Positions 1 through 64,000 of a stretch of 64,000 nt of DNA are shown one piece after another (the first letter of the stretch is position 1; every line of letters starts with the position of its first letter). The stretch is taken from NCBI GenBank assembly GCA_016207245.1, contig JACQQA010000004.1, positions 19,058 to 83,057 on the forward strand, read 5' to 3'. The notes beneath the pieces are model-generated. The model saw only the letters and a list, made by a program, of their open reading frames with translations, made no database searches and had not been told where the DNA came from. A program made the translations under genes and the position numbers. The stretch is from Candidatus Magasanikiibacteriota bacterium (lineage in GTDB: Bacteria > Patescibacteriota > Patescibacteriia > Magasanikbacterales > UBA922).

Positions 1-116
1 CGCTTGACGTTGAATTATTAAAACGCGGCGAAGACGGCGAATATGCCATGGTTAAAGATGTTACGGATAATGTACCCGGAGGAAAAAACGACGATGAGAG
101 AAAAGAAAGAAATTAA
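1..116 (+). CDS. rpoB: DNA-directed RNA polymerase beta subunit, C-terminal end (5' part outside window)
   Basis: Frame +3 reads LDVELLKRGEDGEYAMVKDVTDNVPGGKNDDERKERN then TAA at 114-116. The LDVELL-type tail and the position directly upstream of rpoC fit rpoB. Confidence 0.65.
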   Translation, partial: LDVELLKRGEDGEYAMVKDVTDNVPGGKNDDERKERN

Positions 117-134
117 GATGAAAATACCAGCGAG

Positions 135-171
135 ATATTAACGAAATATTAAAAAATATTAACGAAATATT
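135..171. repeat. Two direct copies of ATATTAACGAAATATT (135-150, 156-171) in the rpoB-rpoC spacer
   Basis: Read directly. Copies are 21 nt apart start to start; the second ends 1 nt before the rpoC ATG (173). Confidence 0.8.
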
Positions 172-172
172 T

Positions 173-1210
173 ATGTCGCGCGAATTTTCCCAGCATATTA
201 ATGACTTTGACGCGATGCGTTTGCGCGTCGCTTCTCCGGAAGTTATCCACGCTTGGTCTCACGGCGAAGTAGTCAAGCCGGAAACCATCAATTATCGCAC
301 GCAAAAGCCGGAAAAGGGCGGTTTGTTTGCCGAGGAAATTTTTGGCCCGACCAAAGACTGGGAATGTTATTGCGGCAAATACAAAAAAATTCGTTACAAA
401 GGCATTGTTTGCGACAAGTGCGGAGTGGAGGTTACTCACTCTTTGGTGCGCCGCCAGCGCATGGGGCACATTGATTTAGCCGCTCCGGTCTCGCACATTT
501 GGTTTTTGCGCTCCGTGCCATCCAAGATCGGTTTAGTTTTGGATATGTCCATTCAGGCCATGGAGAAAGTGATATACTTCGCGTCTTTCGTGATTGTTAA
601 AGTTGACGAGGAACAAAAAAAGCAGACACACGAAGCTTTACGGTCTGAATACAAGAGCAAGAAAAAACAGATTTTAAATGAATTTGACCGCCAGACCAAA
701 GAAGCCAATGATAAAAAATTAAAAGCATCGGCGATAGAAGAATTAGCTAAAGAGCGCGATCGCAAATTAATCGCTTTGGAAGAAGATTTTACCGACGCCG
801 AAGACGAGTTGAAAGATATTCAAATGTTACGAGTGTTATCAGAAAATCGCTATCAGGAATTGGCCTTGCGCTATGGTTATTTGTTTGACGCGGAGATCGG
901 CGCCGAAGCCATCCGCCGCCTTTTGGAGAGATTAAATTTAACAGAAACGATTATTCGGCTGGAAGCGGAGATCAAAGAAACTAAGGGCGCCAAATGCGAG
1001 CGTTTAATTAAGCGCGTTAAACTTTTGCGCAGTTTGGAAAAAAATAAAATTCGGCCGGAGTGGATGATTCTGACCGCGATCCCGATCGTGCCGCCGGATC
1101 TGCGCCCGATGGTGGCTTTGGACGGCGGACGTTTCGCGACTTCCGACCTGAATGATTTGTATCGCCGCGTTATCAATCGCAACAACCGTTTGCGCCGATT
1201 ATTGGAATGA
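173..1210 (+). CDS. rpoC: RNA polymerase beta' subunit, N-terminal segment ending at an in-frame TGA
   Basis: Zn-ribbon [45 protein letters not shown]. Stops at TGA 1208-1210 in the same frame as 1247..4054. Confidence 0.9.
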
Positions 1211-1246
1211 AACGCTCCGGAAGTCATTTGCCGCAATGAAAAAAGA

Positions 1247-4054
<2,808 letters not shown>

Positions 4055-4075
4055 ACCGCGAGACCTCACCCCAAA

Positions 4076-4103
4076 CCCCTCTCCTATAAGGAGAGGGGTT
4101 TTT
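4076..4103 (+). terminator. Intrinsic terminator after rpoC
   Basis: CCCCTCTCC-TATAA-GGAGAGGGG followed by TTTTT. It is part of a repeat also found at 13246-13281. Confidence 0.8.
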
Positions 4104-4175
4104 GTGGAGCCTCTGGCTTTTTTATTAAAAATATTGTATATTATTATGGACAAATTTAATCTTAATTTTTAGATT

Positions 4176-4670
4176 ATGATGTTTCAAAAAACTCCGCGTC
4201 CGGCAATGCCGCAGGAAGAGTATCCAACCCCAGGCGTTTCTCCCGATGAAGTTGAGACCGTGGTTGGCCCGTCAGTGCGGGTGGAAGGTGATTTTGCTTC
4301 CGAGGGCAATATTATAGTAAAAGGCATTGTGTCCGGTTCGGTGAAAACCAGCAAATTGTTGACCGTGGAAAAAGGCGCTTCAATTTTCGCGAATGTGCGC
4401 GCCGGCAACGCGGCGATTTCCGGTTCCATTCGAGGAAATGTGAAAGTATCGGACCGATTGGATTTGGCCGAAACCGCGCAAGTGGCTGGTGACATCGATT
4501 GCCGAGTATTGAGCGTCGCGCCCGGAGCTTTGGTTCAGGGCAGAGTAACAATGAAAGGAATTGAAATCGCCGGTGATAAAAAAGATGAGAAAAAAATCGG
4601 CAGCTTTATGAGTAAAATAAAATCACATTCGGAGGACGAAGTTGACAATACGGTCGCGAGCGGTTTGTGA
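4176..4670 (+). CDS. Bactofilin-family cytoskeletal protein
   Basis: Repetitive beta-helix pattern VRVEGDFASEGNIIVKGIVSGSVKTSKLLTVEKGASIFANVRAGNAAISGSIRGNV typical of DUF583/bactofilin. Confidence 0.8.
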   Translation: MMFQKTPRPAMPQEEYPTPGVSPDEVETVVGPSVRVEGDFASEGNIIVKGIVSGSVKTSKLLTVEKGASIFANVRAGNAAISGSIRGNVKVSDRLDLAETAQVAGDIDCRVLSVAPGALVQGRVTMKGIEIAGDKKDEKKIGSFMSKIKSHSEDEVDNTVASGL

Positions 4671-4686
4671 AAGAAAAAAGCCGGTT

Positions 4687-5442
4687 ATGTATGTTTATCT
4701 TTATGATAATTTTCTCAAGCAGAAAAAATACGCGTCTACCTTGAAAATAATTGAAACAAGGTTGACAGATTTTGGCATTGCCGGTAAGATAATCCGGCTG
4801 CAAAGTTTAAGCGACGCTAAAGAATTAGTAGAAGATGAAATAAAAAAAGGCGTGTCAGGCATTGTGATCGTGGGGAATGATAAAACTTTCGGTCAAGTAT
4901 TATCACGCGCCGCCACCTGCGAGACATTATTCGGTTTTTTACCAATCGGGCAGGGCAACAGGATTGCGGAAATTTTAGGCATTCCGATCGGTGAAGAGGC
5001 TTGCGCGACTTTATCGCGGCGGCGGAAGTTAAGATTAGATTTGGGTTGGTTTAATGGCCGATATTTTGTTTCCCAACTTCATATTATGCCTAGCGAAATT
5101 GCGGTGGAATATGATGAAAGATTTAAAGTAACGGCAAAAAGCAAGATGGAATTGGTGGTGTGCAATTTACAACCCTTTGAATGGGAAGGCAATGGCAAAA
5201 AATATGTCGTCCGTCCGCAAGATGGCAAACTTGAGGCCTTTTTGCGGCCGGTTCTTGGCCGAAGCTGGTTTAAAGAAAGATTTGAAGACCCCAGCATTTT
5301 TCCGTTTCAAGAAATGACGGTGAGCGCAAAAAAACCATTCGTCGTTGAGGCCGACGGCCGGCAGTCAAAAGAAACGAAAATAAAAATTAAGTTATCCAAA
5401 AAAAGAGTGGAGATGATTGTGGGGAAAGAACGAATGTTTTAG
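4687..5442 (+). CDS. Diacylglycerol/lipid kinase-like (DAGK_cat / YegS-BmrU family) protein, motif-degenerate
   Basis: GIVIVGNDKTFGQVL (GGDGT-like loop reads GNDKT) and FGFLPIGQGN. Start moved to ATG 4687 (MYVYLYD) to remove overlap with the bactofilin gene. Confidence 0.55.
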   Translation: MYVYLYDNFLKQKKYASTLKIIETRLTDFGIAGKIIRLQSLSDAKELVEDEIKKGVSGIVIVGNDKTFGQVLSRAATCETLFGFLPIGQGNRIAEILGIPIGEEACATLSRRRKLRLDLGWFNGRYFVSQLHIMPSEIAVEYDERFKVTAKSKMELVVCNLQPFEWEGNGKKYVVRPQDGKLEAFLRPVLGRSWFKERFEDPSIFPFQEMTVSAKKPFVVEADGRQSKETKIKIKLSKKRVEMIVGKERMF

Positions 5443-5445
5443 CGA

Positions 5446-5532
5446 GCTCAGGTGGCGTAACTGGTAGCCGCACTACCTTGAGGTGGTAGCGCCCGCAAGG
5501 GCATGGAGGTTCAAATCCTCTCCTGAGCACCA
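5446..5532 (+). tRNA. tRNA-Leu (anticodon GAG), CCA encoded
   Basis: Manual cloverleaf: acceptor GCTCAGG/CCTGAGC, anticodon arm CTACC-TTGAGGT-GGTAG, long variable arm GCCC-GCAA-GGGC, T loop TTCAAAT, ACCA end. Confidence 0.9.
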
Positions 5533-5542
5533 GTCTCATTTT

Positions 5543-5566
5543 AAACCCCGCTTAAGCGGGGTTTTG
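5543..5566 (+). terminator. Intrinsic terminator after tRNA-Leu
   Basis: AAA-CCCCGC-TTAA-GCGGGG-TTTT. Confidence 0.75.
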
Positions 5567-5806
5567 GATATGTATGAAGGGGGTTGGGTTAGACCCCCGC
5601 GCTCTCAAGATAAAGAGCTTTGTCGCGATAGCTGGCATAGCCTGAGTTTGTCGGTCTTGGAGTGCTCTCTGGCAAGAACAACAATGACCGTCATGGGAAT
5701 TTTTGTAGACTCGGTTTCTGCCTTAGAGGCTATCTTTATGCGAACAACCCAAAATAAAAGAACCGTAGGGACTTATACTAAATCATTATGAGTAAATAAT
5801 CAAGGC

Positions 5807-5835
5807 TTGACAAGTGGATAATTTCGCGCTATATT
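5807..5835 (+). promoter_or_regulatory. Sigma70-type promoter for RNase P RNA
   Basis: TTGACA (5807-5812), 17-nt spacer, TATATT (5830-5835). The P1 stem starts 8 nt later. Confidence 0.65.
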
Positions 5836-5875
5836 AAATACGCTCATTACACAGCAGATGATCGACCCGCCTCAT

Positions 5876-5900
5876 CGCCTGCCTGCCGGCAGGCAGGGCG
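5876..5900. repeat. P20 palindrome copy (CGCCTGCCTGCCGGCAGGCAGGGCG) inside RNase P RNA
   Basis: Perfect GC-rich palindrome just 5' of GGAAAGTCCG. The same core is at 11367, 55277, 56071 and 62944. Confidence 0.85.
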
Positions 5901-6249
5901 GGTAGGAAAGTCCGAGCTCCTTTTTTGACAATGGGTAATACCCATCCTTCATGTCGTGAGGCATTGAAGCGGGATAGCGCCACAGAGACAATACTACTTT
6001 GACACGCCGTAGCCTTGGCGGAGGCGGTAACAAAAACCCGCCTACGCTAAAGCTTCGGCGTGGCGAAGGAAACGTGAAAAGTGTATGGAGGTTTTGGTTC
6101 TAGATCAAAGCTACTATACTCTCCGACCCGTGAGGCGTCGGAGTGGCAAGCCCTGTCTGGAGAAAGTGCAGCGTCCCGATTTAATCGGGATGAAAAGTTA
6201 GCACGTTAGATCGCGTAGAGCAATTTACGCGACAGAGAAATGATCATTG

Positions 6250-6335
6250 CTTCGACTCGCTTCGCTCGCTCAGCACAAGCCCTATTAATAAAATAATATG
6301 ACTTGTCCTGAGCGAGGCCGTAGGCCGAGTCGAAG
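6250..6335. repeat. H-family hairpin element inside RNase P RNA
   Basis: CTTCGACTCG...CTCGCTCAGCACAAG / CTTGTCCTGAGCGAG...CGAGTCGAAG arms around an AT-rich loop, immediately 5' of ACAGAACTCGGC. Confidence 0.8.
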
Positions 6336-6418
6336 GACAGAACTCGGCTTATCGCTGTGGAATGAGCAATTAAAACCCCTCTTGAAAAAAGAGCGGGTTT
6401 TTGTTATCTTATTAATAT

Positions 6419-7837
6419 ATGAAACGTTCCGAAATCTTCCTCATGATTTTTAAAGTTCCGGTGGATTTTTTAATGCTTATATTGGCCGGCATCTCGGCCT
6501 ATTATTTGCGTTTTGCGGAATTGCTCGTCGGTTTTCGGCCGGTAGTTTTTGATTTGAGCCTGTCAAAATATTTAAGTATTGCCACATGGGTGAGCGCGGT
6601 TTGGCTAATTATATTTGCTCTGCTCGGTCTATATTCCACTGATCCAAATCGCAAGTTATCAAAGGATTTAACGCGAATATTTTTTGCTTGTTCCGTGGGT
6701 CTGGGTGTGGTGGCTTTGTATGTGATGTTCGCATTACAACAGTTTGATTCGCGTTTTCTTGTTGCCGCCAGTTGGGTGTTTGCCATTGTTTATGTTTCTG
6801 TCGGGAGGATTTTAATCCGCGGCTTGAAAGGCTTGATGTATCGCGCGGGTTTGGGTTTGCGGCGCGTGGCAGTGATTGGCGGAGAAGAAATAGCCAACGA
6901 TGTCGTCAGGGAATTAAACCAAAGAAATGAGCTGGGCTATAAAGTGATCGGACAGTACAATGTTTTTTCCGCGCAATTAATTTCCGTCCTGGAAAAATTA
7001 AATTTGGATGAAATTGTTTTTACCAATCCGCGCGCCAACGAAAAAGAAGCTTTGCGGGCGTTGAATTTTTGTAATTTAAATCACATTGTTTTTAAATATT
7101 CCGCCGATTTGTTTTCCGCTTATTCAGCCAATATGGCAGTCAGTCCGTTGGCCGGCGTGCCAATAGTGGAATTGAAACGTACGCCGTTAGACGGCTGGGG
7201 CAGGGTGGCGAAGCGAGTATTTGATGTTATTGCAAGTTTGATAGCTATTACTTTGCTGTTGCCGCTGATGATTTTATTTGCCATAATTATTTTGTTGGAA
7301 ACCGGCCGGCCGGTGATTTACAAAAATGAAAGAGTGGGGATTCGCGGACAAAAGTTTTTTATTTTCAAATTTCGTTCCATGTTTCAGAAAGATTGCACCG
7401 GGCCGCAATTCGGCCGAGCCGGTTTGAAAGCGGAAATGAAAGAGAAAGATTTGATTGAAGAAAAAAGCGTAAAGACCGGACCGATATATAAAATTGCGGA
7501 CGATCCGCGCGTTACTAAATTCGGACGATTCATTCGGCGCTGGAGCATAGACGAATTGCCGCAATTTTTTAATGTTTTAATCGGCGACATGAGCATCGTC
7601 GGCCCGCGGCCGCATCAGCCGCGCGAAGTTGAGCAATATGAAAAAGAATACCCGACCGTGTTTACGTTAAAGTCCGGAATCACCGGCATGGCGCAAATTT
7701 CCGGCCGGAGCGATTTGTCGTTTGAAGAAGAAATGAAGCTTGATATTTTTTATATTGAACGCTGGAGCATGTTTTTAGATCTGATTATTTTTATCAAAAC
7801 ACCGTTTGTAATATTTAAGAGAAGAAAAGCATTGTGA
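6419..7837 (+). CDS. Polyprenyl-phosphate glycosyl-1-phosphate transferase (WbaP/CpsE-like bacterial sugar transferase)
   Basis: N-terminal multi-TM region plus C-terminal KRVFDVIASL...YKNERVG..FKFRSM...DELPQFFNVLIGDMSIVGPRP. Confidence 0.85.
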   Translation: MKRSEIFLMIFKVPVDFLMLILAGISAYYLRFAELLVGFRPVVFDLSLSKYLSIATWVSAVWLIIFALLGLYSTDPNRKLSKDLTRIFFACSVGLGVVALYVMFALQQFDSRFLVAASWVFAIVYVSVGRILIRGLKGLMYRAGLGLRRVAVIGGEEIANDVVRELNQRNELGYKVIGQYNVFSAQLISVLEKLNLDEIVFTNPRANEKEALRALNFCNLNHIVFKYSADLFSAYSANMAVSPLAGVPIVELKRTPLDGWGRVAKRVFDVIASLIAITLLLPLMILFAIIILLETGRPVIYKNERVGIRGQKFFIFKFRSMFQKDCTGPQFGRAGLKAEMKEKDLIEEKSVKTGPIYKIADDPRVTKFGRFIRRWSIDELPQFFNVLIGDMSIVGPRPHQPREVEQYEKEYPTVFTLKSGITGMAQISGRSDLSFEEEMKLDIFYIERWSMFLDLIIFIKTPFVIFKRRKAL

Positions 7838-8958
7838 AAATTGCGCTAGTTCACGACTATTTATCCCAACACGGCGGAGCGGAAAGAGTTTTGAAAGCGT
7901 TTCATGAAATCTGGCCGTCAGCGCCGGTTTTTGTTTTGTTTCATGATAAAAAAAAGATTGATGATTTTGAAAACGCGGACATCCGTGAGTCATTTTTAGC
8001 CAAATTGCCGTTCGGCCGCAAAAAATACCAATGGTACTTGCCTTGGATGCCGTTCGCGACCGAGCGCCACAATTTACACGAATTTGACGCAGTACTGTCC
8101 TCAACCAGCGCTTTTGCCAAAGGTGTTTTAACTCGACCAGACACTTTGCACATTTCTTACTGCCACACGCCGACGCGGTATTTGTGGACTGATACACATG
8201 AATATATTGAGGAATTAAAATATAATCGTTTGATTAAGGCGGCTTTGCCAAGATTAATTTATCATCTGCGGTTGTGGGATAAAATGAGTGTGGATCGGGT
8301 GGATCATTTCATCGCCAATTCCGGCACAGTGCGGAATCGCATCCAGAAGTATTATCGCCGCGAAAGCGATATTATTTATCCGCCGGTTGATATTGATAAA
8401 TTTTTTATCAGCAAAGACATCGGCGATTATTTTATCGCCGGCGGACGGCTGGTGCCATACAAGCGATTTGATTTGTTGATTCAGGTGTTTAATCGTTTGC
8501 GCTGGCCGTTAGTTATTTTTGGCGATGGGCCGGAAGAGGACAAATTAAAAAAATACGCCAAAGATAATATTAAGTTCGTCGGCAGAGTGAGCGACGAGGA
8601 GAAGGCCGCGTTGTTATCGCGCGCGCGCGCGTTAATTCATCCGCAGGTTGAAGATCTGGGCATTACGCCGATTGAATCAATGGCCTGCGGCCGGCCGGTG
8701 ATCGCTTATCCGGTCGGCGGAGCCGCGGAAACGGTTATTCCCGGCGAGACTGGTGAATTTTTCACTTCGCAGAATTGGGAGTCGTTGTTAGACACTGTTT
8801 TGCATTTTAATCACGAGAATTGGGCCAGCGAAAAAATCCGCGAGCATGCCGAGCGCTACGGCGTTGACGCGTTCAAAGAGCGAATTAAAAGATATGTTGA
8901 AGATAGATACGAAGAGTTTAAACAGGGGCTGAATCAGTGCGCCCTTGATATTAGATAA
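7834..8958 (+). CDS. Glycosyltransferase family 4 (GT-B)
   Basis: GT4 C-terminal motif EDLGITPIESMACGRPVIA. The GTG start overlaps the upstream stop (GTGA at 7834-7837). Confidence 0.85.
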   Translation: MKIALVHDYLSQHGGAERVLKAFHEIWPSAPVFVLFHDKKKIDDFENADIRESFLAKLPFGRKKYQWYLPWMPFATERHNLHEFDAVLSSTSAFAKGVLTRPDTLHISYCHTPTRYLWTDTHEYIEELKYNRLIKAALPRLIYHLRLWDKMSVDRVDHFIANSGTVRNRIQKYYRRESDIIYPPVDIDKFFISKDIGDYFIAGGRLVPYKRFDLLIQVFNRLRWPLVIFGDGPEEDKLKKYAKDNIKFVGRVSDEEKAALLSRARALIHPQVEDLGITPIESMACGRPVIAYPVGGAAETVIPGETGEFFTSQNWESLLDTVLHFNHENWASEKIREHAERYGVDAFKERIKRYVEDRYEEFKQGLNQCALDIR

Positions 8959-8975
8959 TACTAATACACGGACTT

Positions 8976-10130
8976 ATGAATGTCGGTGTTGATATAAGGT
9001 GTTTGATGGAGAAAGAACGCACTGGTGTTGGGGAGTATGCTTTTGGGCTGCTTGATGCTGTCTTTAGAATTGACAAAGAGAACCAGTATTTTTTATTTTA
9101 TAATTCCCATAAAGATGTTTCGGAAGTTTTGCCAAAATGGGAGTATCCGAATGTGCGTTATGTAAGGACGAGGTGGCCGAATAAGATATTTAATGTTTTT
9201 TTGCTTTTGGGTTTAGTAAAATTAAATAAACTGATTGAAAGAAGATTGAAAGATTATAAGATTAAAAAATTAGATTGTTTTTTTTCTCCGAACTTGAATT
9301 TTACTTCTTTGACTCCCAAAACAAAATTTTTTTTGACTATTCATGATTTGTCTTTTGAATTTTTGCCCGAGTGTTACACATTAAAACAACGGCTGTGGCA
9401 CAAATTACTGCGGCCGAAAAAGCAGTGTCAACAGGCGAATATTATTTTTACGCCATCGGAGAGTACGAGGCGGGATGTGGCGTCGCGGTATTTTGTGGCA
9501 GAAAAAAAAGTTTTAATTTTGCGTCCGGGTTTATCCGCAACTATGACACAGAATACAGATAACAGAATGCAGGTGAGAGAGAAATATGATTTGCCGGAGA
9601 AGTTTATTTTGTTTTTAGGCACGATTGAGCCGAGGAAAAATGTTGAGGCGGCAATATCCGCTTTTCAGAATATCCACACACTTACACACTTACACACTTA
9701 CACACTTGTCATCGCTGGCGCCCGCGGATGGAAGAACGAAAATGTGATGCGCGTTATTGCCGACACACCAAACGTTCGCTACATTGATTACGTTGCCGAG
9801 GAAGACAGACCCGCATTGTATCGTTTAGCCAGTCTGTTTGTCTATCCGAGTTTATATGAAGGATTCGGTTTGCCGGTTTTGGAAGCAATGGCCTGTGGCA
9901 CGCCGATCATCACCAGCAATCGTTCTTCTTTGCCCGAAGTCGGCGGTGATGCTGTTTGTTATGTCAATCCGGCGAATGTCGCGGAGTTGAGCTGGGCGAT
10001 GGAGCGAGTGTTGTGCGATGATGAATTAGGAATTAAGAATTATGAATTAAGAGTTGCAAGACAAAAAGAGTGTGTGGAAAGATTTGATTGGGGGAGAAGC
10101 GCTGGGCAGTTTTTAAATTATCTAATTTGA
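8976..10130 (+). CDS. Glycosyltransferase family 4, carrying three in-frame repeat inserts
   Basis: YEGFGLPVLEAMACGTPIITS. Inserts at 9549-9572, 9677-9707 and 10023-10053. Confidence 0.85.
   Translation: MNVGVDIRCLMEKERTGVGEYAFGLLDAVFRIDKENQYFLFYNSHKDVSEVLPKWEYPNVRYVRTRWPNKIFNVFLLLGLVKLNKLIERRLKDYKIKKLDCFFSPNLNFTSLTPKTKFFLTIHDLSFEFLPECYTLKQRLWHKLLRPKKQCQQANIIFTPSESTRRDVASRYFVAEKKVLILRPGLSATMTQNTDNRMQVREKYDLPEKFILFLGTIEPRKNVEAAISAFQNIHTLTHLHTYTLVIAGARGWKNENVMRVIADTPNVRYIDYVAEEDRPALYRLASLFVYPSLYEGFGLPVLEAMACGTPIITSNRSSLPEVGGDAVCYVNPANVAELSWAMERVLCDDELGIKNYELRVARQKECVERFDWGRSAGQFLNYLI
9549..9572. repeat. Q-family element (CAGAATACAGATAACAGAATGCAG) in frame
   Basis: Matches 55164-55193, 62873-62902 and reverse copies at 56098-56133 and 62935-62980. 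Encodes QNTDNRMQ. Confidence 0.75.
9677..9707. repeat. Tandem octamer array (CACACTTA) x4 in frame
   Basis: Read directly; encodes HTLTHLHTYTL. A related array lies in the spacer at 45183-45216. Confidence 0.85.
10023..10053. repeat. E-family heptamer array GAATTAGG AATTAAG AATTATG AATTAAG in frame
   Basis: Encodes ELGIKNYELR. The copy in the fem gene (55255-55305) is interrupted by the P20 palindrome. Confidence 0.85.
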
Positions 10131-10135
10131 AATAT

Positions 10136-10534
10136 ATGCAAGCATACAAAAACAATCGTCGGTTGCGGAATTTTATTTCTCTGCCCGTTATTTGGTCACA
10201 GCTTCTGCCTTTGGTGTTGGCTGATATTTGCGCTGAGATATATCATCGAATTTGTTTTTCTTTGTATGGAATTGATTACGTGAAACGTTCAGAATATATA
10301 CGGATAGATCGCCACAAGTTGTCATATTTGAATTGGTATCAAAAATTTGGGTGCGTTTATTGCGGTTATGCAAACGGCCTTTTGGCTTATCTTAAAGAAA
10401 TAGCCGGGCGGACGGAAAAATATTGGTGCGGAATTATGCACAAACAAGGCGGCGGATTTCATCCGCAGAAGCATCAAAAAGATTTTTTGCCTTATGGCGA
10501 TGAAAAAGCTTTTCATGATTTTATGAAGAAATAG
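10136..10534 (+). CDS. Hypothetical small membrane-associated Cys-rich protein
   Basis: ORF with hydrophobic N-terminus (FISLPVIWSQLLPLVLADI) and CVYCGYANG...YWCGIMH. Start moved to ATG 10136 downstream of the GT stop. No family recognised. Confidence 0.6.
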   Translation: MQAYKNNRRLRNFISLPVIWSQLLPLVLADICAEIYHRICFSLYGIDYVKRSEYIRIDRHKLSYLNWYQKFGCVYCGYANGLLAYLKEIAGRTEKYWCGIMHKQGGGFHPQKHQKDFLPYGDEKAFHDFMKK

Positions 10535-10536
10535 TT

Positions 10537-16529: not shown

Positions 16530-17681
16530 TTATTGCACGGCTTTTTTAATTTCTTCAATAATTTCTTTTTCTGTTTCTGTCAATGTCTTCCCGGCGACAA
16601 TTACTGTCGCTTGTTTTTTGTCGCCGACTACCGGCGGATAAGATTTGAGAATTTGTTTGGCGTCATAGCCTTTGAGCGCGTCTAAAATAACGTGGACGCG
16701 CGGCGTTTGGTCATCCGGTCCGCTTTGCTCGTGGAAAAGCACGATAAACTTCGCTTCCGGCGCGGTGCCGATAATTTCATGAATAATATCATAAAGATCA
16801 TCGGCATGCGCTCCGGAACGGACAAATTCATCTCGGGTAATGGTTGTCCAGACAATACCGGTCGCGGTGTCGTGTTGCAGATGCGACAGCGCCTGCCCCC
16901 ACAACTTCAGCGTGGCGAGCGAGCGGGTGCGGTAAAGATTTTGCACAATGAAATCTCGATCCGCGCCAAGATGCATTAGTTCGCTCGCCACCGTAAGCGC
17001 GCGCGGTTGGACATTGGCTGATTTGAAACTGCGGGTCGCGTCAATCATTCCGGTTAAAAGCGCGGTGGCGATGTCTTTATCAATATTTTCCGCCTGCCAG
17101 TCTTTGAAAAGCCGGTACAAAATTTCCGCGGTTGAGGTGGCGGTAATGTCAGTTAAATTAATGTGTCCGAAATGTTCGTTGCCGTTGGAATTATCAATGT
17201 TGACAATCGGTTTTTTATAAAAAAGTTCGGTGTTGTTGTCATAAATTCCGCCGAGCGCCTCCAAATCCGGCGTGCCTAAAACAAAAATAATATCGTATTT
17301 GAAATCGGACTGGGCGGTGCGGATATCTTCGCGGCTTAAAAAATTGTGCTGGGGCGTAATAAAAATCCGCAGCTGCTCCTCTTTTAAATCATAGCTCAAT
17401 TCTTGCACTCCGGCGCGGTGCACGTCAACCGTGATAACGAATTTTTGCAGATAAGGAAAGCGATCGCGGATGCTCTCGGCGCGTTTGAGAAATTTAAGCG
17501 TTTTCGGCAGATGAAAATCTTGCGCCACCAAATCCACCTGCTTGCCGATTTTCTCCAAAAACAAAGCCAGCGCCAGTCCGCTCGCTATTGCGTCGCCGTT
17601 GCCGTTCGCGTGAAACGCAACCAGCGCGTGCTTGCTGTTTTCAAGCAATTTTTTGATTTGTTCCGCTTCAGTTAATGTCAT
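16530..17681 (-). CDS. DHH-family (NrnA-like) protein with degenerate catalytic motifs
   Basis: Overall DHH/DHHA1 architecture, but the motifs read HANGNGDAIAS, VLGTPD, NIDNSNGN (DHH position) and VVGDKK (GGGH position). Confidence 0.7.
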   Translation of the reverse strand: MTLTEAEQIKKLLENSKHALVAFHANGNGDAIASGLALALFLEKIGKQVDLVAQDFHLPKTLKFLKRAESIRDRFPYLQKFVITVDVHRAGVQELSYDLKEEQLRIFITPQHNFLSREDIRTAQSDFKYDIIFVLGTPDLEALGGIYDNNTELFYKKPIVNIDNSNGNEHFGHINLTDITATSTAEILYRLFKDWQAENIDKDIATALLTGMIDATRSFKSANVQPRALTVASELMHLGADRDFIVQNLYRTRSLATLKLWGQALSHLQHDTATGIVWTTITRDEFVRSGAHADDLYDIIHEIIGTAPEAKFIVLFHEQSGPDDQTPRVHVILDALKGYDAKQILKSYPPVVGDKKQATVIVAGKTLTETEKEIIEEIKKAVQ

Positions 17682-17827
17682 AAATGAATATATGATTATA
17701 TCAGCTACTGCGATTTATGTCAACCAAGCCAAAGATGCAGGTTTGTGGATAAAGATTTTCTGTCTTTTTAGCTTGAATTAGCCGTTTCTTGCAATGTTTG
17801 GTTGTTTGTTGTATCCTATATCATATT

Positions 17828-19969
17828 ATGAAGGATGAATTATCCAAAGCTTACGAGGCGCAAAAATACGAAACCGAGATTTACAAACGCTGGGAAGAAA
17901 GCGGGTTTTTCGCGCCGAATAAAGATTCCAAAGCAAAGCCTTTTTGCGTAATTATGCCGCCGCCGAACTCCAACGGCTCATTGCATATCGGCCACGCGGT
18001 TTTTGTGACTTTGGAAGATATTATGATTCGGTACCATCGGATGAAAGGCGAGGCGGCGTTATGGCTGCCCGGAGCCGACCACGCCGGATTTGAGACGCAG
18101 GTAGTGTATCAGAAAAAACTGGAAAAAGAAGGCCGAAATTGGTTTCATATTCCGCGCGAAGAATTATACAAAGAAATCTGGGATTTCACGCAGACAAATA
18201 AAAAAGTAATGGAGGGTCAGCTGCGCCGTTTGGGCGCTTCCTGTGATTGGTCGCGGGAGATTTTTACATTGGATGAAAGAATCGTCAAAACCGTCAACGA
18301 AACATTTAAAAAATTATACGATGACGGACTGGTTTATCGCGGCGAACGCATTATTAATTGGTGCGTTAAGCACCAGACGACCTTGTCTGATTTGGAAGTT
18401 AAGCACGAAGAAAAAGACGGCGCGCTTACGCACATTAAATACTCTATCAAAAACAGCGACAAGTTTATCATCGTGGCTACCACTCGTCCGGAGACAATGC
18501 TCGGAGACACTGCCGTGGCGGTGAATCCGAAAGACAAGAGATATAAAAATTTGATTGGGGAAATCGTGATTTTGCCTTTGGTCGGCCGCGAGATTCCCAT
18601 TGTGGCGGACGCGGCTGTGGAAATGGAGTTTGGCACCGGCGCGGTAAAGGTAACGCCAAGCCACGATCCTTTGGATTTTGAAATCGCCCAACGACATAAT
18701 TTGGAAAAAATTCAAGTGATTGGCCAAGATGGAAAAATGACCGTTGCGGCCGGCGCGCCGTATGCGGGTTTGAAAGCCGAAGAAGCGCGCGTTAAAGTGG
18801 TGGAAGATTTGCGCGCTCTCGGATTGATTGTCAAAGAGGAACCGCACAAACACGTTGTCGGCGCCTGCTATAAGTGCGGCCGCGTGATTGAGCCGTTAGT
18901 TTTGCCGCAGTGGTTTATAAAGGTTAAACCACTCACGGAAAAAGCGTTGAAAGCCGTGAAGGCCGGAAAGACAAAATTTGTCACTGAAAAATTTGAAAAA
19001 ATTTTTTTTCATTGGCTAAAAAACCTGCGCGATTGGAACATCTCGCGACAGATTGTCTGGGGCATTCGCATTCCGGTTTGGTATCGTTCGGCTGACGCTC
19101 ACGGCAAGTCAGAAGAAATTTATGTGGGGACGGAAGCGCCCAAAGGAGACGGCTGGGAGCAAGAAAAAGATGTTTTTGACACGTGGTTCTCTTCCAGCCA
19201 ATGGCCGTTCGCGACTTTGCAAATTACCGGCGATTTCAAAAAGTTTTATCCGACGTCAGTAATGGAAACCGGTTATGATATCCTGCCGTTTTGGGTGATG
19301 AGAATGTTAATGCTGGGGCTGTACGCGACCGGTAGGGTTCCGTTTCAAACAGTATATTTGCACGGTCTGGTTCGCGACAAAGACCGGCAGAAAATGAGCA
19401 AGTCCAAAGGCAATGTGATTGACCCATTGGGTGTGGTGGATATGTATGGCGCGGACGCCTTACGCATGGCTTTGGTGTTTGGCGTGTCCGCCGGCAATGA
19501 TATTGTTATTTCTGAAGATAAAATCCGCGCGCATCGCAATTTTGCCAATAAAATTTGGAATGCCTCGCGGTTTGTTTTGATGAATTTGGGCGATGATTCT
19601 AAACCGACTGACTCAGCTGAATTGAAAAAACAAAAATTGACTTCGGCCGATGCGCATATGCTGAAGCGGTTGTCTGAGGTAGTAAAAAGGGTTACTAAAT
19701 TTTTGGATAAATTTGAATTTCATTTAGCAGCCGAGGAAATTTATCAATTTTTTTGGCACGAATTTTGCGATAAATATTTGGAAGAAGTAAAACCGCGTTT
19801 GCAGATTGAAGGGGAAGAGAAGCGAGCGGCGCAGGCGGTTCTGCGCGAAACGCTCGTCAGCTCGCTTAAACTTCTGCATCCGTTTATGCCATTTGTGACC
19901 GAATCGGTTTACCAAATGCTGTCGGGAAAAGAAAAACAATTTTTAATGATTGAAGAGTGGCCTAAATAA
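17828..19969 (+). CDS. valS: Valyl-tRNA synthetase (short form)
   Basis: PPPNSNGSLHIGHA, TRPETMLGDTAVAVNP, KMSKSKGNVIDP. Start at ATG 17828 (MKDELSKAYE). Confidence 0.9.
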   Translation: MKDELSKAYEAQKYETEIYKRWEESGFFAPNKDSKAKPFCVIMPPPNSNGSLHIGHAVFVTLEDIMIRYHRMKGEAALWLPGADHAGFETQVVYQKKLEKEGRNWFHIPREELYKEIWDFTQTNKKVMEGQLRRLGASCDWSREIFTLDERIVKTVNETFKKLYDDGLVYRGERIINWCVKHQTTLSDLEVKHEEKDGALTHIKYSIKNSDKFIIVATTRPETMLGDTAVAVNPKDKRYKNLIGEIVILPLVGREIPIVADAAVEMEFGTGAVKVTPSHDPLDFEIAQRHNLEKIQVIGQDGKMTVAAGAPYAGLKAEEARVKVVEDLRALGLIVKEEPHKHVVGACYKCGRVIEPLVLPQWFIKVKPLTEKALKAVKAGKTKFVTEKFEKIFFHWLKNLRDWNISRQIVWGIRIPVWYRSADAHGKSEEIYVGTEAPKGDGWEQEKDVFDTWFSSSQWPFATLQITGDFKKFYPTSVMETGYDILPFWVMRMLMLGLYATGRVPFQTVYLHGLVRDKDRQKMSKSKGNVIDPLGVVDMYGADALRMALVFGVSAGNDIVISEDKIRAHRNFANKIWNASRFVLMNLGDDSKPTDSAELKKQKLTSADAHMLKRLSEVVKRVTKFLDKFEFHLAAEEIYQFFWHEFCDKYLEEVKPRLQIEGEEKRAAQAVLRETLVSSLKLLHPFMPFVTESVYQMLSGKEKQFLMIEEWPK

Positions 19970-19983
19970 ATTATTTATCACGT

Positions 19984-21159
19984 ATGAAAATCAACGCTGA
20001 CCCAAAAAAAATTGAGGAATTATTAACGCGGGGGGTGGAGAATATCTACCCGACACGGGAGTTTTTGGAAAAACGATTAAAATCCGGCGAGCGGTTGACG
20101 CTATATACCGGCTATGACCCCACCGCGCCGACCCTCCACATCGGCCACGGCATTACAATGCTTAAGTTACGTGAGTTTCAGGATTTAGGGCATAAAATAA
20201 TTTTTTTGATTGGTGATTTTACCGGCATGATTGGTGACCCGACTGACAAGACATCCGCGCGTCAGCAGTTGACCCACAAGCAAGTGTTGCAAAATTGCAA
20301 AGAATACAAAAAACAAGCTGCGTCAATTTTGGATTTTGGCGGGGAAAATCCAGTGCAATTAAAATTTAACAGCAAATGGTTGGGAAAATTAAAGTTTGCG
20401 GATATTTTAGAGCTATCTTCACGTTTTACGGTACAAAGAATGTCGGAACGCGACATGTTCCAGAAGCGTTTGCAGGAAGAGAAACCGATTTATTTGCATG
20501 AATTTTTGTATCCTATGATGCAAGCGTATGATAGTGTCGCGATGGGTGTTGATGGGGAAGTTGGTGGTAATGACCAGACGTTTAATATGCTCTGTGGACG
20601 CGATTTAATGAAAGATCTAAAACACAAAGAAAAATTTGTATTGACCATGAAACTTTTGGCTGATAATACCGGTAAAAAGATGGGGAAGAGCGAGGGCAAC
20701 ATGATCGCATTGGCAGACAGCCCGGAAGATATGTTTGGCAAAGTAATGAGCTGGAGCGATGAAATGATTGTTCGCGGGTTTGAATTGTGCACACGCGTTG
20801 ATGTTCCAGACGATAAAGCCGCGGCCCAAGAACCAATGAAGTACAAAAAAATGTTGGCTTATGAAATTACTAAGGCGTTTTTAGGAGAAAAAGCGGCGCA
20901 AAAAGCGCAGGAATATTTCATTAGCACCTTTAGCAAAAAAGAACAGCCGGCTGAAATGCCGGAAATCAAACCATCCAATTATGACATTGCTACGGTTTTG
21001 ATTGAAGCAAAAATCTGCGCCAGCAAAGGCGATGCGCGGCGGCAGATCGAGCAGGGCGGGGTGAAAGTTAATGGCGAAAAAATATCCGACTTCGGTTTCA
21101 AAATAAAAAAAGGCGATGTGATCCAGAAAGGAAGCCGATTTTTTGTTCGTGTGAAATAA
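19984..21159 (+). CDS. tyrS: Tyrosyl-tRNA synthetase
   Basis: YTGYDPTAPTLHIGHG, KMGKSEGN, C-terminal S4-like domain (ARRQIEQGGVKVNGEKI). Confidence 0.92.
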   Translation: MKINADPKKIEELLTRGVENIYPTREFLEKRLKSGERLTLYTGYDPTAPTLHIGHGITMLKLREFQDLGHKIIFLIGDFTGMIGDPTDKTSARQQLTHKQVLQNCKEYKKQAASILDFGGENPVQLKFNSKWLGKLKFADILELSSRFTVQRMSERDMFQKRLQEEKPIYLHEFLYPMMQAYDSVAMGVDGEVGGNDQTFNMLCGRDLMKDLKHKEKFVLTMKLLADNTGKKMGKSEGNMIALADSPEDMFGKVMSWSDEMIVRGFELCTRVDVPDDKAAAQEPMKYKKMLAYEITKAFLGEKAAQKAQEYFISTFSKKEQPAEMPEIKPSNYDIATVLIEAKICASKGDARRQIEQGGVKVNGEKISDFGFKIKKGDVIQKGSRFFVRVK

Positions 21160-21190
21160 CATACAGTTTTATAATATTATTTTCAATAAT

Positions 21191-21484
21191 ATGGAATCAG
21201 CGGAAAGAAGAACGGTGAAGGAAGATGGCATAGGCTTTATACAATTTTGTCGAGGATTTGACCACACCGAAAAAGTGGGTACAGTATTACAAATAAGAGA
21301 TGATTTTGGTTTTCGCCACCAAGGCGAGAAGAACAAAACGCAAGCTTTTTTAGACAAAGCGCACCGGCATGGTTTGCGGGCCGATGTTAAACTGGTAAAC
21401 GGTGAGCGTGAGATATATGTCAATCTATCGGAAGCGACTGAAGGCATCATTAGGGTGGAGTATTATTTGACAAAAGACAATTAA
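21191..21484 (+). CDS. Hypothetical protein (97 aa)
   Basis: ORF only; no recognisable motif. Confidence 0.45.
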   Translation: MESAERRTVKEDGIGFIQFCRGFDHTEKVGTVLQIRDDFGFRHQGEKNKTQAFLDKAHRHGLRADVKLVNGEREIYVNLSEATEGIIRVEYYLTKDN

Positions 21485-21508
21485 GTTTTTGTATGAATTA
21501 AATAAATT

Positions 21509-22054
21509 ATGGAATATAAAGTATTGCCAAATCCAACCACGCGCGACGGTATGTCCAGAAGAAATATGATCTGCATGCTTTTGTACTGGGTCGTCGTCTT
21601 GGCGATTGGCTGGTTTCATCTTGTATCAAGAAATATACTTACGTTTTTATTTATATTGTTTTGGCCGCTAATGATCGGTTTGGGGTTTATTAAATATTTT
21701 TATTTTACTGTTGGCACGGATGAGCTGGTTATAAAGAGCCCGCTACCCCTGGTTAAGTTTACTTTAACTAAAGACAGAATAGAGCGCGTTTGGGAGGCTA
21801 ATTTTACACAAGTTTCATCCCTGCAATCCTTGTCACTACCTCGTGGTATGCGAATGCCAAAGAGGACGATTTTTATCAAATATAAACAACGGAGGGGGAA
21901 AGAATTTATTCAAAAAAACATGTCAATTGAGCTCGCGGACGAGGTTCAATACCCAACGGTCTTAAAAGAACTAGTGGAAAAAAAATTTCCAGTATTTTTG
22001 GTTTCCAAGATTAAAGAAATTGATGATTTTTCTAGTTTGTCGCCTGTTGTATGA
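21509..22054 (+). CDS. Hypothetical membrane protein (2 TM plus soluble C-terminal domain)
   Basis: Two hydrophobic helices near the N-terminus. The stop overlaps the argS start (ATGA at 22051-22054). Confidence 0.6.
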   Translation: MEYKVLPNPTTRDGMSRRNMICMLLYWVVVLAIGWFHLVSRNILTFLFILFWPLMIGLGFIKYFYFTVGTDELVIKSPLPLVKFTLTKDRIERVWEANFTQVSSLQSLSLPRGMRMPKRTIFIKYKQRRGKEFIQKNMSIELADEVQYPTVLKELVEKKFPVFLVSKIKEIDDFSSLSPVV

Positions 22055-23763
22055 TAATGAAACCACAGGTTGAAAAAATATTGAGAGAGGCGGGTGTAAT
22101 TGGTGAAATTGAATTTACCATACCGCCAAACGCGGAAATGGGTGATTTGGCGTTTGCGTGTTTTGGTTTGGCGAAAGAATGGAAAATGAATCCGGCGGAG
22201 GCGGCGAAGAAAATCATCGTAGAGGCAGGTCGCGACCTGCCCGTACAGGTAGAAAGAATTGAGGCAGTCGGCCCGTATGTGAATTTTTATTTTAATGCGT
22301 CAGAGTTGGCGAAGTTGGTGTTGGGTAATTATGATAGGGACAGATCGCGACCTGTCCGTACCATCCGGCATGTTGGCAGGGGCAAGAAAACCATGGTTGA
22401 GTTCGCCCACCCCAACACCCATAAGCCCGTGCATATCGGCCATTTGCGCAACATGATTACCGGCGAGAGTTTGGTGAGGATTTTGGAGAATCAGGGCAAT
22501 AAAGTGGTGCGGGCGAATTATCAGGGCGATGTGGGGATGCATATCGCAAAATGTTTGTGGGGCATTTTGAGGATTTCAGATTTCAGATTTCAGATTTCAG
22601 ATTTGAAGAGAGCGGACGAACGGGCGAGGTTTTTGGGGGAGACTTACGCGATGGGCGGGCAGGCGTTTGAGAAAGATGAAACGGCGAAAAAAGAGATTGA
22701 AGCGCTGAACATCAAAATTTATAATAAAAACAAATCGGTCTGGGGTTTGTATAAAAAAACCAGAAAGTGGAGTTTGGATTATTTTGATTATATTTACAAA
22801 AAAGTGGGGGTAAAAAAATTTGACCGTTTGTATTTTGAATCGGAAACCTTTGAACTTGGCAAGAAGATTGTTCTGGCCGGACTAAAAAAAGATATTTTTA
22901 AGGCGAGCCAAGGCGCGATTATTTTTGAAGGGAGTAAATATGGTTTGCATGATCGGGTGTTTATCAGCAGCAAGGGACTGCCAACTTATGAAGCCAAAGA
23001 TCAGGGTTTAGCGGCGTTGCAGTTTAAAGAATATCATCCTGATTATATTTATCATGTTGTCGGAAAAGAACAAGCCGATTATTTTAAAGTAGTTTTTAAG
23101 GCGCTTGAATTCACTTTGCCGGAAAGCAAAGGCAAAGAAAAGCATTTGGTTTATGGCTGGGTGAGTTTGAAGGAGGGGAAAATGAGTTCCAGGACAGGAA
23201 ATGTTGTTTTGGCCGAGTGGTTGTTGGATGAGGTGGAGAAAAGAATTACCGAGATAATGAGAGACAGGGAGATTAAAAATAAAGAGAAAGTGATAAAAAA
23301 AGTGGCGAACGCGGCGGTGAAATATTCGATGTTAAAAACAGGCATTGGCAACGATATTGTGTTTGATTTTAACGAGTCGGTTTCGTTAAGCGGGGATAGC
23401 GGACCATACTTGCTTTATATAGTCGCCAGAATTAACAGCATACTAAAAAAATCAAAATTTAAAAATCAAAATTTAAAATTTTCGATGCCGACGAGTATTG
23501 AGCCGGAAGAAAAAAAATTATTATTGGGGCTGGTGAAGTTTGAGGAGGTGGTAAGAGAGGCGGGGGAAAAGAAAGATCCATCAGTGATCGCGAAATATTT
23601 GTTCGGTTTGGCGCAGGGATTTAATAATTTTTACCAATCTTGTCCGGTGCTGGAAGCGGAACCGGCAGCGCGAGTTTTTCGTTTGCGATTGATAAAGAAA
23701 ACAAAAGAAATAATGGAGAGCGGATTAAATTTACTAGGGATTGAGACGGTGGAGGAGATGTAG
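22051..23763 (+). CDS. argS: Arginyl-tRNA synthetase with four in-frame repeat inserts
   Basis: FAHPNTHKPVHIGHLRN and a C-terminal anticodon-binding domain. Inserts at 22224, 22338, 22573 and 23445. Confidence 0.9.
   Translation: MIMKPQVEKILREAGVIGEIEFTIPPNAEMGDLAFACFGLAKEWKMNPAEAAKKIIVEAGRDLPVQVERIEAVGPYVNFYFNASELAKLVLGNYDRDRSRPVRTIRHVGRGKKTMVEFAHPNTHKPVHIGHLRNMITGESLVRILENQGNKVVRANYQGDVGMHIAKCLWGILRISDFRFQISDLKRADERARFLGETYAMGGQAFEKDETAKKEIEALNIKIYNKNKSVWGLYKKTRKWSLDYFDYIYKKVGVKKFDRLYFESETFELGKKIVLAGLKKDIFKASQGAIIFEGSKYGLHDRVFISSKGLPTYEAKDQGLAALQFKEYHPDYIYHVVGKEQADYFKVVFKALEFTLPESKGKEKHLVYGWVSLKEGKMSSRTGNVVLAEWLLDEVEKRITEIMRDREIKNKEKVIKKVANAAVKYSMLKTGIGNDIVFDFNESVSLSGDSGPYLLYIVARINSILKKSKFKNQNLKFSMPTSIEPEEKKLLLGLVKFEEVVREAGEKKDPSVIAKYLFGLAQGFNNFYQSCPVLEAEPAARVFRLRLIKKTKEIMESGLNLLGIETVEEM
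22224..22247. repeat. P24 palindrome copy 1 (GGCAGGTCGCGACCTGCCCGTACA) in frame
   Basis: Encodes GRDLPVQ. See 22338 and 38002. Confidence 0.8.
22338..22362. repeat. P24 palindrome copy 2 (GGACAGATCGCGACCTGTCCGTACC) in frame, different frame from copy 1
   Basis: Encodes RDRSRPVRT. Confidence 0.8.
22573..22604. repeat. Tandem heptamer array (CAGATTT) x4.5 in frame
   Basis: Read directly; encodes ISDFRFQISDL. Confidence 0.9.
23445..23482. repeat. AT-rich 14-nt-period array (AAATCAAAATTTAA) in frame
   Basis: Encodes KSKFKNQNLKF. The 18-mer ATCAAAATTTAAAATTTT (23465-23482) recurs at 38947-38964. Confidence 0.85.
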
Positions 23764-23774
23764 ATAGAAAACTG

Positions 23775-23803
23775 TTGACATTTTGATAGTTTTTATGTAT
23801 GTT
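23775..23803 (+). promoter_or_regulatory. Candidate promoter of the GC-rich reductase-like gene
   Basis: TTGACA (23775-23780), 17-nt spacer, TATGTT (23798-23803). Confidence 0.5.
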
Positions 23804-23904
23804 AAATCAGCGGAAAGACTGATTTTATTTTGCGTTTGTTCGGGTGAACGGACGCAGAAAAAGTTAGTTCTAAATTCGCCAGAAACGGCGAGATGGAGGG
23901 ACAA

Positions 23905-25197
23905 ATGACGTACGTTCATTACACGCGAGAGTACGAGGACAAACAGAGACCGCAGTTCAAACGACGTGTGGCGTTCATCGCCCATATGCTCCTGCCGGGA
24001 TATTTCTCAACCACTATCATTGAATGGATGTTGGCGCTGATGGGAACGAGTCGGGAGGAGTTTTTCAGTCGGCCGTTCTTCATCAAGTGGCTCTCGTTCC
24101 CGGTCATACCACCTGTTGGCAGTGACGGCGAGCCGGTCTGGGTGGACTTCTACCTCATTCCAGTGCTAGCCACGGATTTCATGCCAAAAGTTCGCGATGG
24201 AATCGCGTACCAGTGGTGCGAAGCAGTTGCTTTGCACGCTATCGCGGAAGCCGAACGCGATGGCGTGGAACTCTGGATCGGCTGGGGCGCCGGTACCAAA
24301 AACGCGACCAAGCACGGGGCTGATTTCTTAGAACATCATCCGCATCTGAGGAGTTCAGACTCCGTATACACCACTCATGGAGACAGTGGTACGGTTTCTT
24401 TGGCTACGGCCGCACTCGGCCAGGCGGCGGTGCCAAACGGTCTTTGCGGCGCGATCATCGGCGCGAACGGAGCGATTGGCGACGCTCTGGCCAGATTCGT
24501 TCCTCAGCAGTTTCAGCCGAGAAAATGGGTACTGGTCGGGCGTTCGGACAAGCCAGGCGAGAATGATCGGCGCGTTCGCTTGGATGTATTGAGACAGCAA
24601 GTAGAGACATGGCTCGCCATGTGCGGGCAACAAGTCAATGTTCTTGTTCACCAGGATAAATCTACTGCTTGTCTTGAACATAATACCCAACTCGTCGTGG
24701 TCGCTACGACTGCGGGCGATATGGAATTGCTCCCTAATGAAGTTCAGCCCGGCGCATTGGTCGTGGATCTAACCACGCCGTCCGCGTGTTCTCCCAACCG
24801 CGACTGGTCCTGCCGCACGGTCATTACTGCCGGCTGTGGTCAATTCACTGATTTATCCGTGTTACCGTATGGATTTGGCAAGATCGGCGACCAGCCGGTT
24901 ACTAATGTCGGCGCCGCGGTGCTTGAGGCCGGCGGCGATAGGGTTATTTGGGGCTGTACCGCGGAGACAATTGTCAATGCCGTGTTCGGCCACCGAGAAC
25001 ATATCGCCGGTCCGAAGGTCGACGTGATGGCAGATGTGCCGAGAACCATACAAGGACTCCGCGTTCTGAGAATCCAGCCGCAACCGCCAGTGTCGTGTGG
25101 TCGCATGCTACGCTGGGAGGACCTTCGGGGGCCGGGCGCGACCCCCCGTACTTACACATCATTTCTTTCGGTCAACGGCGTTCACGCGCAAGCGTGA
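23905..25197 (+). CDS. Acyl-ACP reductase-like / COG5322-type NAD(P)-dependent oxidoreductase, GC-rich (foreign-looking)
   Basis: Colinear from memory with cyanobacterial AAR: FIAHML, Rossmann loop IIGANGAIGDALARF, Cys-containing IWGCTAETIVNAVFG (AAR FACFAEAMLLEFEG). GGAGG lies 5 nt before ATG 23905. Counted lines are 57-68% GC. Confidence 0.65.
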   Translation: MTYVHYTREYEDKQRPQFKRRVAFIAHMLLPGYFSTTIIEWMLALMGTSREEFFSRPFFIKWLSFPVIPPVGSDGEPVWVDFYLIPVLATDFMPKVRDGIAYQWCEAVALHAIAEAERDGVELWIGWGAGTKNATKHGADFLEHHPHLRSSDSVYTTHGDSGTVSLATAALGQAAVPNGLCGAIIGANGAIGDALARFVPQQFQPRKWVLVGRSDKPGENDRRVRLDVLRQQVETWLAMCGQQVNVLVHQDKSTACLEHNTQLVVVATTAGDMELLPNEVQPGALVVDLTTPSACSPNRDWSCRTVITAGCGQFTDLSVLPYGFGKIGDQPVTNVGAAVLEAGGDRVIWGCTAETIVNAVFGHREHIAGPKVDVMADVPRTIQGLRVLRIQPQPPVSCGRMLRWEDLRGPGATPRTYTSFLSVNGVHAQA

Positions 25198-25214
25198 TGC
25201 CATTGCTTCTTCTC

Positions 25215-25248
25215 GGCCCGTGCCCAACAAGCGCGGGTCTTCCATTTT
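25215..25248 (+). terminator. Candidate terminator after the reductase-like gene
   Basis: CCCGTGC (25217-25223) pairs with GCGCGGG (25231-25237), followed by a T-rich tract. Confidence 0.45.
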
Positions 25249-25294
25249 ATATTTACACAGTGTGTGGTTGTTCAAAATATGTTATAATAATTGC

Positions 25295-26884
25295 ATGTTT
25301 GACATCTATACAATTTTGCCGCTGACTTGCGCGATTTTCGTGGCGTTTTTTGGCGTATTTGTTTTATTGAATGATGAAAAATCACGGATGCATCATTTGT
25401 TATTTGGTTTTTGCATGAGCATGATGTTTTGGATGTTTGGAACTTTCATGATGTTTTATACGCGCGGAAATTATTATGAGGCGATTTTTTGGGACAGGTT
25501 TGTGTATGCCGGAGTGGTTTTTATGCCGCCGTTAATGCACCATTTCAGTTTGGTTTTTACCGGCCGTGTGGGTAAACAAAAATTTCTTTTAACAATGAAT
25601 TATATATTGGCTTTTGCCGCGCTAGTCGCCAGCCGTACGCCCTATTTTTTGGATGATTTGTACTATTATTCTTGGGGCGTGCATACGCAAGCCAGAATTT
25701 TACACACGGTTTTTCTCGGCTATTTTTTCTTGGGCACCGGAGTATTTTTTTATAATGTATTTTCTTATTTTAAAAAAGCAAAAGATAAAATTGTCAGACT
25801 ACAATCAATTTATGTTTTTATTTCATTCGCGGTCGTAATTTTTGTCGGCGGTTCGGCATATTTGTTCGCTTATGGCATTGACACAAAATTTCCTTTTGCC
25901 TATTTAAGCGGTTTGATTTTTCCGGTAATGCTTTTTTATTCAGTCAGTCGGCATCATTTGTTGGGAGCAAAGACAATCGCCACCGAAGTTTTGGTCGGCT
26001 TGACTGAGTTTGTGGTGGTGATGGAGATGTTTTTTTCCCGCGATGTGTTGGAATTGACATTGCGCGTGTTCTTTGCTTTGGTGGTCGCGGCGATTGGCAT
26101 TTTATTGATAAAATCCGTTCGTAGTGAAGTCGCCAGACGTGAAGAAGTAACCAGTCTCGCGAAATCTTTGGAGCAGGCGAATTTGCGTTTGCAGGAAATT
26201 GATCGGCAGAAGACTGAGTTTATGTCCATCGCCTCGCACCAGCTCCGCACTCCGCTTTCAATTTTGAAAGGGTTTATTGAATTGATTGAAGACGGCGCGT
26301 ATGGCAAGCCGACAGAAAAAATGGTTGAAGCCTTGAATCAGATGGATCAGAGCAACGAGCATCTGGTAAAATTAGTTGATGAGTTTTTAGATGTTACCCG
26401 CATTGAGCAGGGCAGGACAAAGTATGATTTTACCCGGTGCGATTTGAAAGATTTGGTTAGTGGCGCGGTTAATGAGATGCGCGAGCGGGCGGTGGCGAAA
26501 AAATTAAAATTAGTCTGGTGTCCGCCGCCGGAAGCAGTGTCGGTAAATTGCGATCAAGAAAAAATTCATCACATTATTTTTAATTTTATAGACAATGCCA
26601 TCAAATATAGCGAACGCGGGCGCATTACCGTTTGCCTGCGTCGCGAGGATGGCGGAGTCGCGATTAAAGTAAAAGATTGCGGAATCGGGTTTGACAAAGT
26701 TGACGAAGCAAATTTTTTTCAAAAGTTTTATCGCGGCGAGAATGTGAAAAATTCCAATGTTACCGGCACCGGTCTGGGTCTTTATGTCTGCAACAAGTTC
26801 GTGGAGGCGCACCATGGTCGTGTCTGGGCCAAAAGCGCGGGTTTGGGCAAAGGCAGCGAGTTTGGTTTTTGGATTCCTCAATGA
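25295..26884 (+). CDS. Sensor histidine kinase with multi-TM N-terminal domain (no adjacent response regulator)
   Basis: H box IASHQLRTPLS, N box FIDNAIKYS, G box GTGLGLYVC. About 7 hydrophobic helices. ATG 25295 lies 6 nt after TGtTATAAT (25280-25288). Confidence 0.85.
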   Translation: MFDIYTILPLTCAIFVAFFGVFVLLNDEKSRMHHLLFGFCMSMMFWMFGTFMMFYTRGNYYEAIFWDRFVYAGVVFMPPLMHHFSLVFTGRVGKQKFLLTMNYILAFAALVASRTPYFLDDLYYYSWGVHTQARILHTVFLGYFFLGTGVFFYNVFSYFKKAKDKIVRLQSIYVFISFAVVIFVGGSAYLFAYGIDTKFPFAYLSGLIFPVMLFYSVSRHHLLGAKTIATEVLVGLTEFVVVMEMFFSRDVLELTLRVFFALVVAAIGILLIKSVRSEVARREEVTSLAKSLEQANLRLQEIDRQKTEFMSIASHQLRTPLSILKGFIELIEDGAYGKPTEKMVEALNQMDQSNEHLVKLVDEFLDVTRIEQGRTKYDFTRCDLKDLVSGAVNEMRERAVAKKLKLVWCPPPEAVSVNCDQEKIHHIIFNFIDNAIKYSERGRITVCLRREDGGVAIKVKDCGIGFDKVDEANFFQKFYRGENVKNSNVTGTGLGLYVCNKFVEAHHGRVWAKSAGLGKGSEFGFWIPQ

Positions 26885-26925
26885 AGTATGGTGATTTTGT
26901 CTAATATAATTTTACATTTTAAATT

Positions 26926-27441
26926 ATGGCGGAGAGAATTCTCGGCGTTGATCCTGGATTTGGAAGGACCGGTTGGGGCGTGATTGAAAAGTCCGGCGGC
27001 GGAGATTGGTGGGCGGTGGCTTGGGGTTGTATCGAGACTTCTGCCGCGGATCCGTTTGCCAATCGGCTGTACGAACTGCACGAAAAACTTAAATTGATAA
27101 TTAAAAAATATAAACCAGCCAGCGTGGCGGTGGAGGATTTATTTTTTGCCAAAAATGTCAAAACCGCGATGAAAGTGGGGCAGGCGAGAGGAGTAATTTT
27201 GCTGACCATAAAAGAATTAGGTTTGTCATTAAATGAGTTTACGCCATTGCAAATTAAACAGGCTGTGACTGGTTACGGCCGCGCGGAAAAGGGCCAGATG
27301 CAGAAAATGGTCGGAATGCTGTTGAAAATCAAAAATAAAATCACACCCGATGACGCGGCTGACGCATTGGCCGCGGCGCTGACAGGCGGTGTTTCAATGC
27401 GGTTTTTGCGACGTTGCGGCGGTAGCGAAAACAGTGGATAA
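26926..27441 (+). CDS. ruvC: Holliday junction resolvase RuvC
   Basis: RILGVDPGFGRTGWGVIE and VAVEDLFFAKN catalytic acidic motifs. Confidence 0.9.
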   Translation: MAERILGVDPGFGRTGWGVIEKSGGGDWWAVAWGCIETSAADPFANRLYELHEKLKLIIKKYKPASVAVEDLFFAKNVKTAMKVGQARGVILLTIKELGLSLNEFTPLQIKQAVTGYGRAEKGQMQKMVGMLLKIKNKITPDDAADALAAALTGGVSMRFLRRCGGSENSG

Positions 27442-27681
27442 GTGGGTATTAATTAAAATTTGTTTTTTTGGTATAATTATCCTATTAGACATAGATAAAC
27501 TAAGATGAAATTATTCATTGATGATGAATTGGTGTTAGGCGTTTTTTTAAAGCGGTTTTTTATGGGCCGTTTTGTTATTCAAATTTATTAACTTTATTAA
27601 CATAAGGTTTGCCTTTTGTTTTTCCAATGGTCGGTAAGCAGGGGGCAAATCATATAATCTAATTTAATCTTCTAAAAAAAT

Positions 27682-30600
27682 ATGTCAAAAAAATGCAACA
27701 AACTTTTTACGATGTTGGTGGTATTTACTACTATTGTTTGGTCTTTGGGGATTTCAACATTGATTCCTCAAGCGGTTTTCGCGGCCACAGTTACTGTCGC
27801 CGGTCCGTATGATTTGTTGCCAACCGGCGGGATGACCGTCGCGGCCAGCAGTTATGATATTCCGGTTTTTCGTTTTGCTTTGAATAAGAGCTCCGGCGGC
27901 AGTGAGACGTTAACCAGCGTTACTGTCACTGTTACCAGCACTATCCCGACTAACAATGCCACTTTAGCCTCACACATTTCGCAACTAGTGGTTTTTAAAG
28001 ACAGTAATAACAACAATTATTTTGACCCTCAAAACGATAGTTTCGCCGGCACGCAAAGCACGGTTAACGTGGGTTCGGCCACGACGATTACCACCGGCAG
28101 CAACAATAGTTTGGCGGCAGACGGCGCTTTGCCAACCAGTTTTTTTGTGGCGATTAAAACAGCGTCCGGTTGGGCGGCTGGAGATTCTATTTATATTAAT
28201 TTCGCGGCGGACGGAATAGTGACGAATCCCTCGGGTAATTCACCGACCGTAACGCCTATTATCGGCTCCAGGGCAATATCTTTCAGCGGCGGCGGGGGAT
28301 GGAGCGGGTTTAGCATCAGCAGTGTTTCTTTTGTCAACGCGTCCAATGTGGATGTTTCTTTTACGGATAATTTGGATTTAAACACCGGCGCCGCCACTTC
28401 CACTGGCAATTATACTTTAAAAAACGCTTTGGGTGTTTCCCAAACAATCAGTTCCATTGTAGCTTTGCCGGATAATAAATCGGTCCGTTTGACCGTGGCT
28501 GGCGGGGTTACCATTCCTTCTGACGGAACCTATTCAGTTACTGTATCCAATGGAGTTAAAAATACTTTTGGTCAAGCCAATTCCGGTACCACCTCCTTTC
28601 CCATTATGAGCGCGCAAATGCCTTTATCTATTTCAGAGGTTAAGGTCGGTTCGGCTACGGATCCGTTTGATGAATTTATTGAAGTATATAACCGTTCTGG
28701 CGGAAATATTCCAACCTCCACTGTAAAATTGCATTTTGTGAACGCGGCCGGGACCGTAGATGTCAATGTTCCCTTGACTTTTCTTAATGAAAGCGTGGTG
28801 CCAAACATTCCATCTCATAAATTTCTATTGATCGCGCCAATTACTTCTTCCGCTTCTTCAACAGCAGACGCGGTTTATACCACCTCCACTCTTATTTCTT
28901 TGGTGTCCGGCGGCGCGGCGTATATCAGCAGCAGCGCGGCCAGCTCCACCGCGGTTATGGATAGAGTTTGCTGGGGCAGTCATGCTGTGTCAGGAGATTG
29001 CGAAGGCAGCGCGGCAAGCGGTTTAAGTACCAATGACGGCACCTCTATTGAACGCAAAGCATTTAATGATTCCACTTCAGCCAGCATGTTGGTTAGCGGC
29101 GCCGGTCCCGGGCAAGACGCTGATGATGGAAATGGCGTGGATACGCAGAACAATAATTTTGATTTTGTGGCACGGATTGTTCCCGAACCGCAAAACAGCC
29201 GCATTGCTTCAGCGGAAAATCCTACCGGCGGATCTTATGGCGGGACTAATAATCAAGCTCCCAGCATTCAGCACGCGCCGGTTTTCAAGGCCAGTATTGA
29301 TTCAATTCTAAATGTAGTAGCGAGAATTTTTGATGATGGCGGCACTGTTCCAGCAGGGAATACCCAGCTTATTTATTGTATCACTGCTTCCGCCACGTGC
29401 ACCCCTGCGTCATCAACGCCGATTTATGGCACAAGCATTGGTTCTGGCTGGTATAAATTCAGCACCACTTCAACTATCTCTACGGTTTTTGGCGCCAGTA
29501 AAACGCTCTTCAAATATTATCTTCAGGCGGCTGACTCGGCTTCACCGGCTAAAACTAAAGTTTATACCAATGACCCAACTTTTGACACTGTTACTTATGA
29601 TACCACCGGCACCGGCATTCAAACCGCGGCTCTGCAGCAAAGCAAATCTTTAGGTATCACTTTAAGTTCGGGTAATTTGGGTAGCGCCTCAATCATGGGC
29701 ACGGTTAATGACAGTTCGGGTGCGGCGGTCAGCGGCGCCACAGTTTGGATTGATGGCACGCAATTTGCCGCGACTACCGGCAGTGACGGCACATTTAGTT
29801 TTGCCAATGTCGGACCAACCGGCGGCGCTCAATTGAAAATCGCTAAAGACGGTTACGGCGATCAATCTCTTTCATTTTTTATTCCTTCTTCAGGTTTGGT
29901 TTCTTTGCCCGCCCTATCTTTGTATAGCGGCACTATGGGCGCGGGTGGCGACTATAATCAGCCTAAAGTAACAAATTCTTTTCCAGCTCCCGGTATGATG
30001 GGATTCCCGACTTTAAAGGGCGACGGTACGAATTCGTCTATAGAAGTTAATTTCAGCAAGGCCATGGACACCACTTCCTTTACTGGCGCCAATGTTTATC
30101 TGACCGAAGCTGGCAGCGGAACCCATATCGCCGGTTCAGTGGGAGTTGGTTCCACCACACAGGTTAAATTCACTCCGACTTCCGCGTTAACATCGGGCAA
30201 GAATTATACTCTGTTTTTAACGCCCGGCGTTAAAGATCCCGCCGGTAATCCAGTGGCTGGTAATAGCCCGGGAGGCAATTATATTTTGCCATTTTCCACA
30301 TCGGGAGGAATGTATGCCAGTGTCACGGATATTGGCGGAAATTTTGGCACCGGCAATGCTTTCCCTGCGTATGTGGTGGGCAGTCAGCCGGCTCCGGGCA
30401 AGCAGAGCGTGGCGCGCAACACCAAGGTTTTTGTGACTTTTTCCGAAGCCATGCAGAATTCCGCCACTAATTTGGCCAATATAAAATTGTATAAAGTCAC
30501 CAGCCCTTTCACTTCCAGTGAATCAAAAACCCAAGTGACAGTCACTAACAGTATTGATAGCAGTAATAAAATAGTTATTCTTACCCCATCAAGCAATCTG

Positions 30601-33600
30601 GATGTGAGTTCTCATTATCGCGTGGAAGTGTTGGGCGGTATGACGTCGTCCAAGGGGATTCCATTGGGTAATCCCGGAACATCCGGTTATCTGACCAGTG
30701 TGAAATATCAATCGGATTTTGATACCAGTTCCAGCGTGACCGGGGATCTTACCGCTCCGACTGTTGATAACACAATACCGGCTGATGCCGCAACCGGAAT
30801 TTCCACACTAAGACCAATCATCATCAACTTCTCCGAATCAATGAACCCGTCAACTATCACTGATACATCTGTAGTTATCAAACTTGGTTCTACAGCGATT
30901 GCCGGTAATTTGACTTATGACCCGAATAATTGGATGGCGGTTTTCACTCCTGACTACTCCTTAACTCCTACCAGCACTTATACAATTACAGTCACGACTG
31001 GCGCGCAAGATTTGGCGGGCAATGCTTTGGCATCAACGCTTTTGCGCACCTTCACTACTGGTAGCGCCGACACTTCTTCCCCAACAGTAGTCTCTGCTCA
31101 AGCCAATGATTATGCCTTGAAGATTGATTTTTCTAAGCCGATGCTGGCGGTTTCGGCAAGCGATATTAATTACGCGAACAGCGTCTTGAAACCGGCCAAT
31201 TATACAATTCATAGAGTTAATTCCGCGGGCGCGACGCAATCGACGATTGCGACTTCCACTGCCACCATAACTTATGACGCGGCCAGCCGCAGTGTGGCTT
31301 TGAATGGCATTACCGGTATTGTCGCCAATGATTTGATAAACATCAGCGTTGGCGGCGTGAAAGATATTGGTTTCAATAATATCGCTTCTGGTTCAGCCGC
31401 AGCCGTGACTACTACCGCGCAATCCAGCGCTAAGACCGGCAATTTTACTGGCGGCGGCATGGGCATGATGGGTCCGCAGTTTGACGCCGGCGGCAATATG
31501 ATGCAGGGCGGGATGATGGGCGCTCCGCCGGCCATGGTTGGCACATTTGTTGATTCAGGAATCGGTTTTGCTCCGGGCGTTAAAGTGTATCCATTCAATT
31601 CTATGGCTTCGGTCAGTACGATTTACGGCGTTGAAATTCCCATTTCCTACCAAATTCCAAACGCCGGGTTTATTGATATTGCTTTCCCGGATGGGACCGA
31701 TGTTGTTAACGCTAAAAAAGACACTGCCAGTCCGCCAAATAATGATTTGAACGGGCCAGGGCCGGGCGTAGTCGTGTTTGGCACGAGCGAAGGAACTTTG
31801 CCTTCCGGCTGGACAACCGGCGGCGCGGCTAGCGACGGAGTGATTGTGAATACTGATTCGCGCACTGTTAGAGTTATTTTGGGAGCAGTGGCCACGCGCC
31901 GCGGCAGCGCCAATTTGACCTCCGGCGATGGCGATCAGCATGATTTTATACGTTTGGATATCGCGCAAATCACCAATCCTTCCAGCGCCACAAAAGTCGG
32001 CATGAGTGGAAATTCCGCGACTGTTTCCACTAAAAAAGCCGATGGTACGGTATTAGAAACCCTATCATCTGGTTCGTTCTCAACTTCGGCCGCCGGCAGT
32101 TTCACTGTGCGCGGCCGCGTGATGGCTGGCGCCAGCGGAGTCAACGGCATTAATGTTTTCTTGATGTCGCCAATGACCGGTCCGCAGTCAACTTCAACCG
32201 CGACAGGACGGTTCAATGGCCAGACCGGAGAATTTATGTTCCAAAATCTGGTGGCTGGAAATTATATGTTAGGAGCGGAACAGTTTGCCAAATCCGGCGC
32301 CACGAGTTATACAGCCGGTTTCCCGGCGCCGATTAATGTCAATTCCACCAACTGCGCGTCCGATATCTGCAGTCAAAATGTTACTGTCGTGGATGCTTCC
32401 ACCGGAGTGGCGGTGACATTAAATATCAGCGGCACTTTCAGTAGCAACGCGATTGATATTTTTGCCGGCGGCCCCGGTTCATTTAGAAAAGCCACGTCAA
32501 CTTTAGACGGCGTGCTTGTTGCTGACACCTCCAATTCAATAAAATTAAACGCTAATGGCGTATGGATGGTTGGTTTTGGTCCGCAAATGTCCACCGAAAT
32601 GTTCGGCAAGAGCGGTCCTTCAGCACCTACCACCTGGATGCCGCCCAAACCGCAAGAAGTGCAGGTGAGCGGCTGTCCGACTGCTTGCGCGGTTAATCCA
32701 ACCACCTTGACATTCAATGTTTCAACCGCAAACAAGACAATTAAATTCACGGTTAAAGATGCTTCCAGCAACGCGATTGGTAAAGCAAACGTCTTCGCTT
32801 ATTCGCCGGCTTCCAACGCGGGGAACAGCACCATGGCGGACGCTGACGGCACCGGCTCAATTAATTTGTCTTATGGCACGTATAAGATTGGCGCGAGTGT
32901 TTCCGGCATGCCCGGCGGCGTGGAGAGGTCAATACTTATTAAAGATGATGGCGGCGCTGATAAAGTGTTTGTTGATGGTTCAAGCACCGGCATCGCTTTA
33001 TCCAGCATGACCAGCGCGAGCTTGACACTGACTATCAGCAAGCCATCCTATACCATTTCCGGCCAAGTGACTGATGGCACCAATCCGGTCGCTAACGCGC
33101 CGGTAAGCGCTTATCGCACTGACGGACCAGGTAATTCAAACACCTTTACCAATTCTTCCGGAAACTACACATTGTATGTGGCCAATGGAACTTGGAAAGT
33201 GCAAGCCTTTACTCCTGATTATGGCAAATTACCGGAGCAGACAGTGACTATCAGTGGTTCCAATTCCAGCGGTAAGAATTTTGAACCAAATACCAGCGCG
33301 GTAACTTATGCCACCATTACTAAGAGCGTTGGCAATGACGCGGATGCCGATGGCGTGCTTGACGCCGGAGAAGGAACCAGCAACGTACAGTTAATTGTTG
33401 AAGGTACGACCGGCGATTTGAATAATGACGGCGACACTAGCGACAGCGGCGAAAATGTCAGCTACGTTAATAGCGGTGTGACTGATACCAATGGCAGTTC
33501 TACTCTTAAACTTCCACCCGGCACTTACACAATGAAGGCCTATTCGTCAATTCAGGGCGAGATGTCATCTTCAACACAGAGTATTGTGGTCAATGGCGCC

Positions 33601-36546
33601 GGCACAGTTACCACCGCGCCCTATGATATTCTGGCGCCAAAGACCGGCGCGGTGACCATCAACCTTTTGGATTCTAATGGTACTGCTACGAGTAGCATGA
33701 AAGCAGTGGTAGAGTTTATGCAAATTGGCGGCAAGATTGATAAGACCGAATCGTTCAGTGGAACCGCCTCCAGCACTATTTCTTTGTCGCAATTTGATGT
33801 GGCTAACGCCCTCAATGCGGTTACGAGCACCAACCCGACTAACATGTACCTAATGAATGTGACCATTCCCGGTGTCTCGGATAGCGGTTTGATCGCGTAT
33901 GGCGCGGATAGCGACACCGTACTTGCGACCTCCACCGCGGCCAGTGGCTATTGGAAGGTGGAAGTGGACGCTAACACAGAATCAATTAATATAAAATTAC
34001 CGGTTCTTAATTATGTCAGTGGCACGGTTAAAGACGGCGCTGGCAGCGCTGTGCCAGACGCCACGGTGCATTTTGAGAATTCTTCAACGAATGAGAAAGT
34101 TGACGTGCAAGCTGACACCAGCGGCAATTATTCCACCAAGCTTTCCAGCGCGACATATTTAGTCAGCGCCACTAAAGACGGCTACATTGATACCGCTTCC
34201 AGCGTAGCGGTAAGCGCGAGCGGCGCGTTAGCCGATTCAGCCACAACAATGACCGCCGCTTCTTACACGATTTCCGGCACGATTACTGCCGGCAGTTCAG
34301 CGGCATCCGGCGCCACAGTGCGCGCGGAAAAATTGGGTGGCGGTATAGTAACTGCCACCACTGGTTCGGACGGCACCTATTCTTTAAAGGTTATTAACGG
34401 TAATTGGAAAGTTTCTGCCGCAGCCGATGGCTATACTGAAGGCACTTATAGTTCTGTTGTGGCTGTCAGTAGCGCCAATGTTTCTGGCATCAATCTTACT
34501 CTTTCCACCACCGCCACTTCGCTTTCCGGCTCAACTTCCCAATCTGTTACTCCGCAAAATGGCGGTTCAATGACAGACTCTTCCGCCGGCGCTTCGGTTA
34601 AAGCTTCAGAGTCGGCGTTGGCTATTTCCGCCAATCCATACACTTTGAATGATAAGGAAGTTTCCAATGTGGTCGGCGGCAATGCCGGAACACCGATCAG
34701 CGGTGAAGCAAAAACAATCAGCAGTTATGATAATGATGGTAATGCCGTAACATTGCTAAAAGACGATGTCGCTGTTAGTGCCAGTTATTCCAGCAGTGAT
34801 ATGACAACGGCTTTGGGCACCTTAACTTTGGCAAAATTAGAAAAAGTGCAAATGGGTTCATGGGATGAGACTGCGGATAATTGGCAGACTTTGCCGACAA
34901 CTGTCGCATATAAAGATTCCAGTGGTAAATTTATTGAACCATCAGTAAGCGCCGCAACCGTCGCTTACACCGGCCAAACTTCCCACTTTTCTTCCTTCAA
35001 TCCGATTGCTCCGTCTGATGGTTCGGCGCCAGCTGTTATAACCAATGTTGCGGCGGTTGCCGGCAGTAATTCCGTATCCGTAACTTGGACAGCCGGTAGC
35101 GAGGGTGATTTACAAGGTTATGATATTTACCGGTCAACTTCGGCGAACGGTACTTATTCATCGCTTGGATCATCAACATCCAATAGTTATACCGATTCTT
35201 CAGCCGTTAATGGCAGCACCTATTATTATAAAGTAACGGCAACTGATACCGGTGGTTTGGAATCAGATCTTTCTTCAGCCTCTAATGCTGTCACACCAAA
35301 CAGTGCCAGTGGAGGTGGTGGAGGAGGCGGTGGTGGTGGTGGAACAAGTTCACCGCCAACATTCGGCGCAGTTCCGGTTTCAGTGGACGGCAATGCAGCA
35401 AAGAGTTCTTCTATCGTTACGTTGAAATTTAGCGTAACCAACGCGGTTCAAATGGCCATTTCAGAGAAAGCTGATTTTTCCGGCGCCGCGTGGGAAAGTT
35501 ATTCTTCCACCAAGAAACAGACCTTATCTAGCGGTCTGGGCGCTAAGATATTGTATGTAAAATTCCGCAGCGCCAGCGGCGAGACAACTGCCATTAAGAC
35601 AATTGACATTATGGTAGTTTCCGAAGCTACTGTGGAAGAGAAGAAGGCGGCGGAGGAATCTACTGTTGTTGAAAAGACGACTACCGCCACCTGTCCATTG
35701 ACTATCGGCAGTGCCTATAAGCTCGGCAACTCGGCGGCGGTTTTCTATGTTACCTCTGATTGCGCCAAGCGTCCGTTCAACAAAGCTAACGTATTTTTCA
35801 CCTATTTTACTTCGTGGTCAGATGTTAAAACCACTACCGCGGGAGTGTTGAATGATCTGAAGAATGATGCTATTGGTTTTATGCCATGGGGTCCGAAATA
35901 TGATCCGAAATACGGCGCGTTAGTGAAAATCGTTACGGATCCGAAAGTGTATCTGTTGCTTGGCACAGAAAAATATTGGATAACATCAGAAACAGTATTT
36001 GAGGGTCTTGGTTATGCTTGGAATTGGGTGGAAGATATTGATGAGGCGTTGTTAAATAAATATACCGTTGGTTCGGAGATCACTTACACCAATCATCATC
36101 CGAATTATACCCTGATTAAGTATAAGAATAGTTCCAAAGTGTACCGTTTGGAACCGGATCCGAAAGACGCGGCCAAGCAAGTCAAGCGCCATGTGAAAGA
36201 TGAAGCAGCTTTTAACGCTTTGACTTTCCGTTGGGATAGAATTGTGACGGTTGATAGCAAAGAAGCGTATGCGGACGGCGAAACATTGACAGCGCCGGCG
36301 AGCGTAAAGAAAGTTGACAAAGGAGTGTACAAGTTCAGTTTGACTCTGCAACAGGGGGACAGCGGCGCGGAAGTGACAAAATTGCAGGAAAAGCTTGAAG
36401 CTCTCGGCTATTTTTCCGCTGAACCCACCGGCACTTTCGGCGCCAAAACCAAAGAAGCGGTGATAAAATTTCAGCAGGCTTATAAATTAGCGCCTTACCC
36501 GGGCGTGGTTGGCAAGGCCACCAGAGACGTGCTTAATAGTCTTTGA
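27682..36546 (+). CDS. Giant secreted cell-surface protein (2954 aa): signal peptide, lamin-tail domain, many Ig-like / carboxypeptidase-regulatory-like repeats, FN3, poly-Gly linker, C-terminal peptidoglycan-binding domain
   Basis: Signal peptide MSKKCNKLFTMLVVFTTIVWSLG...AVFA. LTD-like ISEVKVGSATDPFDEFIEVYN. Repeated GxVxDxxGxxVxxAxV...DGxYxF modules. FN3 YDIYRS...YYYKVTATD. G11 run at 35311-35343. PG_binding_1-like tail GDSGAEVTKLQEKLEALGYF. Confidence 0.9.
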   Translation: MSKKCNKLFTMLVVFTTIVWSLGISTLIPQAVFAATVTVAGPYDLLPTGGMTVAASSYDIPVFRFALNKSSGGSETLTSVTVTVTSTIPTNNATLASHISQLVVFKDSNNNNYFDPQNDSFAGTQSTVNVGSATTITTGSNNSLAADGALPTSFFVAIKTASGWAAGDSIYINFAADGIVTNPSGNSPTVTPIIGSRAISFSGGGGWSGFSISSVSFVNASNVDVSFTDNLDLNTGAATSTGNYTLKNALGVSQTISSIVALPDNKSVRLTVAGGVTIPSDGTYSVTVSNGVKNTFGQANSGTTSFPIMSAQMPLSISEVKVGSATDPFDEFIEVYNRSGGNIPTSTVKLHFVNAAGTVDVNVPLTFLNESVVPNIPSHKFLLIAPITSSASSTADAVYTTSTLISLVSGGAAYISSSAASSTAVMDRVCWGSHAVSGDCEGSAASGLSTNDGTSIERKAFNDSTSASMLVSGAGPGQDADDGNGVDTQNNNFDFVARIVPEPQNSRIASAENPTGGSYGGTNNQAPSIQHAPVFKASIDSILNVVARIFDDGGTVPAGNTQLIYCITASATCTPASSTPIYGTSIGSGWYKFSTTSTISTVFGASKTLFKYYLQAADSASPAKTKVYTNDPTFDTVTYDTTGTGIQTAALQQSKSLGITLSSGNLGSASIMGTVNDSSGAAVSGATVWIDGTQFAATTGSDGTFSFANVGPTGGAQLKIAKDGYGDQSLSFFIPSSGLVSLPALSLYSGTMGAGGDYNQPKVTNSFPAPGMMGFPTLKGDGTNSSIEVNFSKAMDTTSFTGANVYLTEAGSGTHIAGSVGVGSTTQVKFTPTSALTSGKNYTLFLTPGVKDPAGNPVAGNSPGGNYILPFSTSGGMYASVTDIGGNFGTGNAFPAYVVGSQPAPGKQSVARNTKVFVTFSEAMQNSATNLANIKLYKVTSPFTSSESKTQVTVTNSIDSSNKIVILTPSSNLDVSSHYRVEVLGGMTSSKGIPLGNPGTSGYLTSVKYQSDFDTSSSVTGDLTAPTVDNTIPADAATGISTLRPIIINFSESMNPSTITDTSVVIKLGSTAIAGNLTYDPNNWMAVFTPDYSLTPTSTYTITVTTGAQDLAGNALASTLLRTFTTGSADTSSPTVVSAQANDYALKIDFSKPMLAVSASDINYANSVLKPANYTIHRVNSAGATQSTIATSTATITYDAASRSVALNGITGIVANDLINISVGGVKDIGFNNIASGSAAAVTTTAQSSAKTGNFTGGGMGMMGPQFDAGGNMMQGGMMGAPPAMVGTFVDSGIGFAPGVKVYPFNSMASVSTIYGVEIPISYQIPNAGFIDIAFPDGTDVVNAKKDTASPPNNDLNGPGPGVVVFGTSEGTLPSGWTTGGAASDGVIVNTDSRTVRVILGAVATRRGSANLTSGDGDQHDFIRLDIAQITNPSSATKVGMSGNSATVSTKKADGTVLETLSSGSFSTSAAGSFTVRGRVMAGASGVNGINVFLMSPMTGPQSTSTATGRFNGQTGEFMFQNLVAGNYMLGAEQFAKSGATSYTAGFPAPINVNSTNCASDICSQNVTVVDASTGVAVTLNISGTFSSNAIDIFAGGPGSFRKATSTLDGVLVADTSNSIKLNANGVWMVGFGPQMSTEMFGKSGPSAPTTWMPPKPQEVQVSGCPTACAVNPTTLTFNVSTANKTIKFTVKDASSNAIGKANVFAYSPASNAGNSTMADADGTGSINLSYGTYKIGASVSGMPGGVERSILIKDDGGADKVFVDGSSTGIALSSMTSASLTLTISKPSYTISGQVTDGTNPVANAPVSAYRTDGPGNSNTFTNSSGNYTLYVANGTWKVQAFTPDYGKLPEQTVTISGSNSSGKNFEPNTSAVTYATITKSVGNDADADGVLDAGEGTSNVQLIVEGTTGDLNNDGDTSDSGENVSYVNSGVTDTNGSSTLKLPPGTYTMKAYSSIQGEMSSSTQSIVVNGAGTVTTAPYDILAPKTGAVTINLLDSNGTATSSMKAVVEFMQIGGKIDKTESFSGTASSTISLSQFDVANALNAVTSTNPTNMYLMNVTIPGVSDSGLIAYGADSDTVLATSTAASGYWKVEVDANTESINIKLPVLNYVSGTVKDGAGSAVPDATVHFENSSTNEKVDVQADTSGNYSTKLSSATYLVSATKDGYIDTASSVAVSASGALADSATTMTAASYTISGTITAGSSAASGATVRAEKLGGGIVTATTGSDGTYSLKVINGNWKVSAAADGYTEGTYSSVVAVSSANVSGINLTLSTTATSLSGSTSQSVTPQNGGSMTDSSAGASVKASESALAISANPYTLNDKEVSNVVGGNAGTPISGEAKTISSYDNDGNAVTLLKDDVAVSASYSSSDMTTALGTLTLAKLEKVQMGSWDETADNWQTLPTTVAYKDSSGKFIEPSVSAATVAYTGQTSHFSSFNPIAPSDGSAPAVITNVAAVAGSNSVSVTWTAGSEGDLQGYDIYRSTSANGTYSSLGSSTSNSYTDSSAVNGSTYYYKVTATDTGGLESDLSSASNAVTPNSASGGGGGGGGGGGTSSPPTFGAVPVSVDGNAAKSSSIVTLKFSVTNAVQMAISEKADFSGAAWESYSSTKKQTLSSGLGAKILYVKFRSASGETTAIKTIDIMVVSEATVEEKKAAEESTVVEKTTTATCPLTIGSAYKLGNSAAVFYVTSDCAKRPFNKANVFFTYFTSWSDVKTTTAGVLNDLKNDAIGFMPWGPKYDPKYGALVKIVTDPKVYLLLGTEKYWITSETVFEGLGYAWNWVEDIDEALLNKYTVGSEITYTNHHPNYTLIKYKNSSKVYRLEPDPKDAAKQVKRHVKDEAAFNALTFRWDRIVTVDSKEAYADGETLTAPASVKKVDKGVYKFSLTLQQGDSGAEVTKLQEKLEALGYFSAEPTGTFGAKTKEAVIKFQQAYKLAPYPGVVGKATRDVLNSL

Positions 36547-36573
36547 TTGGTAGATATACAGAGGAATAGACAG

Positions 36574-36600
36574 CCCCGGTTATCCGGGGTTGTTGTTTTT
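36574..36600 (+). terminator. Intrinsic terminator after the giant gene
   Basis: CCCCGG-TTAT-CCGGGG then TTGTTGTTTTT. Confidence 0.75.
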
Positions 36601-36610
36601 GGCGGTTTTT

Positions 36611-36619
36611 TGGTATAAT
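36611..36619 (+). promoter_or_regulatory. Extended -10 promoter element TGGTATAAT upstream of gap
   Basis: The same TGGTATAAT nonamer occurs at 12661, 27469, 47297 and 48654, each upstream of a gene. Confidence 0.5.
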
Positions 36620-36661
36620 ATTATCAAATTAACAACGAACAATTAGTTAATTAACAAAATT

Positions 36662-37726
36662 ATGATTAACCTCGCAATCAACGGTTTTGGCCGGATCGGC
36701 CGGCAGGCCTTTAAGGTGGCGTTTGACCGGAAGGATTTTAAAATCGTCGCGGTCAATGATTTGACCGATACTAAAACCTTGGCGCATCTTTTACAACATG
36801 ATACGGCTTATGGCAAGTATAAATATACTGTAGGTTTTGACGAAAAGAATATAATTATTGGCAATCCTTCGGCTTGGTTCGACTCCGCTCACCACGGGTC
36901 GCTCAGGACAAGAAAGGTTCCGGTGCTCGCTGAAAAAGACCCCGCGCTTCTGCCGTGGAAGAAATTAAAAGTTGATGTGGTGATAGAAAGCACCGGCCGT
37001 TTTACCAAAAAAGAAGACGCATCATTGCATTTAAAAGCCGGCGCTAAAAAAGTTATTTTGTCCGCTCCGGCGAAGTCCTCCTCATCGGCGGGCGAGGGCG
37101 GCGGAGTTCCCACTTACGTCCGCGGAGTTAATTGCGGAAAAGTCGGCAAAGAAACTTCCTGCGTGATCAACAATGCCTCTTGCACCACGAATTGCATCGC
37201 GCCGGTCATGGCGGTTTTAGATGAAAAATTCGGCATTGAAAAAGCGATGATGTCCACTGTCCACGGCTATACCGCTGACCAGAATCTGCAAGACGCTCCG
37301 CACAAAGATTTGCGCCGCGCCCGCGCGGCCGCGGAAAATATTGTTCCCACATCCACCGGCGCGGCCAAAGCCGTGGGCGAAGTCAAGACAAATTTGCAGG
37401 GGATTTTTGACGGCGTGGCTTTTCGCGTGCCAGTGCCGACCTGTTCATTGTCCGATTTAACAATTGTTTTGAAAAAAAATGTAACAAAAGAAGAAGTGAA
37501 TCAGGCGCTGATTGACGCTTCCAAAACCAAAAGGTTTGAAGGAATTTTATTCTGCACCAACGAGCCGTTAGTATCAGCTGATTATGTCGGCAACACCTAT
37601 TCATCAATCGTCGATTTGCCGTTGACCAATGTGGTCGGCGGCAATCTCGTCAAAGTCGTGGCGTGGTATGATAACGAAGTAGGGTATTCGCATCGTCTTG
37701 TTGAAATGGCCAAGCTGTTTGCTTAA
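36662..37726 (+). CDS. gap: Glyceraldehyde-3-phosphate dehydrogenase with in-frame H-family insert
   Basis: INGFGRIGRQ, ASCTTNCIAP, WYDNEVGYS. Insert at 36866-36912. Confidence 0.92.
   Translation: MINLAINGFGRIGRQAFKVAFDRKDFKIVAVNDLTDTKTLAHLLQHDTAYGKYKYTVGFDEKNIIIGNPSAWFDSAHHGSLRTRKVPVLAEKDPALLPWKKLKVDVVIESTGRFTKKEDASLHLKAGAKKVILSAPAKSSSSAGEGGGVPTYVRGVNCGKVGKETSCVINNASCTTNCIAPVMAVLDEKFGIEKAMMSTVHGYTADQNLQDAPHKDLRRARAAAENIVPTSTGAAKAVGEVKTNLQGIFDGVAFRVPVPTCSLSDLTIVLKKNVTKEEVNQALIDASKTKRFEGILFCTNEPLVSADYVGNTYSSIVDLPLTNVVGGNLVKVVAWYDNEVGYSHRLVEMAKLFA
36866..36912. repeat. H-family element in frame in gap
   Basis: CCTTCGGCTTGGTTCGACTCCGCTCACCACGGGTCGCTCAGGACAAG encodes PSAWFDSAHHGSLRTR, just before the conserved AEKDPALLPW. 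Confidence 0.8.
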
Positions 37727-37727
37727 T

Positions 37728-38903
37728 ATGAAAATCAAAACCATCAAACAAATCCGCAATTTATCCGGCAAGCGTGTTTTGGCGCGAGTGGATTTTAACG
37801 TACCGCTTGAAAATGGAAAAATTATTGATGACTCGCGGATTTTGGCGTCAATTCCGACGATTGAATATCTAATGAAAAAAGGCGCGAAGGTGATTTTGGT
37901 TTCGCATTTGGGGAGGCCGGAGGGGCTTGATAAAAAATTGAGTTTAGCGCCAGTGGCGAAGAGAGTGGAAGAATTGATGAAAAAGAAAGTGAAATTGATA
38001 AGGACAGGTCGAGACCTGTCCGTACCTGACAAAATGAAAAATGGCGAGGTGGTGATGCTTGAAAATATTCGTTTTTTTCCTGATGAGGCTAAAAATGAGA
38101 ATGATTTTGGCAAAAAGTTAGCCGGCATAGCCGATATATTCGTGCTGGATGGTTTTGCAGTGGCGCATCGGGATTCCGGATCAGTTACAGGCGTTGCCAA
38201 GCATCTACCGAGCTGTGCGGGTTTGCTTTTGGAAAAAGAGATAATCGGTTTGTCAAAAGCGATTGAAAAGCCGAAGAAACCGTTTGTGTTGGTTTTGGGC
38301 GGGGCAAAAATGGAAACAAAATTGCCGGTGTTGAAAAATTTATTGCCAAAAGCCGATTATGTTTTAATCGGCGGCGGGATTTTTAATACTTATTTGAAAG
38401 CCAAAGGCTTTAAAGTTGGCAAGTCTTTGGTTGATGGCGATTATTTAAAAGAAGCATTAAAATATTGTTCAATAAAAAAAGTGATTAAGCCGGTGGATGT
38501 AATTGTGGGAAAAGAGAGTGGAAAGGTGGCAAGAGTTGTGCCGGTGGGCAAAAAGGGATACTTCGCTGCGCTTAGGATGACAGAAGGGGTGTATGATATC
38601 GGCCCGCAGACGATTCGTTTATACGCAAAATATATCAAGCAAGCCCAGACTATCGTTTGGAATGGCGCGATGGGGTATTTTGAACAAAAACCGTATGATG
38701 TCGGCACATTATCAATCGCGCGTTTGGTTGCCTCGCGTTCCAAAGGCAAGGCATTCGGTATTATCGGCGGCGGAGAAACCTTGCAGGTGATGGAAAAAGT
38801 GAAAATGACTGAATTCGTTGACCTGGTCTCCACCGGCGGCGGCGCGATGCTGGAGTTTCTTTCCGGTCAGAGATTGCCCGGGCTTAAACTGTTGACAAAA
38901 TAA
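37728..38903 (+). CDS. pgk: Phosphoglycerate kinase with two in-frame repeat inserts
   Basis: RVDFNVPLENGKIIDDSRI and C-terminal STGGGAMLEFL. Start ATG 37728 is 1 nt after the gap stop. Confidence 0.92.
   Translation: MKIKTIKQIRNLSGKRVLARVDFNVPLENGKIIDDSRILASIPTIEYLMKKGAKVILVSHLGRPEGLDKKLSLAPVAKRVEELMKKKVKLIRTGRDLSVPDKMKNGEVVMLENIRFFPDEAKNENDFGKKLAGIADIFVLDGFAVAHRDSGSVTGVAKHLPSCAGLLLEKEIIGLSKAIEKPKKPFVLVLGGAKMETKLPVLKNLLPKADYVLIGGGIFNTYLKAKGFKVGKSLVDGDYLKEALKYCSIKKVIKPVDVIVGKESGKVARVVPVGKKGYFAALRMTEGVYDIGPQTIRLYAKYIKQAQTIVWNGAMGYFEQKPYDVGTLSIARLVASRSKGKAFGIIGGGETLQVMEKVKMTEFVDLVSTGGGAMLEFLSGQRLPGLKLLTK
38002..38026. repeat. P24 palindrome copy 3 (GGACAGGTCGAGACCTGTCCGTACC) in frame in pgk
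   Basis: Encodes TGRDLSVP. Confidence 0.8.
38561..38589. repeat. H-related element (CTTCGCTGCGCTTAGGATGACAGAAGGGG) in frame in pgk
   Basis: Encodes FAALRMTEG. Related to 58935-58968 (..CGCTCGGAATGACAG). Confidence 0.6.
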
Positions 38904-38946
38904 TTTTGTTTTTTATAAGTTTTACTGTATAATTTAAAGTGTAAAT

Positions 38947-38990
38947 ATCAAAATTTAAAATTTTTACATTTTAATTTTTAATTTTTTATT
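38947..38990. repeat. AT-rich array in the pgk-SIMPL spacer sharing an 18-mer with argS
   Basis: ATCAAAATTTAAAATTTT followed by TACATTTTAATTTTTAATTTTTT. Confidence 0.75.
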
Positions 38991-39803
38991 ATGCCTGTCA
39001 AACCAAATGGCGTCGTAGCAAAAGAATGTTGCGGCGAAAAACACTGTTGTCACGGCGGTTTCGCCAAGAAACTGATGATAACACTGTTGGGAATTTTGTT
39101 GGTGTATATTATCGTGCTGGTCGGGACGATAATTCGTAATAATTTAGCTAAGTACGACGCGATCGGTCAAGCGGACAAGATGGAGCGCATGATTACAGTT
39201 GAAGCTGATGGCAAAGTTACTGCCAAGCCAGACATCGCCGTAACCACCATGGGAATGAAAGTAAAAGCAAAGACCGTGCTTGAGGCGCAACAAAGAAATA
39301 CCGAAGTGATGAATAAATTAATCACCAAGCTGAAAGAGCTGGGAATCGCCGGCGATGATATCAAAACCGTGAATTATAATGTTTATCCGGAATATGATTA
39401 CAAAGACGGCTCTAATGTTTTGATCGGATACAGCGTAGACCAAAACGTTACCGTCAAGATAAGAGACTTAAGCAAGGCGGATAGAGTTTTGGCTCTTGCC
39501 GGTGAATTGGGGTTGAGCGAAGTGGGCGGGTTGAGTTTCACAATTGATGATAATGATGTTTATTTGGCGCAGGCGCGGCAGAAAGCGCTGGAAAAAGTCG
39601 CGGAGAAAGCGCGCGCATTATCACAGATGCTGGGGGTAAGAGTAACCGGCGTGGTTTCTTACAGCGAATATGAGGCTGATGGCAAAGGCGTGTATTATAA
39701 AGCAATGGATGAATACGGAACGGGAGGCGCCGCGGCGCCGACGATAGAATCCGGAAGTATGGATGTGGAGATGCATGTATCAGTGACGCTGGGGATTAAA
39801 TAG
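38991..39803 (+). CDS. SIMPL/DUF541-like membrane-anchored protein
   Basis: N-terminal TM (LMITLLGILLVYIIVLVG) plus ITVEADGKVTAKPDIA...YNVYPEYDY pattern typical of the family. Confidence 0.6.
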   Translation: MPVKPNGVVAKECCGEKHCCHGGFAKKLMITLLGILLVYIIVLVGTIIRNNLAKYDAIGQADKMERMITVEADGKVTAKPDIAVTTMGMKVKAKTVLEAQQRNTEVMNKLITKLKELGIAGDDIKTVNYNVYPEYDYKDGSNVLIGYSVDQNVTVKIRDLSKADRVLALAGELGLSEVGGLSFTIDDNDVYLAQARQKALEKVAEKARALSQMLGVRVTGVVSYSEYEADGKGVYYKAMDEYGTGGAAAPTIESGSMDVEMHVSVTLGIK

Positions 39804-39844
39804 ACCGCAGATTATGATAACGCGCCGATAGCGCAGATTACACG

Positions 39845-39871
39845 ACCCGCCGGATGACCGGCGGGTTTTTG
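39845..39871 (+). terminator. Intrinsic terminator
   Basis: ACCCGCCGG-ATGA-CCGGCGGGT followed by TTTTT. Confidence 0.8.
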
Positions 39872-39909
39872 TTTGACAAAACAGCGTATTTTAGATAGTA
39901 TTTACACAT

Positions 39910-42900
39910 ATGCCTTACGATGCAAATAAAAACGAATTAGAAATTCTTAAGTTTTGGCAAGACAACAAAATTTTTGAAAAATCTATTTCTGAACGCCCGG
40001 AAAATAAGCCATATGTATTTTATGACGGGCCGCCATTTGCCACCGGCCTGCCGCATTACGGCCATATTTTAGGCTCGGTGATTAAAGACGTGGTGCCGCG
40101 TTATCAGACCATGAGAGGTCATCGCGTGCGCCGGCGCTGGGGTTGGGATTGCCATGGTTTGCCGATTGAAAATTTAGTTGAAAAAGAACTGGAAGTTTCC
40201 GGAAAAAAACAGATTGAGGAGAAATTGGGAGTCGAAAAATTTAATGATACCTGCCGGTCAAAAGTTTTAATGTACACAAAAGAGTGGAAGAAAATGGTGG
40301 ACCGCATCGGTCGCTGGATTGAGTTTGATAATGCCTACAAAACCATGGATTCCACGTATATGGAATCAGTTTGGTGGGCGTTGAAAACAATTTGGGGCAA
40401 GGGTTTGATTTATGAAGGCCGGAAAGTTTTGATGTATTGTCCGCATTGCGAAACTCCGGTGTCAAAAGCCGAGGTGGCGATGGATGATAGTTATAAAGAT
40501 ATTACGGAAGAAGCGGTCGTTGTGAAATTTAAGATACAAGACACAAGAAACAAACAAATTACAAAGTCAAAATTCAAAATTTTAAAAGACAGGTCGGTAT
40601 ATATTCTTGCTTGGACGACGACGCCGTGGACATTGCCCGGGAATGTGGCGCTCGCTGTTGGGAAAGATATTGATTATGTATTGGTTGAAGTTGATGGTGA
40701 AAATCTGATTTTGGCTAAAGATAGAGTTGAGGCCGTAATGGGAGATAAGAGATATGAGATAAAGCCTGCCCTGAGCTTGTCGAAGGGAGATAAAATGAAA
40801 GGCTCGGATTTGGTTGGTTTGGAATATGAACCGCTGTTTGAGATTCCGGCGATTCGGGAGACCAGTAAAAAAGCGTGGTATGTTACGACCGCGGATTTTG
40901 TTACCACGGAAGAAGGCACTGGCGTGGTGCACACCGCCGTGGTTTACGGCGAGGACGACTATAATTTAGGAATAAAAATCGGTTTGCCGGTAGTGCCGCT
41001 TTTGAATGATGCCGGACACTTCAATGAATTCGCGCCGGAATTTATCCGCGGCCAATATTTTAAAAAATCGGAGAAATTAATTAAAGATGATCTGGAAAAC
41101 CGCGGCTTGTTGTTCGCGCGGGAAAATCATACGCATTCTTATCCGCATTGCTGGCGGTGCGACACGCAATTATTTTACAACGCGATTTCCGCGTGGTTTA
41201 TTGATATTCAAAAAATAAAAAAGCGCCTGATTAAATTAAACGAAAAAATAAATTGGTTTCCGGAGCACTTGAAACACGGCCGCTTTTTGAATATTTTGGA
41301 AACCGCGCCGGATTGGAACATCTCGCGCAATCGGTATTGGGCCACGCCGTTACCGTTTTGGCGTTGCGGAGAAGATGGCTGTGATAATGTTGCGTGCGTT
41401 GGAAGCGTTGCTGAGTTGAAAGAGAAGGCAATTAATTTTGAGGAAGCGTATGACGGTAAAAAAATTGAAGAGATGGATCTGCATAAGCATTTGATGGATA
41501 AAATCAAATTAAAATGCGACAAGTGCGGCGGAGAAATGAGTCGGACGCCGGAAGTGATTGATTGTTGGGTTGAATCCGCGTCAATGCCGTTTGCTGAATT
41601 TCATTATCCGTTTGAAAATAAAGCCGTATTTGAAAAACGTTTTCCGGGCCAGTACATTGGCGAATACATCGCTCAAACCCGCGCCTGGTTCTACTATATG
41701 CATGTCATGGCGACTCTGCTGTTTGACGATATCAGTTTTGAAAATGTCGTCTGCACCGGCACGATTTTGAATGAGAAAGGCGAGAAATTATCCAAATCTA
41801 AACGCAATTATACGGACCCGTGGGTGATTATTGAACAGTACGGCGTGGACGCTTTGCGCTATTACCTGATGACTTCGGTGGCCATGCAAGCCGATGATTT
41901 GTATTTCAACGACCGCGAGGTGCGCGATGTTTATAATAAAGTGATAAACATGCTGTGGAATGTGGTGGAGTTTTATAAAATGTATGCTGGCGAAAGTCAT
42001 AAAGTCACAAAGTCTGTAAAGTCAGAGAATGTGTTGGACAAGTGGATAATGGCGAGGTTAGGGCAGTTGGTCCGCGAGGTGACGGAAAATTTGGATAAAT
42101 ATGACACGGTGCGGGCTGGCCGGCCGATTAAGGATTTTATTGATGATCTTTCAACTTGGTACTTGCGCCGTTCGCGCGATCGGTTCAAGGGGGACAATGC
42201 CGAAGACAAACAGGCGGCATTAGCCACTTTGCACGATGTTCTTTATATCCTTTCAAAAGTGATAGCGCCGTTTGTGCCGTTTATGGCAGAGAGAGTGTAT
42301 CATGTAACATGGAACATGGAACATGGAACAACGAGAGAATCGGTGCATTTAGAGAGTTGGCCTACGCCGGCAGATGTTACCAATGATGATGTTCAATTGT
42401 TGCAAGATATGGGAAAGGCGAGGAAAATTGTAGAGATGGGATTGGCGTTGCGGGCAGAAGCCGGGGTCAGAGTTCGCCAACCACTATCTATGTTGCAAGT
42501 TATAGGTTACAAGCTACAATATGAATTGGCGAAGATTGTGAAAGAAGAATTGAATGTGAAGGTGGTTGAAAATGTCGGAGATATTGAAGTTGTTGAAAAT
42601 ATTGTGGTGAAAGAAGGCGGGGAATTGAAGGTGGCGTTAGACACGCGTTTGACCAATGAATTAAAAAAAGAGGGTTTGATACGTGAAATCATCCGCGCGA
42701 TTAACCAGACGCGGAAAGAACAGAAATTAACGATTCAAGATAGAGTGACGATTATTTATGAGACCGATGATGAAATATTAGAGCAGGTTTTTGCTGAATT
42801 TGGAGAGGAAATTAAAAAAGCCGTGCTTGCGGACGAGTTAAAGGAGGAGAAAAACGACGGTGCAGAAGCTGATTTAGACGGTCATAAAATTAAACTGTGG

Positions 42901-42924
42901 ATAAAGCGGCAGGTTGGCGGTTAA
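39910..42924 (+). CDS. ileS: Isoleucyl-tRNA synthetase (type 2) with four in-frame repeat inserts
   Basis: PPFATGLPHYGHIL and KLSKSKRN. Inserts at 40536, 40765, 41993 and 42304. Confidence 0.93.
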   Translation: MPYDANKNELEILKFWQDNKIFEKSISERPENKPYVFYDGPPFATGLPHYGHILGSVIKDVVPRYQTMRGHRVRRRWGWDCHGLPIENLVEKELEVSGKKQIEEKLGVEKFNDTCRSKVLMYTKEWKKMVDRIGRWIEFDNAYKTMDSTYMESVWWALKTIWGKGLIYEGRKVLMYCPHCETPVSKAEVAMDDSYKDITEEAVVVKFKIQDTRNKQITKSKFKILKDRSVYILAWTTTPWTLPGNVALAVGKDIDYVLVEVDGENLILAKDRVEAVMGDKRYEIKPALSLSKGDKMKGSDLVGLEYEPLFEIPAIRETSKKAWYVTTADFVTTEEGTGVVHTAVVYGEDDYNLGIKIGLPVVPLLNDAGHFNEFAPEFIRGQYFKKSEKLIKDDLENRGLLFARENHTHSYPHCWRCDTQLFYNAISAWFIDIQKIKKRLIKLNEKINWFPEHLKHGRFLNILETAPDWNISRNRYWATPLPFWRCGEDGCDNVACVGSVAELKEKAINFEEAYDGKKIEEMDLHKHLMDKIKLKCDKCGGEMSRTPEVIDCWVESASMPFAEFHYPFENKAVFEKRFPGQYIGEYIAQTRAWFYYMHVMATLLFDDISFENVVCTGTILNEKGEKLSKSKRNYTDPWVIIEQYGVDALRYYLMTSVAMQADDLYFNDREVRDVYNKVINMLWNVVEFYKMYAGESHKVTKSVKSENVLDKWIMARLGQLVREVTENLDKYDTVRAGRPIKDFIDDLSTWYLRRSRDRFKGDNAEDKQAALATLHDVLYILSKVIAPFVPFMAERVYHVTWNMEHGTTRESVHLESWPTPADVTNDDVQLLQDMGKARKIVEMGLALRAEAGVRVRQPLSMLQVIGYKLQYELAKIVKEELNVKVVENVGDIEVVENIVVKEGGELKVALDTRLTNELKKEGLIREIIRAINQTRKEQKLTIQDRVTIIYETDDEILEQVFAEFGEEIKKAVLADELKEEKNDGAEADLDGHKIKLWIKRQVGG
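40536..40590. repeat. K-family AT-rich element in frame in ileS
   Basis: ACAAGACACAAGAAACAAACAAATTACAAA matches 11111-11140 with 1 mismatch, in a different reading frame. It is followed by GTCAAAATTCAAAATTTTAAAAG and a GACAGGTCG half-palindrome. Confidence 0.85.
40765..40789. repeat. H-family element, reverse orientation, in frame in ileS
   Basis: CCTGCCCTGAGCTTGTCGAAGGGAG is the reverse complement of CTCCCTTCGACAAGCTCAGGGCAGG. Encodes PALSLSKG. Confidence 0.8.
41993..42025. repeat. Tandem AAAGTCNN array in frame in ileS
   Basis: AAAGTCAT AAAGTCAC AAAGTCTGT AAAGTCAG encodes KVTKSVKS. A related array is at the fem 3' end, 56011-56037. Confidence 0.8.
42304..42330. repeat. Tandem heptamer array (AACATGG) x3 in frame in ileS
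   Basis: Encodes TWNMEHGT. Confidence 0.85.
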
Positions 42925-42929
42925 TTTTG

Positions 42930-42957
42930 TTGACAAGCAATTTTAGAGTGATAAAAT
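42930..42957 (+). promoter_or_regulatory. Candidate promoter of the ATP-grasp/KamA operon leader
   Basis: TTGACA (42930-42935), 16-nt spacer, TGaTAAAAT (42949-42957). Confidence 0.5.
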
Positions 42958-43064
42958 ATAGGTGGCGACATGCCACGCCTGTTGTATAAAAATTATGGAC
43001 CTTGAACGGTCTGATAACGAGGATCCTTTTCCTGGAAATAAATTGCGTAGCATTAAATTAAATA

Positions 43065-43100
43065 AACCCAAAGGGCGATAGCTTTTGGGTTATTTTGTTT
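43065..43100 (+). terminator. Terminator-like hairpin in the operon leader (possible attenuator)
   Basis: AACCCAAA(G) pairs with (C)TTTTGGGTT, 10-nt loop, then ATTTTGTTT. The 3' arm overlaps the TTG start candidate at 43085. Confidence 0.5.
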
Positions 43101-44164
43101 GTCTTGTGGATAAAGAAGGTTCGCCGCAATCCGTCGGCATTATTTACAGCGAGGTGAAAAGAGAGTATTTTCCCACTGAAACACAATATCTAACCGAGAA
43201 AGACGCTGAACATGACGCGAAGATAATCGGCGGTTATTTGGAGCGCATGGGAATAAAAGTTTTTTATTATCCCGGCACGCCGACCTTGGTAGTGGATTTG
43301 TTGCGCGATCGTCCGGAAATGGTGTTTAATTTGGTCGGTTCAATCCACGGCCAGGAATATCTGGCGTCAACCATCCCCGGGATTTTAGAGTCATTGGACA
43401 TTCCCTACACCGGCGCGGGAATCTTGGGAGAAACTCTGGCTTACAATAAATTTTTAGTTAAAGATCTTTTGCAGTCGCATGGCATTCCGGTTCCGCGCAG
43501 CCAGCTCTTTTCCTCGCCGAATTTGCTTTTAGATATGAAGATGCGTTTTCCGTTGATTACCAAGCTTAATGAAATCCACGGCGCCGTGGAGATAACCAAA
43601 GACGCGGTTTCTGACAGTGAAAAACATTTGCGTGAAAGGCTGAAGTTCTTAATTAACACTTATAAACAGCCGGCTTTGGCCGAGGAGTTCATCGCCGGAC
43701 GCGAGATTACGGCGATTGTGCTTGAAGGGCTGAATCGCAAAGTGTATTTGGCGGAAAAAATTTTTAAGGAAGAAAATAATCCCAACCAAATCGCTTCGTT
43801 TGAATACCAATGGACGGAAGAGGCGCATTATCAGAAATTTGAAGATCCTTATCTGGCCGATTTGGTAAAAAGGGCGTTTGACGTTTTGCGCATGTCGGAT
43901 TACGGCAAGTTTGATATTCGGATGGATCAATCAAACCGGTATTATTTTATTGACAGCAACTCCAACCCGGCATTCGGTCCGAAAGAGCTGGATTGCGCGA
44001 TTGCCAACATTCTTGGCCTGTATGGAATAGATTTTACGGAAATTTTGAAACGTTTGCTTTTAAATACCATGCGCGACGCTCAAGGCAAGGAAAGGTTGCC
44101 GTTCACTCCATCAGAAGGAAATTCTAATAATGAATCCACCACGAATGAATATGTCGCTGAATAG
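43085..44164 (+). CDS. ATP-grasp ligase, D-alanine--D-alanine ligase-like (1 of 2); start uncertain (TTG 43085 or GTG 43106)
   Basis: IPYTGAGILGETLAYNKFLVKDLLQSHGIPVP, FPLITK.., ALAEEFIAGREIT and a C-terminal FIDSNSNPAF-type Mg/ATP motif. Confidence 0.75.
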   Translation: MGYFVCLVDKEGSPQSVGIIYSEVKREYFPTETQYLTEKDAEHDAKIIGGYLERMGIKVFYYPGTPTLVVDLLRDRPEMVFNLVGSIHGQEYLASTIPGILESLDIPYTGAGILGETLAYNKFLVKDLLQSHGIPVPRSQLFSSPNLLLDMKMRFPLITKLNEIHGAVEITKDAVSDSEKHLRERLKFLINTYKQPALAEEFIAGREITAIVLEGLNRKVYLAEKIFKEENNPNQIASFEYQWTEEAHYQKFEDPYLADLVKRAFDVLRMSDYGKFDIRMDQSNRYYFIDSNSNPAFGPKELDCAIANILGLYGIDFTEILKRLLLNTMRDAQGKERLPFTPSEGNSNNESTTNEYVAE

Positions 44165-45182
44165 AATCGCTTTTCTTTACAATGTGCGGCGCAATTATCC
44201 GGATCCCAATGAAAAACAGGTTCAGCTTGACACTGATTTTGACGACCCGGCAACGATTGATTCGTTTGTCAAGCATCTACAAAATTTGAATTTAACCGTT
44301 TTGCCGATTGAAGCGGATGAATCAGCGTATTTGCGCTTGCAGGAAAATAAAGACAAAATAGATCTGGTGTTTAATTTCGCGGAAGGTCTACACGGCCGTG
44401 ATCGCGAGTGCCAGATTCCCGCTATGTTGGAGATGCTAAAAATTCCTTACACCGGCGGTTCGCCTCTGACTGAAGCTCTGGTTTTGGATAAGGCGATTGC
44501 CAAAGATGTTTTACGGTCTCATGGGGTTCCGGTTCTACCACATCAAGTATTTTCAACTGAAACCGAAGAGCTGGATCTGGAATTAAAATTTCCTTTGATT
44601 GTAAAACCGAACTCGCAGGGTTCATCAGCCGGCATAACCAATGACAGCGTAGTTGAAAACGAGAATGAGTTGCGCCGCCAGTTGAAATTTGTTATCAGCA
44701 ATTTTAAACAAAAAGCGTTGGTAGAACCGTTTTTGGACGGTCGGGAATTTTCCGTCCCGATGTTGGGAAATAATCCGCCGGAAATTTTACCGATAATTGA
44801 ATCTGACCACTCAACTTTGCCGGCCGGATTAAAACCGCTCGATTCTTTGGAAGTAAAATGGATTGTGGAGGAAGAAAGCGGCGGCGCGAATTTTATTTGT
44901 CCGGCCAAAATCAGTCCTGATTTAGAAGAAAAAATTAAACAGATTTGTTTACAAACATGGGAAGTTTTGCGGCTATGCGATTTTTGCAGAATTGACATCC
45001 GCTGCGATCGCGCCGGCAATCCGTATGTTTTGGAAGTTAATTCTCCGGCCGGATTAATTCCGCCGGAAGTATCCATGACTTCGTATTTCCCGCTCTCCGC
45101 CCGCGTCGCCGGAATGGATTATGAAACGCTTTTAAAGAAAATTCTTTCCGCCGCCTGTCATCGCTACGGCATTACTTATTAA
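44130..45182 (+). CDS. ATP-grasp ligase, D-alanine--D-alanine ligase-like (2 of 2)
   Basis: IPYTGGSPLTEALVLDKAIAKDVLRSHGVPV, FPLIVKPNSQGSSAGI, ALVEPFLDGREFSV, VLEVNSPAG. Overlaps the upstream gene; alternative ATGs at 44148 and 44154. Confidence 0.8.
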   Translation: MNPPRMNMSLNRIAFLYNVRRNYPDPNEKQVQLDTDFDDPATIDSFVKHLQNLNLTVLPIEADESAYLRLQENKDKIDLVFNFAEGLHGRDRECQIPAMLEMLKIPYTGGSPLTEALVLDKAIAKDVLRSHGVPVLPHQVFSTETEELDLELKFPLIVKPNSQGSSAGITNDSVVENENELRRQLKFVISNFKQKALVEPFLDGREFSVPMLGNNPPEILPIIESDHSTLPAGLKPLDSLEVKWIVEEESGGANFICPAKISPDLEEKIKQICLQTWEVLRLCDFCRIDIRCDRAGNPYVLEVNSPAGLIPPEVSMTSYFPLSARVAGMDYETLLKKILSAACHRYGITY

Positions 45183-45216
45183 CTTATTTACTTACACACT
45201 TACATACTTACAAACT
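45183..45216. repeat. CTTACACA-type array in the spacer upstream of kamA
   Basis: CTTATTTACTTACACACTTACATACTTACAAACT; same unit family as 9677-9707. Confidence 0.75.
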
Positions 45217-45222
45217 CCGTCT

Positions 45223-46167
45223 ATGCTTGCCACTCGCCTGTCGCCTTATTTGGAAAAATTAACCAGAAAATGTCCGGCGATTCAACGGGAATTTGTGCCG
45301 ACAAAAAATGAGGGTCAGGATGAGACCGGTACTTTTGATGATCCTTTGGTAGAGGAGCGGCATACGGTTACTCGCGGTTTGGTCCACAAATACGGCAATC
45401 GTGCTTTAGTGTTGTTGACCATGAATTGCGCGGCGTATTGCCGTTTTTGCACGCGCCGGCGCAAAGTGTCTGACATAGAAAGAGGAATCATCAGAGAGCG
45501 GGATTTGAACAATATGGTAAAATACATTAAACGGCATCCAGAAATTAAAGAGCTGTTATTTTCCGGCGGGGACCCCACGACCGTGCCGGCGATTCTGAAA
45601 AGAGCGCTGCAAAAATTTACAAAATTGCCCCAAATAAAAATCATCCGCGTAGCTTCTCGTCTGCCGGCTTCCAATCCGAAAATGGTTAACAAACAATTGA
45701 TTGACGCGTTAAAAGTTGTAAAAAAACAGCCGCTCTACCTGATGATCCATTTTGAGCATCCTGAAGAAATCACCTCCGACTCGATTATCGCCGTCAAAAA
45801 ACTGCAAAAAGTCGCCACCATGTGTTTGAATCAGTCAATATCATTAAAAGGCGTTAATGATTCAGTGGAGATTTTGCAGGCGTTATTCAGCAAGCTGATA
45901 GAAATCGGAGTTAAGCCGTACTACCATTATCGTTGCGATCCGGTGAAAGGCGCGGAACATTTTATCGTGGATTTTAAGCGGGAGGTGGAAATTTTTACCA
46001 AGCTCCGCACTCGCTTGAGCGGTTTAGCAACGCCAATGTATGTGATTGACGCTCCGGGCGGGGCAGGCAAAGTCCCGGTGCCGCTTAATTTCTGGAATTT
46101 TGACCATAAGGGTTATAGGGATTTTAAGGGAAAGAAGTTGACAGTGGTGGAAGGCCGGCAAGATTGA
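45223..46167 (+). CDS. kamA: Lysine 2,3-aminomutase family radical-SAM enzyme (KamA-like, short form)
   Basis: NCAAYCRFCTRRR (CxxxCxxC), LFSGGDPT, PYYHYRCDPVKGAEHF, YVIDAPGGAGKVPVP. Confidence 0.85.
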   Translation: MLATRLSPYLEKLTRKCPAIQREFVPTKNEGQDETGTFDDPLVEERHTVTRGLVHKYGNRALVLLTMNCAAYCRFCTRRRKVSDIERGIIRERDLNNMVKYIKRHPEIKELLFSGGDPTTVPAILKRALQKFTKLPQIKIIRVASRLPASNPKMVNKQLIDALKVVKKQPLYLMIHFEHPEEITSDSIIAVKKLQKVATMCLNQSISLKGVNDSVEILQALFSKLIEIGVKPYYHYRCDPVKGAEHFIVDFKREVEIFTKLRTRLSGLATPMYVIDAPGGAGKVPVPLNFWNFDHKGYRDFKGKKLTVVEGRQD

Positions 46168-46233
46168 CTTTTATTACAAAGCTGTTAAAATAGTCCTCAT
46201 AAGGGATTATTTTAATTATGTTAATTATCAGCT

Positions 46234-47208
46234 ATGTTGACCATCAAACAAATTTTTGATCTCGGATTAAAACTGGCGATCGCGGCTGATCCGCGCGGAA
46301 AAAAAGGAGTAGAAAAATATCTGTCGCGCGTTAAAAAAGAATACGAGGAAATGAAGCCGAAAGACAAAGCATATTTTGAAAAAGACAGGCTAACGAATCC
46401 TTACGCGGACAGCCGTTTGCATGTGGGCAGTGAGCGGACAGAAGTCAAAAGAATTCTTGCCGGCATTGATATCGGATCCGGCGAGGTTTTGCTGGCTTCG
46501 CAGTTGAACGAACGCGGCAAACCGATTGATTTAATCATCGGCCACCATCCTTTGGGGCGCGGTTTGGCCGATTTGCATGGCGTAATGGATATCCAAGTGG
46601 CAGTATTTGAGAACTTAGGCATGCCGGTTCATATCGCGGAAAAGCTGATGGAGGAAAGAATCAAAGAAGTAGCGCGGAGCGTTCATCCGGCCAATCATTA
46701 TCAAGTGATTGATTTGGCCAAAGCGTTAAAAATTAATTTGCTGAACACGCACACGATAACTGATAATTTGGTTAAAAAATTTGTTCGCGATTATGTCGTC
46801 AAACGCAAGCCAGACACGATCAGCGATTTGTTAGATGTTCTATTGGAGATTCCGGAATATCAGGAAGCCAAACGCCGCGGCGCCGGGCCGAAACTCTTTG
46901 CCGGCGATCCGAGCCATCGCGTGGGCAAATTTGTGGTGGAAATGACCGGAGGCACCAGTCCGGCGAGCAAAATTTATGAAGAAGTATCGCGCGCAGGCAT
47001 CAGTACTACCATCGGCATGCATATGCGCGACGATTCGCGCGATAAAGCCAGCGAGCACCATATGAATGTCGTTATCGCCGGTCACATGTCTTCCGACTCA
47101 CTCGGCATGAACTTGTTTTTGGATGAATTGGAGAATAAGGGAATTGATATTACGCCATGCAGCGGGTTGACAAGGGTGAGTAGGGTGAAAAAAGCGGCGA
47201 AGCCGTAA
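46234..47208 (+). CDS. NIF3/DUF34-family dinuclear-metal protein
   Basis: DLIIGHHPLGRG and C-terminal VIAGHMSSD motifs. Confidence 0.75.
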   Translation: MLTIKQIFDLGLKLAIAADPRGKKGVEKYLSRVKKEYEEMKPKDKAYFEKDRLTNPYADSRLHVGSERTEVKRILAGIDIGSGEVLLASQLNERGKPIDLIIGHHPLGRGLADLHGVMDIQVAVFENLGMPVHIAEKLMEERIKEVARSVHPANHYQVIDLAKALKINLLNTHTITDNLVKKFVRDYVVKRKPDTISDLLDVLLEIPEYQEAKRRGAGPKLFAGDPSHRVGKFVVEMTGGTSPASKIYEEVSRAGISTTIGMHMRDDSRDKASEHHMNVVIAGHMSSDSLGMNLFLDELENKGIDITPCSGLTRVSRVKKAAKP

Positions 47209-47258
47209 GACATAAGCCGTAAGCCGTGGGTTTATAAGTGTGTAGTTTATATAAAAAA

Positions 47259-47285
47259 GGCGGACGTGAGTCCGTCTTTTTCTTT
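47259..47285 (+). terminator. Intrinsic terminator after the NIF3 gene
   Basis: GGCGGAC-GTGA-GTCCGTC followed by TTTTTCTTTT. Confidence 0.75.
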
Positions 47286-47336
47286 TGTTTTTATTGTGGT
47301 ATAATATCTTTACTTGATTTAAGTATTTTTTGTTAT

Positions 47337-48593
47337 ATGTCCGACACCACAATCAAAAAAATCTTCGCTCGCGAGATTCTGGATTCGCGGGGAAATCCGA
47401 CCGTGGAAGCGACAGTGTTTTTAAGCGACGGTTCAAGCGGAACCGCGGCGGTGCCATCAGGCGCGTCAACCGGCGCGCATGAGGCTTTGGAATTGCGCGA
47501 CGGGTCGCCGAAACGATATGGCGGCAAGGGCGTGTTAAGAGCAATTAAAAATATAAACATTCTGATTGCCAATCATTTGCATGGCAATGACGCGCTGAAC
47601 CAGCGCCGGATAGACAAAATGATGTTGGATTTGGATGGCACAGATAATAAAAGCAAGCTTGGCGCGAACGCGATTTTGGCGGTTTCAATGGCGGTTTGCC
47701 GCGCCGCAGCCAATTCTTGCGGTTTGCCTTTATATAAATATTTAAGAAAAACTTTTGTTTTGCCGGAAAAAGGCTGGCGCCTGCCGATTCCAACCATGAA
47801 TATTTTGAACGGCGGGCGGCACGCGGATAATAATTTATCCATTCAGGAATTCATGATTATCCCGCTTAACAAGCAATTCAGCGAGCGAATAAGAATGGGT
47901 TCGCAGATTTTTCATTCTCTGTCCGCGATTTTGAACCAGAAAGGATATGCCACGAGCGTTGGCGATGAAGGCGGATTCGCGCCGGACTTGCTGAATAACG
48001 AGCGCGCGATTCAGCTTATTATTCAGGCGATCAAAACCGCCGGCTTCGTCCCCGGCAAGCAGGTATTTGTCGGTCTGGATGTCGCGGCATCGGAATTTTA
48101 CCGCCATGGCAGATATTATTTTGAGAGCAAGAAGCAGGGTTTTACCGCGGAAAAAATGACGCGCATTTTAGACGGTTGGATTAAAAAATATCCACTGTTA
48201 TCAATTGAAGACGGTTTGGCGGAAGATGATTGGGAGAATTGGAAGATATTAACACGCCAGCTTGGACGAAAAATTACTGTGGTTGGCGATGATTTGTTTG
48301 TTACGAATGTTAAACGATTGCAAAAAGGGATTAATGAAAAAGCCGCTAACGCGATTTTGATAAAATTAAACCAGATCGGTTCGGTGTCGGAAACCATTGA
48401 CGCGATTTATTTAGCCAAGAAAAATAGTTACAAAGTTTCCATTTCCCATCGTTCCGGCGAGACCGCGGACACTTTTATCGCTGATTTGTCAGTCGCGGTA
48501 AATTCCGATTTCATCAAAAGCGGCTCATTATCCCGTTCCGAGCGAGTGGAAAAGTATAATCGGTTGATGAAAATAGAATCGGAAATATCTTAA
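47337..48593 (+). CDS. eno: Enolase
   Basis: [16 protein letters not shown] and [15 protein letters not shown]. Start ATG 47337; TGGTATAAT at 47297-47305. Confidence 0.93.
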
Positions 48594-48595
48594 TG

Positions 48596-48648
48596 ATTGT
48601 TAAATTATTAAATTGCTAAATTGTTATTTTCGTAGTTCGTAAGTTCGC
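48596..48648. repeat. Heptamer arrays (TAAATTG-type, then GTAGTTC/GTAAGTTC) right after the eno stop
   Basis: ATTGTTAAATTATTAAATTGCTAAATTGTTA. The related copy ACTAAATTGTTAAATTGTT lies after the fem stop (56041-56067). Confidence 0.75.
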
Positions 48649-48671
48649 ACATTTGGTATAATCGTATTACT

Positions 48672-51122
48672 GTGAAGGAGAAAATTAAAAAAGTCAGATG
48701 TTGTTCACTCTGCCGCCAGCCTGGGCATACAAAAAAAGATTGTCAAGCGGGGCGAGTGAAAGAAAAAAACACGAGCGGGAAGTTCGTGTTAATTGGCGTT
48801 CAGCAAAAACACCAGAAATCATCGCATGTTATTAATCTTAAAGATAAAAAACCGGAATCAATTTGGGATGACGTGAAAGTGTTTAGCGAGAATAGAGTGC
48901 CAACAACCGAGCGCCGTGTGGTCAATTTGGCGGAAATGATCAGAGCCAACGAATCGCAGAGAAACAAGATTAACCGTCCGCTAATTGAGCTACCACAGCC
49001 CACTAATACGCGACCACTAATAGACACCAATTTGAAAAAGGTAATGTTTTTATCTCCCTTCGGCAAGCTCAGGGCAAGCTCTATCTCTTATTTCCCATCT
49101 CTTATCACTGTCACGATTAAAGAGCGGATTGTTGGAGCAAAAGAAGGGATAGTAAATGGCGTTTGTTTGGTAAAAGAAAGAATGGTGAGTGTACTTACTT
49201 TCAAAAAGTTTGCTTACAGCGTCATATCAGTCGCGCTTTTGGCCGCGTTACCTTTTCCCGCCATCGGTTATTATTCCAGCGTGAAAGATACCAGCGCGCG
49301 AGTGGTGGAGGCGAGCACGAACGCGTTTTTGTCTTTGCAGTCATCAACTGTCGCGGCGATGAACGCGGATTTGGGCCAAGCTGAATATGATTTGAACGCG
49401 GCGCTGGAATCTTTTCAAACCGCTGATTTGATTTTAGATAAAGAGCACCGCGCTTTGCAATATGTGGCGAGCGTATTACCAATTATCGGTCGGCAAGTCA
49501 AAAGTCGCCAGCATTTGTTGGTCGCCGGACATCATTTGGCTTTGGGCAATACGTATTTAGTAAAAGGAATTGAAGAAATTAATAAACAAAATCAGCTGTC
49601 ATTGGGCGATAAGATTGGGCTTTTAGCCGACTATCTCCGTTCCGCTGCGCCGCAATATGAAGAAGCGTTAACGGAATTGGACGGCGTCTCTTCGGAGGTT
49701 GTGCCCGCGGAGTATCAAAAATCATTTGTTGATTTTAAACTGCTTTTTGCCGCTTTTGTTAATGATCTGCGGGATTTAATCGGCCTCGCGGACGCGCTGG
49801 AAGCCGGTTTCGGCCATGATCAGTTGAGGCGTTATCTGCTGGTGTTTCAAAACAATGATGAATTGCGGCCCACCGGCGGGTTTATGGGAAGTTTCGCGCT
49901 GTTGGATGTGCAAAAAGGCAGGGTTGTCAACTTAGATATTCCCGGCGGCGGCACCTATGATCTGCAAGGCCAGTTGGACGAATATGTGAAACCGCCGTTG
50001 CCGTTGCAGTTATTAAATAAGCGTTGGGAGTTTCAGGACGCGAATTGGTTTCCGCATTTTCCGACAGCCGCGAAAAAAATCGCGTGGTTTTACGAACACG
50101 GCAGGGGAGCCACGGTTGACGGCGTGATTGCGATCAATGCCACAGTTCTAGAACGTTTGTTATCAGTGTTCGGACCGGTGCAAAGCGCGGATAAAAATTT
50201 AGTTATCGCCAGTTCTGACGCGGTGGAAAAATTGCAACAGCAGATTGAATTTGATTACAACAAAAATGAAAATAAGCCGAAAGAAGTTTTGTCGGAATTG
50301 GCGCCGCAGATTTTGGTCGAATTCGGCAAGTTGGATACGGTCGGCGTAATGCGCTTGGTCAGCGAATTGGAAGATGCTTTGCAAAAAAAAGAAATCCAAT
50401 TATATTTTAATGATGATTCAACGCAGGCTAAGATGGTTGAGTTCGGCTGGGCCGGCGGAATCAGCCCGGTCGCGGCAACCCAAGACTATTTATCGGTTGT
50501 TAATGCCAATATCCACGGCCAGAAGTCAGACGCTAAAATTAAACAGTCAATTGAACACCAAGCCGTGGTCCAATCAGACGGTTCAATTATAGACACGGTG
50601 TTTGTGCGTCGGACGCATACTGGTGTTGAGGGTGTGCCGCTTTATGGCGTGAATAATGTTGATTACTTAAGAATTTATGTGCCAAAAGGGTCGGAATTGT
50701 TGGAGGCGGGCGGGTTTACATTTCCACCTGAGGACGTTTTTCGGGTGCCGGAAGATTGGTACAAAGATGATGTTGATTTGGCAAAACAGGAGAAAGAAGC
50801 CGGCATTCATCCGCAGAGCGGAACGCGGATTACCAATGAATTTGGCAAAACTGCTTTTGGCAATTGGGTGATGGCCGCGCCGGGCAATACCGCTACCGCG
50901 TATTTTGTTTATCGTTTGCCGTTTAAAGCCGATCCCCGCTATAGTTTATTGGCGCAAAAACAATCCGGCATAGACAGTGATTTTACCACTCAAGTGATTT
51001 ATCCGGACGGCTGGTCGCCGGTGTGGTCGGCTGATGGACAAATGCAGTTAGCTTCCAACGGCGCGTCGTATTCAGGTATTTTGGAAGAGGATAAAGTAGT
51101 GGGGGTGGTGATGGGGAGATAA
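48672..51122 (+). CDS. DUF4012-domain envelope protein with N-terminal CCHC zinc-knuckle-like motif
   Basis: LLVFQNNDELRPTGGFMGSFALLDV (DUF4012). N-terminal CSLCRQPGHTKKDC. TM at FAYSVISVALLAALPFPAIGYY. GTG start 9 nt after TGGTATAAT (48654-48662). Confidence 0.8.
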   Translation: MKEKIKKVRCCSLCRQPGHTKKDCQAGRVKEKNTSGKFVLIGVQQKHQKSSHVINLKDKKPESIWDDVKVFSENRVPTTERRVVNLAEMIRANESQRNKINRPLIELPQPTNTRPLIDTNLKKVMFLSPFGKLRASSISYFPSLITVTIKERIVGAKEGIVNGVCLVKERMVSVLTFKKFAYSVISVALLAALPFPAIGYYSSVKDTSARVVEASTNAFLSLQSSTVAAMNADLGQAEYDLNAALESFQTADLILDKEHRALQYVASVLPIIGRQVKSRQHLLVAGHHLALGNTYLVKGIEEINKQNQLSLGDKIGLLADYLRSAAPQYEEALTELDGVSSEVVPAEYQKSFVDFKLLFAAFVNDLRDLIGLADALEAGFGHDQLRRYLLVFQNNDELRPTGGFMGSFALLDVQKGRVVNLDIPGGGTYDLQGQLDEYVKPPLPLQLLNKRWEFQDANWFPHFPTAAKKIAWFYEHGRGATVDGVIAINATVLERLLSVFGPVQSADKNLVIASSDAVEKLQQQIEFDYNKNENKPKEVLSELAPQILVEFGKLDTVGVMRLVSELEDALQKKEIQLYFNDDSTQAKMVEFGWAGGISPVAATQDYLSVVNANIHGQKSDAKIKQSIEHQAVVQSDGSIIDTVFVRRTHTGVEGVPLYGVNNVDYLRIYVPKGSELLEAGGFTFPPEDVFRVPEDWYKDDVDLAKQEKEAGIHPQSGTRITNEFGKTAFGNWVMAAPGNTATAYFVYRLPFKADPRYSLLAQKQSGIDSDFTTQVIYPDGWSPVWSADGQMQLASNGASYSGILEEDKVVGVVMGR
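49054..49081. repeat. H-family element in frame in the DUF4012 gene
   Basis: CTCCCTTCGGCAAGCTCAGGGCAAGCTC encodes SPFGKLRAS. Confidence 0.75.
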
Positions 51123-51159
51123 ATTTTCAATTTTTCCTTTTTTATATATAATACCGACT

Positions 51160-53076
51160 ATGGTTAACAAAAAAAAACCCACCGAACCTCAGTTTACCAA
51201 AATTGATTTAGAGCCGGCAGCTGAATTGCCAAAGGTTCAGCGAAAAAGAGTTGTTGTTAAATCAGAAAAAGAGCCGGCGCCGGTTTTGGCTAAAAAAGAA
51301 GAAAAAAAAATCAATCGCGAATTGCGCGAGATATATGAAAATGATGATGGGAGCATGCCCGATATGTCGGATTTCAAGACAAAAAAACGCGGACGTTTTT
51401 CCGCTTTTATCACTCTGCTAATCGCCTGCGTATTTTTAGCCGCGGTGGCTTGGCTGGGATTTTTTGTATTTCAACCGTCTTCAGGGTTTAAAGAGAAAGA
51501 TGTTGTTTTGTCGGTCGCCGGCGAAGAAATGATTACTTACGGGCAGGAAATAAATTACCGTATCCGCTATCGCAACAATCAAAGCGCGTCTTTGTCTAAA
51601 GTTGTTTTGCAAGTCCGCTATCCGGAGGGTTTTGTTTTTACAGACAGTAGCCGCGCGCCGTCCAATGAAAAAAAAGATGAATGGGATTTGGGGACGCTTA
51701 ATAAACAAGACAGCGGGTATATAGACATAAGAGGGAAATTATATGGCAGTTTGGGAGGCAAACAATCACTGCGCGCGTTTTTGAATTACACGCCGGCGAA
51801 TTTCAGCTCGGAATTTCAGGCCGTGGCTGCGTTTAACACCGAAGTAAAAGAAGCGCCGTTAGCTATGACGGTTTCCGGTCCGACTGAGGCCGGCGCAGGG
51901 TCGGAAGTAGAATTTAAAATTGAACTGGAAAAAAATATTGAAACCGATTTGCCGGATTTGTTTTTGGCGATAGAGCCGTCCGGCGGCTTCAATAAAACTA
52001 CCAGCACATTGAGCAGTATGCCGGACGATCAGTACCGCTGGGATTTATCCGGTTGGCAAGAGGGGCAGATCTTAGTTCGCGGAAAATTTAATCCGGCGGT
52101 CGGCGAAGAAACCGCGGAAATGTTATTTAAACTTTTAGGCGAGAAACCCGGCTCAAACGCAGCCGAGCCATACGTGGTTTATGAGACCAAAGCGCTGGTG
52201 AAAATGTTGAAAACCGATTTGTCGGCCAGTTTGGCAATCAACGGCGCGATGGATAGTTTGTCGGTTCAGCCCGGAGAAAATTTGAACACCAGTTTAATAA
52301 TAAAAAATGGCGGACAATCAGCGATCAAAAATCTGCGAGTAAAACTTGTTTACGAAACCCCGTCTTTTGACGGCAAGAGTTTGTTAGATTGGAAAAAGAT
52401 AGACGACGCACATGACGGCGCGATCACCGGAGAGCAGATTAATGATCAGACACGGCGCGGAGCAATCACTTGGACTGATAAACAACTGCCGAGTCTGAAA
52501 CAACTTGACGCCGGCAAGGAAGTTTTGTTGGATTTGAAGATTCCGCTTAAAGACGCGGCGGATTTAGACCTGACCAAGTTTGTCGGATATTCAATCACGG
52601 CAATGATTGAAGTGAAGTATCAAGACGGGGTGGAAGCTAAAACTATTTCCGGGAATAAAATAAATTTGACGGTTAATTCGGATTTGCGGCTTACGGTTTC
52701 CGATAAAGTGATTGAAGACGCGCAAGGAGTGAAAGGCCAAGAAATGCATTCAGTCAGCTGGGTATTGAATAATACTTTTCACGACTTAAAAAACATTGAA
52801 TTGCGTGCGGATATTTACAACATTGACTGGTTGCCGGAAACGGCGCAAGTCGTGCCAGCCGGCAAGTTTGAGTGGGACAAGGGGAACACGGAAGTGGTTT
52901 GGAAAATAGAAACTATGCCGACCAGCGTTGATGTTTTGGCTCTACAATTCGGTTTGGTTTTGAAAAACAAAAATCCATCGCAGACAAACCTAACTTCCAA
53001 AGTAAAAATAACAGCCGAAGACACTGTCACCGGCCAGCAGATAATTTTGTCGGGAGATGAAGTGTTGTTGAATTAG
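51160..53076 (+). CDS. Hypothetical membrane-anchored extracytoplasmic repeat protein
   Basis: Lys-rich N-terminus, one TM (FSAFITLLIACVFLAAVAWLGFFVF), then a long beta-rich region. Downstream partner of the DUF4012 gene. Confidence 0.75.
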   Translation: MVNKKKPTEPQFTKIDLEPAAELPKVQRKRVVVKSEKEPAPVLAKKEEKKINRELREIYENDDGSMPDMSDFKTKKRGRFSAFITLLIACVFLAAVAWLGFFVFQPSSGFKEKDVVLSVAGEEMITYGQEINYRIRYRNNQSASLSKVVLQVRYPEGFVFTDSSRAPSNEKKDEWDLGTLNKQDSGYIDIRGKLYGSLGGKQSLRAFLNYTPANFSSEFQAVAAFNTEVKEAPLAMTVSGPTEAGAGSEVEFKIELEKNIETDLPDLFLAIEPSGGFNKTTSTLSSMPDDQYRWDLSGWQEGQILVRGKFNPAVGEETAEMLFKLLGEKPGSNAAEPYVVYETKALVKMLKTDLSASLAINGAMDSLSVQPGENLNTSLIIKNGGQSAIKNLRVKLVYETPSFDGKSLLDWKKIDDAHDGAITGEQINDQTRRGAITWTDKQLPSLKQLDAGKEVLLDLKIPLKDAADLDLTKFVGYSITAMIEVKYQDGVEAKTISGNKINLTVNSDLRLTVSDKVIEDAQGVKGQEMHSVSWVLNNTFHDLKNIELRADIYNIDWLPETAQVVPAGKFEWDKGNTEVVWKIETMPTSVDVLALQFGLVLKNKNPSQTNLTSKVKITAEDTVTGQQIILSGDEVLLN

Positions 53077-53133
53077 TGCCCTCGGCAGGAGTCGAAACCA
53101 CATCACCAGGTTCGACCCGCCTGCCACAGCCCG

Positions 53134-53205
53134 TGCTCCCGAAGGGAATCGAACCCCTATCTTCAGGTTCGAAGCCTGATATTCTATCCGTTGAACTACG
53201 GGAGC
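53134..53205 (-). tRNA. tRNA-Arg (anticodon TCG)
   Basis: Reverse complement GCTCCCG-TA-GTTC..GAAT-A-TCAGG-CTTCGAA-CCTGA-AGAT-AGGGG-TTCGATT-CCCTT-CGGGAGC-A. No encoded CCA. Confidence 0.9.
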
Positions 53206-53215
53206 TCACCATCAG

Positions 53216-53289
53216 TGCGCCGCCTGGGAATCGAACCCAGAACCTTGGGCTTAAGAGGCCCCTGCTCTAACCAATTGAGCTAGCAGCGC
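53216..53289 (-). tRNA. tRNA-Lys (anticodon CTT)
   Basis: Reverse complement GCGCTGC-TA-GCTC..GAGC-A-GGGGC-CTCTTAA-GCCCA-AGGTT-CTGGG-TTCGATT-CCCAG-GCGGCGC-A. Confidence 0.9.
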
Positions 53290-53297
53290 CTGTATCC

Positions 53298-53375
53298 GTC
53301 ATTGCGAGCCTTCGCAACTTTTTCGCGATTGTTGGATTGCTTCGTCCCCCGCCATGGCGGGGTCCTCGCAATGAC
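53298..53375. repeat. Inverted-repeat element GTCATTGCGAG...CTCGCAATGAC with internal palindrome CCCCCGCCATGGCGGGG
   Basis: 11-bp perfect arms at 53298-53308 and 53365-53375, between the rnc stop and tRNA-Lys. Confidence 0.8.
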
Positions 53376-53380
53376 AGCTG

Positions 53381-54151
53381 TCATCCTAAATAATCTACCC
53401 CACCCTCTTGTTTAAAAATTTCAATTTTCGGACCTTTCCAGCCTTTTGCTTTTAGTCCTTCCTCGGCGGCGGAGACTTGCGCTTCTTGTTTGCTGGTGCC
53501 TTTGCCTTCGGCGATTTTTTCTTTATCAAGATAAACGCCGACGACAAATTCTTTAGCATGGTCAGGCCCTTCTTCGCCCAAGACCCGATAGGTTGGCGTA
53601 ATACCGACGATTTCCTGGGCGGATTCTTGAAAACGCGATTTCGGATCCATCCATAAACCCTCTTCCAGCACTTGCGGCAGTTTGGTGATAATCCAACGAG
53701 TAATAAATTGCTCCGCGACATCCCAGCCTTGGTCAATGTAAATCGCGCCGATAAGGGATTCCATTACATTGGCAAGAATGTATTCGCGCGCTTTTGTGCC
53801 GGCGTCTTTGGATTCGCCGTGGCTTAAAAACAGATATTCTTCAAGCCCGATTTCATTCGCCACTTGCGCGCACATTTTGGCGTTAACCAGGGCCGCGCGC
53901 CAGTTAGTCAGCTCGCCTTCCGGATTCAGATAGTTTTCAAAAAGAAATTCGGTTACCACCAGCTCCAGCACCGCATCGCCTAAAAATTCTAATCGCTCAT
54001 TATGTCCGAGCGGGAAAGCGCGGTTTTCATTAAGATAAGAACGATGAACCAGTGCTTGCACGAGATAATTCGGCTGCTTGAATTTAATGCCGATTTTTTC
54101 TTCCAGCTCGTTAAACTTTTTTGTTTTGTATTCTTCCATTGTCGGTTTCAT
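53381..54151 (-). CDS. rnc: Ribonuclease III
   Basis: [16 protein letters not shown] signature plus a C-terminal dsRBD. Confidence 0.9.
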
Positions 54152-54576
54152 ATTTTTGTTTTTATCAAATCATTATAAATCGCGCCTAAGACGCCATTGA
54201 CGAATTTACCGGATGACGGACCGCCATAATTTTTGGCGATTTCAATCGCTTCGTTAATCGCGACTTTTGGCGGGATTTCTTTATTGAACCTCATTTCATA
54301 AATGCCGATGCGCAGAATATTTTTGTCAACTAAAGAGAGTTGTTCCACCGGCCAATTGGTGGCATATTCGGCGATTGTCTTATCCACCTCCTGCAGATGA
54401 GTAATCACGCCATCAACAGTTTCTTTCACAAAATCCTTATCCGCTTCCAATCCGGCGCCGAATTCAACAAGATTTTGCGCGATTATTGCCGGCAAACCAT
54501 CTTTCTGGCAACCGCGAAAATCCCACTGGTAAAGTGATTGCATGGCAATGGAACGGGCGAGATGGCGGGACGGCAT
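54148..54576 (-). CDS. nusB: Transcription antitermination factor NusB
   Basis: [30 protein letters not shown]. 4-nt overlap with rnc. Confidence 0.85.
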
Positions 54577-54588
54577 AAATCGATGCTA

Positions 54589-54810
54589 TTATTTGCCGAT
54601 CATTTTTTTCCGTTTGGCTGAACGAACAGCGCGTTTTTGTTTGTCAACCGCTTTTTTCCCCTTGTAGTAACCGCATTTAGAGCAGGCGCGATGGGGGAGA
54701 GTCATAGCGTTGCATTCACTGCATTTTGTTACACCGACGGCTTTAAACGCGAAATGAGAGGCGCGGTCTTTTTTTGAACGAGATGTGCGTCGTTTTGATG
54801 GGACACCCAT
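54589..54810 (-). CDS. rpmF: 50S ribosomal protein L32
   Basis: MGVPSKRRTSRSKKDRASH...CSECNAMTLPHRACSKCGYYKGK. Confidence 0.9.
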   Translation of the reverse strand: MGVPSKRRTSRSKKDRASHFAFKAVGVTKCSECNAMTLPHRACSKCGYYKGKKAVDKQKRAVRSAKRKKMIGK

Positions 54811-54921
54811 ATGTTAAATTTAGTGAGTTAAACTGGCTCTAATTATAGTATAGTTTGGCTAATAAATCAAGAGGGTGCCGTTTAGGTTGCCAAAACAGCT
54901 CAATTTCGCTAAAATATCCAC

Positions 54922-56040
54922 ATGGAAATCAAAATCTGCCAAAACAAGCAAGAATGGGATAGTTGGGTGTCAACCCTTCGACTCACTCCGTTCGCTCAGG
55001 GCAAGCCGGCGGAGTTTTTGCAGTCTTGGGATTGGGGCGAGTTTCAAAAAAATGTCGGCAATGATGTGTTGCGTTTGCAGGTTGTTGATGGCGGACAGGT
55101 TTTATGGCAAGGACAGGGATTTACGCACAGATTGGGATTGGGGATGAAGTATTTGTATGCACCCAGAATGCAGAATGCAGATAACAGAATGCAAAGTGTG
55201 TGTGATTTTTTGAGAGGCAAAGGATTTGCGTTTGTCAGAATTGAGCCGGACGAGGAATTAGGAATTATGAATTATGCCATGCCTGCCGGCAGGCAGGAAT
55301 TAAGGACAACGAAAAATCGACAGCCGCAGAACACTCTTGTTTTAAATATAAGCAAAACAGAAGAAGAATTCCTTGCCGCGATGCACGAGAAGACTCGTTA
55401 TAACATTCGTCTGGCAGAAAAAAAGGGCGTAGTGATTAAATCAGAAAAAAATATTGATGTTTTTTGGCAGTTGAATTTGGCCACGACAGAGCGGGATAAA
55501 TTCCGAAGCCATCCGAAAGAATATTATAGAAAAATGCTGGAAAATAATTTTTGCCGCCAGCTTACCGCGTATTACCCCTTCGACTCACTTCGCTCGCTCA
55601 GGGCAGGCTCTTTCGACTCCGCTCCCCTCGGCCTGAGCTCGGGACGAAGGCAGGGCAAACCGATAGCGGCGATTTTGTTGGCAGCGTTCGGCGACACAAT
55701 TACATATCTGCATGGTGTGTCCGGAAATGAGCATCGTAATTTGATGTCGCCGTATCTTTTGCAGTGGGAAGGAATTAAATTAGGAAAGAAGCTGGGCTGT
55801 CAGTATTATGATTTTGGCGGTATCGCGCCGGACGCGAAACTCAGCGCAACAACGAGTTTTAATAATTTTTGCTGGCCAGCCGACCATCCGTGGACAGGCA
55901 TTACTAGATTTAAAGCCGGCTTTGGCGGGGAGCGGCGGGATTATCCGGGAGCGGTGGATGTGGTATTGAGCGGGTGGAGATATGTGTTGTATAAGATTGC
56001 GGCAAGGTTGGTCAAGTCCATAAAGTCTTTAAAGTTGTGA
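54922..56040 (+). CDS. FemAB-family aminoacyl-tRNA-dependent peptidoglycan peptide-bridge transferase with at least five in-frame repeat inserts
   Basis: FLQSWDWGEFQKNVG, KTRYNIRLAEKKGV, YYDFGGI, GITRFKAGFGG. Confidence 0.8.
   Translation: MEIKICQNKQEWDSWVSTLRLTPFAQGKPAEFLQSWDWGEFQKNVGNDVLRLQVVDGGQVLWQGQGFTHRLGLGMKYLYAPRMQNADNRMQSVCDFLRGKGFAFVRIEPDEELGIMNYAMPAGRQELRTTKNRQPQNTLVLNISKTEEEFLAAMHEKTRYNIRLAEKKGVVIKSEKNIDVFWQLNLATTERDKFRSHPKEYYRKMLENNFCRQLTAYYPFDSLRSLRAGSFDSAPLGLSSGRRQGKPIAAILLAAFGDTITYLHGVSGNEHRNLMSPYLLQWEGIKLGKKLGCQYYDFGGIAPDAKLSATTSFNNFCWPADHPWTGITRFKAGFGGERRDYPGAVDVVLSGWRYVLYKIAARLVKSIKSLKL
54974..55005. repeat. H-family half element in frame in fem
   Basis: CCCTTCGACTCACTCCGTTCGCTCAGGGCAAG encodes LRLTPFAQGK. 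Confidence 0.8.
55164..55193. repeat. Q-family element (CAGAATGCAGAATGCAGATAACAGAATGCA) in frame in fem
   Basis: Encodes RMQNADNRMQ. This is the uninterrupted reference copy for 62935-62980. Confidence 0.85.
55255..55305. repeat. E-family heptamer array interrupted by a 21-nt P20 palindrome block (55277-55297)
   Basis: GAATTAGG AATTATG AATTATG [CCATGCCTGCCGGCAGGCAGG] AATTAAG; compare the uninterrupted 10023-10053. Confidence 0.85.
55575..55658. repeat. Complete H-family hairpin in frame in fem
   Basis: CCTTCGACTCACTTCGCTCGCTCAGGGCAGG ... CCTGAGCTCGGGACGAAGG encodes PFDSLRSLRAGSFDSAPLGLSSGRRQGK. Confidence 0.8.
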
Positions 56041-56067
56041 TTGAATTACTAAATTGTTAAATTGTTT
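56011..56067. repeat. AAAGTC-type array forming the fem C-terminus, then a TAAATTG-type array after the stop
   Basis: GTCAAGTCCATAAAGTCTTTAAAGTTG (KSIKSLKL-stop) followed by TTGAATTACTAAATTGTTAAATTGTT. Confidence 0.75.
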
Positions 56068-56070
56068 TTC

Positions 56071-56133
56071 GCCTGCTTGCCGGCAGGCAGGCATTTCGTA
56101 TGTGTCCTGTTATCTGCGTCCTGCATCCTGTCG
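56071..56133. repeat. P20 palindrome (GCCTGCTTGCCGGCAGGCAGGC) next to a reverse Q-family element
   Basis: The palindrome is followed by GTCCTGTTATCTGCGTCCTGCATCCTG. Confidence 0.8.
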
Positions 56134-56139
56134 TTGCGC

Positions 56140-56168
56140 TTGACTTATTTTTGGTTCTGAGTTATCAT
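56140..56168 (+). promoter_or_regulatory. Candidate rpsP promoter
   Basis: TTGACT (56140-56145), 17-nt spacer, TATCAT (56163-56168). Confidence 0.5.
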
Positions 56169-56218
56169 ATATCCGCTCTCGATATACCGTCTCGGTAATT
56201 AAATTTGATTTTTAAACT

Positions 56219-56551
56219 ATGTTGATGTTACGTTTACAGCGGATTGGCAAGGCCAAACAGCCGACTTATCGTTTAATCGTGTCGGAAAAAGCGCGCGATA
56301 CGCAGGCCGGCAGTCTGGAAATTCTCGGCAACTATAATCCGGTGAATAAGGAAAAAAAGTTAGAATTGAAAATTGACAGAGTCAAATATTGGCTGTCAGT
56401 CGGCGCTCAGCCGTCCAATACTGTACATAACCTGCTGTTAAAAAATGGCGTTATTGCCGAGGGTAAAAAGAAACGCTCGGTGTTTCTTTCCCAAGCGCGC
56501 AAGAAAAAGATAGAAGAAATAAAGAAGAAAAGTGAAGCGCCAAAGACATAA
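56219..56551 (+). CDS. rpsP: 30S ribosomal protein S16
   Basis: MLRLQRIGKAKQPTYRLIVSE. Alternative start at ATG 56225. Confidence 0.9.
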   Translation: MLMLRLQRIGKAKQPTYRLIVSEKARDTQAGSLEILGNYNPVNKEKKLELKIDRVKYWLSVGAQPSNTVHNLLLKNGVIAEGKKKRSVFLSQARKKKIEEIKKKSEAPKT

Positions 56552-56556
56552 ACATG

Positions 56557-56585
56557 ACCCCGTTCCAATAAGGAGCGGGGTTTTT
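56557..56585 (+). terminator. Intrinsic terminator after rpsP
   Basis: CCCCGTTCC-AATAA-GGAGCGGGG followed by TTTTT. Confidence 0.75.
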
Positions 56586-56593
56586 AGAAAGTA

Positions 56594-56622
56594 TTGACAG
56601 CAAAATAGCGGTTTGTTATAAT
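56594..56622 (+). promoter_or_regulatory. Promoter of the KH-protein gene
   Basis: TTGACA (56594-56599), 17-nt spacer, TATAAT (56617-56622). Confidence 0.6.
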
Positions 56623-56693
56623 GATAAAGCTTCTGAAACTGGGTTAGTCGACGCAGTTTGGAAGATGTACATTTAATTTAATCTTTGGAGAAT

Positions 56694-57023
56694 ATGAACC
56701 AAGATCAAGCTTTTCTCGAGTTTGTCGTGAAGGGGATTGTCGGCAAGCCGGAGGCCGTGAAAGTGGCCCGCGGTGTTGACGAACGGGGCGTTTTACTCAC
56801 TTTGGACGTTGACGTGAGCGATATCGGTTATGTCATCGGCCGCCAGGGCCAGACCGCCCACGCTATTCGCACTTTGTTGCGCATCGTCGGCGCGAAGAAC
56901 AATGCGCGCGTTAATCTAAAAATCAACGAGCCGGTCGGAGGCAAACACTCAAGACCAATGATGGCGCCAACAGCCGCGTCAGATGTGGTTGACACCAGCG
57001 CGGTTGATGACTTGAATATATAA
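56694..57023 (+). CDS. KH-domain RNA-binding protein (YlqC/UPF0109-like) with C-terminal extension
   Basis: IGYVIGRQGQTAHAIRTLL (GXXG loop). The ORF track starts at TTG 56685; ATG 56694 is preferred. Confidence 0.8.
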   Translation: MNQDQAFLEFVVKGIVGKPEAVKVARGVDERGVLLTLDVDVSDIGYVIGRQGQTAHAIRTLLRIVGAKNNARVNLKINEPVGGKHSRPMMAPTAASDVVDTSAVDDLNI

Positions 57024-57039
57024 ATTTTGAAGTCTAAAA

Positions 57040-57070
57040 ATCCTCCCGTTAATCGGGAGGATTTTTTTTG
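57040..57070 (+). terminator. Intrinsic terminator after the KH gene
   Basis: ATCCTCCCG-TTAA-TCGGGAGGAT followed by T8. Confidence 0.8.
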
Positions 57071-57121
57071 TCCAGCACCTTCCTGCTGGGTTTAATACCC
57101 CGCAAGAAGGTGCCGGATTTA

Positions 57122-57150
57122 TTGACGTAATTAACTTTTTGCTTCATAAT
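57122..57150 (+). promoter_or_regulatory. Candidate tRNA-Pro promoter
   Basis: TTGACG (57122-57127), 17-nt spacer, CATAAT (57145-57150). Confidence 0.55.
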
Positions 57151-57168
57151 ATCTTTGAATTTAAATAT

Positions 57169-57241
57169 CGGGCTATAGCGCAGTTGGTAGCGCGCTTGCA
57201 TGGGGTGCAAGAGGCCGTGAGTTCAAATCTCACTAGCCCGA
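57169..57241 (+). tRNA. tRNA-Pro (anticodon GGG)
   Basis: CGGGCTA-TA-GCGC..GCGC-G-CTTGC-ATGGGGT-GCAAG-AGGCC-GTGAG-TTCAAAT-CTCAC-TAGCCCG-A. G37 is present. Confidence 0.9.
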
Positions 57242-57246
57242 CAAAT

Positions 57247-57271
57247 AAAAAACCGCCACATCGCGGTTTTC
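57247..57271. terminator. Bidirectional terminator shared by tRNA-Pro (+) and rpmB (-)
   Basis: A-run, AACCGC-CACATC-GCGGTT, T-run. Confidence 0.7.
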
Positions 57272-57293
57272 TTCTCAACTTTTGGCGGTGTAT

Positions 57294-57458
57294 TTATCTC
57301 GCCTTCTTGCTCGCGGTGCGGACGCAACGGGTGCAGGTCAAAACCCCGCCGGAAAGCTGAAGATTCGGTTTTTGCCGGCGCAAGGTTTTATTGTTGGCGT
57401 GACTGCGGTTGGCGGCGCGCTTTGAACCTTTGCCGCAAACAGTGCATTTTCTGGACAT
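57294..57458 (-). CDS. rpmB: 50S ribosomal protein L28 (54 aa; below the ORF-track length cut-off)
   Basis: Manual translation of the reverse strand: MSRKCTVCGKGSKRAANRSHANNKTLRRQKPNLQLSGGVLTCTRCVRTASKKAR-stop. Promoter TTGACA-17-TACAAT on the minus strand at 57531-57503. Confidence 0.85.
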   Translation of the reverse strand: MSRKCTVCGKGSKRAANRSHANNKTLRRQKPNLQLSGGVLTCTRCVRTASKKAR

Positions 57459-57568
57459 AGGAATATTTTTAAAAGTATGGTAAGATTGATTAAAGTGCAG
57501 ATATTGTATATGAGTAAAGATGTTTTGTCAAATCAAAGAGTATTAGTATATTGGTATATTTAATTTTT

Positions 57569-58186
57569 ATGGAATTCATCCAACTTATTTTCTTCCTCGT
57601 CATCATTATCCCTTCCTCCATCATCCATGAATATTCTCATGGCTGGATGGCGGATAGGCTGGGGGATCCGACCGCGCGATACGCGGGCCGGCTGACTTTG
57701 AATCCAATGGCTCATGTTGATACGTGGGGGACAATTTTGATGCCGCTGTTTTTATTTTTTATCACCGGCGGCCGGTTTTTGTTCGCTTACGCCAAGCCGG
57801 TGCCGTTCAATCCATATAATTTGCGTAATCAAAAGTGGGGACCGGCAATGGTGGCTGTCGCCGGTCCGCTTTCAAACTTATCTTTGGCTTTCGTTTTCGG
57901 TTTACTGATAAGATATTTGCCAATCAGTCCGTTAACGATTTTTTTGACCGTAATCGTGTATGCCAATGTGCTTTTGGCAGTTTTTAATTTAGTGCCGATT
58001 CCGCCTTTGGACGGTTCAAAATTGCTTTACGCGATTTTGCCGGATTCAATGTTCAAAGTCAGAGAAGTTTTGGAACGTTATGGTTTTATTATTTTATTAG
58101 CTTTTATTATCGGCGGGTTTCAGTGGCTGATGCCAATGATTGTTTATCTAACAGGACTGTTTACGGGGGGAACGGGATTGTTTTGA
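57569..58186 (+). CDS. Site-2 protease family (peptidase M50) membrane metalloprotease
   Basis: HEYSHG (HExxH) and NLVPIPPLDGSKLL. Multi-TM. Alternative TTG start at 57551. Confidence 0.8.
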   Translation: MEFIQLIFFLVIIIPSSIIHEYSHGWMADRLGDPTARYAGRLTLNPMAHVDTWGTILMPLFLFFITGGRFLFAYAKPVPFNPYNLRNQKWGPAMVAVAGPLSNLSLAFVFGLLIRYLPISPLTIFLTVIVYANVLLAVFNLVPIPPLDGSKLLYAILPDSMFKVREVLERYGFIILLAFIIGGFQWLMPMIVYLTGLFTGGTGLF

Positions 58187-58199
58187 GGCGGATTTTAGC

Positions 58200-58228
58200 T
58201 TGACAGGTTTGATAATAGTTGATATGCT
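58200..58228 (+). promoter_or_regulatory. Candidate hicBA promoter
   Basis: TTGACA (58200-58205), 17-nt spacer, TATGCT (58223-58228). Confidence 0.5.
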
Positions 58229-58243
58229 AAAATCAGTAAAGAT

Positions 58244-58462
58244 ATGACATTGAAATTAACCACAACTTATCATTTGGAAGGCAAGTTTTATGTCGCGTAT
58301 TGCGCGGAATTAGGTGTAACTTCACAAGGCGAAACACTTGAAGAGGCGGAAAAGAATTTGCGCGAAGCGATTGAATTATATTTGGAAGACGCCCCAGCGG
58401 AGAATTTGGCAAGATACACTGAACATCCGCTAATAAGGACGCTGGATTTGAATTTGGCGTAG
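58244..58462 (+). CDS. hicB: HicB-like antitoxin (UPF0150 fold, no obvious DNA-binding tail)
   Basis: GKFYVAYCAELGVTSQGETLEEAEKNLREAIELYLED. Confidence 0.75.
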   Translation: MTLKLTTTYHLEGKFYVAYCAELGVTSQGETLEEAEKNLREAIELYLEDAPAENLARYTEHPLIRTLDLNLA

Positions 58463-58463
58463 T

Positions 58464-58697
58464 ATGGTGGGAAGATATAATAATTTTTCAGGCCACGAAG
58501 TTATTAAAATTTTACAGAAGCAGTTTAGCTTCGTTTTTGTTTCACAGAAGGGTAGCCATATAAAATTAAGGAAAATTGATGGTGAGAAAGTAATTACAGT
58601 AATCATTCCCGCCCACAGAGAATTGGCAGAGGGGACATTGTATAATATTTTACGTCAAGCAGAAGTTAAACCGGAAAGTTTTTTGAAGTTTAGATAG
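58464..58697 (+). CDS. hicA: HicA-like mRNA interferase toxin
   Basis: GHEVIKILQKQFSFVFVSQKGSHIKLRK...IPAHRELAEGTLYNILRQAEV. The start is 2 nt after the hicB stop. Confidence 0.8.
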   Translation: MVGRYNNFSGHEVIKILQKQFSFVFVSQKGSHIKLRKIDGEKVITVIIPAHRELAEGTLYNILRQAEVKPESFLKFR

Positions 58698-58710
58698 TGC
58701 GTGATGGTGC

Positions 58711-58739
58711 TTGACAACTTTTCTCCAATAATATACAAT
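58711..58739 (+). promoter_or_regulatory. str-operon promoter
   Basis: TTGACA (58711-58716), 17-nt spacer, TACAAT (58734-58739). An approximately 235-nt leader follows. Confidence 0.6.
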
Positions 58740-58934
58740 ATCGCCAGCTTAAAAATCGCGTAAGTATCCCGACCTAGTTGGGAGAAGTCAATCGGTGAAA
58801 AACCGGTTTATACGCATTGAGAAACAAAATTTTCTTAATGTTGTGTAAAAGGCTTTTATGGCCGTTTTTTTATCACCCATCATCTATAATTTATTTTTTT
58901 AATTTAAAAAGAGCGTTCAGGCAGAGAAAAGGGA

Positions 58935-58968
58935 TTCCTCGACTCACTTCGTTCGCTCGGAATGACAG
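58935..58968. repeat. H-family element in the rpsL 5' leader
   Basis: TTCCTCGACTCACTTCGTTCGCTCGGAATGACAG ends 12 nt before the rpsL ATG. Confidence 0.75.
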
Positions 58969-58979
58969 ACCGAAAAAAT

Positions 58980-64000: not shown

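Follow-up and report, generated by a model that had tools for sequence, protein, structure and literature searches.

A lone in-frame TGA in rpoC of a Magasanikbacteria genome is probably a consensus error or an unrepresentative allele

A single TGA codon interrupts the rpoC gene of a Candidatus Magasanikiibacteriota bacterium. We consider it probable that this codon is an assembly consensus error or a very recent, unrepresentative allele, and that the real RNA polymerase β′ subunit is a single chain with leucine at residue 346. The gene lies in a stretch of 64,000 nt (hereafter the window; positions 19,058–83,057 of the forward strand of contig JACQQA010000004.1, assembly GCA_016207245.1) and is made up of the following features.

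173..4054, forward strand: rpoC (RNA polymerase β′), 1293 codons on read-through, colinear with full-length homologues
173..1210, forward strand: N-terminal ORF of 345 aa, closed by the in-frame TGA; identical to MBI4426977.1
1208..1210, forward strand: in-frame TGA at a Leu codon (TTA in the nearest relative), equivalent to E. coli β′ Leu285
1211..1246, forward strand: 12 codons, NAPEVICRNEKR (E. coli residues 286–297), from the stop to the first in-frame ATG
1247..4054, forward strand: C-terminal ORF of 935 aa, from the conserved Met of NEKRM to a TAA stop

The interrupted gene and its surroundings

The two ORFs share a common frame with the lone TGA between them, and around 1199–1249 the letters run CGA TTA TTG GAA TGA AAC GCT CCG GAA GTC ATT TGC CGC AAT GAA AAA AGA ATG ATG. 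Translation of 173..4054 gives 1293 residues with one asterisk, at residue 346, where a bacterial rpoC would be expected to have an uninterrupted frame. A sequence-only reading of this DNA had described the pair as one colinear β′ gene broken by a lone stop codon, and the translation, the Pfam matches and the homologues all bear this out. The RNA_pol_Rpb1_1 domain spans the break, with profile positions 3–252 matched in the first ORF and 267–312 in the second. Rpb1 domains 1–5 are all found over the two ORFs (Pfam PF04997, PF00623, PF04983, PF05000 and PF04998), and the read-through β′ contains the catalytic motif NADFDGDQM. Across the six frames of the window, rpoC is the sole case of long stop-to-stop ORFs (363 + 948 codons) that abut in the same frame; the remaining abutting pairs reach at most 197 codons and are mostly in the wrong frame or antisense to real genes. 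Since this is the only such pair, and since Rpb1_1 runs across the break, the gene is genuinely interrupted and the two ORFs are not a chance juxtaposition.

The position of rpoC is canonical, directly after rpoB, inside the 3′ end of which the window opens. The surrounding gene order is syntenic with that in two relatives, L001 (the nearest, 95% identical in amino acids and 85% in nucleotides) and L002 (GCA_016212615.1, a 90%-identical relative). Downstream of rpoC lie a bactofilin gene and then a diacylglycerol-kinase-like gene, an arrangement that both relatives share. Approximately 2 kb upstream of rpoB, at 387–1960 of its own contig, L002 carries a bAvd gene and a reverse transcriptase in two called fragments, which looks like a diversity-generating retroelement, with the reverse transcriptase possibly frameshifted. 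The rpsL-rpsG-fusA operon of the window (58962–62093, forward strand) is not directly downstream of rpoBC but ~55 kb away, and its S12 protein has an N-terminal extension of ~40 residues ahead of the Pfam domain.

The stop is already present in the public record. At NCBI, MBI4426977.1 is called 'hypothetical protein HY569_00615'; its contig, 83,371 bp long, belongs to a Magasanikbacteria MAG. The depositor's Prodigal annotation split rpoC in two.

We also recorded other features of the window, the RNA and protein genes listed with coordinates being on the forward strand. A bacterial class A RNase P RNA at 5851–6362 is 512 nt long against a model of 367 positions, scores 117.8 bits (gathering score 100) and so has sizeable insertions compared with the consensus. 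Cofactor-independent phosphoglycerate mutase (iPGM_N + Metalloenzyme) is encoded by two full-length paralogues in tandem, of 540 aa (13312–14934) and 525 aa (14937–16514), and the ~1.5 kb between these genes and a preceding glycosyltransferase cluster (11767–13311) holds short ORFs only, with no Pfam or Rfam match. Two adjacent D-Ala-D-Ala-ligase-like ATP-grasp genes were found at 43085–44164 and 44130–45182, the first matching weakly (E = 4e-8). The window ends within a 16S rRNA gene, of which it includes the 5′ third (63461–64000). CarboxypepD_reg and Big_5 (Ig-like) domains recur in the ORF of 2954 aa at 27682–36546, which has a peptidoglycan-binding domain at its C-terminus and whose product is probably a cell-surface protein. 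GC skew is ~0 across this ORF, dropping there unlike elsewhere in the window.

The residue at the stop and the constraint around it

We compared the read-through protein with its best 120 homologues, all of which are full-length single β′ chains of 1272–1337 aa. The top two are 95% and 90% identical, the first over 100% of its length, and the named sources are mostly Candidatus Magasanikbacteria or other Patescibacteria/CPR. The stop had been placed at a position that is usually Leu, and Leu is indeed the residue in 103 of the 103 scorable sequences, in the context ..RL(L/I/M/V)(E/D)-L-(N/H/S)APEVICRNEKRM.. The 12-codon stretch that follows is almost as rigid: 10 of its 12 residues are invariant in the same 103 sequences, and variation is confined to two positions, the first residue (N, H or S) and the cysteine, which is rarely T or A.

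At this codon and its two neighbours, the nearest relative reads GAA TTA AAC and the window GAA TGA AAC. One T-to-G transversion, at window position 1209, thus separates the stop from a sense codon, as had been proposed. Leu is often encoded by TTA here (207 of the 944 Leu codons in 19 genes), and L002 has CTG at this position. A scan of JGI metagenome contigs with the 21-mer GGAATNAAACGCTCCGGAAGT, bearing N at the variable base, matched nine contigs, none of the same species (≤86% nucleotide identity), and all nine carry T at that base, giving TTA. In total, the codon is TTA in ten related contigs (L001 and these nine) and CTG in one (L002). All members of the cluster that contains the 95% relative come from sister species and have Leu, and P0245, the only other member of the cluster of protein P0177, also has Leu; it comes from a protein-level soil assembly and resembles the sister lineage. 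The sequence-only reading had held that TTA or TTG at this codon in reads or sibling genomes would mark an assembly error or minor allele, and by this measure the TTA of the siblings favours the error or minor allele, although indirectly, as the TTA-bearing relatives are sister species (~85% nucleotide identity) and not the window's own population.

Relative to L001, dN/dS is 0.021 for codons 1–345 and 0.030 for codons 359–1293, with dS ~1, and the 12-codon stretch up to ATG 1247 shows two synonymous and no non-synonymous differences. When amino acid changes were polarised with 39 further homologues, 27 were derived in the window (the stop among them) against 33 in the sister, so that no excess of change in the window lineage over the sister lineage was found. 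The window departs from columns conserved at ≥95% in 12 places, mostly by conservative swaps (V/I, K/R, M/L), and its relatives do so in 8–13. Judged by these substitution patterns, rpoC is fully constrained apart from the stop codon, with no sign of decay. Because this constraint is undiminished, the stop should be either extremely recent or not real.

On the reading we favour, the change from TTA to TGA at 1209 has no function. The G would be a consensus error of a short-read metagenome, or a very recent minor or deleterious allele written into the contig, and the true β′ of the organism would be one chain of 1293 residues with Leu at 346. We infer that the reads, or most cells, carry T at 1209.

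We looked for the same organism in other data. Logan contigs L092–L095 (SRR12113384, SRR12113385 and SRR12113422) match the window at 100% identity, and the Logan contigs retrieved for this organism begin at window position 3058 or beyond, downstream of the stop. Look-ups of exact proteins (both ORFs, P0177, and the C-terminal products from 1211 and 1250) matched no contig. The homologue searches for same-species fragments across the stop gave a single match at 100% identity, the deposited 345-aa protein; their listed matches are at most ~1.75 times the query length (the longest being 594 aa for a 340-aa query and 361 aa for a 206-aa query), so same-species fragments of ~600–1000 aa may have been missed. 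A scan of genome contigs with a 404-aa segment gave a best match of 85% identity among the matches listed.

The style of the locus tags and accessions and the identity to SRR12113384, SRR12113385 and SRR12113422 point to a study of Northern California groundwater as the source. That study used Illumina 150-bp reads, MEGAHIT assembly, IDBA-UD scaffolding and Prodigal in meta mode (PMC7906910). Our best guess for the source MAG, made from GC content, placement in the tree and accession numbers by interpolation, is S_p2_S4_coassembly_Magasanikbacteria_45_150, which would have 150x coverage. If this source study is the right one, a MEGAHIT/IDBA MAG could plausibly contain one wrong consensus base in 64 kb. 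If the coverage was indeed 150x, a random sequencing error would be unlikely to win the consensus, and the G would more probably be real in part of the population.

Two other records were considered as recurrences of the break and rejected. The protein P0255 also ends at ...RLKQLLD, the same residue as the 345-aa ORF, but its contig (L096, ENA ERZ4208449, an unrelated Patescibacteria rpoC scaffold) has a scaffold gap at 1130–1205, with a run of 10 N and a duplicated 9-mer, CTTTTGGAC, at a coverage of 2.5. This break is an assembly artefact with the look of a split gene. P0273 belongs to a protein-level assembly and has an arbitrary end.

If the TGA is an artefact or a stray allele, its importance is practical only. 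The public MAG record holds a broken rpoC, as a 345-aa 'hypothetical protein' and a truncated β′. Marker-gene phylogenies, completeness estimates and code-inference tools can all be misled by it. Should G prove dominant in the reads, the case would be a rare natural example of an essential subunit of the polymerase that needs UGA read-through, or that is split within the element on which σ docks.

Read-through, split subunit, second copy and reassignment

Three options had been left open by the sequence-only reading: an error or minor allele, read-through or suppression, and a physically split β′. The first is favoured by the evidence above, and we found no positive evidence for the other two. 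Under read-through, the cells would have a single rpoC copy with the TGA as its true and dominant allele; a fraction of their ribosomes would decode UGA, either with near-cognate tRNA-Trp or with a suppressor tRNA whose gene lies beyond the window, giving a full-length β′ substituted at residue 346. We regard this as unlikely. UGA is the leakiest stop codon in bacteria, and the frame and all downstream residues are preserved, as expected if a full-length product is made; the possibly high coverage of the source MAG, itself a guess, would also speak against a random sequencing error. However, the preservation is equally explained by a recent or artefactual change, and TGA is absent from all relatives compared. 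Read-through of a few percent would be strongly deleterious for an essential, stoichiometric polymerase subunit, and the Leu is invariant.

The use of TGA elsewhere in the window bears on the same question. The other 40 ORFs end in TAA (19), TGA (15) or TAG (6), in keeping with the earlier remark that several genes terminate with TGA. Among the products of the TGA-ended genes are EF-G, TrmD, RNase III, NusB and a histidine kinase, with Pfam domains that finish 1–23 residues before the C-terminus. An A follows nine natural TGA stops, and TGA-A, the context in rpoC, is the commonest natural terminator context in the window. Since these nine stops share it, the context does not mark the rpoC codon as leaky. 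In ~19,000 codons of the window there is exactly one in-frame TGA; the 2954-aa ORF is uninterrupted, the remaining housekeeping genes of the 64 kb are all intact, and no second interrupted gene was found in the window. The earlier statement that other genes lack an internal TGA therefore holds, and a standing suppressor would be expected to tolerate such codons in other genes.

The four tRNAs of the window are Leu(GAG), Arg(TCG), Lys(CTT) and Pro(GGG), and none within the 64 kb has the anticodon UCA. Together with the RNase P RNA and the start of the 16S rRNA, these tRNAs make up the Rfam matches in the window, with nothing near the TGA. The region 1190–1290, at and downstream of the UGA, folds no better than shuffled sequence (z = 0.16). 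We therefore rejected a structure 3′ of the UGA that would stimulate read-through and, from this fold and the lack of an Rfam element near the site, selenocysteine insertion through a SECIS. Programmed frameshifting was rejected as well, frame 0 being colinear on either side of the stop.

Another possibility is that β′ is made in two pieces, the 345-aa product and a second one re-initiated 37 nt downstream at ATG 1247, which would assemble into a polymerase that lacks 13 residues (Leu and NAPEVICRNEKR). The earlier expectation that a restart at 1247 drops 12 conserved residues is correct, as there are exactly 12 codons in between. Alignment to PDB structures (query offset 233) equates residue 346 with E. 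coli β′ Leu285, and the landmarks R275, E295 and A302 of the E. coli numbering match R, E and A in the window. The stop thereby maps, by alignment, to the tip of the clamp coiled-coil, the clamp helices that bind σ. A restart at ATG 1247 would lose the equivalents of E. coli residues 286–297, the start of the second clamp helix. The lost residues include the equivalent of E. coli E295, which is reportedly a σ-binding determinant in the work of Arthur et al. in 2000 and Young et al. in 2001.

In favour of a split, the break falls at the tip of a hairpin, between two helices, and there are precedents: the cyanobacterial γ/β′ arrangement is a natural split of β′, and E. coli β′ tolerates some artificial splits. 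We examined 30 gene starts in the window and found no strong match to a Shine-Dalgarno sequence: the best duplex reaches −6.6 kcal/mol, and most lie near 0. The leaders are mostly A/T-rich. The organism appears to use SD-independent initiation, and the A-rich stretch before ATG 1247 could serve as a restart site. As genes here lack Shine-Dalgarno sequences, the quality of the start site cannot decide on the split. Against it, the skipped residues begin the second helix of the clamp coiled-coil (β′ 260–309), the main docking site for σ region 2 (PMC12000874, which cites Arthur et al. 2000 and Young et al. 2001). Ten of these 12 residues are the invariant ones noted above, and the stretch has no amino acid change in the window, unlike an untranslated spacer. 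ATG 1247 simply codes for the universally conserved Met of NEKRM. No relative is broken here: the best 120 homologues are single chains, and L001 and L002 run through the site. A functional split of β′ is unlikely, and we give this two-piece version very little credence; if true, it would yield an N-terminal peptide MMQEAVDALIDNNAR without NAPEVICR. A natural population of Magasanikbacteria with UGA as the dominant allele of its only β′ gene, sustained either by read-through or by a two-piece β′, is in our view a slender prospect.

It is more doubtful again that this rpoC is a freshly inactivated pseudogene and that a second, intact rpoC elsewhere supplies β′. Our view covers 64 kb of the genome, which leaves room for such a copy. 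Yet the interrupted gene occupies the canonical place after rpoB, in synteny with L001 and L002, its constraint is not relaxed, and small CPR genomes are not known to carry rpoC in duplicate.

The chance that UGA is reassigned in this lineage, as Gly in code 25 (Gracilibacteria/Absconditabacteria) or as Trp in code 4, seems negligible: the organism belongs to the CPR, in which some other lineages use code 25, but 15 of the 40 other ORFs terminate in TGA, at the C-termini that their domains predict, the in-frame TGA is alone in ~19,000 codons, and it aligns with an invariant Leu, encoded by TTA or CTG in close relatives, rather than with Gly or Trp. Genome-wide reassignment had already been called unlikely, and the window itself effectively excludes it.

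Comparison with known systems

Natural splits of β′, namely the cyanobacterial and plastid rpoC1/rpoC2 and the archaeal A′/A″, likewise consist of two consecutive ORFs on the same strand that together cover β′. They lie far downstream of the break seen here, with γ chains of ~625 aa (624–626 aa observed) against 345 aa. They are conserved across whole clades, lose nothing conserved at the junction and have proper start sites, whereas the break in this rpoC occurs in no relative and would remove 12–13 almost invariant residues of the clamp helices.

UGA recoding, in code 25, code 4 or selenocysteine insertion, resembles the present case in that an in-frame UGA lies within a conserved protein of a CPR bacterium. 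It differs in that UGA is a normal terminator here, the in-frame case is solitary, the aligned residue is Leu, and the site has no SECIS-like hairpin or Rfam element. The +1 frameshift of prfB also involves an in-frame UGA early in an essential gene. However, rpoC stays colinear in frame 0, the stop takes the place of exactly one residue, and the site lacks both the CUU-UGA slippery sequence and an upstream SD-like element.

The closest likeness is to the 'internal stop' pseudogenes that arise in short-read MAGs from consensus errors or minor alleles. As in those, one substitution falls in an intact, constrained, essential gene, the sense codon of the relatives is one step away, and the gene caller has made two ORFs of one. 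The difference from plain base-calling errors is that the source MAG here may have high coverage, which would point to a real minor or recent allele.

What the first reader, a model, noticed from the sequence alone, without database searches (positions are those of the whole stretch)
5843..6366. RNase P RNA is about 520 nt because dispersed-repeat hairpins sit inside its conserved core
All the core strands I can recognise are present (GGAAAGTCCGAGC, CACAGAGA, AGAGAAATGATC, ACAGAACTCGGCTTATCG, P1 pairing). Two helices are built from sequences that also occur elsewhere in the window. The hairpin immediately 5' of GGAAAGTCCG (5876-5900) is the 20-nt palindrome CCTGCCTGCCGGCAGGCAGG, found at four other loci. 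An 86-nt hairpin (6250-6335), immediately 5' of ACAGAACTCGGC, belongs to the CTTCGACTC..CTCGCTCAG..CAAG family that is also found in frame in gap, gpmI, ileS, fem and the DUF4012 gene. So the same elements that invade protein genes have been tolerated, or co-opted as peripheral helices, in an essential ribozyme. The known precedent is Rickettsia palindromic elements, which occur in both RNA and protein genes.
Basis: partly seen in the sequence, partly recalled or inferred. Interest (0 to 1): 0.55.

Follow-up and report, generated by a model that had tools for sequence, protein, structure and literature searches.

The report
Repeat hairpins enlarge RNase P RNA
The gene for the tRNA-processing ribozyme RNase P in this uncultivated groundwater bacterium is about 150 bases longer than in its most compact relatives because three small hairpin-forming repeats, from families that also sit inside protein and tRNA genes, have been added at outward-pointing positions of the RNA.

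Summary
Window 5842-6367 (+) is a bacterial type A RNase P RNA gene (Rfam RF00010, 117.8 bits, full model) from a Candidatus Magasanikbacteria (Patescibacteria/CPR) genome. It is 526 nt; the compact relatives are 338-376 nt.

The extra length comes from three hairpin modules.
- **P3 loop:** a perfect 20-nt palindrome. It is missing, to the base, from the closest relative for which rnpB was recovered, which has identical flanks.
- **P19 slot:** an 86-nt hairpin. Nine of 28 related rnpB genes have no helix there and 14 have a small unrelated one.
- **P12:**

Each module belongs to a repeat family found elsewhere: in frame in fem, gpmI, gap, an IleRS-like gene, DUF4012 and a glycosyltransferase gene; in tRNA genes; in other helices (P3, P16/17, P19) of rnpB in other Magasanikbacteria; and in unrelated contigs of 38-68% G+C.

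One correction: the palindrome has three other copies in the window, not four.

The best reading is that these are very small dispersed palindromic repeats, REP-, RPE- or cyanobacterial-SDR-like, that survive at structurally permissive loops. Retention in the mature RNA is inferred, not shown. This is a new variant of a known kind of event.

The parts
5807..5835 (+). Sigma-70-like promoter of rnpB (TTGACA, 17 nt, TATATT)
   Evidence: 11 of 12 consensus positions. The equivalent TTGACA/TATAAT boxes lie upstream of rnpB in the relatives (P3-region listing).
5842..6367 (+). rnpB, bacterial type A RNase P RNA, 526 nt
   Evidence: RF00010, 117.8 bits, model 1-367. P1 is 5842-5855 paired with 6354-6367. 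The whole-molecule fold is -234.8 kcal/mol, z -9.7, and forms all three insert hairpins.
5866..5902 (+). P3: native stem CCCGCCT/GGCGGG with an enlarged loop
   Evidence: -27.3 kcal/mol. The same stem with a 5-nt loop is present in L031.
5878..5897 (+). 20-nt perfect palindrome CCTGCCTGCCGGCAGGCAGG inserted in the P3 loop
   Evidence: It is absent as an exact 20-nt gap in L031/L032, whose flanks are identical.
5904..5917 (+). P4 5' strand (AGGAAAGTCCGAGC)
5997..6069 (+). P12, extended by about 50 nt into a long imperfect hairpin (family K; arm CGCCGTAGCCTTGGCGGAGGCGG at 6005-6027)
   Evidence: 84 nt against 22-36 nt in most relatives. (-43.3 kcal/mol, z -7.0). The arm matches the P3 helix of L065 rnpB at 22 of 23 bases in reverse complement.
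6174..6190 (+). Small P16/17 hairpin TCCCGATTTAATCGGGA. Near-identical hairpins serve as P3 or P19 in relatives.
6250..6335 (+). 86-nt hairpin in the P19 slot (between the P2 3' strand and the P4 3' strand), M family
   Evidence: The same hairpin is in L063, where the P2-P19 segment that contains it matches at 92 of 95 bases while the rest of that rnpB is 35-83% identical segment by segment.
6337..6351 (+). P4 3' strand (ACAGAACTCGGCTTA)
6372..6405 (+). Terminator-like hairpin plus T-run after rnpB (read by eye; not called by the scan)
   Evidence: Sequence; inverted repeat I12; not listed.
55278..55297 (+). Palindrome copy inside fem, present as a 21-nt in-frame insert (AMPAGRQ) within a heptamer array
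   Evidence: It is absent from the 85%-identical ortholog P0122.
56072..56091 (+). Palindrome copy, intergenic, 32 nt after the fem stop codon
62944..62963 (+). Palindrome copy, 12 nt after the trmD stop codon, flanked by inverted heptamer arrays
55578..55650 (+). M-family hairpin in frame in fem (DSLRSLRAGSFDSAPLGLSSGRR), nested in a short M copy
54976..55005 (+). M-family single arm in frame near the fem N-terminus
14072..14110 (+). M-family copy in frame in gpmI (first paralog)
   Evidence: It appears as an 11-13 aa insert relative to the tandem paralog.
36878..36912 (+). M-like copy in frame in the GAPDH N-terminal domain
40765..40785 (-). Short M copy (motif on the minus strand) inside the IleRS-like ORF, within a heptamer array
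   Evidence: (I1)
49058..49078 (+). Short M copy in frame in the DUF4012 gene
   Evidence: (I1)
58939..58961 (+). M-family copy just upstream of, and overlapping, the rpsL start codon

Best explanation
The locus is the RNase P RNA gene of a Magasanikbacteria genome. Its catalytic and specificity cores are intact. Three short hairpin-forming DNA repeats have been added at positions where an extra helix can point away from the core: the loop of P3, the tip of P12, and the P19 slot between the P2 and P4 3' strands.

Each added module belongs to a family of very small dispersed palindromic repeats. These families also occur in protein genes (kept in frame), in tRNA genes, in intergenic DNA and in other peripheral helices of rnpB in related genomes.

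**Proposed mechanism, shown or inferred step by step**
- Shown: the repeats arrive by DNA-level insertion. At the two sites where an empty site is available (rnpB and tRNA-Leu), no target-site duplication is seen.
- Shown as a pattern, inferred as a cause: they also spread by recombination between rnpB alleles.
- Inferred: only copies that land in permissive loops of an essential RNA, or that keep the frame in proteins, survive selection.
- Inferred: the hairpins are transcribed and stay in the RNA as coaxial extensions of peripheral helices. They are neutral at first and later maintained as RNA helices.
- Unknown: the enzyme that moves them.
For: **Gene identity and intact core.**

**P3 insert.**
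- L031/L032 has 100% identical flanks and lacks exactly the 20 nt.
- The same exact 20-mer is inserted between GGTAGA and CACGC in two partial copies of a tRNA-Leu gene in L068. The intact copy beside them lacks it.
- In fem it is a 21-nt in-frame insert that the 85%-identical ortholog lacks.

**P19 slot.**
- It is empty in 9 of 28 relatives, small and unrelated in 14, and large in 5.
- L063 carries the same hairpin: the P2-P19 segment matches at 92 of 95 bases, while the other segments of that rnpB are 35-83% identical.
- L031 is the closer relative by its flanking gene (86% against about 67%, inferred from matching contig lengths), yet it carries a different hairpin there.

**M arms in other helices.** They occur in P16/17 of L031, L041, L049, L052 and L057, and in P3 of L063.

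**P12.** It is 84 nt against 22-36 nt in most relatives, and its arm matches the P3 of L065.

**Family enrichment in the window.** The palindrome has 4 copies against 0 expected; the M motif has 8 against 0.01.

**Spread beyond this clade.** The palindrome is exact in 35 IMG/VR stretches of 38-68% G+C, and the M 24-mer in 3.

**RNA-level maintenance of older copies.** P16/17 M hairpins in relatives fold far better as sense RNA than as antisense RNA (-43 against -28, -37 against -20 and -50 against -28 kcal/mol). They have conserved G-U pairs, and 5 of 30 pairs show compensatory changes.

**Not an assembly artefact.** A separate Logan assembly (SRR12113384) gives the identical rnpB.
Against: - No transposase was found: none among the 27 window ORFs scanned with Pfam. 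The rest of the genome was not available.
- The mobilising step is therefore not shown.
- Outside rnpB, long M copies were seen only in the window among about 0.7 Mb of related loci. Their status as a dispersed family in other Magasanikbacteria therefore rests on short forms and on the fem orthologs.
- The near-identity of the P19 hairpin in the window and L063, at the same site, could reflect allele recombination rather than insertion.
- There are no expression data, so retention in the mature RNA is inference only.
- The window's own three inserts fold equally well on both strands, so they carry no RNA-specific signal.
Confidence: 0.78

Rival explanations
1. The hairpins behave as intervening sequences. 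They are transcribed but cut out by RNase III, as in fragmented rRNAs, leaving an RNase P RNA held together by base pairing.
For: - The inserts are long, nearly perfect duplexes.
- The genome encodes RNase III at 53381-54151.
- CPR structural RNAs are known for unusual insertions, and Lui et al. report diverged RNase P RNAs with large helix extensions (PMC8172020).
- Sense-strand-specific duplex conservation in relatives is also what a processing site would need.
Against: - No expression data exist either way.
- The 20-nt palindrome forms only 7-8 base pairs, which is short for RNase III.
- Helices at P3, P12 and P19 are natural variable extensions in many RNase P RNAs and need no removal (established knowledge).
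Confidence: 0.12
2. There is no mobile element. The modules move only between rnpB alleles, by homologous recombination anchored on the conserved core strands. Similarity to protein-gene segments is secondary or coincidental.
For: - rnpB is a mosaic. The window and L031 are identical in the first 27 nt and in the 19 nt after the palindrome (differing there only by the 20-nt insert), and 34 of 35 identical over the last 35 nt, but about 55% identical in between.
- The window and L063 share only the P19 region at 97%.
Against: This cannot explain the exact 20-mer in fem, in tRNA genes and in 35 unrelated contigs. It also cannot explain M copies in six protein genes, at 8 matches against 0.01 expected. 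It probably acts in addition to insertion rather than instead of it.
Confidence: 0.07
3. These are ordinary lineage-specific P3, P12 and P19 helices, and the resemblance to other loci is chance among G+C-rich stems.
For: A P19 helix is common in this clade (19 of 28), and P3 and P12 are always present.
Against: - There is an exact 20-nt indel against a relative with identical flanks.
- The M arm gives 23 of 24 and 24 of 24 matches, and 0 to 0.01 matches are expected by chance.
- The P12 and P19 slot lengths are outliers among the 28 relatives.
Confidence: 0.02

Closest known systems
STRR (short tandemly repeated repetitive) sequences inside helix P12 of RNase P RNA in heterocyst-forming cyanobacteria (Vioque 1997, Nucleic Acids Res 25:3471; cited in PMC2858038; content recalled from my own knowledge)
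   Same: Genome-wide short repeats lie inside the RNase P RNA gene at a peripheral helix (P12) and are tolerated by the ribozyme. This window also carries many heptamer tandem arrays.
   Different: Here the inserts are palindromic hairpin modules, not heptamer arrays. They occupy three slots at once (P3 loop, P12, P19). Across the clade the same module is found in different helices. The phylum is also different (Patescibacteria).
Small dispersed repeats (SDR) of Nostoc and Anabaena (Elhai et al. 2008, Genome Res 18:1484; reference confirmed; content recalled, as the paper is not held)
   Same: These are 21-27-nt hairpin-forming elements, often embedded in tandem heptamer arrays, with presence/absence differences at otherwise identical orthologous sites. 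The 20-nt palindrome here behaves the same way.
   Different: Sequence relationship to SDR1-8 could not be tested. This element occurs in contigs of 38-68% G+C, far beyond one phylum. It is documented here inside RNase P RNA and tRNA genes.
Rickettsia palindromic elements (RPE)
   Same: Palindromic repeats inserted in frame in protein genes and also in a structural RNA gene: R. bellii has 526 RPEs, 53 in protein genes and one in tmRNA (PMC1458961).
   Different: RPEs are about 105-146 nt (PMC3184786) and restricted to Rickettsia. Here the elements are 20-90 nt, belong to several families, and three sit in one RNA gene.
REP / REPIN elements mobilised by RAYT transposases (PMC3116915; PMC3733652, abstract shown)
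   Same: Short G+C-rich palindromes in many copies, with inverted doublets forming hairpins. The IS200/IS605-type mechanism leaves no target duplication, which is consistent with the clean 20-nt indels.
   Different: REPs are extragenic, whereas these lie inside genes. No RAYT was seen in the window. No GTAG or CGTC tag is visible at the palindrome ends in the sequences.
Diverged RNase P RNAs of CPR bacteria (Lui, Nielsen and Arkin 2021, PMC8172020)
   Same: CPR RNase P RNAs have large helix extensions or missing helices and often fall below Rfam thresholds. L031 scores 47.6 bits against a gathering score of 100.
   Different: In the passages retrieved from that paper, the extensions are not linked to dispersed repeat families.

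Membership tests
Bacterial RNase P RNA, type A (Rfam RF00010) | Covariance-model score at or above the curated gathering score over the full model | tested here: met
   117.8 bits against 100, model positions 1-367
Bacterial RNase P RNA, type A (Rfam RF00010) | P4 pseudoknot strands (GGAAAGUCCG... / ACAGAA..CGGCUUA), P1 closure and conserved J11/12, J12/13 and J18/2 strands | tested here: met
Bacterial RNase P RNA, type A (Rfam RF00010) | Catalytic cleavage of pre-tRNA 5' leaders | not testable with these tools
   Needs an in vitro assay
REP / REPIN (RAYT-associated) | Short palindromic repeat of about 20-40 nt in multiple copies | tested here: met
REP / REPIN (RAYT-associated) | Predominantly extragenic location | tested here: not met
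   Of the four window copies, one is in rnpB, one is in the fem ORF and two are intergenic. M copies lie mostly inside ORFs.
REP / REPIN (RAYT-associated) | GTAG or CGTC tag at one end (PMC3733652) | tested here: not met
   The palindrome begins CCTG and ends CAGG, and its flanks vary across the 46 copies.
REP / REPIN (RAYT-associated) | A cognate RAYT (Y1 transposase) gene in the genome, flanked by the repeats | tested here: inconclusive
   None among the 27 window ORFs scanned. The rest of the genome was not available.
Rickettsia palindromic elements | Elements of 100-150 nt belonging to the RPE sequence families of Rickettsia | tested here: not met
   The host is Magasanikbacteria and the elements are 20-90 nt. 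No sequence comparison with RPE models was made.
Rickettsia palindromic elements | In-frame insertion in protein genes and insertion in structural RNA genes | tested here: met
   This is a resemblance in behaviour only.
Cyanobacterial SDR / STRR type repeats | Very small (about 20-27 nt) hairpin-forming dispersed elements with presence/absence differences at orthologous sites | tested here: met
Cyanobacterial SDR / STRR type repeats | Embedding in tandem heptamer or octamer arrays | tested here: met
   Window fem 55249-55305 and 62861-62987; L078, L084, L094, L099
Cyanobacterial SDR / STRR type repeats | Sequence or structural homology to SDR1-8 | not testable with these tools
   The paper and its sequences are not held.
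RNase III-excised intervening sequences | Extended duplex replacing a native loop of a structural RNA | tested here: met
RNase III-excised intervening sequences | Absence of the insert from the mature RNA | not testable with these tools
   Needs RNA-seq or a Northern blot. RNase III is encoded at 53381-54151.

The most novel reading that the evidence does not exclude
The 20-nt palindrome, and perhaps the M hairpin, may be cosmopolitan, cross-phylum, ultra-small mobile elements. They would insert precisely, without target duplication, into loops of existing hairpins (the RNase P P3 loop, the tRNA D-loop and variable-arm position, the centres of other palindromes) and between units of heptamer arrays. 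This would imply a widespread and so far unidentified mobilising machinery, or a single-strand or RNA-templated insertion route. Magasanikbacteria rnpB would then act as a natural insertion trap in which modules are later domesticated as RNA helices and swapped between P3, P12, P16/17 and P19.
Probability: 0.25. Interest if true: 0.8.

Novelty: new variant of a known kind. Interest (0 to 1): 0.58.

Why it matters
**For annotation.** This explains why CPR RNase P RNAs are long, variable and often missed. L031 scores 47.6 bits against a threshold of 100. Masking repeat hairpins at P3, P12, P16/17 and P19 should rescue detection.

**For RNA biology.** The clade provides a natural mutagenesis map of where an essential ribozyme tolerates 20-130-nt helices. 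It also offers a series from young, DNA-symmetric inserts to old inserts maintained through G-U pairs, which shows how peripheral helices may originate.

**For mobile-element biology.** It gives base-exact empty and filled sites for a 20-nt element that also occurs in tRNA genes, in protein genes and in contigs of very different G+C content. That makes the origin of such mini-repeats directly testable.

Tried and rejected
- **Synteny through rpoC** (genome-contig scan). The two closest genomes, L001 and L002, are collinear only up to the tRNA at window 5532 and then diverge, so no rnpB was recovered this way.
- **Exact look-up of the window's sugar transferase** found nothing because the gene start is called differently. 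Homologs were used instead.
- **L046**, an 88%-identical homolog on a short contig, has no rnpB upstream. **L034**, the 93%-identical relative, has a contig that begins inside the gene, so its rnpB could not be read.
- **Rfam at permissive thresholds** gives no family for the palindrome or the M element.
- **A literature search for the palindrome sequence** returned only irrelevant hits. The Elhai 2008 and Vioque 1997 papers are not held.
- **A Pfam scan of 27 ORFs** found no transposase.
- **Assembly artefact** was considered and rejected, because an independent Logan contig is identical.
- **CRISPR repeat origin for the palindrome** was considered and rejected, because the copies are solitary or irregularly spaced.
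- **A full-length custom covariance model** was not built, because the calibration limits rule out a model of about 350 positions. Landmark-based segmentation was used instead.
Full report
**1. What is at the coordinates**

Rfam's bacterial type A RNase P model (RF00010) matches window 5851-6362 on the plus strand. The score is 117.8 bits (gathering score 100, E 2e-35) and the whole model, positions 1-367, is covered.

The terminal helix P1 can be extended to 5842-5855 paired with 6354-6367 (GCTCATTACACAGC / GCTGTGGAATGAGC), which gives a 526-nt RNA. A near-consensus promoter, TTGACA-17-TATATT at 5807-5835, puts the transcription start at about 5842. A hairpin followed by a T-run lies at 6372-6405 (read; the scan did not call it as a terminator).

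The organism is a Candidatus Magasanikbacteria (Patescibacteria/CPR). The rpoC gene upstream is 99% and 95% identical at protein level (92% and 85% at nucleotide level) to two Magasanikbacteria MAGs.

**2. Where the extra length is**

The model alignment shows inserts in four places:
- the P3 loop (+15 nt against the model);
- P12 (+52 nt);
- the P13/14 region (26 nt against 4);
- a 73-nt insert between the P2 3' strand and ACAGAAC, which is the slot of the optional helix P19.

To tell which of these are unusual for the lineage I collected relatives.

*How the relatives were found.* Synteny through rpoC failed, because the two closest genomes diverge immediately after the tRNA at window 5532. 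The sugar-transferase gene downstream of rnpB, however, is conserved. Its homologs led to rnpB in the following:
- RIFCSPLOWO2_12_FULL_43_12 (L031/L032; flanking protein 86% identical);
- more distant Magasanikbacteria (L039, L041, L044);
- an independent Logan assembly of the window's own population (L035, identical).

A lineage-specific pattern from J15/P18/J18-2 then retrieved 29 metagenome loci. In total this gave 28 distinct rnpB sequences.

*What the relatives show.*
- Compact members are 338 nt (L039, 177.8 bits) and 376 nt (L044, 183.7 bits).
- The P13/14 segment is 62-81 nt in the relatives where it could be measured (66-70 nt in most), so it is a lineage trait and not an insert.
- The P12 segment is 22-36 nt in most relatives and 84 nt in the window.
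- The P19 slot (AGAGAAAT to ACAGAA) falls into three classes:

| Slot length | Meaning | Sequences |
|---|---|---|
| 11 nt | no helix | 9 |
| 20-37 nt | small hairpin, unrelated sequences | 14 |
| 76-135 nt | large hairpin | 5 (window 95 nt) |

Removing 20 + about 50 + about 84 nt from 526 leaves about 370 nt, which is the normal size.

**3. The P3 palindrome is a clean insertion**

The window and L031 are 100% identical over the first 27 nt and the next 19 nt of rnpB. They differ there only by a 20-nt gap:

- window: ...CCTCATCG-CCTGCCTGCCGGCAGGCAGG-GCGGG...
- L031: ...CCTCATCGGCGGG...

There is no target duplication beyond an ambiguous G. The native P3 stem is kept, and the palindrome stacks on it as an inner hairpin (-27.3 kcal/mol).

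The same 20-mer recurs elsewhere.
- **In the window:** at 62944 (exact), 56072 and 55278 (one mismatch each), against 0 expected.
- **In fem:** it forms a 21-nt in-frame insert (AMPAGRQ), the 20-mer plus one base. The 85%-identical ortholog P0122 and seven other orthologs lack it.
- **In L068, another Magasanikbacteria:** the exact 20-mer lies between GGTAGA and CACGC, the D-loop, in two tandem partial copies of a tRNA-Leu gene. The intact copy beside them lacks it.
- **In IMG/VR contigs:** the exact 20-mer occurs in 35 stretches of 38-68% G+C. One sits at the variable-arm position of a tRNA-Met that ARAGORN still calls (L100). Many sit between units of heptamer or octamer arrays. In the window too, the fem copy and the copy after trmD are embedded in heptamer arrays.

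**4. The P19-slot hairpin belongs to a repeat family**

The 86-nt hairpin at 6250-6335 folds at -44.1 kcal/mol, z -7.45.

*Matches to its left arm, CTTCGACTCGCTTCGCTCGCTCAG:*
- 23 of 24 in fem at 55578;
- 24 of 24 in the P16/17 helix of L057 rnpB;
- exact 24-mers in three unrelated contigs of 56-68% G+C, two of which show the form ...CTTCGACTCGCTTCGCTCGCTCAG(G/A)ATGACA.

*Copies in the window.* The degenerate motif CTTCGRC..GCTCAGSRC has 8 matches against 0.01 expected. Pfam confirms the host genes as gpmI, an IleRS-like synthetase, DUF4012 and fem, with weaker copies in GAPDH and a GT4 glycosyltransferase. All the ORFs stay open through the repeats.

*Evidence that the protein-gene copies are insertions.*
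- In fem, the hairpin copy is a 20-residue insert missing from the 85%-identical ortholog. It is nested inside a short form (PFGSAQGK) that more distant orthologs also lack. Other orthologs carry similar short inserts (PFGKLRAG, SAWLRTG) at other positions.
- In gpmI, the copy is an 11-13-residue insert relative to the tandem paralog.

*M arms within rnpB genes.* A profile of the M arm finds it in P16/17 of L031, L041, L049, L052 and L057, in both P3 and P19 of L063, and in P19 of the window.

*The L063 comparison.* L063 has the same hairpin at the same site. The P2-P19 segment that contains it matches at 92 of 95 bases, although the other segments of that rnpB are only 35-83% identical. Its flanking gene is more distant (about 67%, inferred from matching contig lengths) than that of L031 (86%). 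L031 carries a quite different 130-nt hairpin built of CCACTAAT/CCACGAAT repeats. This pattern means recent transfer of the module, by insertion or by recombination between alleles. It does not fit vertical inheritance of an ordinary helix.

**5. P12**

The extended P12 (5997-6069; -43.3 kcal/mol, z -7.0) has an arm, CGCCGTAGCCTTGGCGGAGGCGG, that matches the P3 helix of L065 rnpB at 22 of 23 bases in reverse complement. No other copy lies in the window. This third family, K, is so far documented only within rnpB genes.

**6. How it most likely works**

*Shown:*
- precise presence/absence of the modules at otherwise conserved sites;
- membership of multi-copy families;
- location at the P3 loop, the P12 tip and the P19 slot, with P16/17 also used in relatives;
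- an intact core;
- formation of all three hairpins in the global fold (-234.8 kcal/mol, z -9.7).

*Inferred:* the modules are very small non-autonomous mobile or recombining palindromes. Selection leaves only copies in permissive places: loops that point away from the active site in RNAs, and in-frame surface insertions in proteins. The 20+1 nt copy in fem fits this reading.

*Evidence that such modules persist as RNA helices.* This comes from older copies in relatives.
- P16/17 M hairpins fold much better as sense RNA than as antisense RNA (-42.9 against -28.0, -37.0 against -20.2, -49.8 against -28.3 kcal/mol), because their 3' arms have accumulated C-to-T changes that keep G-U pairs.
- In a four-sequence alignment, 5 of 30 pairs show compensatory double changes.
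- The window's own inserts are symmetric, so they are presumably young and carry no such signal.

*Recombination.* rnpB alleles are mosaics. The window and L031 are identical at the 5' end apart from the insert and 34 of 35 identical at the 3' end, but about 55% identical in the middle. Allele recombination anchored on the core strands probably contributes to module exchange.

*What is unknown.* No transposase was found among the 27 ORFs checked, so the mobilising enzyme is unknown.

**7. Rivals**

- *RNase III-type excision of the hairpins.* RNase III is encoded at 53381-54151. This cannot be excluded without RNA data.
- *Pure allele recombination.* It cannot explain the copies in protein genes, tRNA genes and unrelated contigs.
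- *Ordinary helices with chance similarity.* Sections 3-5 refute this.
- *Assembly artefact.* This is unlikely, because an independent assembly gives the identical sequence.

**8. Comparison with what is known**

Precedents exist for repeats inside structural RNA genes.
- Rickettsia palindromic elements: R. bellii has 526 of them, 53 in protein genes and one in tmRNA (PMC1458961).
- STRR repeats within P12 of cyanobacterial RNase P RNA (Vioque 1997, cited in PMC2858038; content recalled from my own knowledge).
- The closest in behaviour are the 21-27-nt small dispersed repeats of Nostoc, which are embedded in heptamer arrays (Elhai et al. 2008; reference confirmed, content recalled from my own knowledge).

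REP/REPIN elements share the palindromic form and a mechanism that leaves no duplication. They are extragenic, RAYT-linked and GTAG/CGTC-tagged, however, and those features are not met here or could not be shown.

Lui et al. (PMC8172020) reported that CPR RNase P RNAs are diverged, have large helix extensions and often fall below detection thresholds. The passages retrieved do not connect this to repeats. L031, at 47.6 bits, is an example.

**9. Verdict**

It is a new variant of a known kind of event. What is new:
- three different repeat modules in one ribozyme gene;
- the same modules occupying different helices across a clade;
- base-exact empty and filled sites for a 20-nt element that also sits in tRNA and protein genes and in contigs from very different organisms.

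Retention in the mature RNA and the mechanism of mobility remain to be shown.

Noticed in passing
window 1208-1210: An in-frame TGA splits rpoC into two ORFs (173-1210 and 1247-4054). Six relatives encode Leu at this codon. It is probably a sequencing or assembly error, or a population variant, rather than recoding.
   Followed up: partly
window 9530-9571, 9672-9714, 10017-10058, 11092-11180, 55152-55193, 62697-62766, 62861-62902: Many short tandem arrays with a 7- or 8-nt period (CAGAATG, ACTTACAC, GAATTAK, AAATTGG and others), several translated in frame inside glycosyltransferase, fem and trmD ORFs. They resemble cyanobacterial STRRs. Palindrome and short-M copies sit inside such arrays.
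   Followed up: partly
L068 1000-1245: Two tandem 79-nt partial duplications of the 5' part of a tRNA-Leu gene, each carrying the exact 20-nt palindrome in the D-loop, lie directly upstream of the intact tRNA-Leu, which lacks it.
   Followed up: partly
L100 2239-2330; also L077 8616 and L107 515: In IMG/VR contigs the same 20-nt palindrome sits at the variable-arm position of a tRNA-Met that ARAGORN still predicts (L100). It also sits in a tRNA-like D-loop fragment (L107). In all, 35 IMG/VR stretches of 38-68% G+C carry the exact 20-mer, some with 3-6 copies.
   Followed up: partly
L112 and L113 (M 24-mer sites); window 58936-58966: The M arm is part of a widespread hairpin of the form GTCATYCTGAGCG...CTTCGCTCGCTCAGRATGACA, found in unrelated high-G+C contigs. 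A copy in the window overlaps the annotated start of rpsL, whose ORF has a 40-residue N-terminal extension before the S12 domain.
   Followed up: no
L001 10055-11710: In the closest relative, a segment of about 1.5 kb bounded by 104-nt inverted repeats (91% identical) follows the tRNA at the point where synteny with the window ends. It is possibly an insertion element. In L031 the sequence upstream of rnpB is a two-component system instead of DAGK-tRNA.
   Followed up: no
L031 2013-2544: This rnpB (532 nt) scores only 47.6 bits against the Rfam gathering score of 100, so standard annotation would miss it. A 65-aa ORF was called inside it in the public annotation.
   Followed up: partly
L039 2077-2414 and L040 1401-1738: rnpB lies in the same tRNA-to-sugar-transferase interval but on the opposite strand, a local inversion of the gene.
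   Followed up: no
window 6174-6190; P3 and P19 of L041, L047, L049, L062, L068, L073: A 17-nt hairpin, TCCCGAYTTWRTCGGGA, recurs as P3, P16/17 or P19 in different rnpB genes. It may be another small interchangeable module.
   Followed up: no
window 13312-16514: Two tandem gpmI paralogs (44% identical). Only the first carries the M-family insert.
   Followed up: partly
window 63972-63990: The 16S rRNA gene reads GTGCCAGCAGCAGCGGTAA at the 515F primer site (A instead of C), a mismatch that could reduce amplicon recovery of this lineage.
   Followed up: no

What the first reader, a model, noticed from the sequence alone, without database searches (positions are those of the whole stretch)
22573..22604. 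Short-period (7-8 nt) tandem arrays are embedded, stop-free and in frame, in aminoacyl-tRNA synthetases and other core genes
Genic arrays: (CAGATTT)x4.5 in argS (ISDFRFQISDL); a 14-nt-period AAATCAAAATTTAA array in argS (23445-23482); (CACACTTA)x4 (9677-9707) and (CACATCAT)x4.5 (11316-11351) in GT4 genes; (AACATGG)x3 (42304-42330) and AAAGTCNN x4 (41993-42025) in ileS; AAAACAT(T/A) (62357-62397) and (CAATTAC)x4/(GGAAATT)x4 in trmD. The same units also occur in spacers (38947-38990, 45183-45216, 48596-48648, 56041-56067). An 18-mer (ATCAAAATTTAAAATTTT) is shared between argS and the pgk-downstream spacer. A 7-nt period preserves the frame only for particular total lengths, and AT-rich units easily create stops. 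Finding so many open, in-frame copies therefore implies frequent insertion or expansion followed by purifying selection. Heptamer arrays are known from cyanobacteria (STRR sequences). I am not aware of a description of them as in-frame passengers of CPR-type housekeeping genes.
Basis: partly seen in the sequence, partly recalled or inferred. Interest (0 to 1): 0.6.

Follow-up and report, generated by a model that had tools for sequence, protein, structure and literature searches.

The report
In-frame heptamer repeats in CPR genes
Essential genes of this Magasanikbacteria (CPR) genome carry short 7- or 8-base tandem repeats and arms of a widespread hairpin repeat element, all kept readable and translated as extra loop residues, much like the palindromic elements of Rickettsia.

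Summary
The window (a Candidatus Magasanikbacteria MAG) holds about 30 tandem arrays, almost all of period 7 or 8. Markov simulations expect about none. Most lie in frame in ArgRS, IleRS, TrmD, two GT4 glycosyltransferases and FemAB.

The pattern is not local. In 1.35 Mb from 80 CPR ArgRS loci, period 7 gives 81 arrays against 1-2 for periods 3-6.

Selection has filtered the genic arrays:
- Perfect genic arrays cluster at 30-33 nt (4.x copies), consistent with one original copy plus three added (21 nt); intergenic arrays do not.
- Several arrays are exact +7 or +8 residue insertions relative to homologues.
- The coding strand is A-rich and the encoded peptides are hydrophilic.

Arrays persist at the same loop across species with different, internally uniform units. 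They do not vary within clusters of at least 90% identity.

Unexpectedly, the GT4 and IleRS arrays are arms of a dispersed hairpin element of about 116 nt, built of CAA-ending heptads. Its 23-nt core occurs in more than 120 metagenome contigs and lies in frame in MnmA, SecA, MetH, TGT, TopA and others.

Best explanation: unit-register replication slippage plus a REP/MITE-like element, filtered by translation. This is a new variant of known kinds (heptanucleotide SSRs, STRR, Rickettsia palindromic elements).

The parts
22572..22604 (+). (GATTTCA)x4.7, perfect, in ArgRS residues 174-185 (ISDFRFQISDL). This is hot spot 1, between helices 163-174 and 188-208.
   Evidence: AF2 model, pLDDT about 90. 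Relatives carry other heptamers in the same register and with the same loop length.
23447..23481 (+). (AAAAATCAAAATTT)x2.3, or period 7 x4, in the ArgRS linker before the DALR domain (residues 466-477). This is hot spot 2.
   Evidence: pLDDT 63 for residues 471-480. Heptamer arrays sit at the same site in at least 15 other CPR ArgRS genes. It shares an 18-mer with the spacer at 38947.
9242..9272 (+). (AAGATTNA)x3.9 in GT4 gene 8976-10130.
   Evidence: The relative L111 has (ACAAATT)x3 at the same site.
9676..9707 (+). (ACACACTT)x4, perfect, in GT4 gene 8976-10130 (HTLTHLHTYT).
   Evidence: The relative has a 7-nt array (GACTTAG) at the same site, and the length differs by only 1 aa. The unit is shared with the spacer at 45190.
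10023..10052 (+). (GAATTAN)x4.3 in the same GT4 gene (ELGIKNYEL). The third unit ends in T, which avoids an in-frame TAA.
   Evidence: It is conserved in relative L111. The same array occurs in FemAB at 55255 and in the ArgRS of L016.
11106..11168 (+). Left arm of the CAA-heptad palindromic element, in frame in the interdomain linker of GT4 gene 10537-11766. It consists of (AAGAAAC)x3.3 followed by ACAAATT/AAAAATT units; the core is at 11112-11134.
   Evidence: It is 21 nt longer than in relative L111, and its first three units have been made identical.
11315..11403 (+). (TCACATCA)x4.6 at 11315-11351, then the GC-rich palindrome CCCGCCTGCCGGTGAGGCAGG at 11367-11387, flanked by TTTAACAA repeats. 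Together they form an in-frame insertion of about 24 aa in GT4.
40531..40581 (+). Left arm of the same CAA-heptad element (core 40537-40559), in frame in IleRS. It is a 15-aa insertion relative to the solved IleRS 8c8u.
41993..42024 (+). (AAAGTCAT)x3.9, degenerate, in IleRS residues 695-705.
   Evidence: There is no net insertion relative to 8c8u.
42301..42330 (+). (CATGGAA)x4.3 in IleRS residues 798-807. It is an exact +7 aa insertion (VTWNMEH), equal to three units.
55164..55299 (+). In FemAB: (CAGAATG)x4.3 at 55164-55193 and (GAATTAN)x3.1 at 55255-55276. The latter is interrupted by the in-frame GC palindrome CCTGCCGGCAGG (MPAGRQ).
62352..62394 (+). (CATTAAAA)x5.2 in TrmD residues 73-87. 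It is an exact +8 aa insertion, equal to three units.
62664..62772 (+). Complete hairpin-type insertion in the TrmD interdomain linker (about +30 aa). It consists of (CAATTAC)x4.4, a CAAACAAAT-containing loop, and (AATTGGA)x4.6. The arms pair at 6 of 7 positions per unit. The single mismatch removes the TAA that a perfect complement would create.
   Evidence: (dG -18.5 kcal/mol, z -4.8).
38931..38990 (.). Spacer arrays downstream of pgk (AATTTAA and AATTTTT types). They contain stops in every frame.
45173..45216 (.). Spacer array (ACTTAYNN)x5.5, sharing ACTTACACACTTACA with the GT4 array at 9680.
48596..48647 (.). Spacer arrays (ATTGTTAA)x3.9 and (TTCGTAAG)x2.5. The same TAAATTGT unit occurs at 56050 and forms the first 11 codons of ArgRS in relative L004.
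56041..56120 (.). Spacer array (TAAATTGT)x2.1, followed by a GC palindrome and then CTG-heptads.
62880..62990 (.). CAG-heptads at the 3' end of trmD, then the GC palindrome at 62944-62963, then CTG-heptads. Together they form a composite hairpin at the gene end.
   Evidence: I13.

Best explanation
The arrays are selectively filtered products of two linked processes that operate across CPR bacteria.

1. Tandem duplication and loss in a 7-nt register, less often 8-nt, most probably by strand slippage during replication or repair. AT-rich units, or units carrying a periodic anchor such as CAA or TTG, mis-pair one or more units out of register.

2. Dispersal of a family of hairpin-forming repeat elements, REP/MITE-like, median length 116 nt. 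Their arms are themselves built of heptads: CAAGAAA CAAGATA CAAACAA ATnnCAA ... on one arm and the complement on the other. These elements lie mostly in spacers. Whole elements or single arms also land in coding sequence.

Inside genes, translation acts as a sieve. Only length changes of three units (21 or 24 nt) are tolerated, only units without stop codons in all three phases, and mainly the A-rich strand, which encodes K/S/I/N/Q-rich hydrophilic peptides. Surviving arrays sit in linkers and variable loops. They are translated as passenger residues.

Once established, an array stays at its site for long periods. It is repeatedly re-homogenised or replaced, by collapse and re-expansion or by out-of-register copying. 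Related species therefore show different but internally uniform units in a loop of nearly constant length.

What is shown: the period bias, the frame, stop and orientation filters, the three-unit insertions, the conserved dispersed element and its hairpin, the persistence at one site with different units, and the stability within species.

What is inferred: slippage as the enzymatic mechanism, the route by which the element spreads, and the absence of a function for the encoded residues.
For: Period bias:
- Window: periods 7, 8, 14 and 16 only, with a Markov expectation of about 0.
- 80 CPR loci, 1.35 Mb: 81 arrays of period 7 and 17 of period 8, against 1, 2, 2 and 2 for periods 3-6.

Frame filter:
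- Perfect genic heptamer arrays number 42 at 17-20 nt, 7 at 21-29 nt, 26 at 30-33 nt and 3 at 36-40 nt.
- Intergenic arrays number 18, 4 and 0, plus one of 41 nt.
- The 4.x class is enriched in genes, Fisher p = 0.006.

Exact three-unit insertions:
- IleRS +7 aa.
- TrmD +8 aa.
- GT4 +21 nt against the orthologue L111.

Stop filter:
- Genic arrays read open in the host frame. Where the perfect unit would give an in-frame stop, the copies are degenerate there; every spacer array but one has a stop-containing unit on the + strand.
- In the GAATTAN arrays the unit that would give an in-frame TAA always ends in T.
- In TrmD the right arm differs from the perfect complement at exactly the base that would create TAA.

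Orientation filter:
- A exceeds T on the coding strand in 48 of 61 arrays.
- Mean hydropathy is -0.92, and the peptides are rich in K, S, I, N and Q.
- The core arm lies on the coding strand in every case deep inside an ORF.

Location:
- ArgRS array 2 lies in a low-confidence linker.
- The TrmD arrays lie in the interdomain linker.
- The GT4 arm lies between the two Pfam domains.

Persistence and homogenisation:
- At ArgRS site 1 the units are GATTTCA (window), AAATCCG (L008), AAACTCA (L002, L007) and AATTTCC (L014). All share one register and a 22-aa loop. L004, L005, L006 and L066 have the same length with degenerate sequence.
- Site 2 behaves likewise.
- At GT4 sites the relative carries a 7-mer where the window carries an 8-mer.

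Dispersed element:
- A 23-mer is shared by GT4 and IleRS, and it is the longest dispersed repeat in the window.
- The pattern CAAGAMACAAGRWACAAAYAAAT occurs in more than 120 metagenome contigs; the scan was stopped at its limit.
- 62 non-redundant complete copies fold with median dG -20.9 kcal/mol and median z -5.1.
- The core arm is in frame in MnmA, SecA, MetH, TGT, a UvrD-like helicase, TopA, a radical SAM protein and Dus.
- Unit sharing among genic arrays exceeds chance: 29 coincident pairs against 5.8 +/- 3.2.
Against: - No slippage intermediate or copy-number polymorphism was seen. ArgRS variants of at least 90% identity all have the same array length. L001 and L004, at 99.6% identity, differ at no array.
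- A one-step gain of three units from about 1.x copies is not the usual slippage outcome. Stepwise gains would pass through frameshifts in essential genes.
- Many perfect arrays add no net length relative to orthologues. That needs an extra assumption: compensating deletions, or homogenisation without length change.
- No transposase, target-site duplication or empty-site/filled-site pair was identified for the hairpin element. The core was not found in viral contigs.
- The intergenic sample for the length test is small (23 arrays).
- No non-CPR control set was run with the same census. The claim that non-triplet repeats are normally excluded from genes rests on the literature.
Confidence: 0.6

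Rival explanations
1. All arrays are pieces of mobile elements. On this view a MITE/REP-like hairpin element with heptad arms is inserted by an unidentified transposase or recombinase. The arrays are its arms or its footprints, and local slippage plays no real part.
For: - A conserved 23-nt core occurs in more than 120 contigs and in unrelated genes.
- The element has hairpin architecture.
- It is present or absent at orthologous spacers: L012 carries it between the iPGM paralogues, where the window has a 2-nt spacer.
- Inverted arrays flank an inserted gene in L002.
- GC palindromes are flanked by 7-8-nt direct repeats.
- Units are shared more often than chance predicts.
Against: - Only 2 core copies and one hairpin lie in the window, yet there are about 30 arrays with unrelated units, several of period 8.
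- Arrays at the same site and register in different species have different units. Independent insertions would not give that.
- A +21-nt difference lies inside one arm between orthologues.
- No transposase or consistent target duplication was found.
- The strict core is confined to a few Magasanikbacteria among the 80 labelled loci, whereas heptamer arrays occur in many CPR lineages.
Confidence: 0.2
2. The arrays are kept because the DNA or RNA itself is functional inside genes. Examples would be periodic binding sites for a protein with a 7-nt footprint, internal hairpins that pause or terminate transcription, or translation-speed signals.
For: - Perfect arrays persist at the same loop across deep divergence.
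- The element core is conserved more strongly than the surrounding protein-coding sequence.
- Complete elements form stable hairpins next to gene ends, with A and T runs on either side, like bidirectional terminators.
- CspB is reported to bind one heptamer per protein (PMC4679880, section on cold shock proteins).
Against: - Units differ freely between species at one site, and sister lineages let the array decay (L004, L005, L006, L066).
- Arrays occur in many unrelated genes with no common position relative to starts or stops.
- Most genic copies are single arms that cannot form the hairpin.
- No Rfam family matches.
Confidence: 0.1
3. The repeats are selected at the protein level, as flexible linkers or heptad-periodic surface segments.
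For: - They sit in linkers and loops.
- Loop length is conserved while the sequence turns over.
- A 7-nt DNA period gives a 7-residue peptide period.
- The peptides are hydrophilic.
Against: - Copies are identical at the nucleotide level, including synonymous positions.
- The same units occur in spacers, where they contain stops.
- 8-nt arrays give 8-residue periods.
- Peptide sequences at one site are unrelated between species.
- Selection for length alone would not produce perfect DNA repeats.
Confidence: 0.05
4. The arrays are contingency loci (phase variation), or they are assembly artefacts.
For: Non-triplet simple sequence repeats in genes are the classic substrate of phase variation. 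The data are metagenome assemblies.
Against: - The hosts are single-copy essential genes.
- There is no length variation among strains.
- The arrays are 19-60 nt, shorter than a sequencing read.
- Independent assemblies from different samples are identical (L002 = L003; L001 against L004).
- The arrays recur in hundreds of independent contigs.
Confidence: 0.02

Closest known systems
Long simple sequence repeats with 5-11-nt units, heptanucleotides dominant (Mrazek, Guo and Shah 2007, PNAS; read here only through the summaries in PMC4679880 and PMC4692102)
   Same: Head-to-tail arrays far longer than chance. Period 7 is by far the commonest. Polymerase slippage with a contact of about 7 nt was the proposed cause.
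   Different: That survey reported that units in multiples of three are the ones found in coding regions. Here 79% of period-7/8 arrays lie inside long open frames (81 of 102), including aminoacyl-tRNA synthetases. They show a clear three-unit (4.x-copy) signature. The hosts are small-genome CPR bacteria, which that survey did not cover.
STRR (short tandemly repeated repetitive) heptamers of heterocystous cyanobacteria, and the related GGGNATC and TAACTGA heptamer arrays (PMC4692102, PMC4679880)
   Same: Heptamer tandem arrays of a limited set of units are dispersed over the genome. Four copies are often preferred. Mixed arrays of several heptamers occur side by side.
   Different: Those arrays are overwhelmingly intergenic and under-represented on the coding strand. 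Their units are different and mostly G-rich, and the host phyla differ. In PMC4692102 the four-copy preference is ascribed to G-quadruplexes, which the AT-rich units here cannot form.
Rickettsia palindromic elements (RPE; Ogata et al. 2000, as summarised in PMC10969869)
   Same: A dispersed palindromic repeat family is inserted in frame into many unrelated housekeeping genes. It encodes a recognisable passenger peptide (here QDTRNK(I/K)Q(T/I)N) and is tolerated at sites compatible with the fold.
   Different: There is no sequence relation and the host is a different phylum. The arms are built of 7-nt periodic units, so the element merges into simple tandem arrays. Most genic copies are single arms of about 45-60 nt, not the whole element of about 150 bp.
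REP/BIME, SPRITE and other terminator-like intergenic hairpin repeats and MITEs
   Same: High-copy intergenic hairpins sit next to gene ends. The inverted arms could be read as terminal inverted repeats.
   Different: No RAYT or transposase partner and no consistent target duplication were seen. The arms are AT-rich heptad arrays, not a short GC-rich stem. A separate GC-rich palindrome (CCTGCCGGCAGG) does exist in the window, often embedded in the arrays.

Membership tests
Heptanucleotide long SSRs (Mrazek 2007 sense) | Tandem head-to-tail copies of a 5-11-nt unit, longer than expected by chance | tested here: met
   TRF. Census against Markov-3 simulations.
Heptanucleotide long SSRs (Mrazek 2007 sense) | Period 7 is the dominant class | tested here: met
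   Window 7:7, 8:3. 80 CPR loci 7:81, 8:17, periods 3-6 at most 2 each.
Heptanucleotide long SSRs (Mrazek 2007 sense) | Copy number changes by whole units (slippage) | tested here: inconclusive
   Three-unit differences appear between species or distant homologues. No variation appears within clusters of at least 90% identity. Read-level data are not available.
Cyanobacterial STRR | Heptamer tandem arrays dispersed in the genome | tested here: met
Cyanobacterial STRR | Canonical STRR units (CCCCAGT, TTGGTCA, CAACAGT; recalled from memory) and a cyanobacterial host | tested here: not met
   The units here are AT-rich (GATTTCA, AAATTTC, AATTACG and others). The host is Magasanikbacteria.
Cyanobacterial STRR | Predominantly intergenic location | tested here: not met
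   81 of 102 arrays lie in open frames of at least 100 codons.
Rickettsia palindromic elements | Dispersed family with a conserved sequence, inserted in frame in unrelated protein-coding genes | tested here: met
   The core is in frame in GT4, IleRS, MnmA, SecA, MetH, TGT, a UvrD-like helicase, TopA, a radical SAM protein and Dus.
Rickettsia palindromic elements | Palindromic (hairpin-forming) element | tested here: met
   62 complete copies, median z -5.1. TrmD copy z -4.8. Most genic copies are single arms.
Rickettsia palindromic elements | Sequence homology to RPE families and a Rickettsia host | tested here: not met
   The host is CPR. The core sequence is unrelated and matches no Rfam family. 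A direct comparison with RPE consensus sequences was not run.
MITE | Terminal inverted repeats | tested here: met
   The core and its reverse complement form the two ends.
MITE | Target-site duplication of fixed length | tested here: inconclusive
   The element ends are fuzzy because the number of outer heptads varies. No empty-site/filled-site pair is available. The 7-8-nt direct repeats around GC palindromes may simply be array units.
MITE | A cognate autonomous element or transposase | not tested
   Whole genomes of the hosts are needed.
Contingency loci (phase-variable SSRs) | Frame-shifting copy-number variation between close strains, in surface or accessory genes | tested here: not met
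   The hosts are essential genes. Strains show no length variation.

The most novel reading that the evidence does not exclude
The CAA/TTG-heptad hairpin element, with its conserved 23-nt core, and the simple heptamer arrays would be two faces of one undescribed CPR system. In this reading, a mobile or self-propagating repeat works in a 7-nt register, for example through a protein or polymerase complex that contacts one heptad at a time. It serves as a terminator-like hairpin in spacers. It also continuously rewrites the surface loops of essential proteins, making it a CPR counterpart of the Rickettsia palindromic elements and a source of rapid loop evolution in these reduced genomes.
Probability: 0.3. 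Interest if true: 0.75.

Novelty: new variant of a known kind. Interest (0 to 1): 0.6.

Why it matters
Repeats whose unit is not a multiple of three are usually treated as incompatible with coding sequence, or as phase-variation switches. Here they are common, stable passengers of aminoacyl-tRNA synthetases and tRNA-modification enzymes across a large bacterial radiation.

The three-unit rule and the strand and stop filters are indirect evidence that the arrays are translated. They also show how strongly a mutational bias can shape protein loops in small genomes.

There are practical consequences:
- Such arrays and the QDTRNK-type passenger peptide will distort alignments, phylogenies and structure predictions of CPR marker proteins.
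- They could serve as strain or lineage markers.

The hairpin element is a candidate new repeat family. If it turns out to be mobile, it would be only the second well-documented case of a palindromic element that systematically colonises housekeeping genes in frame.

Tried and rejected
- Copy-number polymorphism: I looked in ten 90%-identity ArgRS clusters. All length differences were start-codon calls, apart from one 6-aa indel at a palindrome.
- L002 and L003, two samples: identical sequence, so uninformative.
- Rfam search on seven element-bearing loci: only sub-threshold generic hairpin (miRNA precursor) hits.
- Viral contigs: no copy of the core.
- Hairpin test on the GT4 composite array: no structure beyond chance (z -0.28), so that copy is a single arm.
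- The idea that arrays always add length: rejected for ArgRS sites 1 and 2 and for two GT4 sites.
- The idea that shared units reflect only the small number of AT-rich stop-free heptamers (222 necklaces): rejected, because sharing is about five times the simulated value.
- Transposon footprints (insertion-excision cycles leaving 7-8-nt duplications) as the source of arrays: considered because GC palindromes are flanked by unit-length direct repeats. Not adopted, because it would add one unit per cycle and so frameshift genes, and because most arrays have no palindrome nearby.
- Telomerase-like templated addition: rejected because the units differ from locus to locus.
- The Mrazek 2007 paper itself could not be read. 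It is cited only through two papers that summarise it.
- No covariance model was built. The variable number of heptads per arm makes the alignment unreliable, and the question could be answered without it.
Full report
**1. The observation**

The sequence at 22572-22604 is a perfect (GATTTCA)x4.7. Tandem Repeats Finder lists 65 rows for the window, and most of the strong ones have period 7, 8, 14 or 16. In my own census, near-exact tandem runs occur at period 7 (7 runs), 8 (3), 14 (4) and 16 (1). Every other period from 1 to 30 gives 0-1 runs. Third-order Markov simulations of the window give means of 0-0.04 per period.

Pfam confirms the hosts: two GT4 glycosyltransferases, ArgRS, IleRS, TrmD and FemAB. 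Every genic array is open in the host frame. All but one of the spacer arrays have units with stop codons on the + strand. The 18-mer shared by argS and the spacer after pgk is real.

The ArgRS protein is identical to one annotated as Candidatus Magasanikbacteria.

**2. The phenomenon is CPR-wide**

I fetched ArgRS loci with 10-kb flanks from 80 species-representative genomes. They cover Magasanik-, Falkow-, Woese-, Parcu-, Peri- and Gracilibacteria among others, 1.35 Mb in all.

The same census gives 81 arrays of period 7, 17 of period 8 and 28 of period 14. Periods 3, 4, 5 and 6 give 1, 2, 2 and 2. Of 102 period-7/8 arrays, 81 lie in open frames of at least 100 codons.

The general excess of heptanucleotide repeats in prokaryotes was reported by Mrazek et al. 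in 2007. They suggested polymerase slippage with a contact of about 7 nt, and noted that units in multiples of three are the ones found in coding regions. I know that paper only through PMC4679880 and PMC4692102, because the original could not be opened.

What differs here is that non-triplet arrays are common inside essential genes. Searches for any description of this in CPR or Patescibacteria found nothing.

**3. Signs of selection by translation**

*Copy number.* Perfect genic heptamer arrays number 42 at 17-20 nt, 7 at 21-29 nt, 26 at 30-33 nt and 3 at 36-40 nt. Intergenic arrays number 18, 4 and 0, plus one of 41 nt. The excess of the 4.x-copy class in genes has Fisher p = 0.006. A total of 4.x copies is what one original copy plus three added copies gives. 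Three copies (21 nt) is the smallest step that preserves the frame.

*Exact three-unit insertions.*
- (CATGGAA)x4.3 in IleRS is +7 residues relative to the solved IleRS 8c8u.
- (CATTAAAA)x5.2 in TrmD is +8 residues relative to 8byh.
- The ACAAATT part of the GT4 array is 21 nt longer than in the orthologue of a relative (78% protein identity).

*Stops.*
- In the GAATTAN arrays (GT4, FemAB, relative L111, ArgRS of L016), the unit that would put TAA in frame always ends in T.
- In TrmD the second array differs from the perfect complement of the first at exactly the base that would create TAA.

*Strand.* The coding strand is A-rich in 48 of 61 genic arrays. The peptides are hydrophilic (mean hydropathy -0.92) and rich in K, S, I, N and Q.

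These filters would not exist if the arrays were removed before translation. I therefore infer that they are translated.

*Structure.*
- ArgRS array 2 lies in a low-confidence linker. Array 1 forms a short helix between two long ones (AF2 model, mean pLDDT 88.5).
- The TrmD arrays lie in the interdomain linker.
- The GT4 arm lies between the two Pfam domains.

**4. Arrays are long-lived at a site, but their units turn over**

At ArgRS site 1 the units are GATTTCA (window), AAATCCG (L008), AAACTCA (L002 and L007) and AATTTCC (L014). L015 has a decayed GATTTCA. All are in the same register, and the loop has the same length of 22 residues from WG to FLG. L004, L005, L006 and L066 keep the length but are degenerate. 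More distant CPR genomes carry a conserved, non-repetitive xxLxxEYExxKK motif there.

ArgRS site 2, the linker before the DALR domain, carries heptamer arrays in at least 15 lineages. The units are related (AAAGTCA, AAATCCG, AAATCCC, AAATTTC and others). Loops with one array are no longer than loops without one. Loops with two arrays are 7-10 residues longer.

At two GT4 sites the relative has a 7-mer array where the window has an 8-mer array, with at most a 3-residue difference in length.

Arrays therefore often overwrite a loop instead of lengthening it, and they are repeatedly made uniform again. I infer one of two routes: cycles of collapse and re-expansion under selection for loop length, or out-of-register copying without length change.

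On short time scales the arrays are stable.
- In ten ArgRS clusters of at least 90% identity, all length differences are start-codon calls, apart from one palindrome indel.
- L001 and L004, at 99.6% identity, differ at no array.

They are therefore not phase-variable loci.

**5. A dispersed hairpin element**

The longest dispersed repeat in the window is a 23-mer shared by the GT4 and IleRS arrays. It spans the junction of two different unit types. Over 44 nt the two copies are 91% identical by my count on the sequences printed.

Similar composites occur as inverted pairs in spacers of L012 and L002.

Anchoring the hits shows the structure of the element:
- The left arm is made of heptads ending in CAA: (ATAAC) CAAGAAA CAAGATA CAAACAA ATyyCAA TAACCAA ...
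- A short variable loop follows, sometimes with a GC-rich hairpin inside.
- The right arm is the complement.

The 62 non-redundant complete copies have a median length of 116 nt, a median dG of -20.9 kcal/mol and a median z of -5.1 against dinucleotide shuffles.

The arms vary by whole heptads and sometimes contain perfect arrays, for example (CTCAAAC)x6 in L183 and (TCAAAAT)x4 in L126. No Rfam family matches, and the core is absent from viral contigs.

Of 66 single-arm copies, 29 lie in long open frames. Every copy deep inside an ORF has the CAA arm on the coding strand. The hosts include MnmA (two genomes, same site), SecA, MetH, TGT, a UvrD-like helicase, topoisomerase I, a radical SAM protein and Dus. 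The encoded passenger peptide is close to QDTRNK(I/K)Q(T/I)N.

In the window:
- The IleRS copy is a 15-residue insertion relative to 8c8u.
- The TrmD linker insertion (62664-62772) is a complete hairpin variant: CAA-heptads, a CAAACAAAT loop, then TTG-heptads, with z -4.8.

Among the 80 labelled loci the strict core occurs only in a few Magasanikbacteria. Heptamer arrays are much more widely distributed. Sharing of heptamer units among genic arrays is about five times what composition and the stop-free constraint predict: 29 coincident pairs against 5.8 +/- 3.2.

**6. Interpretation**

The best account combines three things:
- a unit-register duplication and deletion process, most probably slippage, which the periodic CAA/TTG anchors and AT-rich units would favour;
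- a REP/MITE-like hairpin element whose arms are heptad arrays;
- filtering by translation.

I give this 0.6. The main weaknesses are these:
- No unit-sized polymorphism was observed.
- A one-step gain of three units is unusual for slippage.
- The way the element spreads is unknown. No transposase, target duplication or empty site was identified.

The rivals are:
- Transposition as the sole source (0.2). Different units at one site and register, and the +21-nt difference within an arm, argue against it.
- A function of the DNA or RNA inside genes (0.1). Free turnover of units, decay in sister lineages and the predominance of single arms argue against it.
- Selection on the peptide (0.05). Nucleotide-perfect copies and the same units in spacers argue against it.
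- Phase variation or assembly artefact (0.02). Essential hosts, stability between strains and identical independent assemblies argue against these.

**7. Comparison with known systems, and novelty**

The arrays behave like heptanucleotide long SSRs and like cyanobacterial STRR. The genic copies of the hairpin element behave like Rickettsia palindromic elements, which insert in frame in many housekeeping genes (PMC10969869).

The arrays are not members of STRR, because the units, the host and the location all differ. Nor are they members of the RPE families, because there is no sequence relation and the host differs.

The four-copy preference reported for G-rich heptamers in Xanthomonas and Nostoc was ascribed to G-quadruplexes (PMC4692102). 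Here the same copy number arises in AT-rich units and only in genes, and the frame rule explains it.

I rate the finding as a new variant of known kinds, with interest 0.6. It is not categorically new. It is nevertheless a clear, quantifiable and apparently undescribed feature of a large bacterial radiation, and it brought to light a widespread repeat element.

Noticed in passing
window 5878-5897, 55280-55299, 56078-56091, 62944-62963; variant at 11367-11387: A GC-rich palindrome (CCTGCCTGCCGGCAGGCAGG) occurs four times. One copy is in frame inside FemAB (MPAGRQ), where it splits a heptamer array. A variant lies in frame in GT4 (PPAGEAG), is flanked by TTTAACAA direct repeats, and is absent from the orthologue in L111. 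The copies at 56078 and 62944 are flanked by CAG/CTG heptads. It looks like a second, REP-like element family that targets or nucleates arrays.
   Followed up: partly
window 10660-10735: An in-frame 11-residue insertion in GT4 gene 10537-11766, relative to the orthologue in L111. It is made of an inverted repeat (CCTCCCCCCGTTCGGCT / AGCCTACAAGGGGGAGG). The relative has TACGAAC-type heptamers at the same place.
   Followed up: partly
L001 10294-10302 versus L004 10288-10313 (ArgRS residues about 98-103): Two assemblies 99.6% identical differ only at an in-frame palindrome AGACGCA-loop-TGCGTCT, with different loops and an 18-nt length difference. L055 has two tandem copies of a similar palindrome in ArgRS site 2 (VETHSNASVQETHSNASV).
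   Followed up: no
L002 1011-1030 and 1435-1453: (AAATTTG)x3 and (AAATTTC)x3 are inverted copies of each other. They flank a small 23S_rRNA_IVP (PF05635) gene inserted between iPGM and the DHH gene. The window has no gene at that position (16-nt spacer).
   Followed up: no
L011 10490-10590 and 11411-11540; L074 11273-11400; L009 4494-4590: Other CPR ArgRS genes carry in-frame translations of GC-rich palindromic repeats (for example CHSEERSDEESL and ILRTKPEGSQILRFAQNDN) at the same two hot spots that hold heptamer arrays elsewhere.
   Followed up: no
L004 9999-10029: In the 75%-identical relative, the first 11 codons of ArgRS (MELLNCQIVKLL) are an (AAATTGTT)x3.9 array. The unit is the same as in window spacers 48596 and 56050.
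   Followed up: partly
window 22330-22362 (ArgRS residues 94-104): A segment of ArgRS (DRDRSRPVRT) is modelled with pLDDT below 50. It aligns with a gap or a variable stretch in most orthologues, so it is another lineage-specific insertion, and it is not a tandem array.
   Followed up: no
window 27682-36546: A single ORF of 2954 residues. The relative L001 has a 2738-residue CARDB/RHS-repeat protein downstream of argS. It contains the only period-3 array of the window (35309-35342).
   Followed up: no
window 58084-58110: A T-rich 8-nt array (TTTTATTA) in ORF 57551-58186 encodes a hydrophobic stretch (GFIILLAFIIGGF). It is an exception to the rule of A-rich strands and hydrophilic peptides, and may lie in a membrane segment.
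   Followed up: no

What the first reader, a model, noticed from the sequence alone, without database searches (positions are those of the whole stretch)
36866..36912. CCTTCGAC...CTCAGGGCAAG hairpin family is inserted in frame in glycolytic and translation genes
Copies occur in: gap (36866-36912, PSAWFDSAHHGSLRTR, just before the conserved AEKDPALLPW); gpmI-1 (14071-14115); pgk (38561-38589, FAALRMTEG); ileS in reverse orientation (40765-40789, PALSLSKG); the DUF4012 gene (49054-49081, SPFGKLRAS); fem (54974-55005 and the complete hairpin 55575-55658); RNase P RNA (6250-6335); the rpsL leader (58935-58968); and the core of the rpsG-fusA inverted-repeat element. Forward copies give ..FD(S/K)LR(S/A)G..-type peptides and reverse copies give ..LSLSKG... 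That is the signature of one nucleotide element read on either strand. Full copies are self-complementary hairpins. This mirrors the behaviour of Rickettsia palindromic elements (selfish palindromes tolerated inside ORFs and RNA genes), here in a very different, reduced genome.
Basis: partly seen in the sequence, partly recalled or inferred. Interest (0 to 1): 0.6.

Follow-up and report, generated by a model that had tools for sequence, protein, structure and literature searches.

The report
Tiny hairpin repeat inserted inside essential genes
A 20-45 base GC-rich hairpin repeat has been inserted in frame into surface loops of essential enzymes and into RNase P RNA of a Candidatus Magasanikbacteria genome. 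Its core hairpin turns out to be shared by bacteria of more than a dozen phyla and by viral contigs, and I could find no description of it.

Summary
The window (Candidatus Magasanikbacteria, CPR) carries about 13 units of one repeat at 8 sites: gap, gpmI, ileS, a DUF4012 gene, a FemAB gene (2 sites), RNase P RNA and the rpsL leader. A structural pattern gives 17 hits against 1.6±1.3 in shuffles. Orthologues 85-98% identical lack the insertions. These are whole-codon additions (24 nt in ileS, gap-inner and fem1; 75 nt in fem2) in beta-turns or variable loops. The pgk and rpsG-fusA 'copies' are not supported, and only the RNase P pair is a strong hairpin.

The unit is a 4-bp covarying stem around a conserved loop, TCGACARGCTC, or a longer loop beginning TCGAC and ending GCTC. 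It is not specific to this genome. A covariance model built only from other phyla finds the window's copies (E=2e-8).

Best reading: a selfish REP/RPE-like mini-hairpin repeat. It inserts without target duplication, nests in its own loop, prefers heptamer arrays, and then decays. The mobilising enzyme is unknown: the window has no transposase, and no Rfam family or paper matched.

The parts
36865..36908 (+). Outer hairpin unit in gap (TCCT|TCGGCT..TCGCTC|AGGA). Together with the tail to 36912 it encodes the 15-aa insertion PSAWFDSAHHGSLRT in a beta-turn.
   Evidence: The orthologue L002 (92% aa identity) has only CCTTCGACTTCGCTCAGTACAAG here (7 aa). L006 and 113 of 120 orthologues have nothing.
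36875..36898 (+). Nested inner 24-nt unit, TGGT|TCGACTCCGCTC|ACCA + CGGG, inserted in the loop of the outer gap unit.
   Evidence: It is the only difference from L002 at this site. Pattern hit 36875-36894. R1 13.2 bits, E=0.17.
14070..14111 (+). Outer unit in gpmI-1 (CCCT|TCGGCT..TCGCTC|AGGG). The whole segment encodes about 12-13 extra residues, PSAPSTSSGRVAQ.
   Evidence: Insertion relative to PDB 1ejj and to the adjacent paralogue gpmI-2.
14079..14097 (+). Nested inner short-form unit, TCCT|TCGACAAGCTC|AGGA, in gpmI-1.
   Evidence: Best R1 hit in the window: 35.4 bits, E=2.2e-8. Pattern hit.
40763..40786 (-). Exact 24-nt short-form insertion in ileS (reverse orientation: CCTTCGACAAGCTCAGGGCAGGCT). 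It encodes PALSLSKG in the CP1 editing domain.
   Evidence: Absent from L002, L004, L005 and L006. Boundaries are unambiguous and there is no target duplication. R1 32.5 bits, E=1.7e-7. PDB alignment.
49057..49080 (+). 24-nt short-form insertion CCTTCGGCAAGCTCAGGGCAAGCT in the variable N-terminal linker of the DUF4012 protein (SPFGKLRAS).
   Evidence: R1 23.1 bits, E=1.4e-4. P0123 (80% identity) shows the predicted empty site FVSPISYLLSLIS. P0121 (83%) carries a decayed copy, SHFGKFKVVS.
54974..55006 (+). Long-form unit, CCCT|TCGACTCACTCCGTTCGCTC|AGGG + CAAGC, in the FemAB-family gene. About 8 extra residues (TLRLTPFA).
   Evidence: Absent from 11 homologues.
55576..55650 (+). 75-nt insertion in the FemAB-family gene: two tandem forward units (55576-55603 and 55609-55644). 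It encodes PFDSLRSLRAGSFDSAPLGLSSGRR.
   Evidence: The 25 residues are absent from all 11 homologues, between AYY and QGKPIA. Not a strong hairpin (z=-0.2).
6248..6337 (+). Inverted pair of long-form units (6248-6275 forward, 6306-6337 reverse) forming a 90-nt helix inside RNase P RNA. It lies between the 3' strands of P2 and P4, the position of the optional helix P19.
   Evidence: RF00010 match 5851-6362 with this stretch as an insertion. Fold -44.3 kcal/mol, z=-6.98. Pattern hits. The P19 assignment is my reading of the consensus line.
58935..58962 (+). Long-form unit, TTCC|TCGACTCACTTCGTTCGCTC|GGAA, in the 5' leader about 20 nt upstream of the rpsL coding sequence (MPTINQ...).
   Evidence: (E=5.8e-5, seed). 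The stem covaries (C-G instead of T-A at the loop-closing pair).
10698..10719 (-). Candidate diverged unit, GGCT|TCGGCCCTGAGCTC|AGCC, in a glycosyltransferase gene.
   Evidence: Pattern hit only. nhmmer E=2.4. Not verified against orthologues.
19084..19104 (+). Candidate diverged unit, TCGT|TCGGCTGACGCTC|ACGG, in a class I aminoacyl-tRNA synthetase gene.
   Evidence: Pattern hit only. nhmmer E=3.9. Not verified.
38561..38589 (+). Not a member by any test. It is possibly a decayed copy of the sister motif TTCGCTGCGCTCAGRATGACA.
   Evidence: No hit. 9-nt indel relative to L002. Similar string in L027.

Best explanation
The segments are copies of a very short, GC-rich, hairpin-forming interspersed repeat. 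It behaves as selfish or neutral DNA, in the manner of REP elements, Rickettsia palindromic elements and yeast mitochondrial GC clusters.

The basic module is 5'-NNNT-[TCGAC...GCTC]-ANNN-3', followed in this lineage by CARGC(T). The loop is TCGACARGCTC (short form), TCGACTTCGCTC, or the 20-nt long-form loop (TCGACTCGCTTCGCTCGCTC in most metagenome copies; TCGACTCAC... in the window's fem and rpsL units).

Shown: new copies appear at new sites as precise additions without target-site duplication. Some lie inside the loop of an existing unit, and some inside heptamer tandem arrays.

Inferred: in this gene-dense genome most landing sites are genes, so the copies that persist are those that add whole codons, contain no stop codon, and fall in beta-turns or variable linkers, or in a peripheral helix of RNase P RNA. 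They are then presumably translated or transcribed as harmless extra loops.

Shown: copies then decay by point mutation.

Inferred: the covarying stem with an invariant loop implies recognition of a folded single strand (DNA at the replication fork, or RNA) by a conserved protein. I think a trans-acting single-strand-specific enzyme (HUH/RAYT-like or other) is the most likely mover. This step is not demonstrated.
For: 1. Family membership and excess over chance.

2. Lineage-specific presence:
- The ileS 24-nt unit is absent from four syntenic relatives.
- The nested gap unit is absent from L002, which is 85% nt-identical overall.
- The fem insertions are absent from 11 homologues.
- Only 7 of 120 GAPDH orthologues have an insertion at the beta-turn. 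Apart from the P0001/P0002 pair, which share one insertion, each carrier's nearest relative (92-98.5% identical) lacks it. That gives 5 separate events of this family in 6 of the carriers. The seventh, P0099, carries a different GC-rich hairpin.

3. Different sites in relatives: L004 ileS (LRQAQG), L004 radical-SAM gene, L004 pgk, L002 ileS N-terminus.

4. Turnover: at least 3, and up to 5, of about 15 indels of 6 nt or more between the window and L002 belong to this family.

5. Decay: L127 has C-to-T changes. P0121 has a diverged peptide. The L002 stem carries a mismatch.

6. Nucleotide-level rather than peptide-level entity: all three frames and both strands are used.

7. Hairpin: 92.8% of stem cells are paired against 65.3±2.1% in shuffles (0/500). 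All 4 pairs show double changes, and the slid controls collapse. Stems also covary within the window: CCCT/AGGG, TGCT/AGCA, TCCT/AGGA, TGGT/ACCA, TTCC/GGAA.

8. Tolerated positions:
- GAPDH beta-hairpin: residues 72-81 have pLDDT below 50, between strands 63-67 and 84-89 of a confident N-terminal domain.
- gpmI turn.
- ileS CP1.
- fem turn.
- Insertion point in RNase P RNA.

9. No target duplication.

10. Orientation bias: by my tally, 15 of 16 verified intragenic units have the TCGAC..GCTC strand on the sense, positive-GC-skew strand.

11. Independent assembly: L001 (Logan assembly of SRR12113383) carries the identical gap insertion.
Against: - No transposase of any kind is encoded in the 64 kb.
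- No gene family recurs next to copies in 360 loci from elsewhere, apart from phage or GTA structural genes.
- Single units are thermodynamically marginal hairpins (z about 0).
- Near-identity of the loop across many phyla is unusual for REP-type elements, which are normally species-specific. This could instead point to a host function.
- All five GAPDH insertions share one orientation and frame. Both clean 24-nt insertions share one target context. This is compatible with targeting, but also with recombination between lineages or homology-dependent copying.
- Movement has not been observed. It is inferred from presence/absence among related genomes.
Confidence: 0.7

Rival explanations
1. The copies spread without a transposase, by replication errors. 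Template switching or microhomology-mediated copying from an existing copy, plus slippage inside the unit, would create and expand the hairpins in place.
For: - Both clean 24-nt insertions (ileS, DUF4012) lie between the same heptamers, TTATCTC|YTATCTC. These are the only two places in the window with paired TATCTC.
- In other phyla the CARGC-tail subfamily sits inside heptamer arrays: 5/80 against 4/2166 control flanks, p=6e-6.
- The long-form loop reads as a tandem duplication, CTTCGACTCG/CTTCGCTCG.
- Tandem arrays exist in L124, L013, L059 and L074.
- Nested units sit at one fixed point of the outer loop.
- No transposase was found.
Against: - Most copies in the window share no flanking similarity with each other.
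- Slippage does not explain an invariant 11-nt loop with covarying stems across phyla.
- The heptamer association is absent from the proteobacterial subfamily: 0/217.
Confidence: 0.18
2. The hairpin is a functional cis-element kept by selection, for example a protein-binding site on mRNA or DNA that affects stability, processing, methylation or replication. The coding insertions would then be a cost of having it.
For: - The loop is conserved and the stem covaries across more than 13 phyla.
- One copy sits immediately upstream of rpsL.
- The reverse strand can form tandem G·A pairs next to the stem (read from the sequence).
- The long form contains GANTC (GACTC).
Against: - Copies are absent from close orthologues and decay where present.
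- Positions are not conserved.
- Copies fall in arbitrary frames in unrelated genes.
- No Rfam family matches at either threshold.
Confidence: 0.08
3. The similarity is chance GC-rich low complexity, or the peptides are selected protein modules.
For: The units are short. Parts of the long form are simple CTTCG/CTCG repeats (period-9 row at 6249-6270).
Against: - 17 pattern hits against 1.6 in shuffles.
- Hits from a model trained on other phyla at E=2e-8.
- The same nucleotides are read in three frames and on both strands, and also occur in RNA genes and leaders.
- The peptides are absent from orthologues.
Confidence: 0.02

Closest known systems
Rickettsia palindromic elements (RPE)
   Same: Interspersed repeats inserted in frame into conserved housekeeping genes at positions compatible with the fold. 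They are also inserted into RNase P (M1) RNA and tmRNA. No known transposase; regarded as selfish or neutral (PMC2229807, PMC10969869). Here: gap, gpmI, ileS, fem, DUF4012 and RNase P RNA.
   Different: RPEs are about 100-150 bp long palindromes restricted to Rickettsia. Here the module is 19-28 nt (24-nt insertions) with a 4-bp stem and a conserved loop. Units nest and form tandems. The core is shared by many phyla.
REP / REPIN elements mobilised by RAYT (IS200/IS605-type Y1 transposases)
   Same: Short GC-rich hairpin repeats, high copy number, single units and inverted pairs. No target duplication, probable single-strand recognition, stems that covary. The proteobacterial copies of this family are intergenic inverted pairs that look like REPINs.
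   Different: REPs are extragenic, species-specific and (from my knowledge) carry a conserved 5' GTAG-like tetranucleotide next to a longer stem. Here the stem is 4 bp, the loop is the conserved part, there is no GTAG, copies are intragenic, and no RAYT was found in the window.
Mobile GC clusters of yeast mitochondrial DNA (and derived 'byp' elements)
   Same: 30-80 bp GC-rich palindromic clusters scattered in a more AT-rich compact genome. They fall into several sequence classes and occur as single units and tandem arrays. They are inserted in frame in VAR1/rps3 and in rRNA genes, changing product size. They are highly polymorphic between strains, and the mobility mechanism is unknown (PMC4464245).
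   Different: Organellar and eukaryotic, with unrelated sequences. No cross-lineage conservation comparable to the loop described here.
Alpha-proteobacterial intergenic repeats (CIR, RIME, Bru-RS)
   Same: CIRs are about 110 bp, conserved between alpha-proteobacterial species, with two stem-loop arms joined by a linker and a conserved motif in a terminal loop (PMC2229807). The proteobacterial composite form seen here also has two small hairpins with a linker.
   Different: CIRs are strictly intergenic with stops in all frames and are defined by GANTC sites. I could not obtain their consensus sequences, so any overlap with the proteobacterial form is untested.

Membership tests
Rickettsia palindromic elements | About 100-150 bp element forming a long palindromic stem-loop; families RPE-1 to RPE-10 of Rickettsia | tested here: not met
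   Units are 19-44 nt and insertions 24-75 nt. Single units fold weakly. The organism is Candidatus Magasanikbacteria. Sequence identity to RPE consensus was not compared because no RPE sequence was available.
Rickettsia palindromic elements | In-frame insertion in conserved protein genes at structurally tolerated positions | tested here: met
   gap, gpmI, ileS, fem and DUF4012.
Rickettsia palindromic elements | Insertion in structural RNA genes (tmRNA, RNase P RNA) | tested here: met
   A 90-nt inverted pair lies inside the RF00010 match. No tmRNA gene is in the window.
REP/REPIN-RAYT | Cognate RAYT (Y1 HUH transposase) gene, typically flanked by REPs | tested here: inconclusive
   No transposase Pfam domain in about 40 window ORFs. 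No recurrent neighbour in 360 loci. The rest of the genome could not be scanned.
REP/REPIN-RAYT | Extragenic location | tested here: not met
   6 of 8 sites in the window are inside protein-coding genes and one is in an RNA gene. The feature is met for proteobacterial plasmid or chromid copies, which have no annotated feature under the match.
REP/REPIN-RAYT | Imperfect palindrome whose stem is the main conserved part, with a 5' GTAG-type tetranucleotide (my knowledge of the family) | tested here: not met
   The conserved part is the 11-nt loop, the stem is 4 bp and variable, and no GTAG is present.
MITE | Terminal inverted repeats plus target-site duplication, about 50-500 bp | tested here: not met
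   The ileS insertion is exactly 24 nt with unambiguous ends and no duplication. Units are single arms.
Any Rfam RNA family | Score at or above the gathering threshold | tested here: not met
   Nothing overlaps the units in the window or in 18 loci of other phyla. In E-value mode only chance miRNA-like hairpin hits appear, far below threshold.
Pan-bacterial NNNT-TCGACARGCTC-ANNN hairpin family (defined here) | Conserved 11-nt loop closed by a 4-bp complementary stem | tested here: met
   Model R1, built from 59 copies of other phyla, scores the window's gpmI, ileS and DUF4012 units at 23-35 bits. Covariation shown.

The most novel reading that the evidence does not exclude
The 19-24 nt module (4-bp stem, invariant TCGACARGCTC loop, short tail) is a pan-bacterial mobile unit and would be among the smallest known. 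It is moved by a conserved, still unidentified single-strand-specific enzyme of host or phage origin, which targets heptamer tandem arrays and the element's own loop. Its near-identity across more than 13 phyla reflects that recognition constraint plus horizontal spread on phages. In gene-dense CPR genomes it is a major source of protein length variation.
Probability: 0.25. Interest if true: 0.85.

Novelty: new variant of a known kind. Interest (0 to 1): 0.65.

Why it matters
- It would extend the RPE phenomenon (selfish repeats remodelling essential proteins and ribozymes) from one genus to the Candidate Phyla Radiation. It would also explain part of the unexplained short insertions in CPR proteins and RNAs.
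- A hairpin with an invariant loop in many phyla and in viral contigs points to a conserved recognition partner that could be searched for directly by phylogenetic profiling or by hairpin pull-down.
- Recurrent insertion at one GAPDH beta-turn offers a natural experiment on which loops tolerate insertions.
- Practically, these units seed spurious ORFs and peptides (LSLSKG, FDKLRAG, LRQAQG) in annotation, and they can mislead alignment and phylogeny of marker genes.

Tried and rejected
- Rfam at gathering threshold on the window and on 18 loci, and in E-value mode on a composite copy: nothing relevant.
- Full-text searches for the encoded peptides, for the nucleotide strings, and for palindromic or in-frame elements in CPR/Patescibacteria: no description found.
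- The CIR paper was not held, so overlap with CIR/RIME/Bru-RS remains untested.
- Cognate transposase: Pfam on about 40 window ORFs. All-against-all clustering of ORFs from 120 and then 360 element-bearing loci found only phage or GTA structural genes, from the viral contigs.
- Thermodynamic folding of single units gave no signal (z about 0). The stem is supported only by covariation.
- A general association with period-7 arrays over all 611 units was not significant under a strict criterion. It appears only in the CARGC-tail subfamily.
- The AlphaFold model from a 14-sequence alignment is poor overall (mean pLDDT 54). Only its N-terminal domain was used.
- Considered and rejected: assembly artefact (identical insertion in an independent Logan assembly) and adaptor or vector contamination (varying stems, many genomic contexts, isolates as well as MAGs).
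Full report
**Source and context**

The GAPDH encoded at 36662-37726 is 100% identical to a protein of a Candidatus Magasanikbacteria MAG (Patescibacteria/CPR). Its relatives are almost all from that group. The window is gene-dense and almost all genes are on the + strand. GC content is 41-50% and GC skew is positive in nearly every 2-kb bin, so cumulative skew rises almost monotonically. The window contains rpoC, several aminoacyl-tRNA synthetase genes, a glycolytic cluster (two gpmI, gap, pgk, eno), RNase P RNA, four tRNAs, rpsL-rpsG-fusA and the start of 16S rRNA.

**Checking the observation**

Both boxes are over-represented: CCTTCGAC occurs 6 times against 1.5 expected, and CTCAGGGCAAG with up to 2 mismatches occurs 21 times against 9.7. 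An nhmmer profile built from eight other listed copies recovers the gap copy as the only clear non-seed hit (E=0.013). It does not find the pgk site or the rpsG-fusA element.

A structure-aware pattern was also tested: 4-bp complementary stem, TCGRC, 1-36 nt, CTC, stem. It gives 17 hits against 1.64±1.30 (maximum 6) in 100 dinucleotide-preserving shuffles. After removing two evident false hits and collapsing overlaps, this is about 13 units at 8 verified sites, plus two weak candidates (10698, 19084).

**The insertions are real, in frame and lineage-specific**

- **GAPDH.** It has 15 extra residues between two beta-strands relative to solved structures. In a low-confidence AlphaFold model whose N-terminal domain is nevertheless confident, residues 72-81 have pLDDT below 50, between strands 63-67 and 84-89.
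- **Syntenic loci.** Loci from four related genomes were fetched.
- **ileS.** PALSLSKG is an exact 24-nt addition, AGCCTGCCCTGAGCTTGTCGAAGG. It is absent from all four relatives, has unambiguous ends and has no target duplication. It lies in the CP1 editing domain.
- **gpmI-1.** It has about 12-13 extra residues at a turn, relative to PDB 1ejj and to the adjacent paralogue.
- **FemAB-family protein.** It has an 8-residue and a 25-residue insertion absent from 11 homologues.
- **DUF4012.** The insertion is absent from P0123, whose sequence FVSPISYLLSLIS equals the predicted empty site. P0121 carries a diverged copy.
- **RNase P RNA.** An inverted pair of units forms a 90-nt helix (z=-7.0), inserted between the 3' strands of P2 and P4.
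- **Independent assembly.** An independent Logan assembly carries the identical gap insertion.

**Anatomy**

All units share the form 5'-NNNT | TCGAC...GCTC | ANNN-3'.

- The loop is TCGAC-AAG-CTC in the short form (ileS, DUF4012, gpmI-inner).
- The loop is TCGACT-X-TCGCTC in the long form, with X of 8-12 nt (fem, RNase P, rpsL leader).
- The stems differ between copies yet stay complementary within the window: CCCT/AGGG, TGCT/AGCA, TCCT/AGGA, TGGT/ACCA, TTCC/GGAA.
- The gap and gpmI insertions are nested. An inner unit sits at the same point of an outer unit's loop (TCGGCT | inner | TCGCTC).
- The closest relative, L002 (85% nt identity over 13.7 kb), has only the outer gap unit. The 24-nt inner unit was therefore gained, or lost in L002, since their split.
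- Single units are weak hairpins by energy (z about 0).

**The family is not specific to this genome**

By my arithmetic, about 9 matches are expected by chance in 596 Gb.
- Carriers include Actinobacteria, Alpha-, Beta- and Gammaproteobacteria, Chloroflexi, Acidobacteria, NC10, Armatimonadetes, Bacteroidota, Ignavibacteria, Planctomycetota, Verrucomicrobia, Lentisphaerae, Dadabacteria and Saccharibacteria. They include cultured isolates.
The 25-mer long form hit the limit in metagenome contigs with GC content from 0.36 to 0.74.
- Among 88 distinct copies in those loci that were not selected by the scan pattern, the four positions flanking the 11-mer are complementary far more often than in shuffles. 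At position 3 the figures are 92% against 49±5%; at position 4, 88% against 44±5%. At least ten stem types occur.
- On a stem-stratified alignment, 92.8% of cells pair against 65.3±2.1% in shuffles (0/500). All four pairs show double changes, and the slid controls fall to 20-53%.
- A covariance model built only from these foreign copies finds the window's gpmI, ileS and DUF4012 units at 35.4, 32.5 and 23.1 bits. It also finds copies in relatives.
- In Proteobacteria the typical form is an intergenic composite of two such hairpins in opposite orientation with CCGTTCG/CGAACGG outer arms. There are up to 16 places per Sphingobium or Novosphingobium replicon, always outside annotated genes.
- In-frame copies also exist outside CPR. 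By my reading, examples are a Dehalococcoidia nucleotidyltransferase-like gene (L030) and a Saccharibacteria leucyl-aminopeptidase-like gene (L020).

**Dynamics**

- Relatives carry units at other sites: L004 ileS (LRQAQG, frame 2), the L004 radical-SAM gene, L004 pgk, and the L002 ileS N-terminus.
- At least 3, and up to 5, of about 15 indels of 6 nt or more between the window and L002 belong to the family. Others are different GC-rich segments.
- At the GAPDH beta-turn, 7 of 120 orthologues carry an insertion. Six of these are this family.
- Apart from the window/L002 pair, each carrier's nearest relative lacks the insertion: P0020 against P0069 at 98.5%, P0013 against P0037 at 94%, P0008 against P0010 at 93%, P0107 against P0109 at 92%.
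- This implies 5 separate events, or transfers, for this family. All are in the same orientation and reading frame (CCT TCG...).
- L127 shows a copy degraded by C-to-T changes.
- By my tally, 15 of 16 verified intragenic units in the window and its relatives have the TCGAC..GCTC strand on the sense strand. The expected fraction is about 0.6, because one reverse frame contains TGA.

**Target context (unexplained)**

The two clean 24-nt insertions lie in the same orientation between the heptamers TTATCTC | YTATCTC. These are part of a (YTATCTC)n array that is present uninterrupted in orthologues. They are the only two places in the window with paired TATCTC.

In other phyla the CARGC-tail subfamily is likewise embedded in heptamer arrays of other sequence (GACGAGT, CTACTGC, AGGCAGT and others). 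The count is 5/80 against 4/2166 control flanks, p=6e-6. The proteobacterial subfamily shows none (0/217) (the all-units test was not significant). The window is rich in period-7 arrays, some adjacent to other GC-rich palindromes.

**What it most likely is**

The data fit a selfish or neutral interspersed hairpin repeat that gains new copies as precise insertions. It persists in genes only where it adds whole codons in loops, and it then decays.

The invariant loop with a covarying stem implies recognition of a folded single strand by a conserved protein. The absence of target duplication and the strand bias recall IS200/IS605- or RAYT-type single-strand transposition. However, no such gene is in the window or recurs near copies elsewhere, and REP hallmarks are missing.

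A replication-error route (template switching, slippage) is the main rival. It would account for the heptamer context, the nesting point and the tandem forms. A conserved host function cannot be excluded given the cross-phylum loop, but it is disfavoured by the absence of copies from close orthologues and by their decay.

**Comparison with known systems**

- **RPE.** Behaviour matches: in-frame insertion in conserved genes and in RNase P RNA. Size, structure and distribution do not match.
- **REP/REPIN.** Elements resemble the proteobacterial form. The defining features tested here are not met.
- **Yeast mitochondrial GC clusters.** These are a close functional analogue: in-frame insertion in VAR1, insertion in rRNA, tandem arrays, classes, unknown mover.
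- **Rfam and literature.** No Rfam family and no paper in the searchable library describes the motif. Overlap of the proteobacterial composite with CIR, RIME or Bru-RS could not be tested.

**Verdict**

The RPE-like interpretation is partly supported. The new element of the story is that the unit is a tiny hairpin with a conserved loop, shared across bacterial phyla and their viruses. I rate it a new variant of a known kind, with interest 0.65.

Noticed in passing
window 1208-1210: rpoC is split by an in-frame TGA at a conserved Leu. The window reads ...RLRRLLE*NAPEVICRNEKRM..., whereas L004 has LLELNAPEV. This gives ORFs 173-1210 and 1247-4054. It could be a sequencing error, a pseudogene or a real polymorphism.
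   Followed up: partly
window 5875-5897, 55275-55297, 56069-56091, 62941-62963: A second GC-rich palindrome family, CCTGCCTGCCGGCAGGCAGG, has four copies. One is in the P3 loop of RNase P RNA. One is inside the FemAB gene (AMPAGRQE), directly after a (GAATTAT)3 array. Two are intergenic.
   Followed up: partly
window 22212-22246, 22327-22361, 37991-38025: A third palindrome family, (A/G)GGACAGGTCGCGACCTGTCCGTAC. Two copies lie in the N-terminal part of argS and one in pgk (TGRDLSVPD, a region of variable length among orthologues).
   Followed up: partly
window 10023-10052, 11106-11168, 22572-22604, 23447-23481, 38931-38990, 40531-40581, 40742-40762, 42301-42330, 55164-55193, 62671-62764: There are many period-7 tandem arrays (and period-8 arrays at 9676, 11315, 45174, 62352). 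Several are inside genes, for example ileS DTRNKQITKSKFKILKD and fem MQNADNRMQ. They are reminiscent of cyanobacterial STRR heptamers (from memory). Some flank GC-rich palindromes.
   Followed up: partly
window 37072-37092: A second GAPDH insertion, SSSSAGE (21 nt, GC 0.67), follows SAPAK. The same spot carries unrelated GC-rich insertions in P0006, P0037 and P0101, so it is another insertion hot spot.
   Followed up: partly
window 59908-59988: The rpsG-fusA spacer is a strong inverted repeat (18-nt perfect arms GTGATTTTTATCATTTCC, -33.8 kcal/mol, z=-6.9). Its core is not a member of the family studied, and its nature is unknown.
   Followed up: partly
window 5851-6362: RNase P RNA is 512 nt against a 367-position model. 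Besides the P19-position helix it has inserted stretches in the P3 loop, in P12 (about 50 nt) and one further 26-nt insertion.
   Followed up: no
window 13312-16514: Two tandem gpmI paralogues, 44% identical. Only the first carries the hairpin insertion.
   Followed up: partly
L002 9322-9349; L002 near ileS codons 30-40: The closest relative has its own 30-nt insertion, GGCCTTCGAGTCCCGAGCCTCAGGCCGAGG (SAFESRASGRG), near the ileS N-terminus. It is a variant unit with a 5-bp stem, GGCCT/AGGCC, and is absent from the window.
   Followed up: yes
L251-L370 (viral contigs), e.g. L279, L284, L290, L323, L342: Many element-bearing IMG/VR contigs share a block of ORFs whose recurrence and order suggest portal, capsid, protease, tail and terminase genes of alpha-proteobacterial prophages or gene-transfer-agent clusters. 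This is my reading of the sequences, not a Pfam test. The element sits between or at the start of these genes.
   Followed up: partly
L124 7491-7605; L013; L059 3786-3952; L074: In other phyla the unit also forms head-to-tail tandem arrays: a 24-nt period with five copies in L124, a 37-nt period in L059, and a 14-nt partial unit in L013.
   Followed up: no
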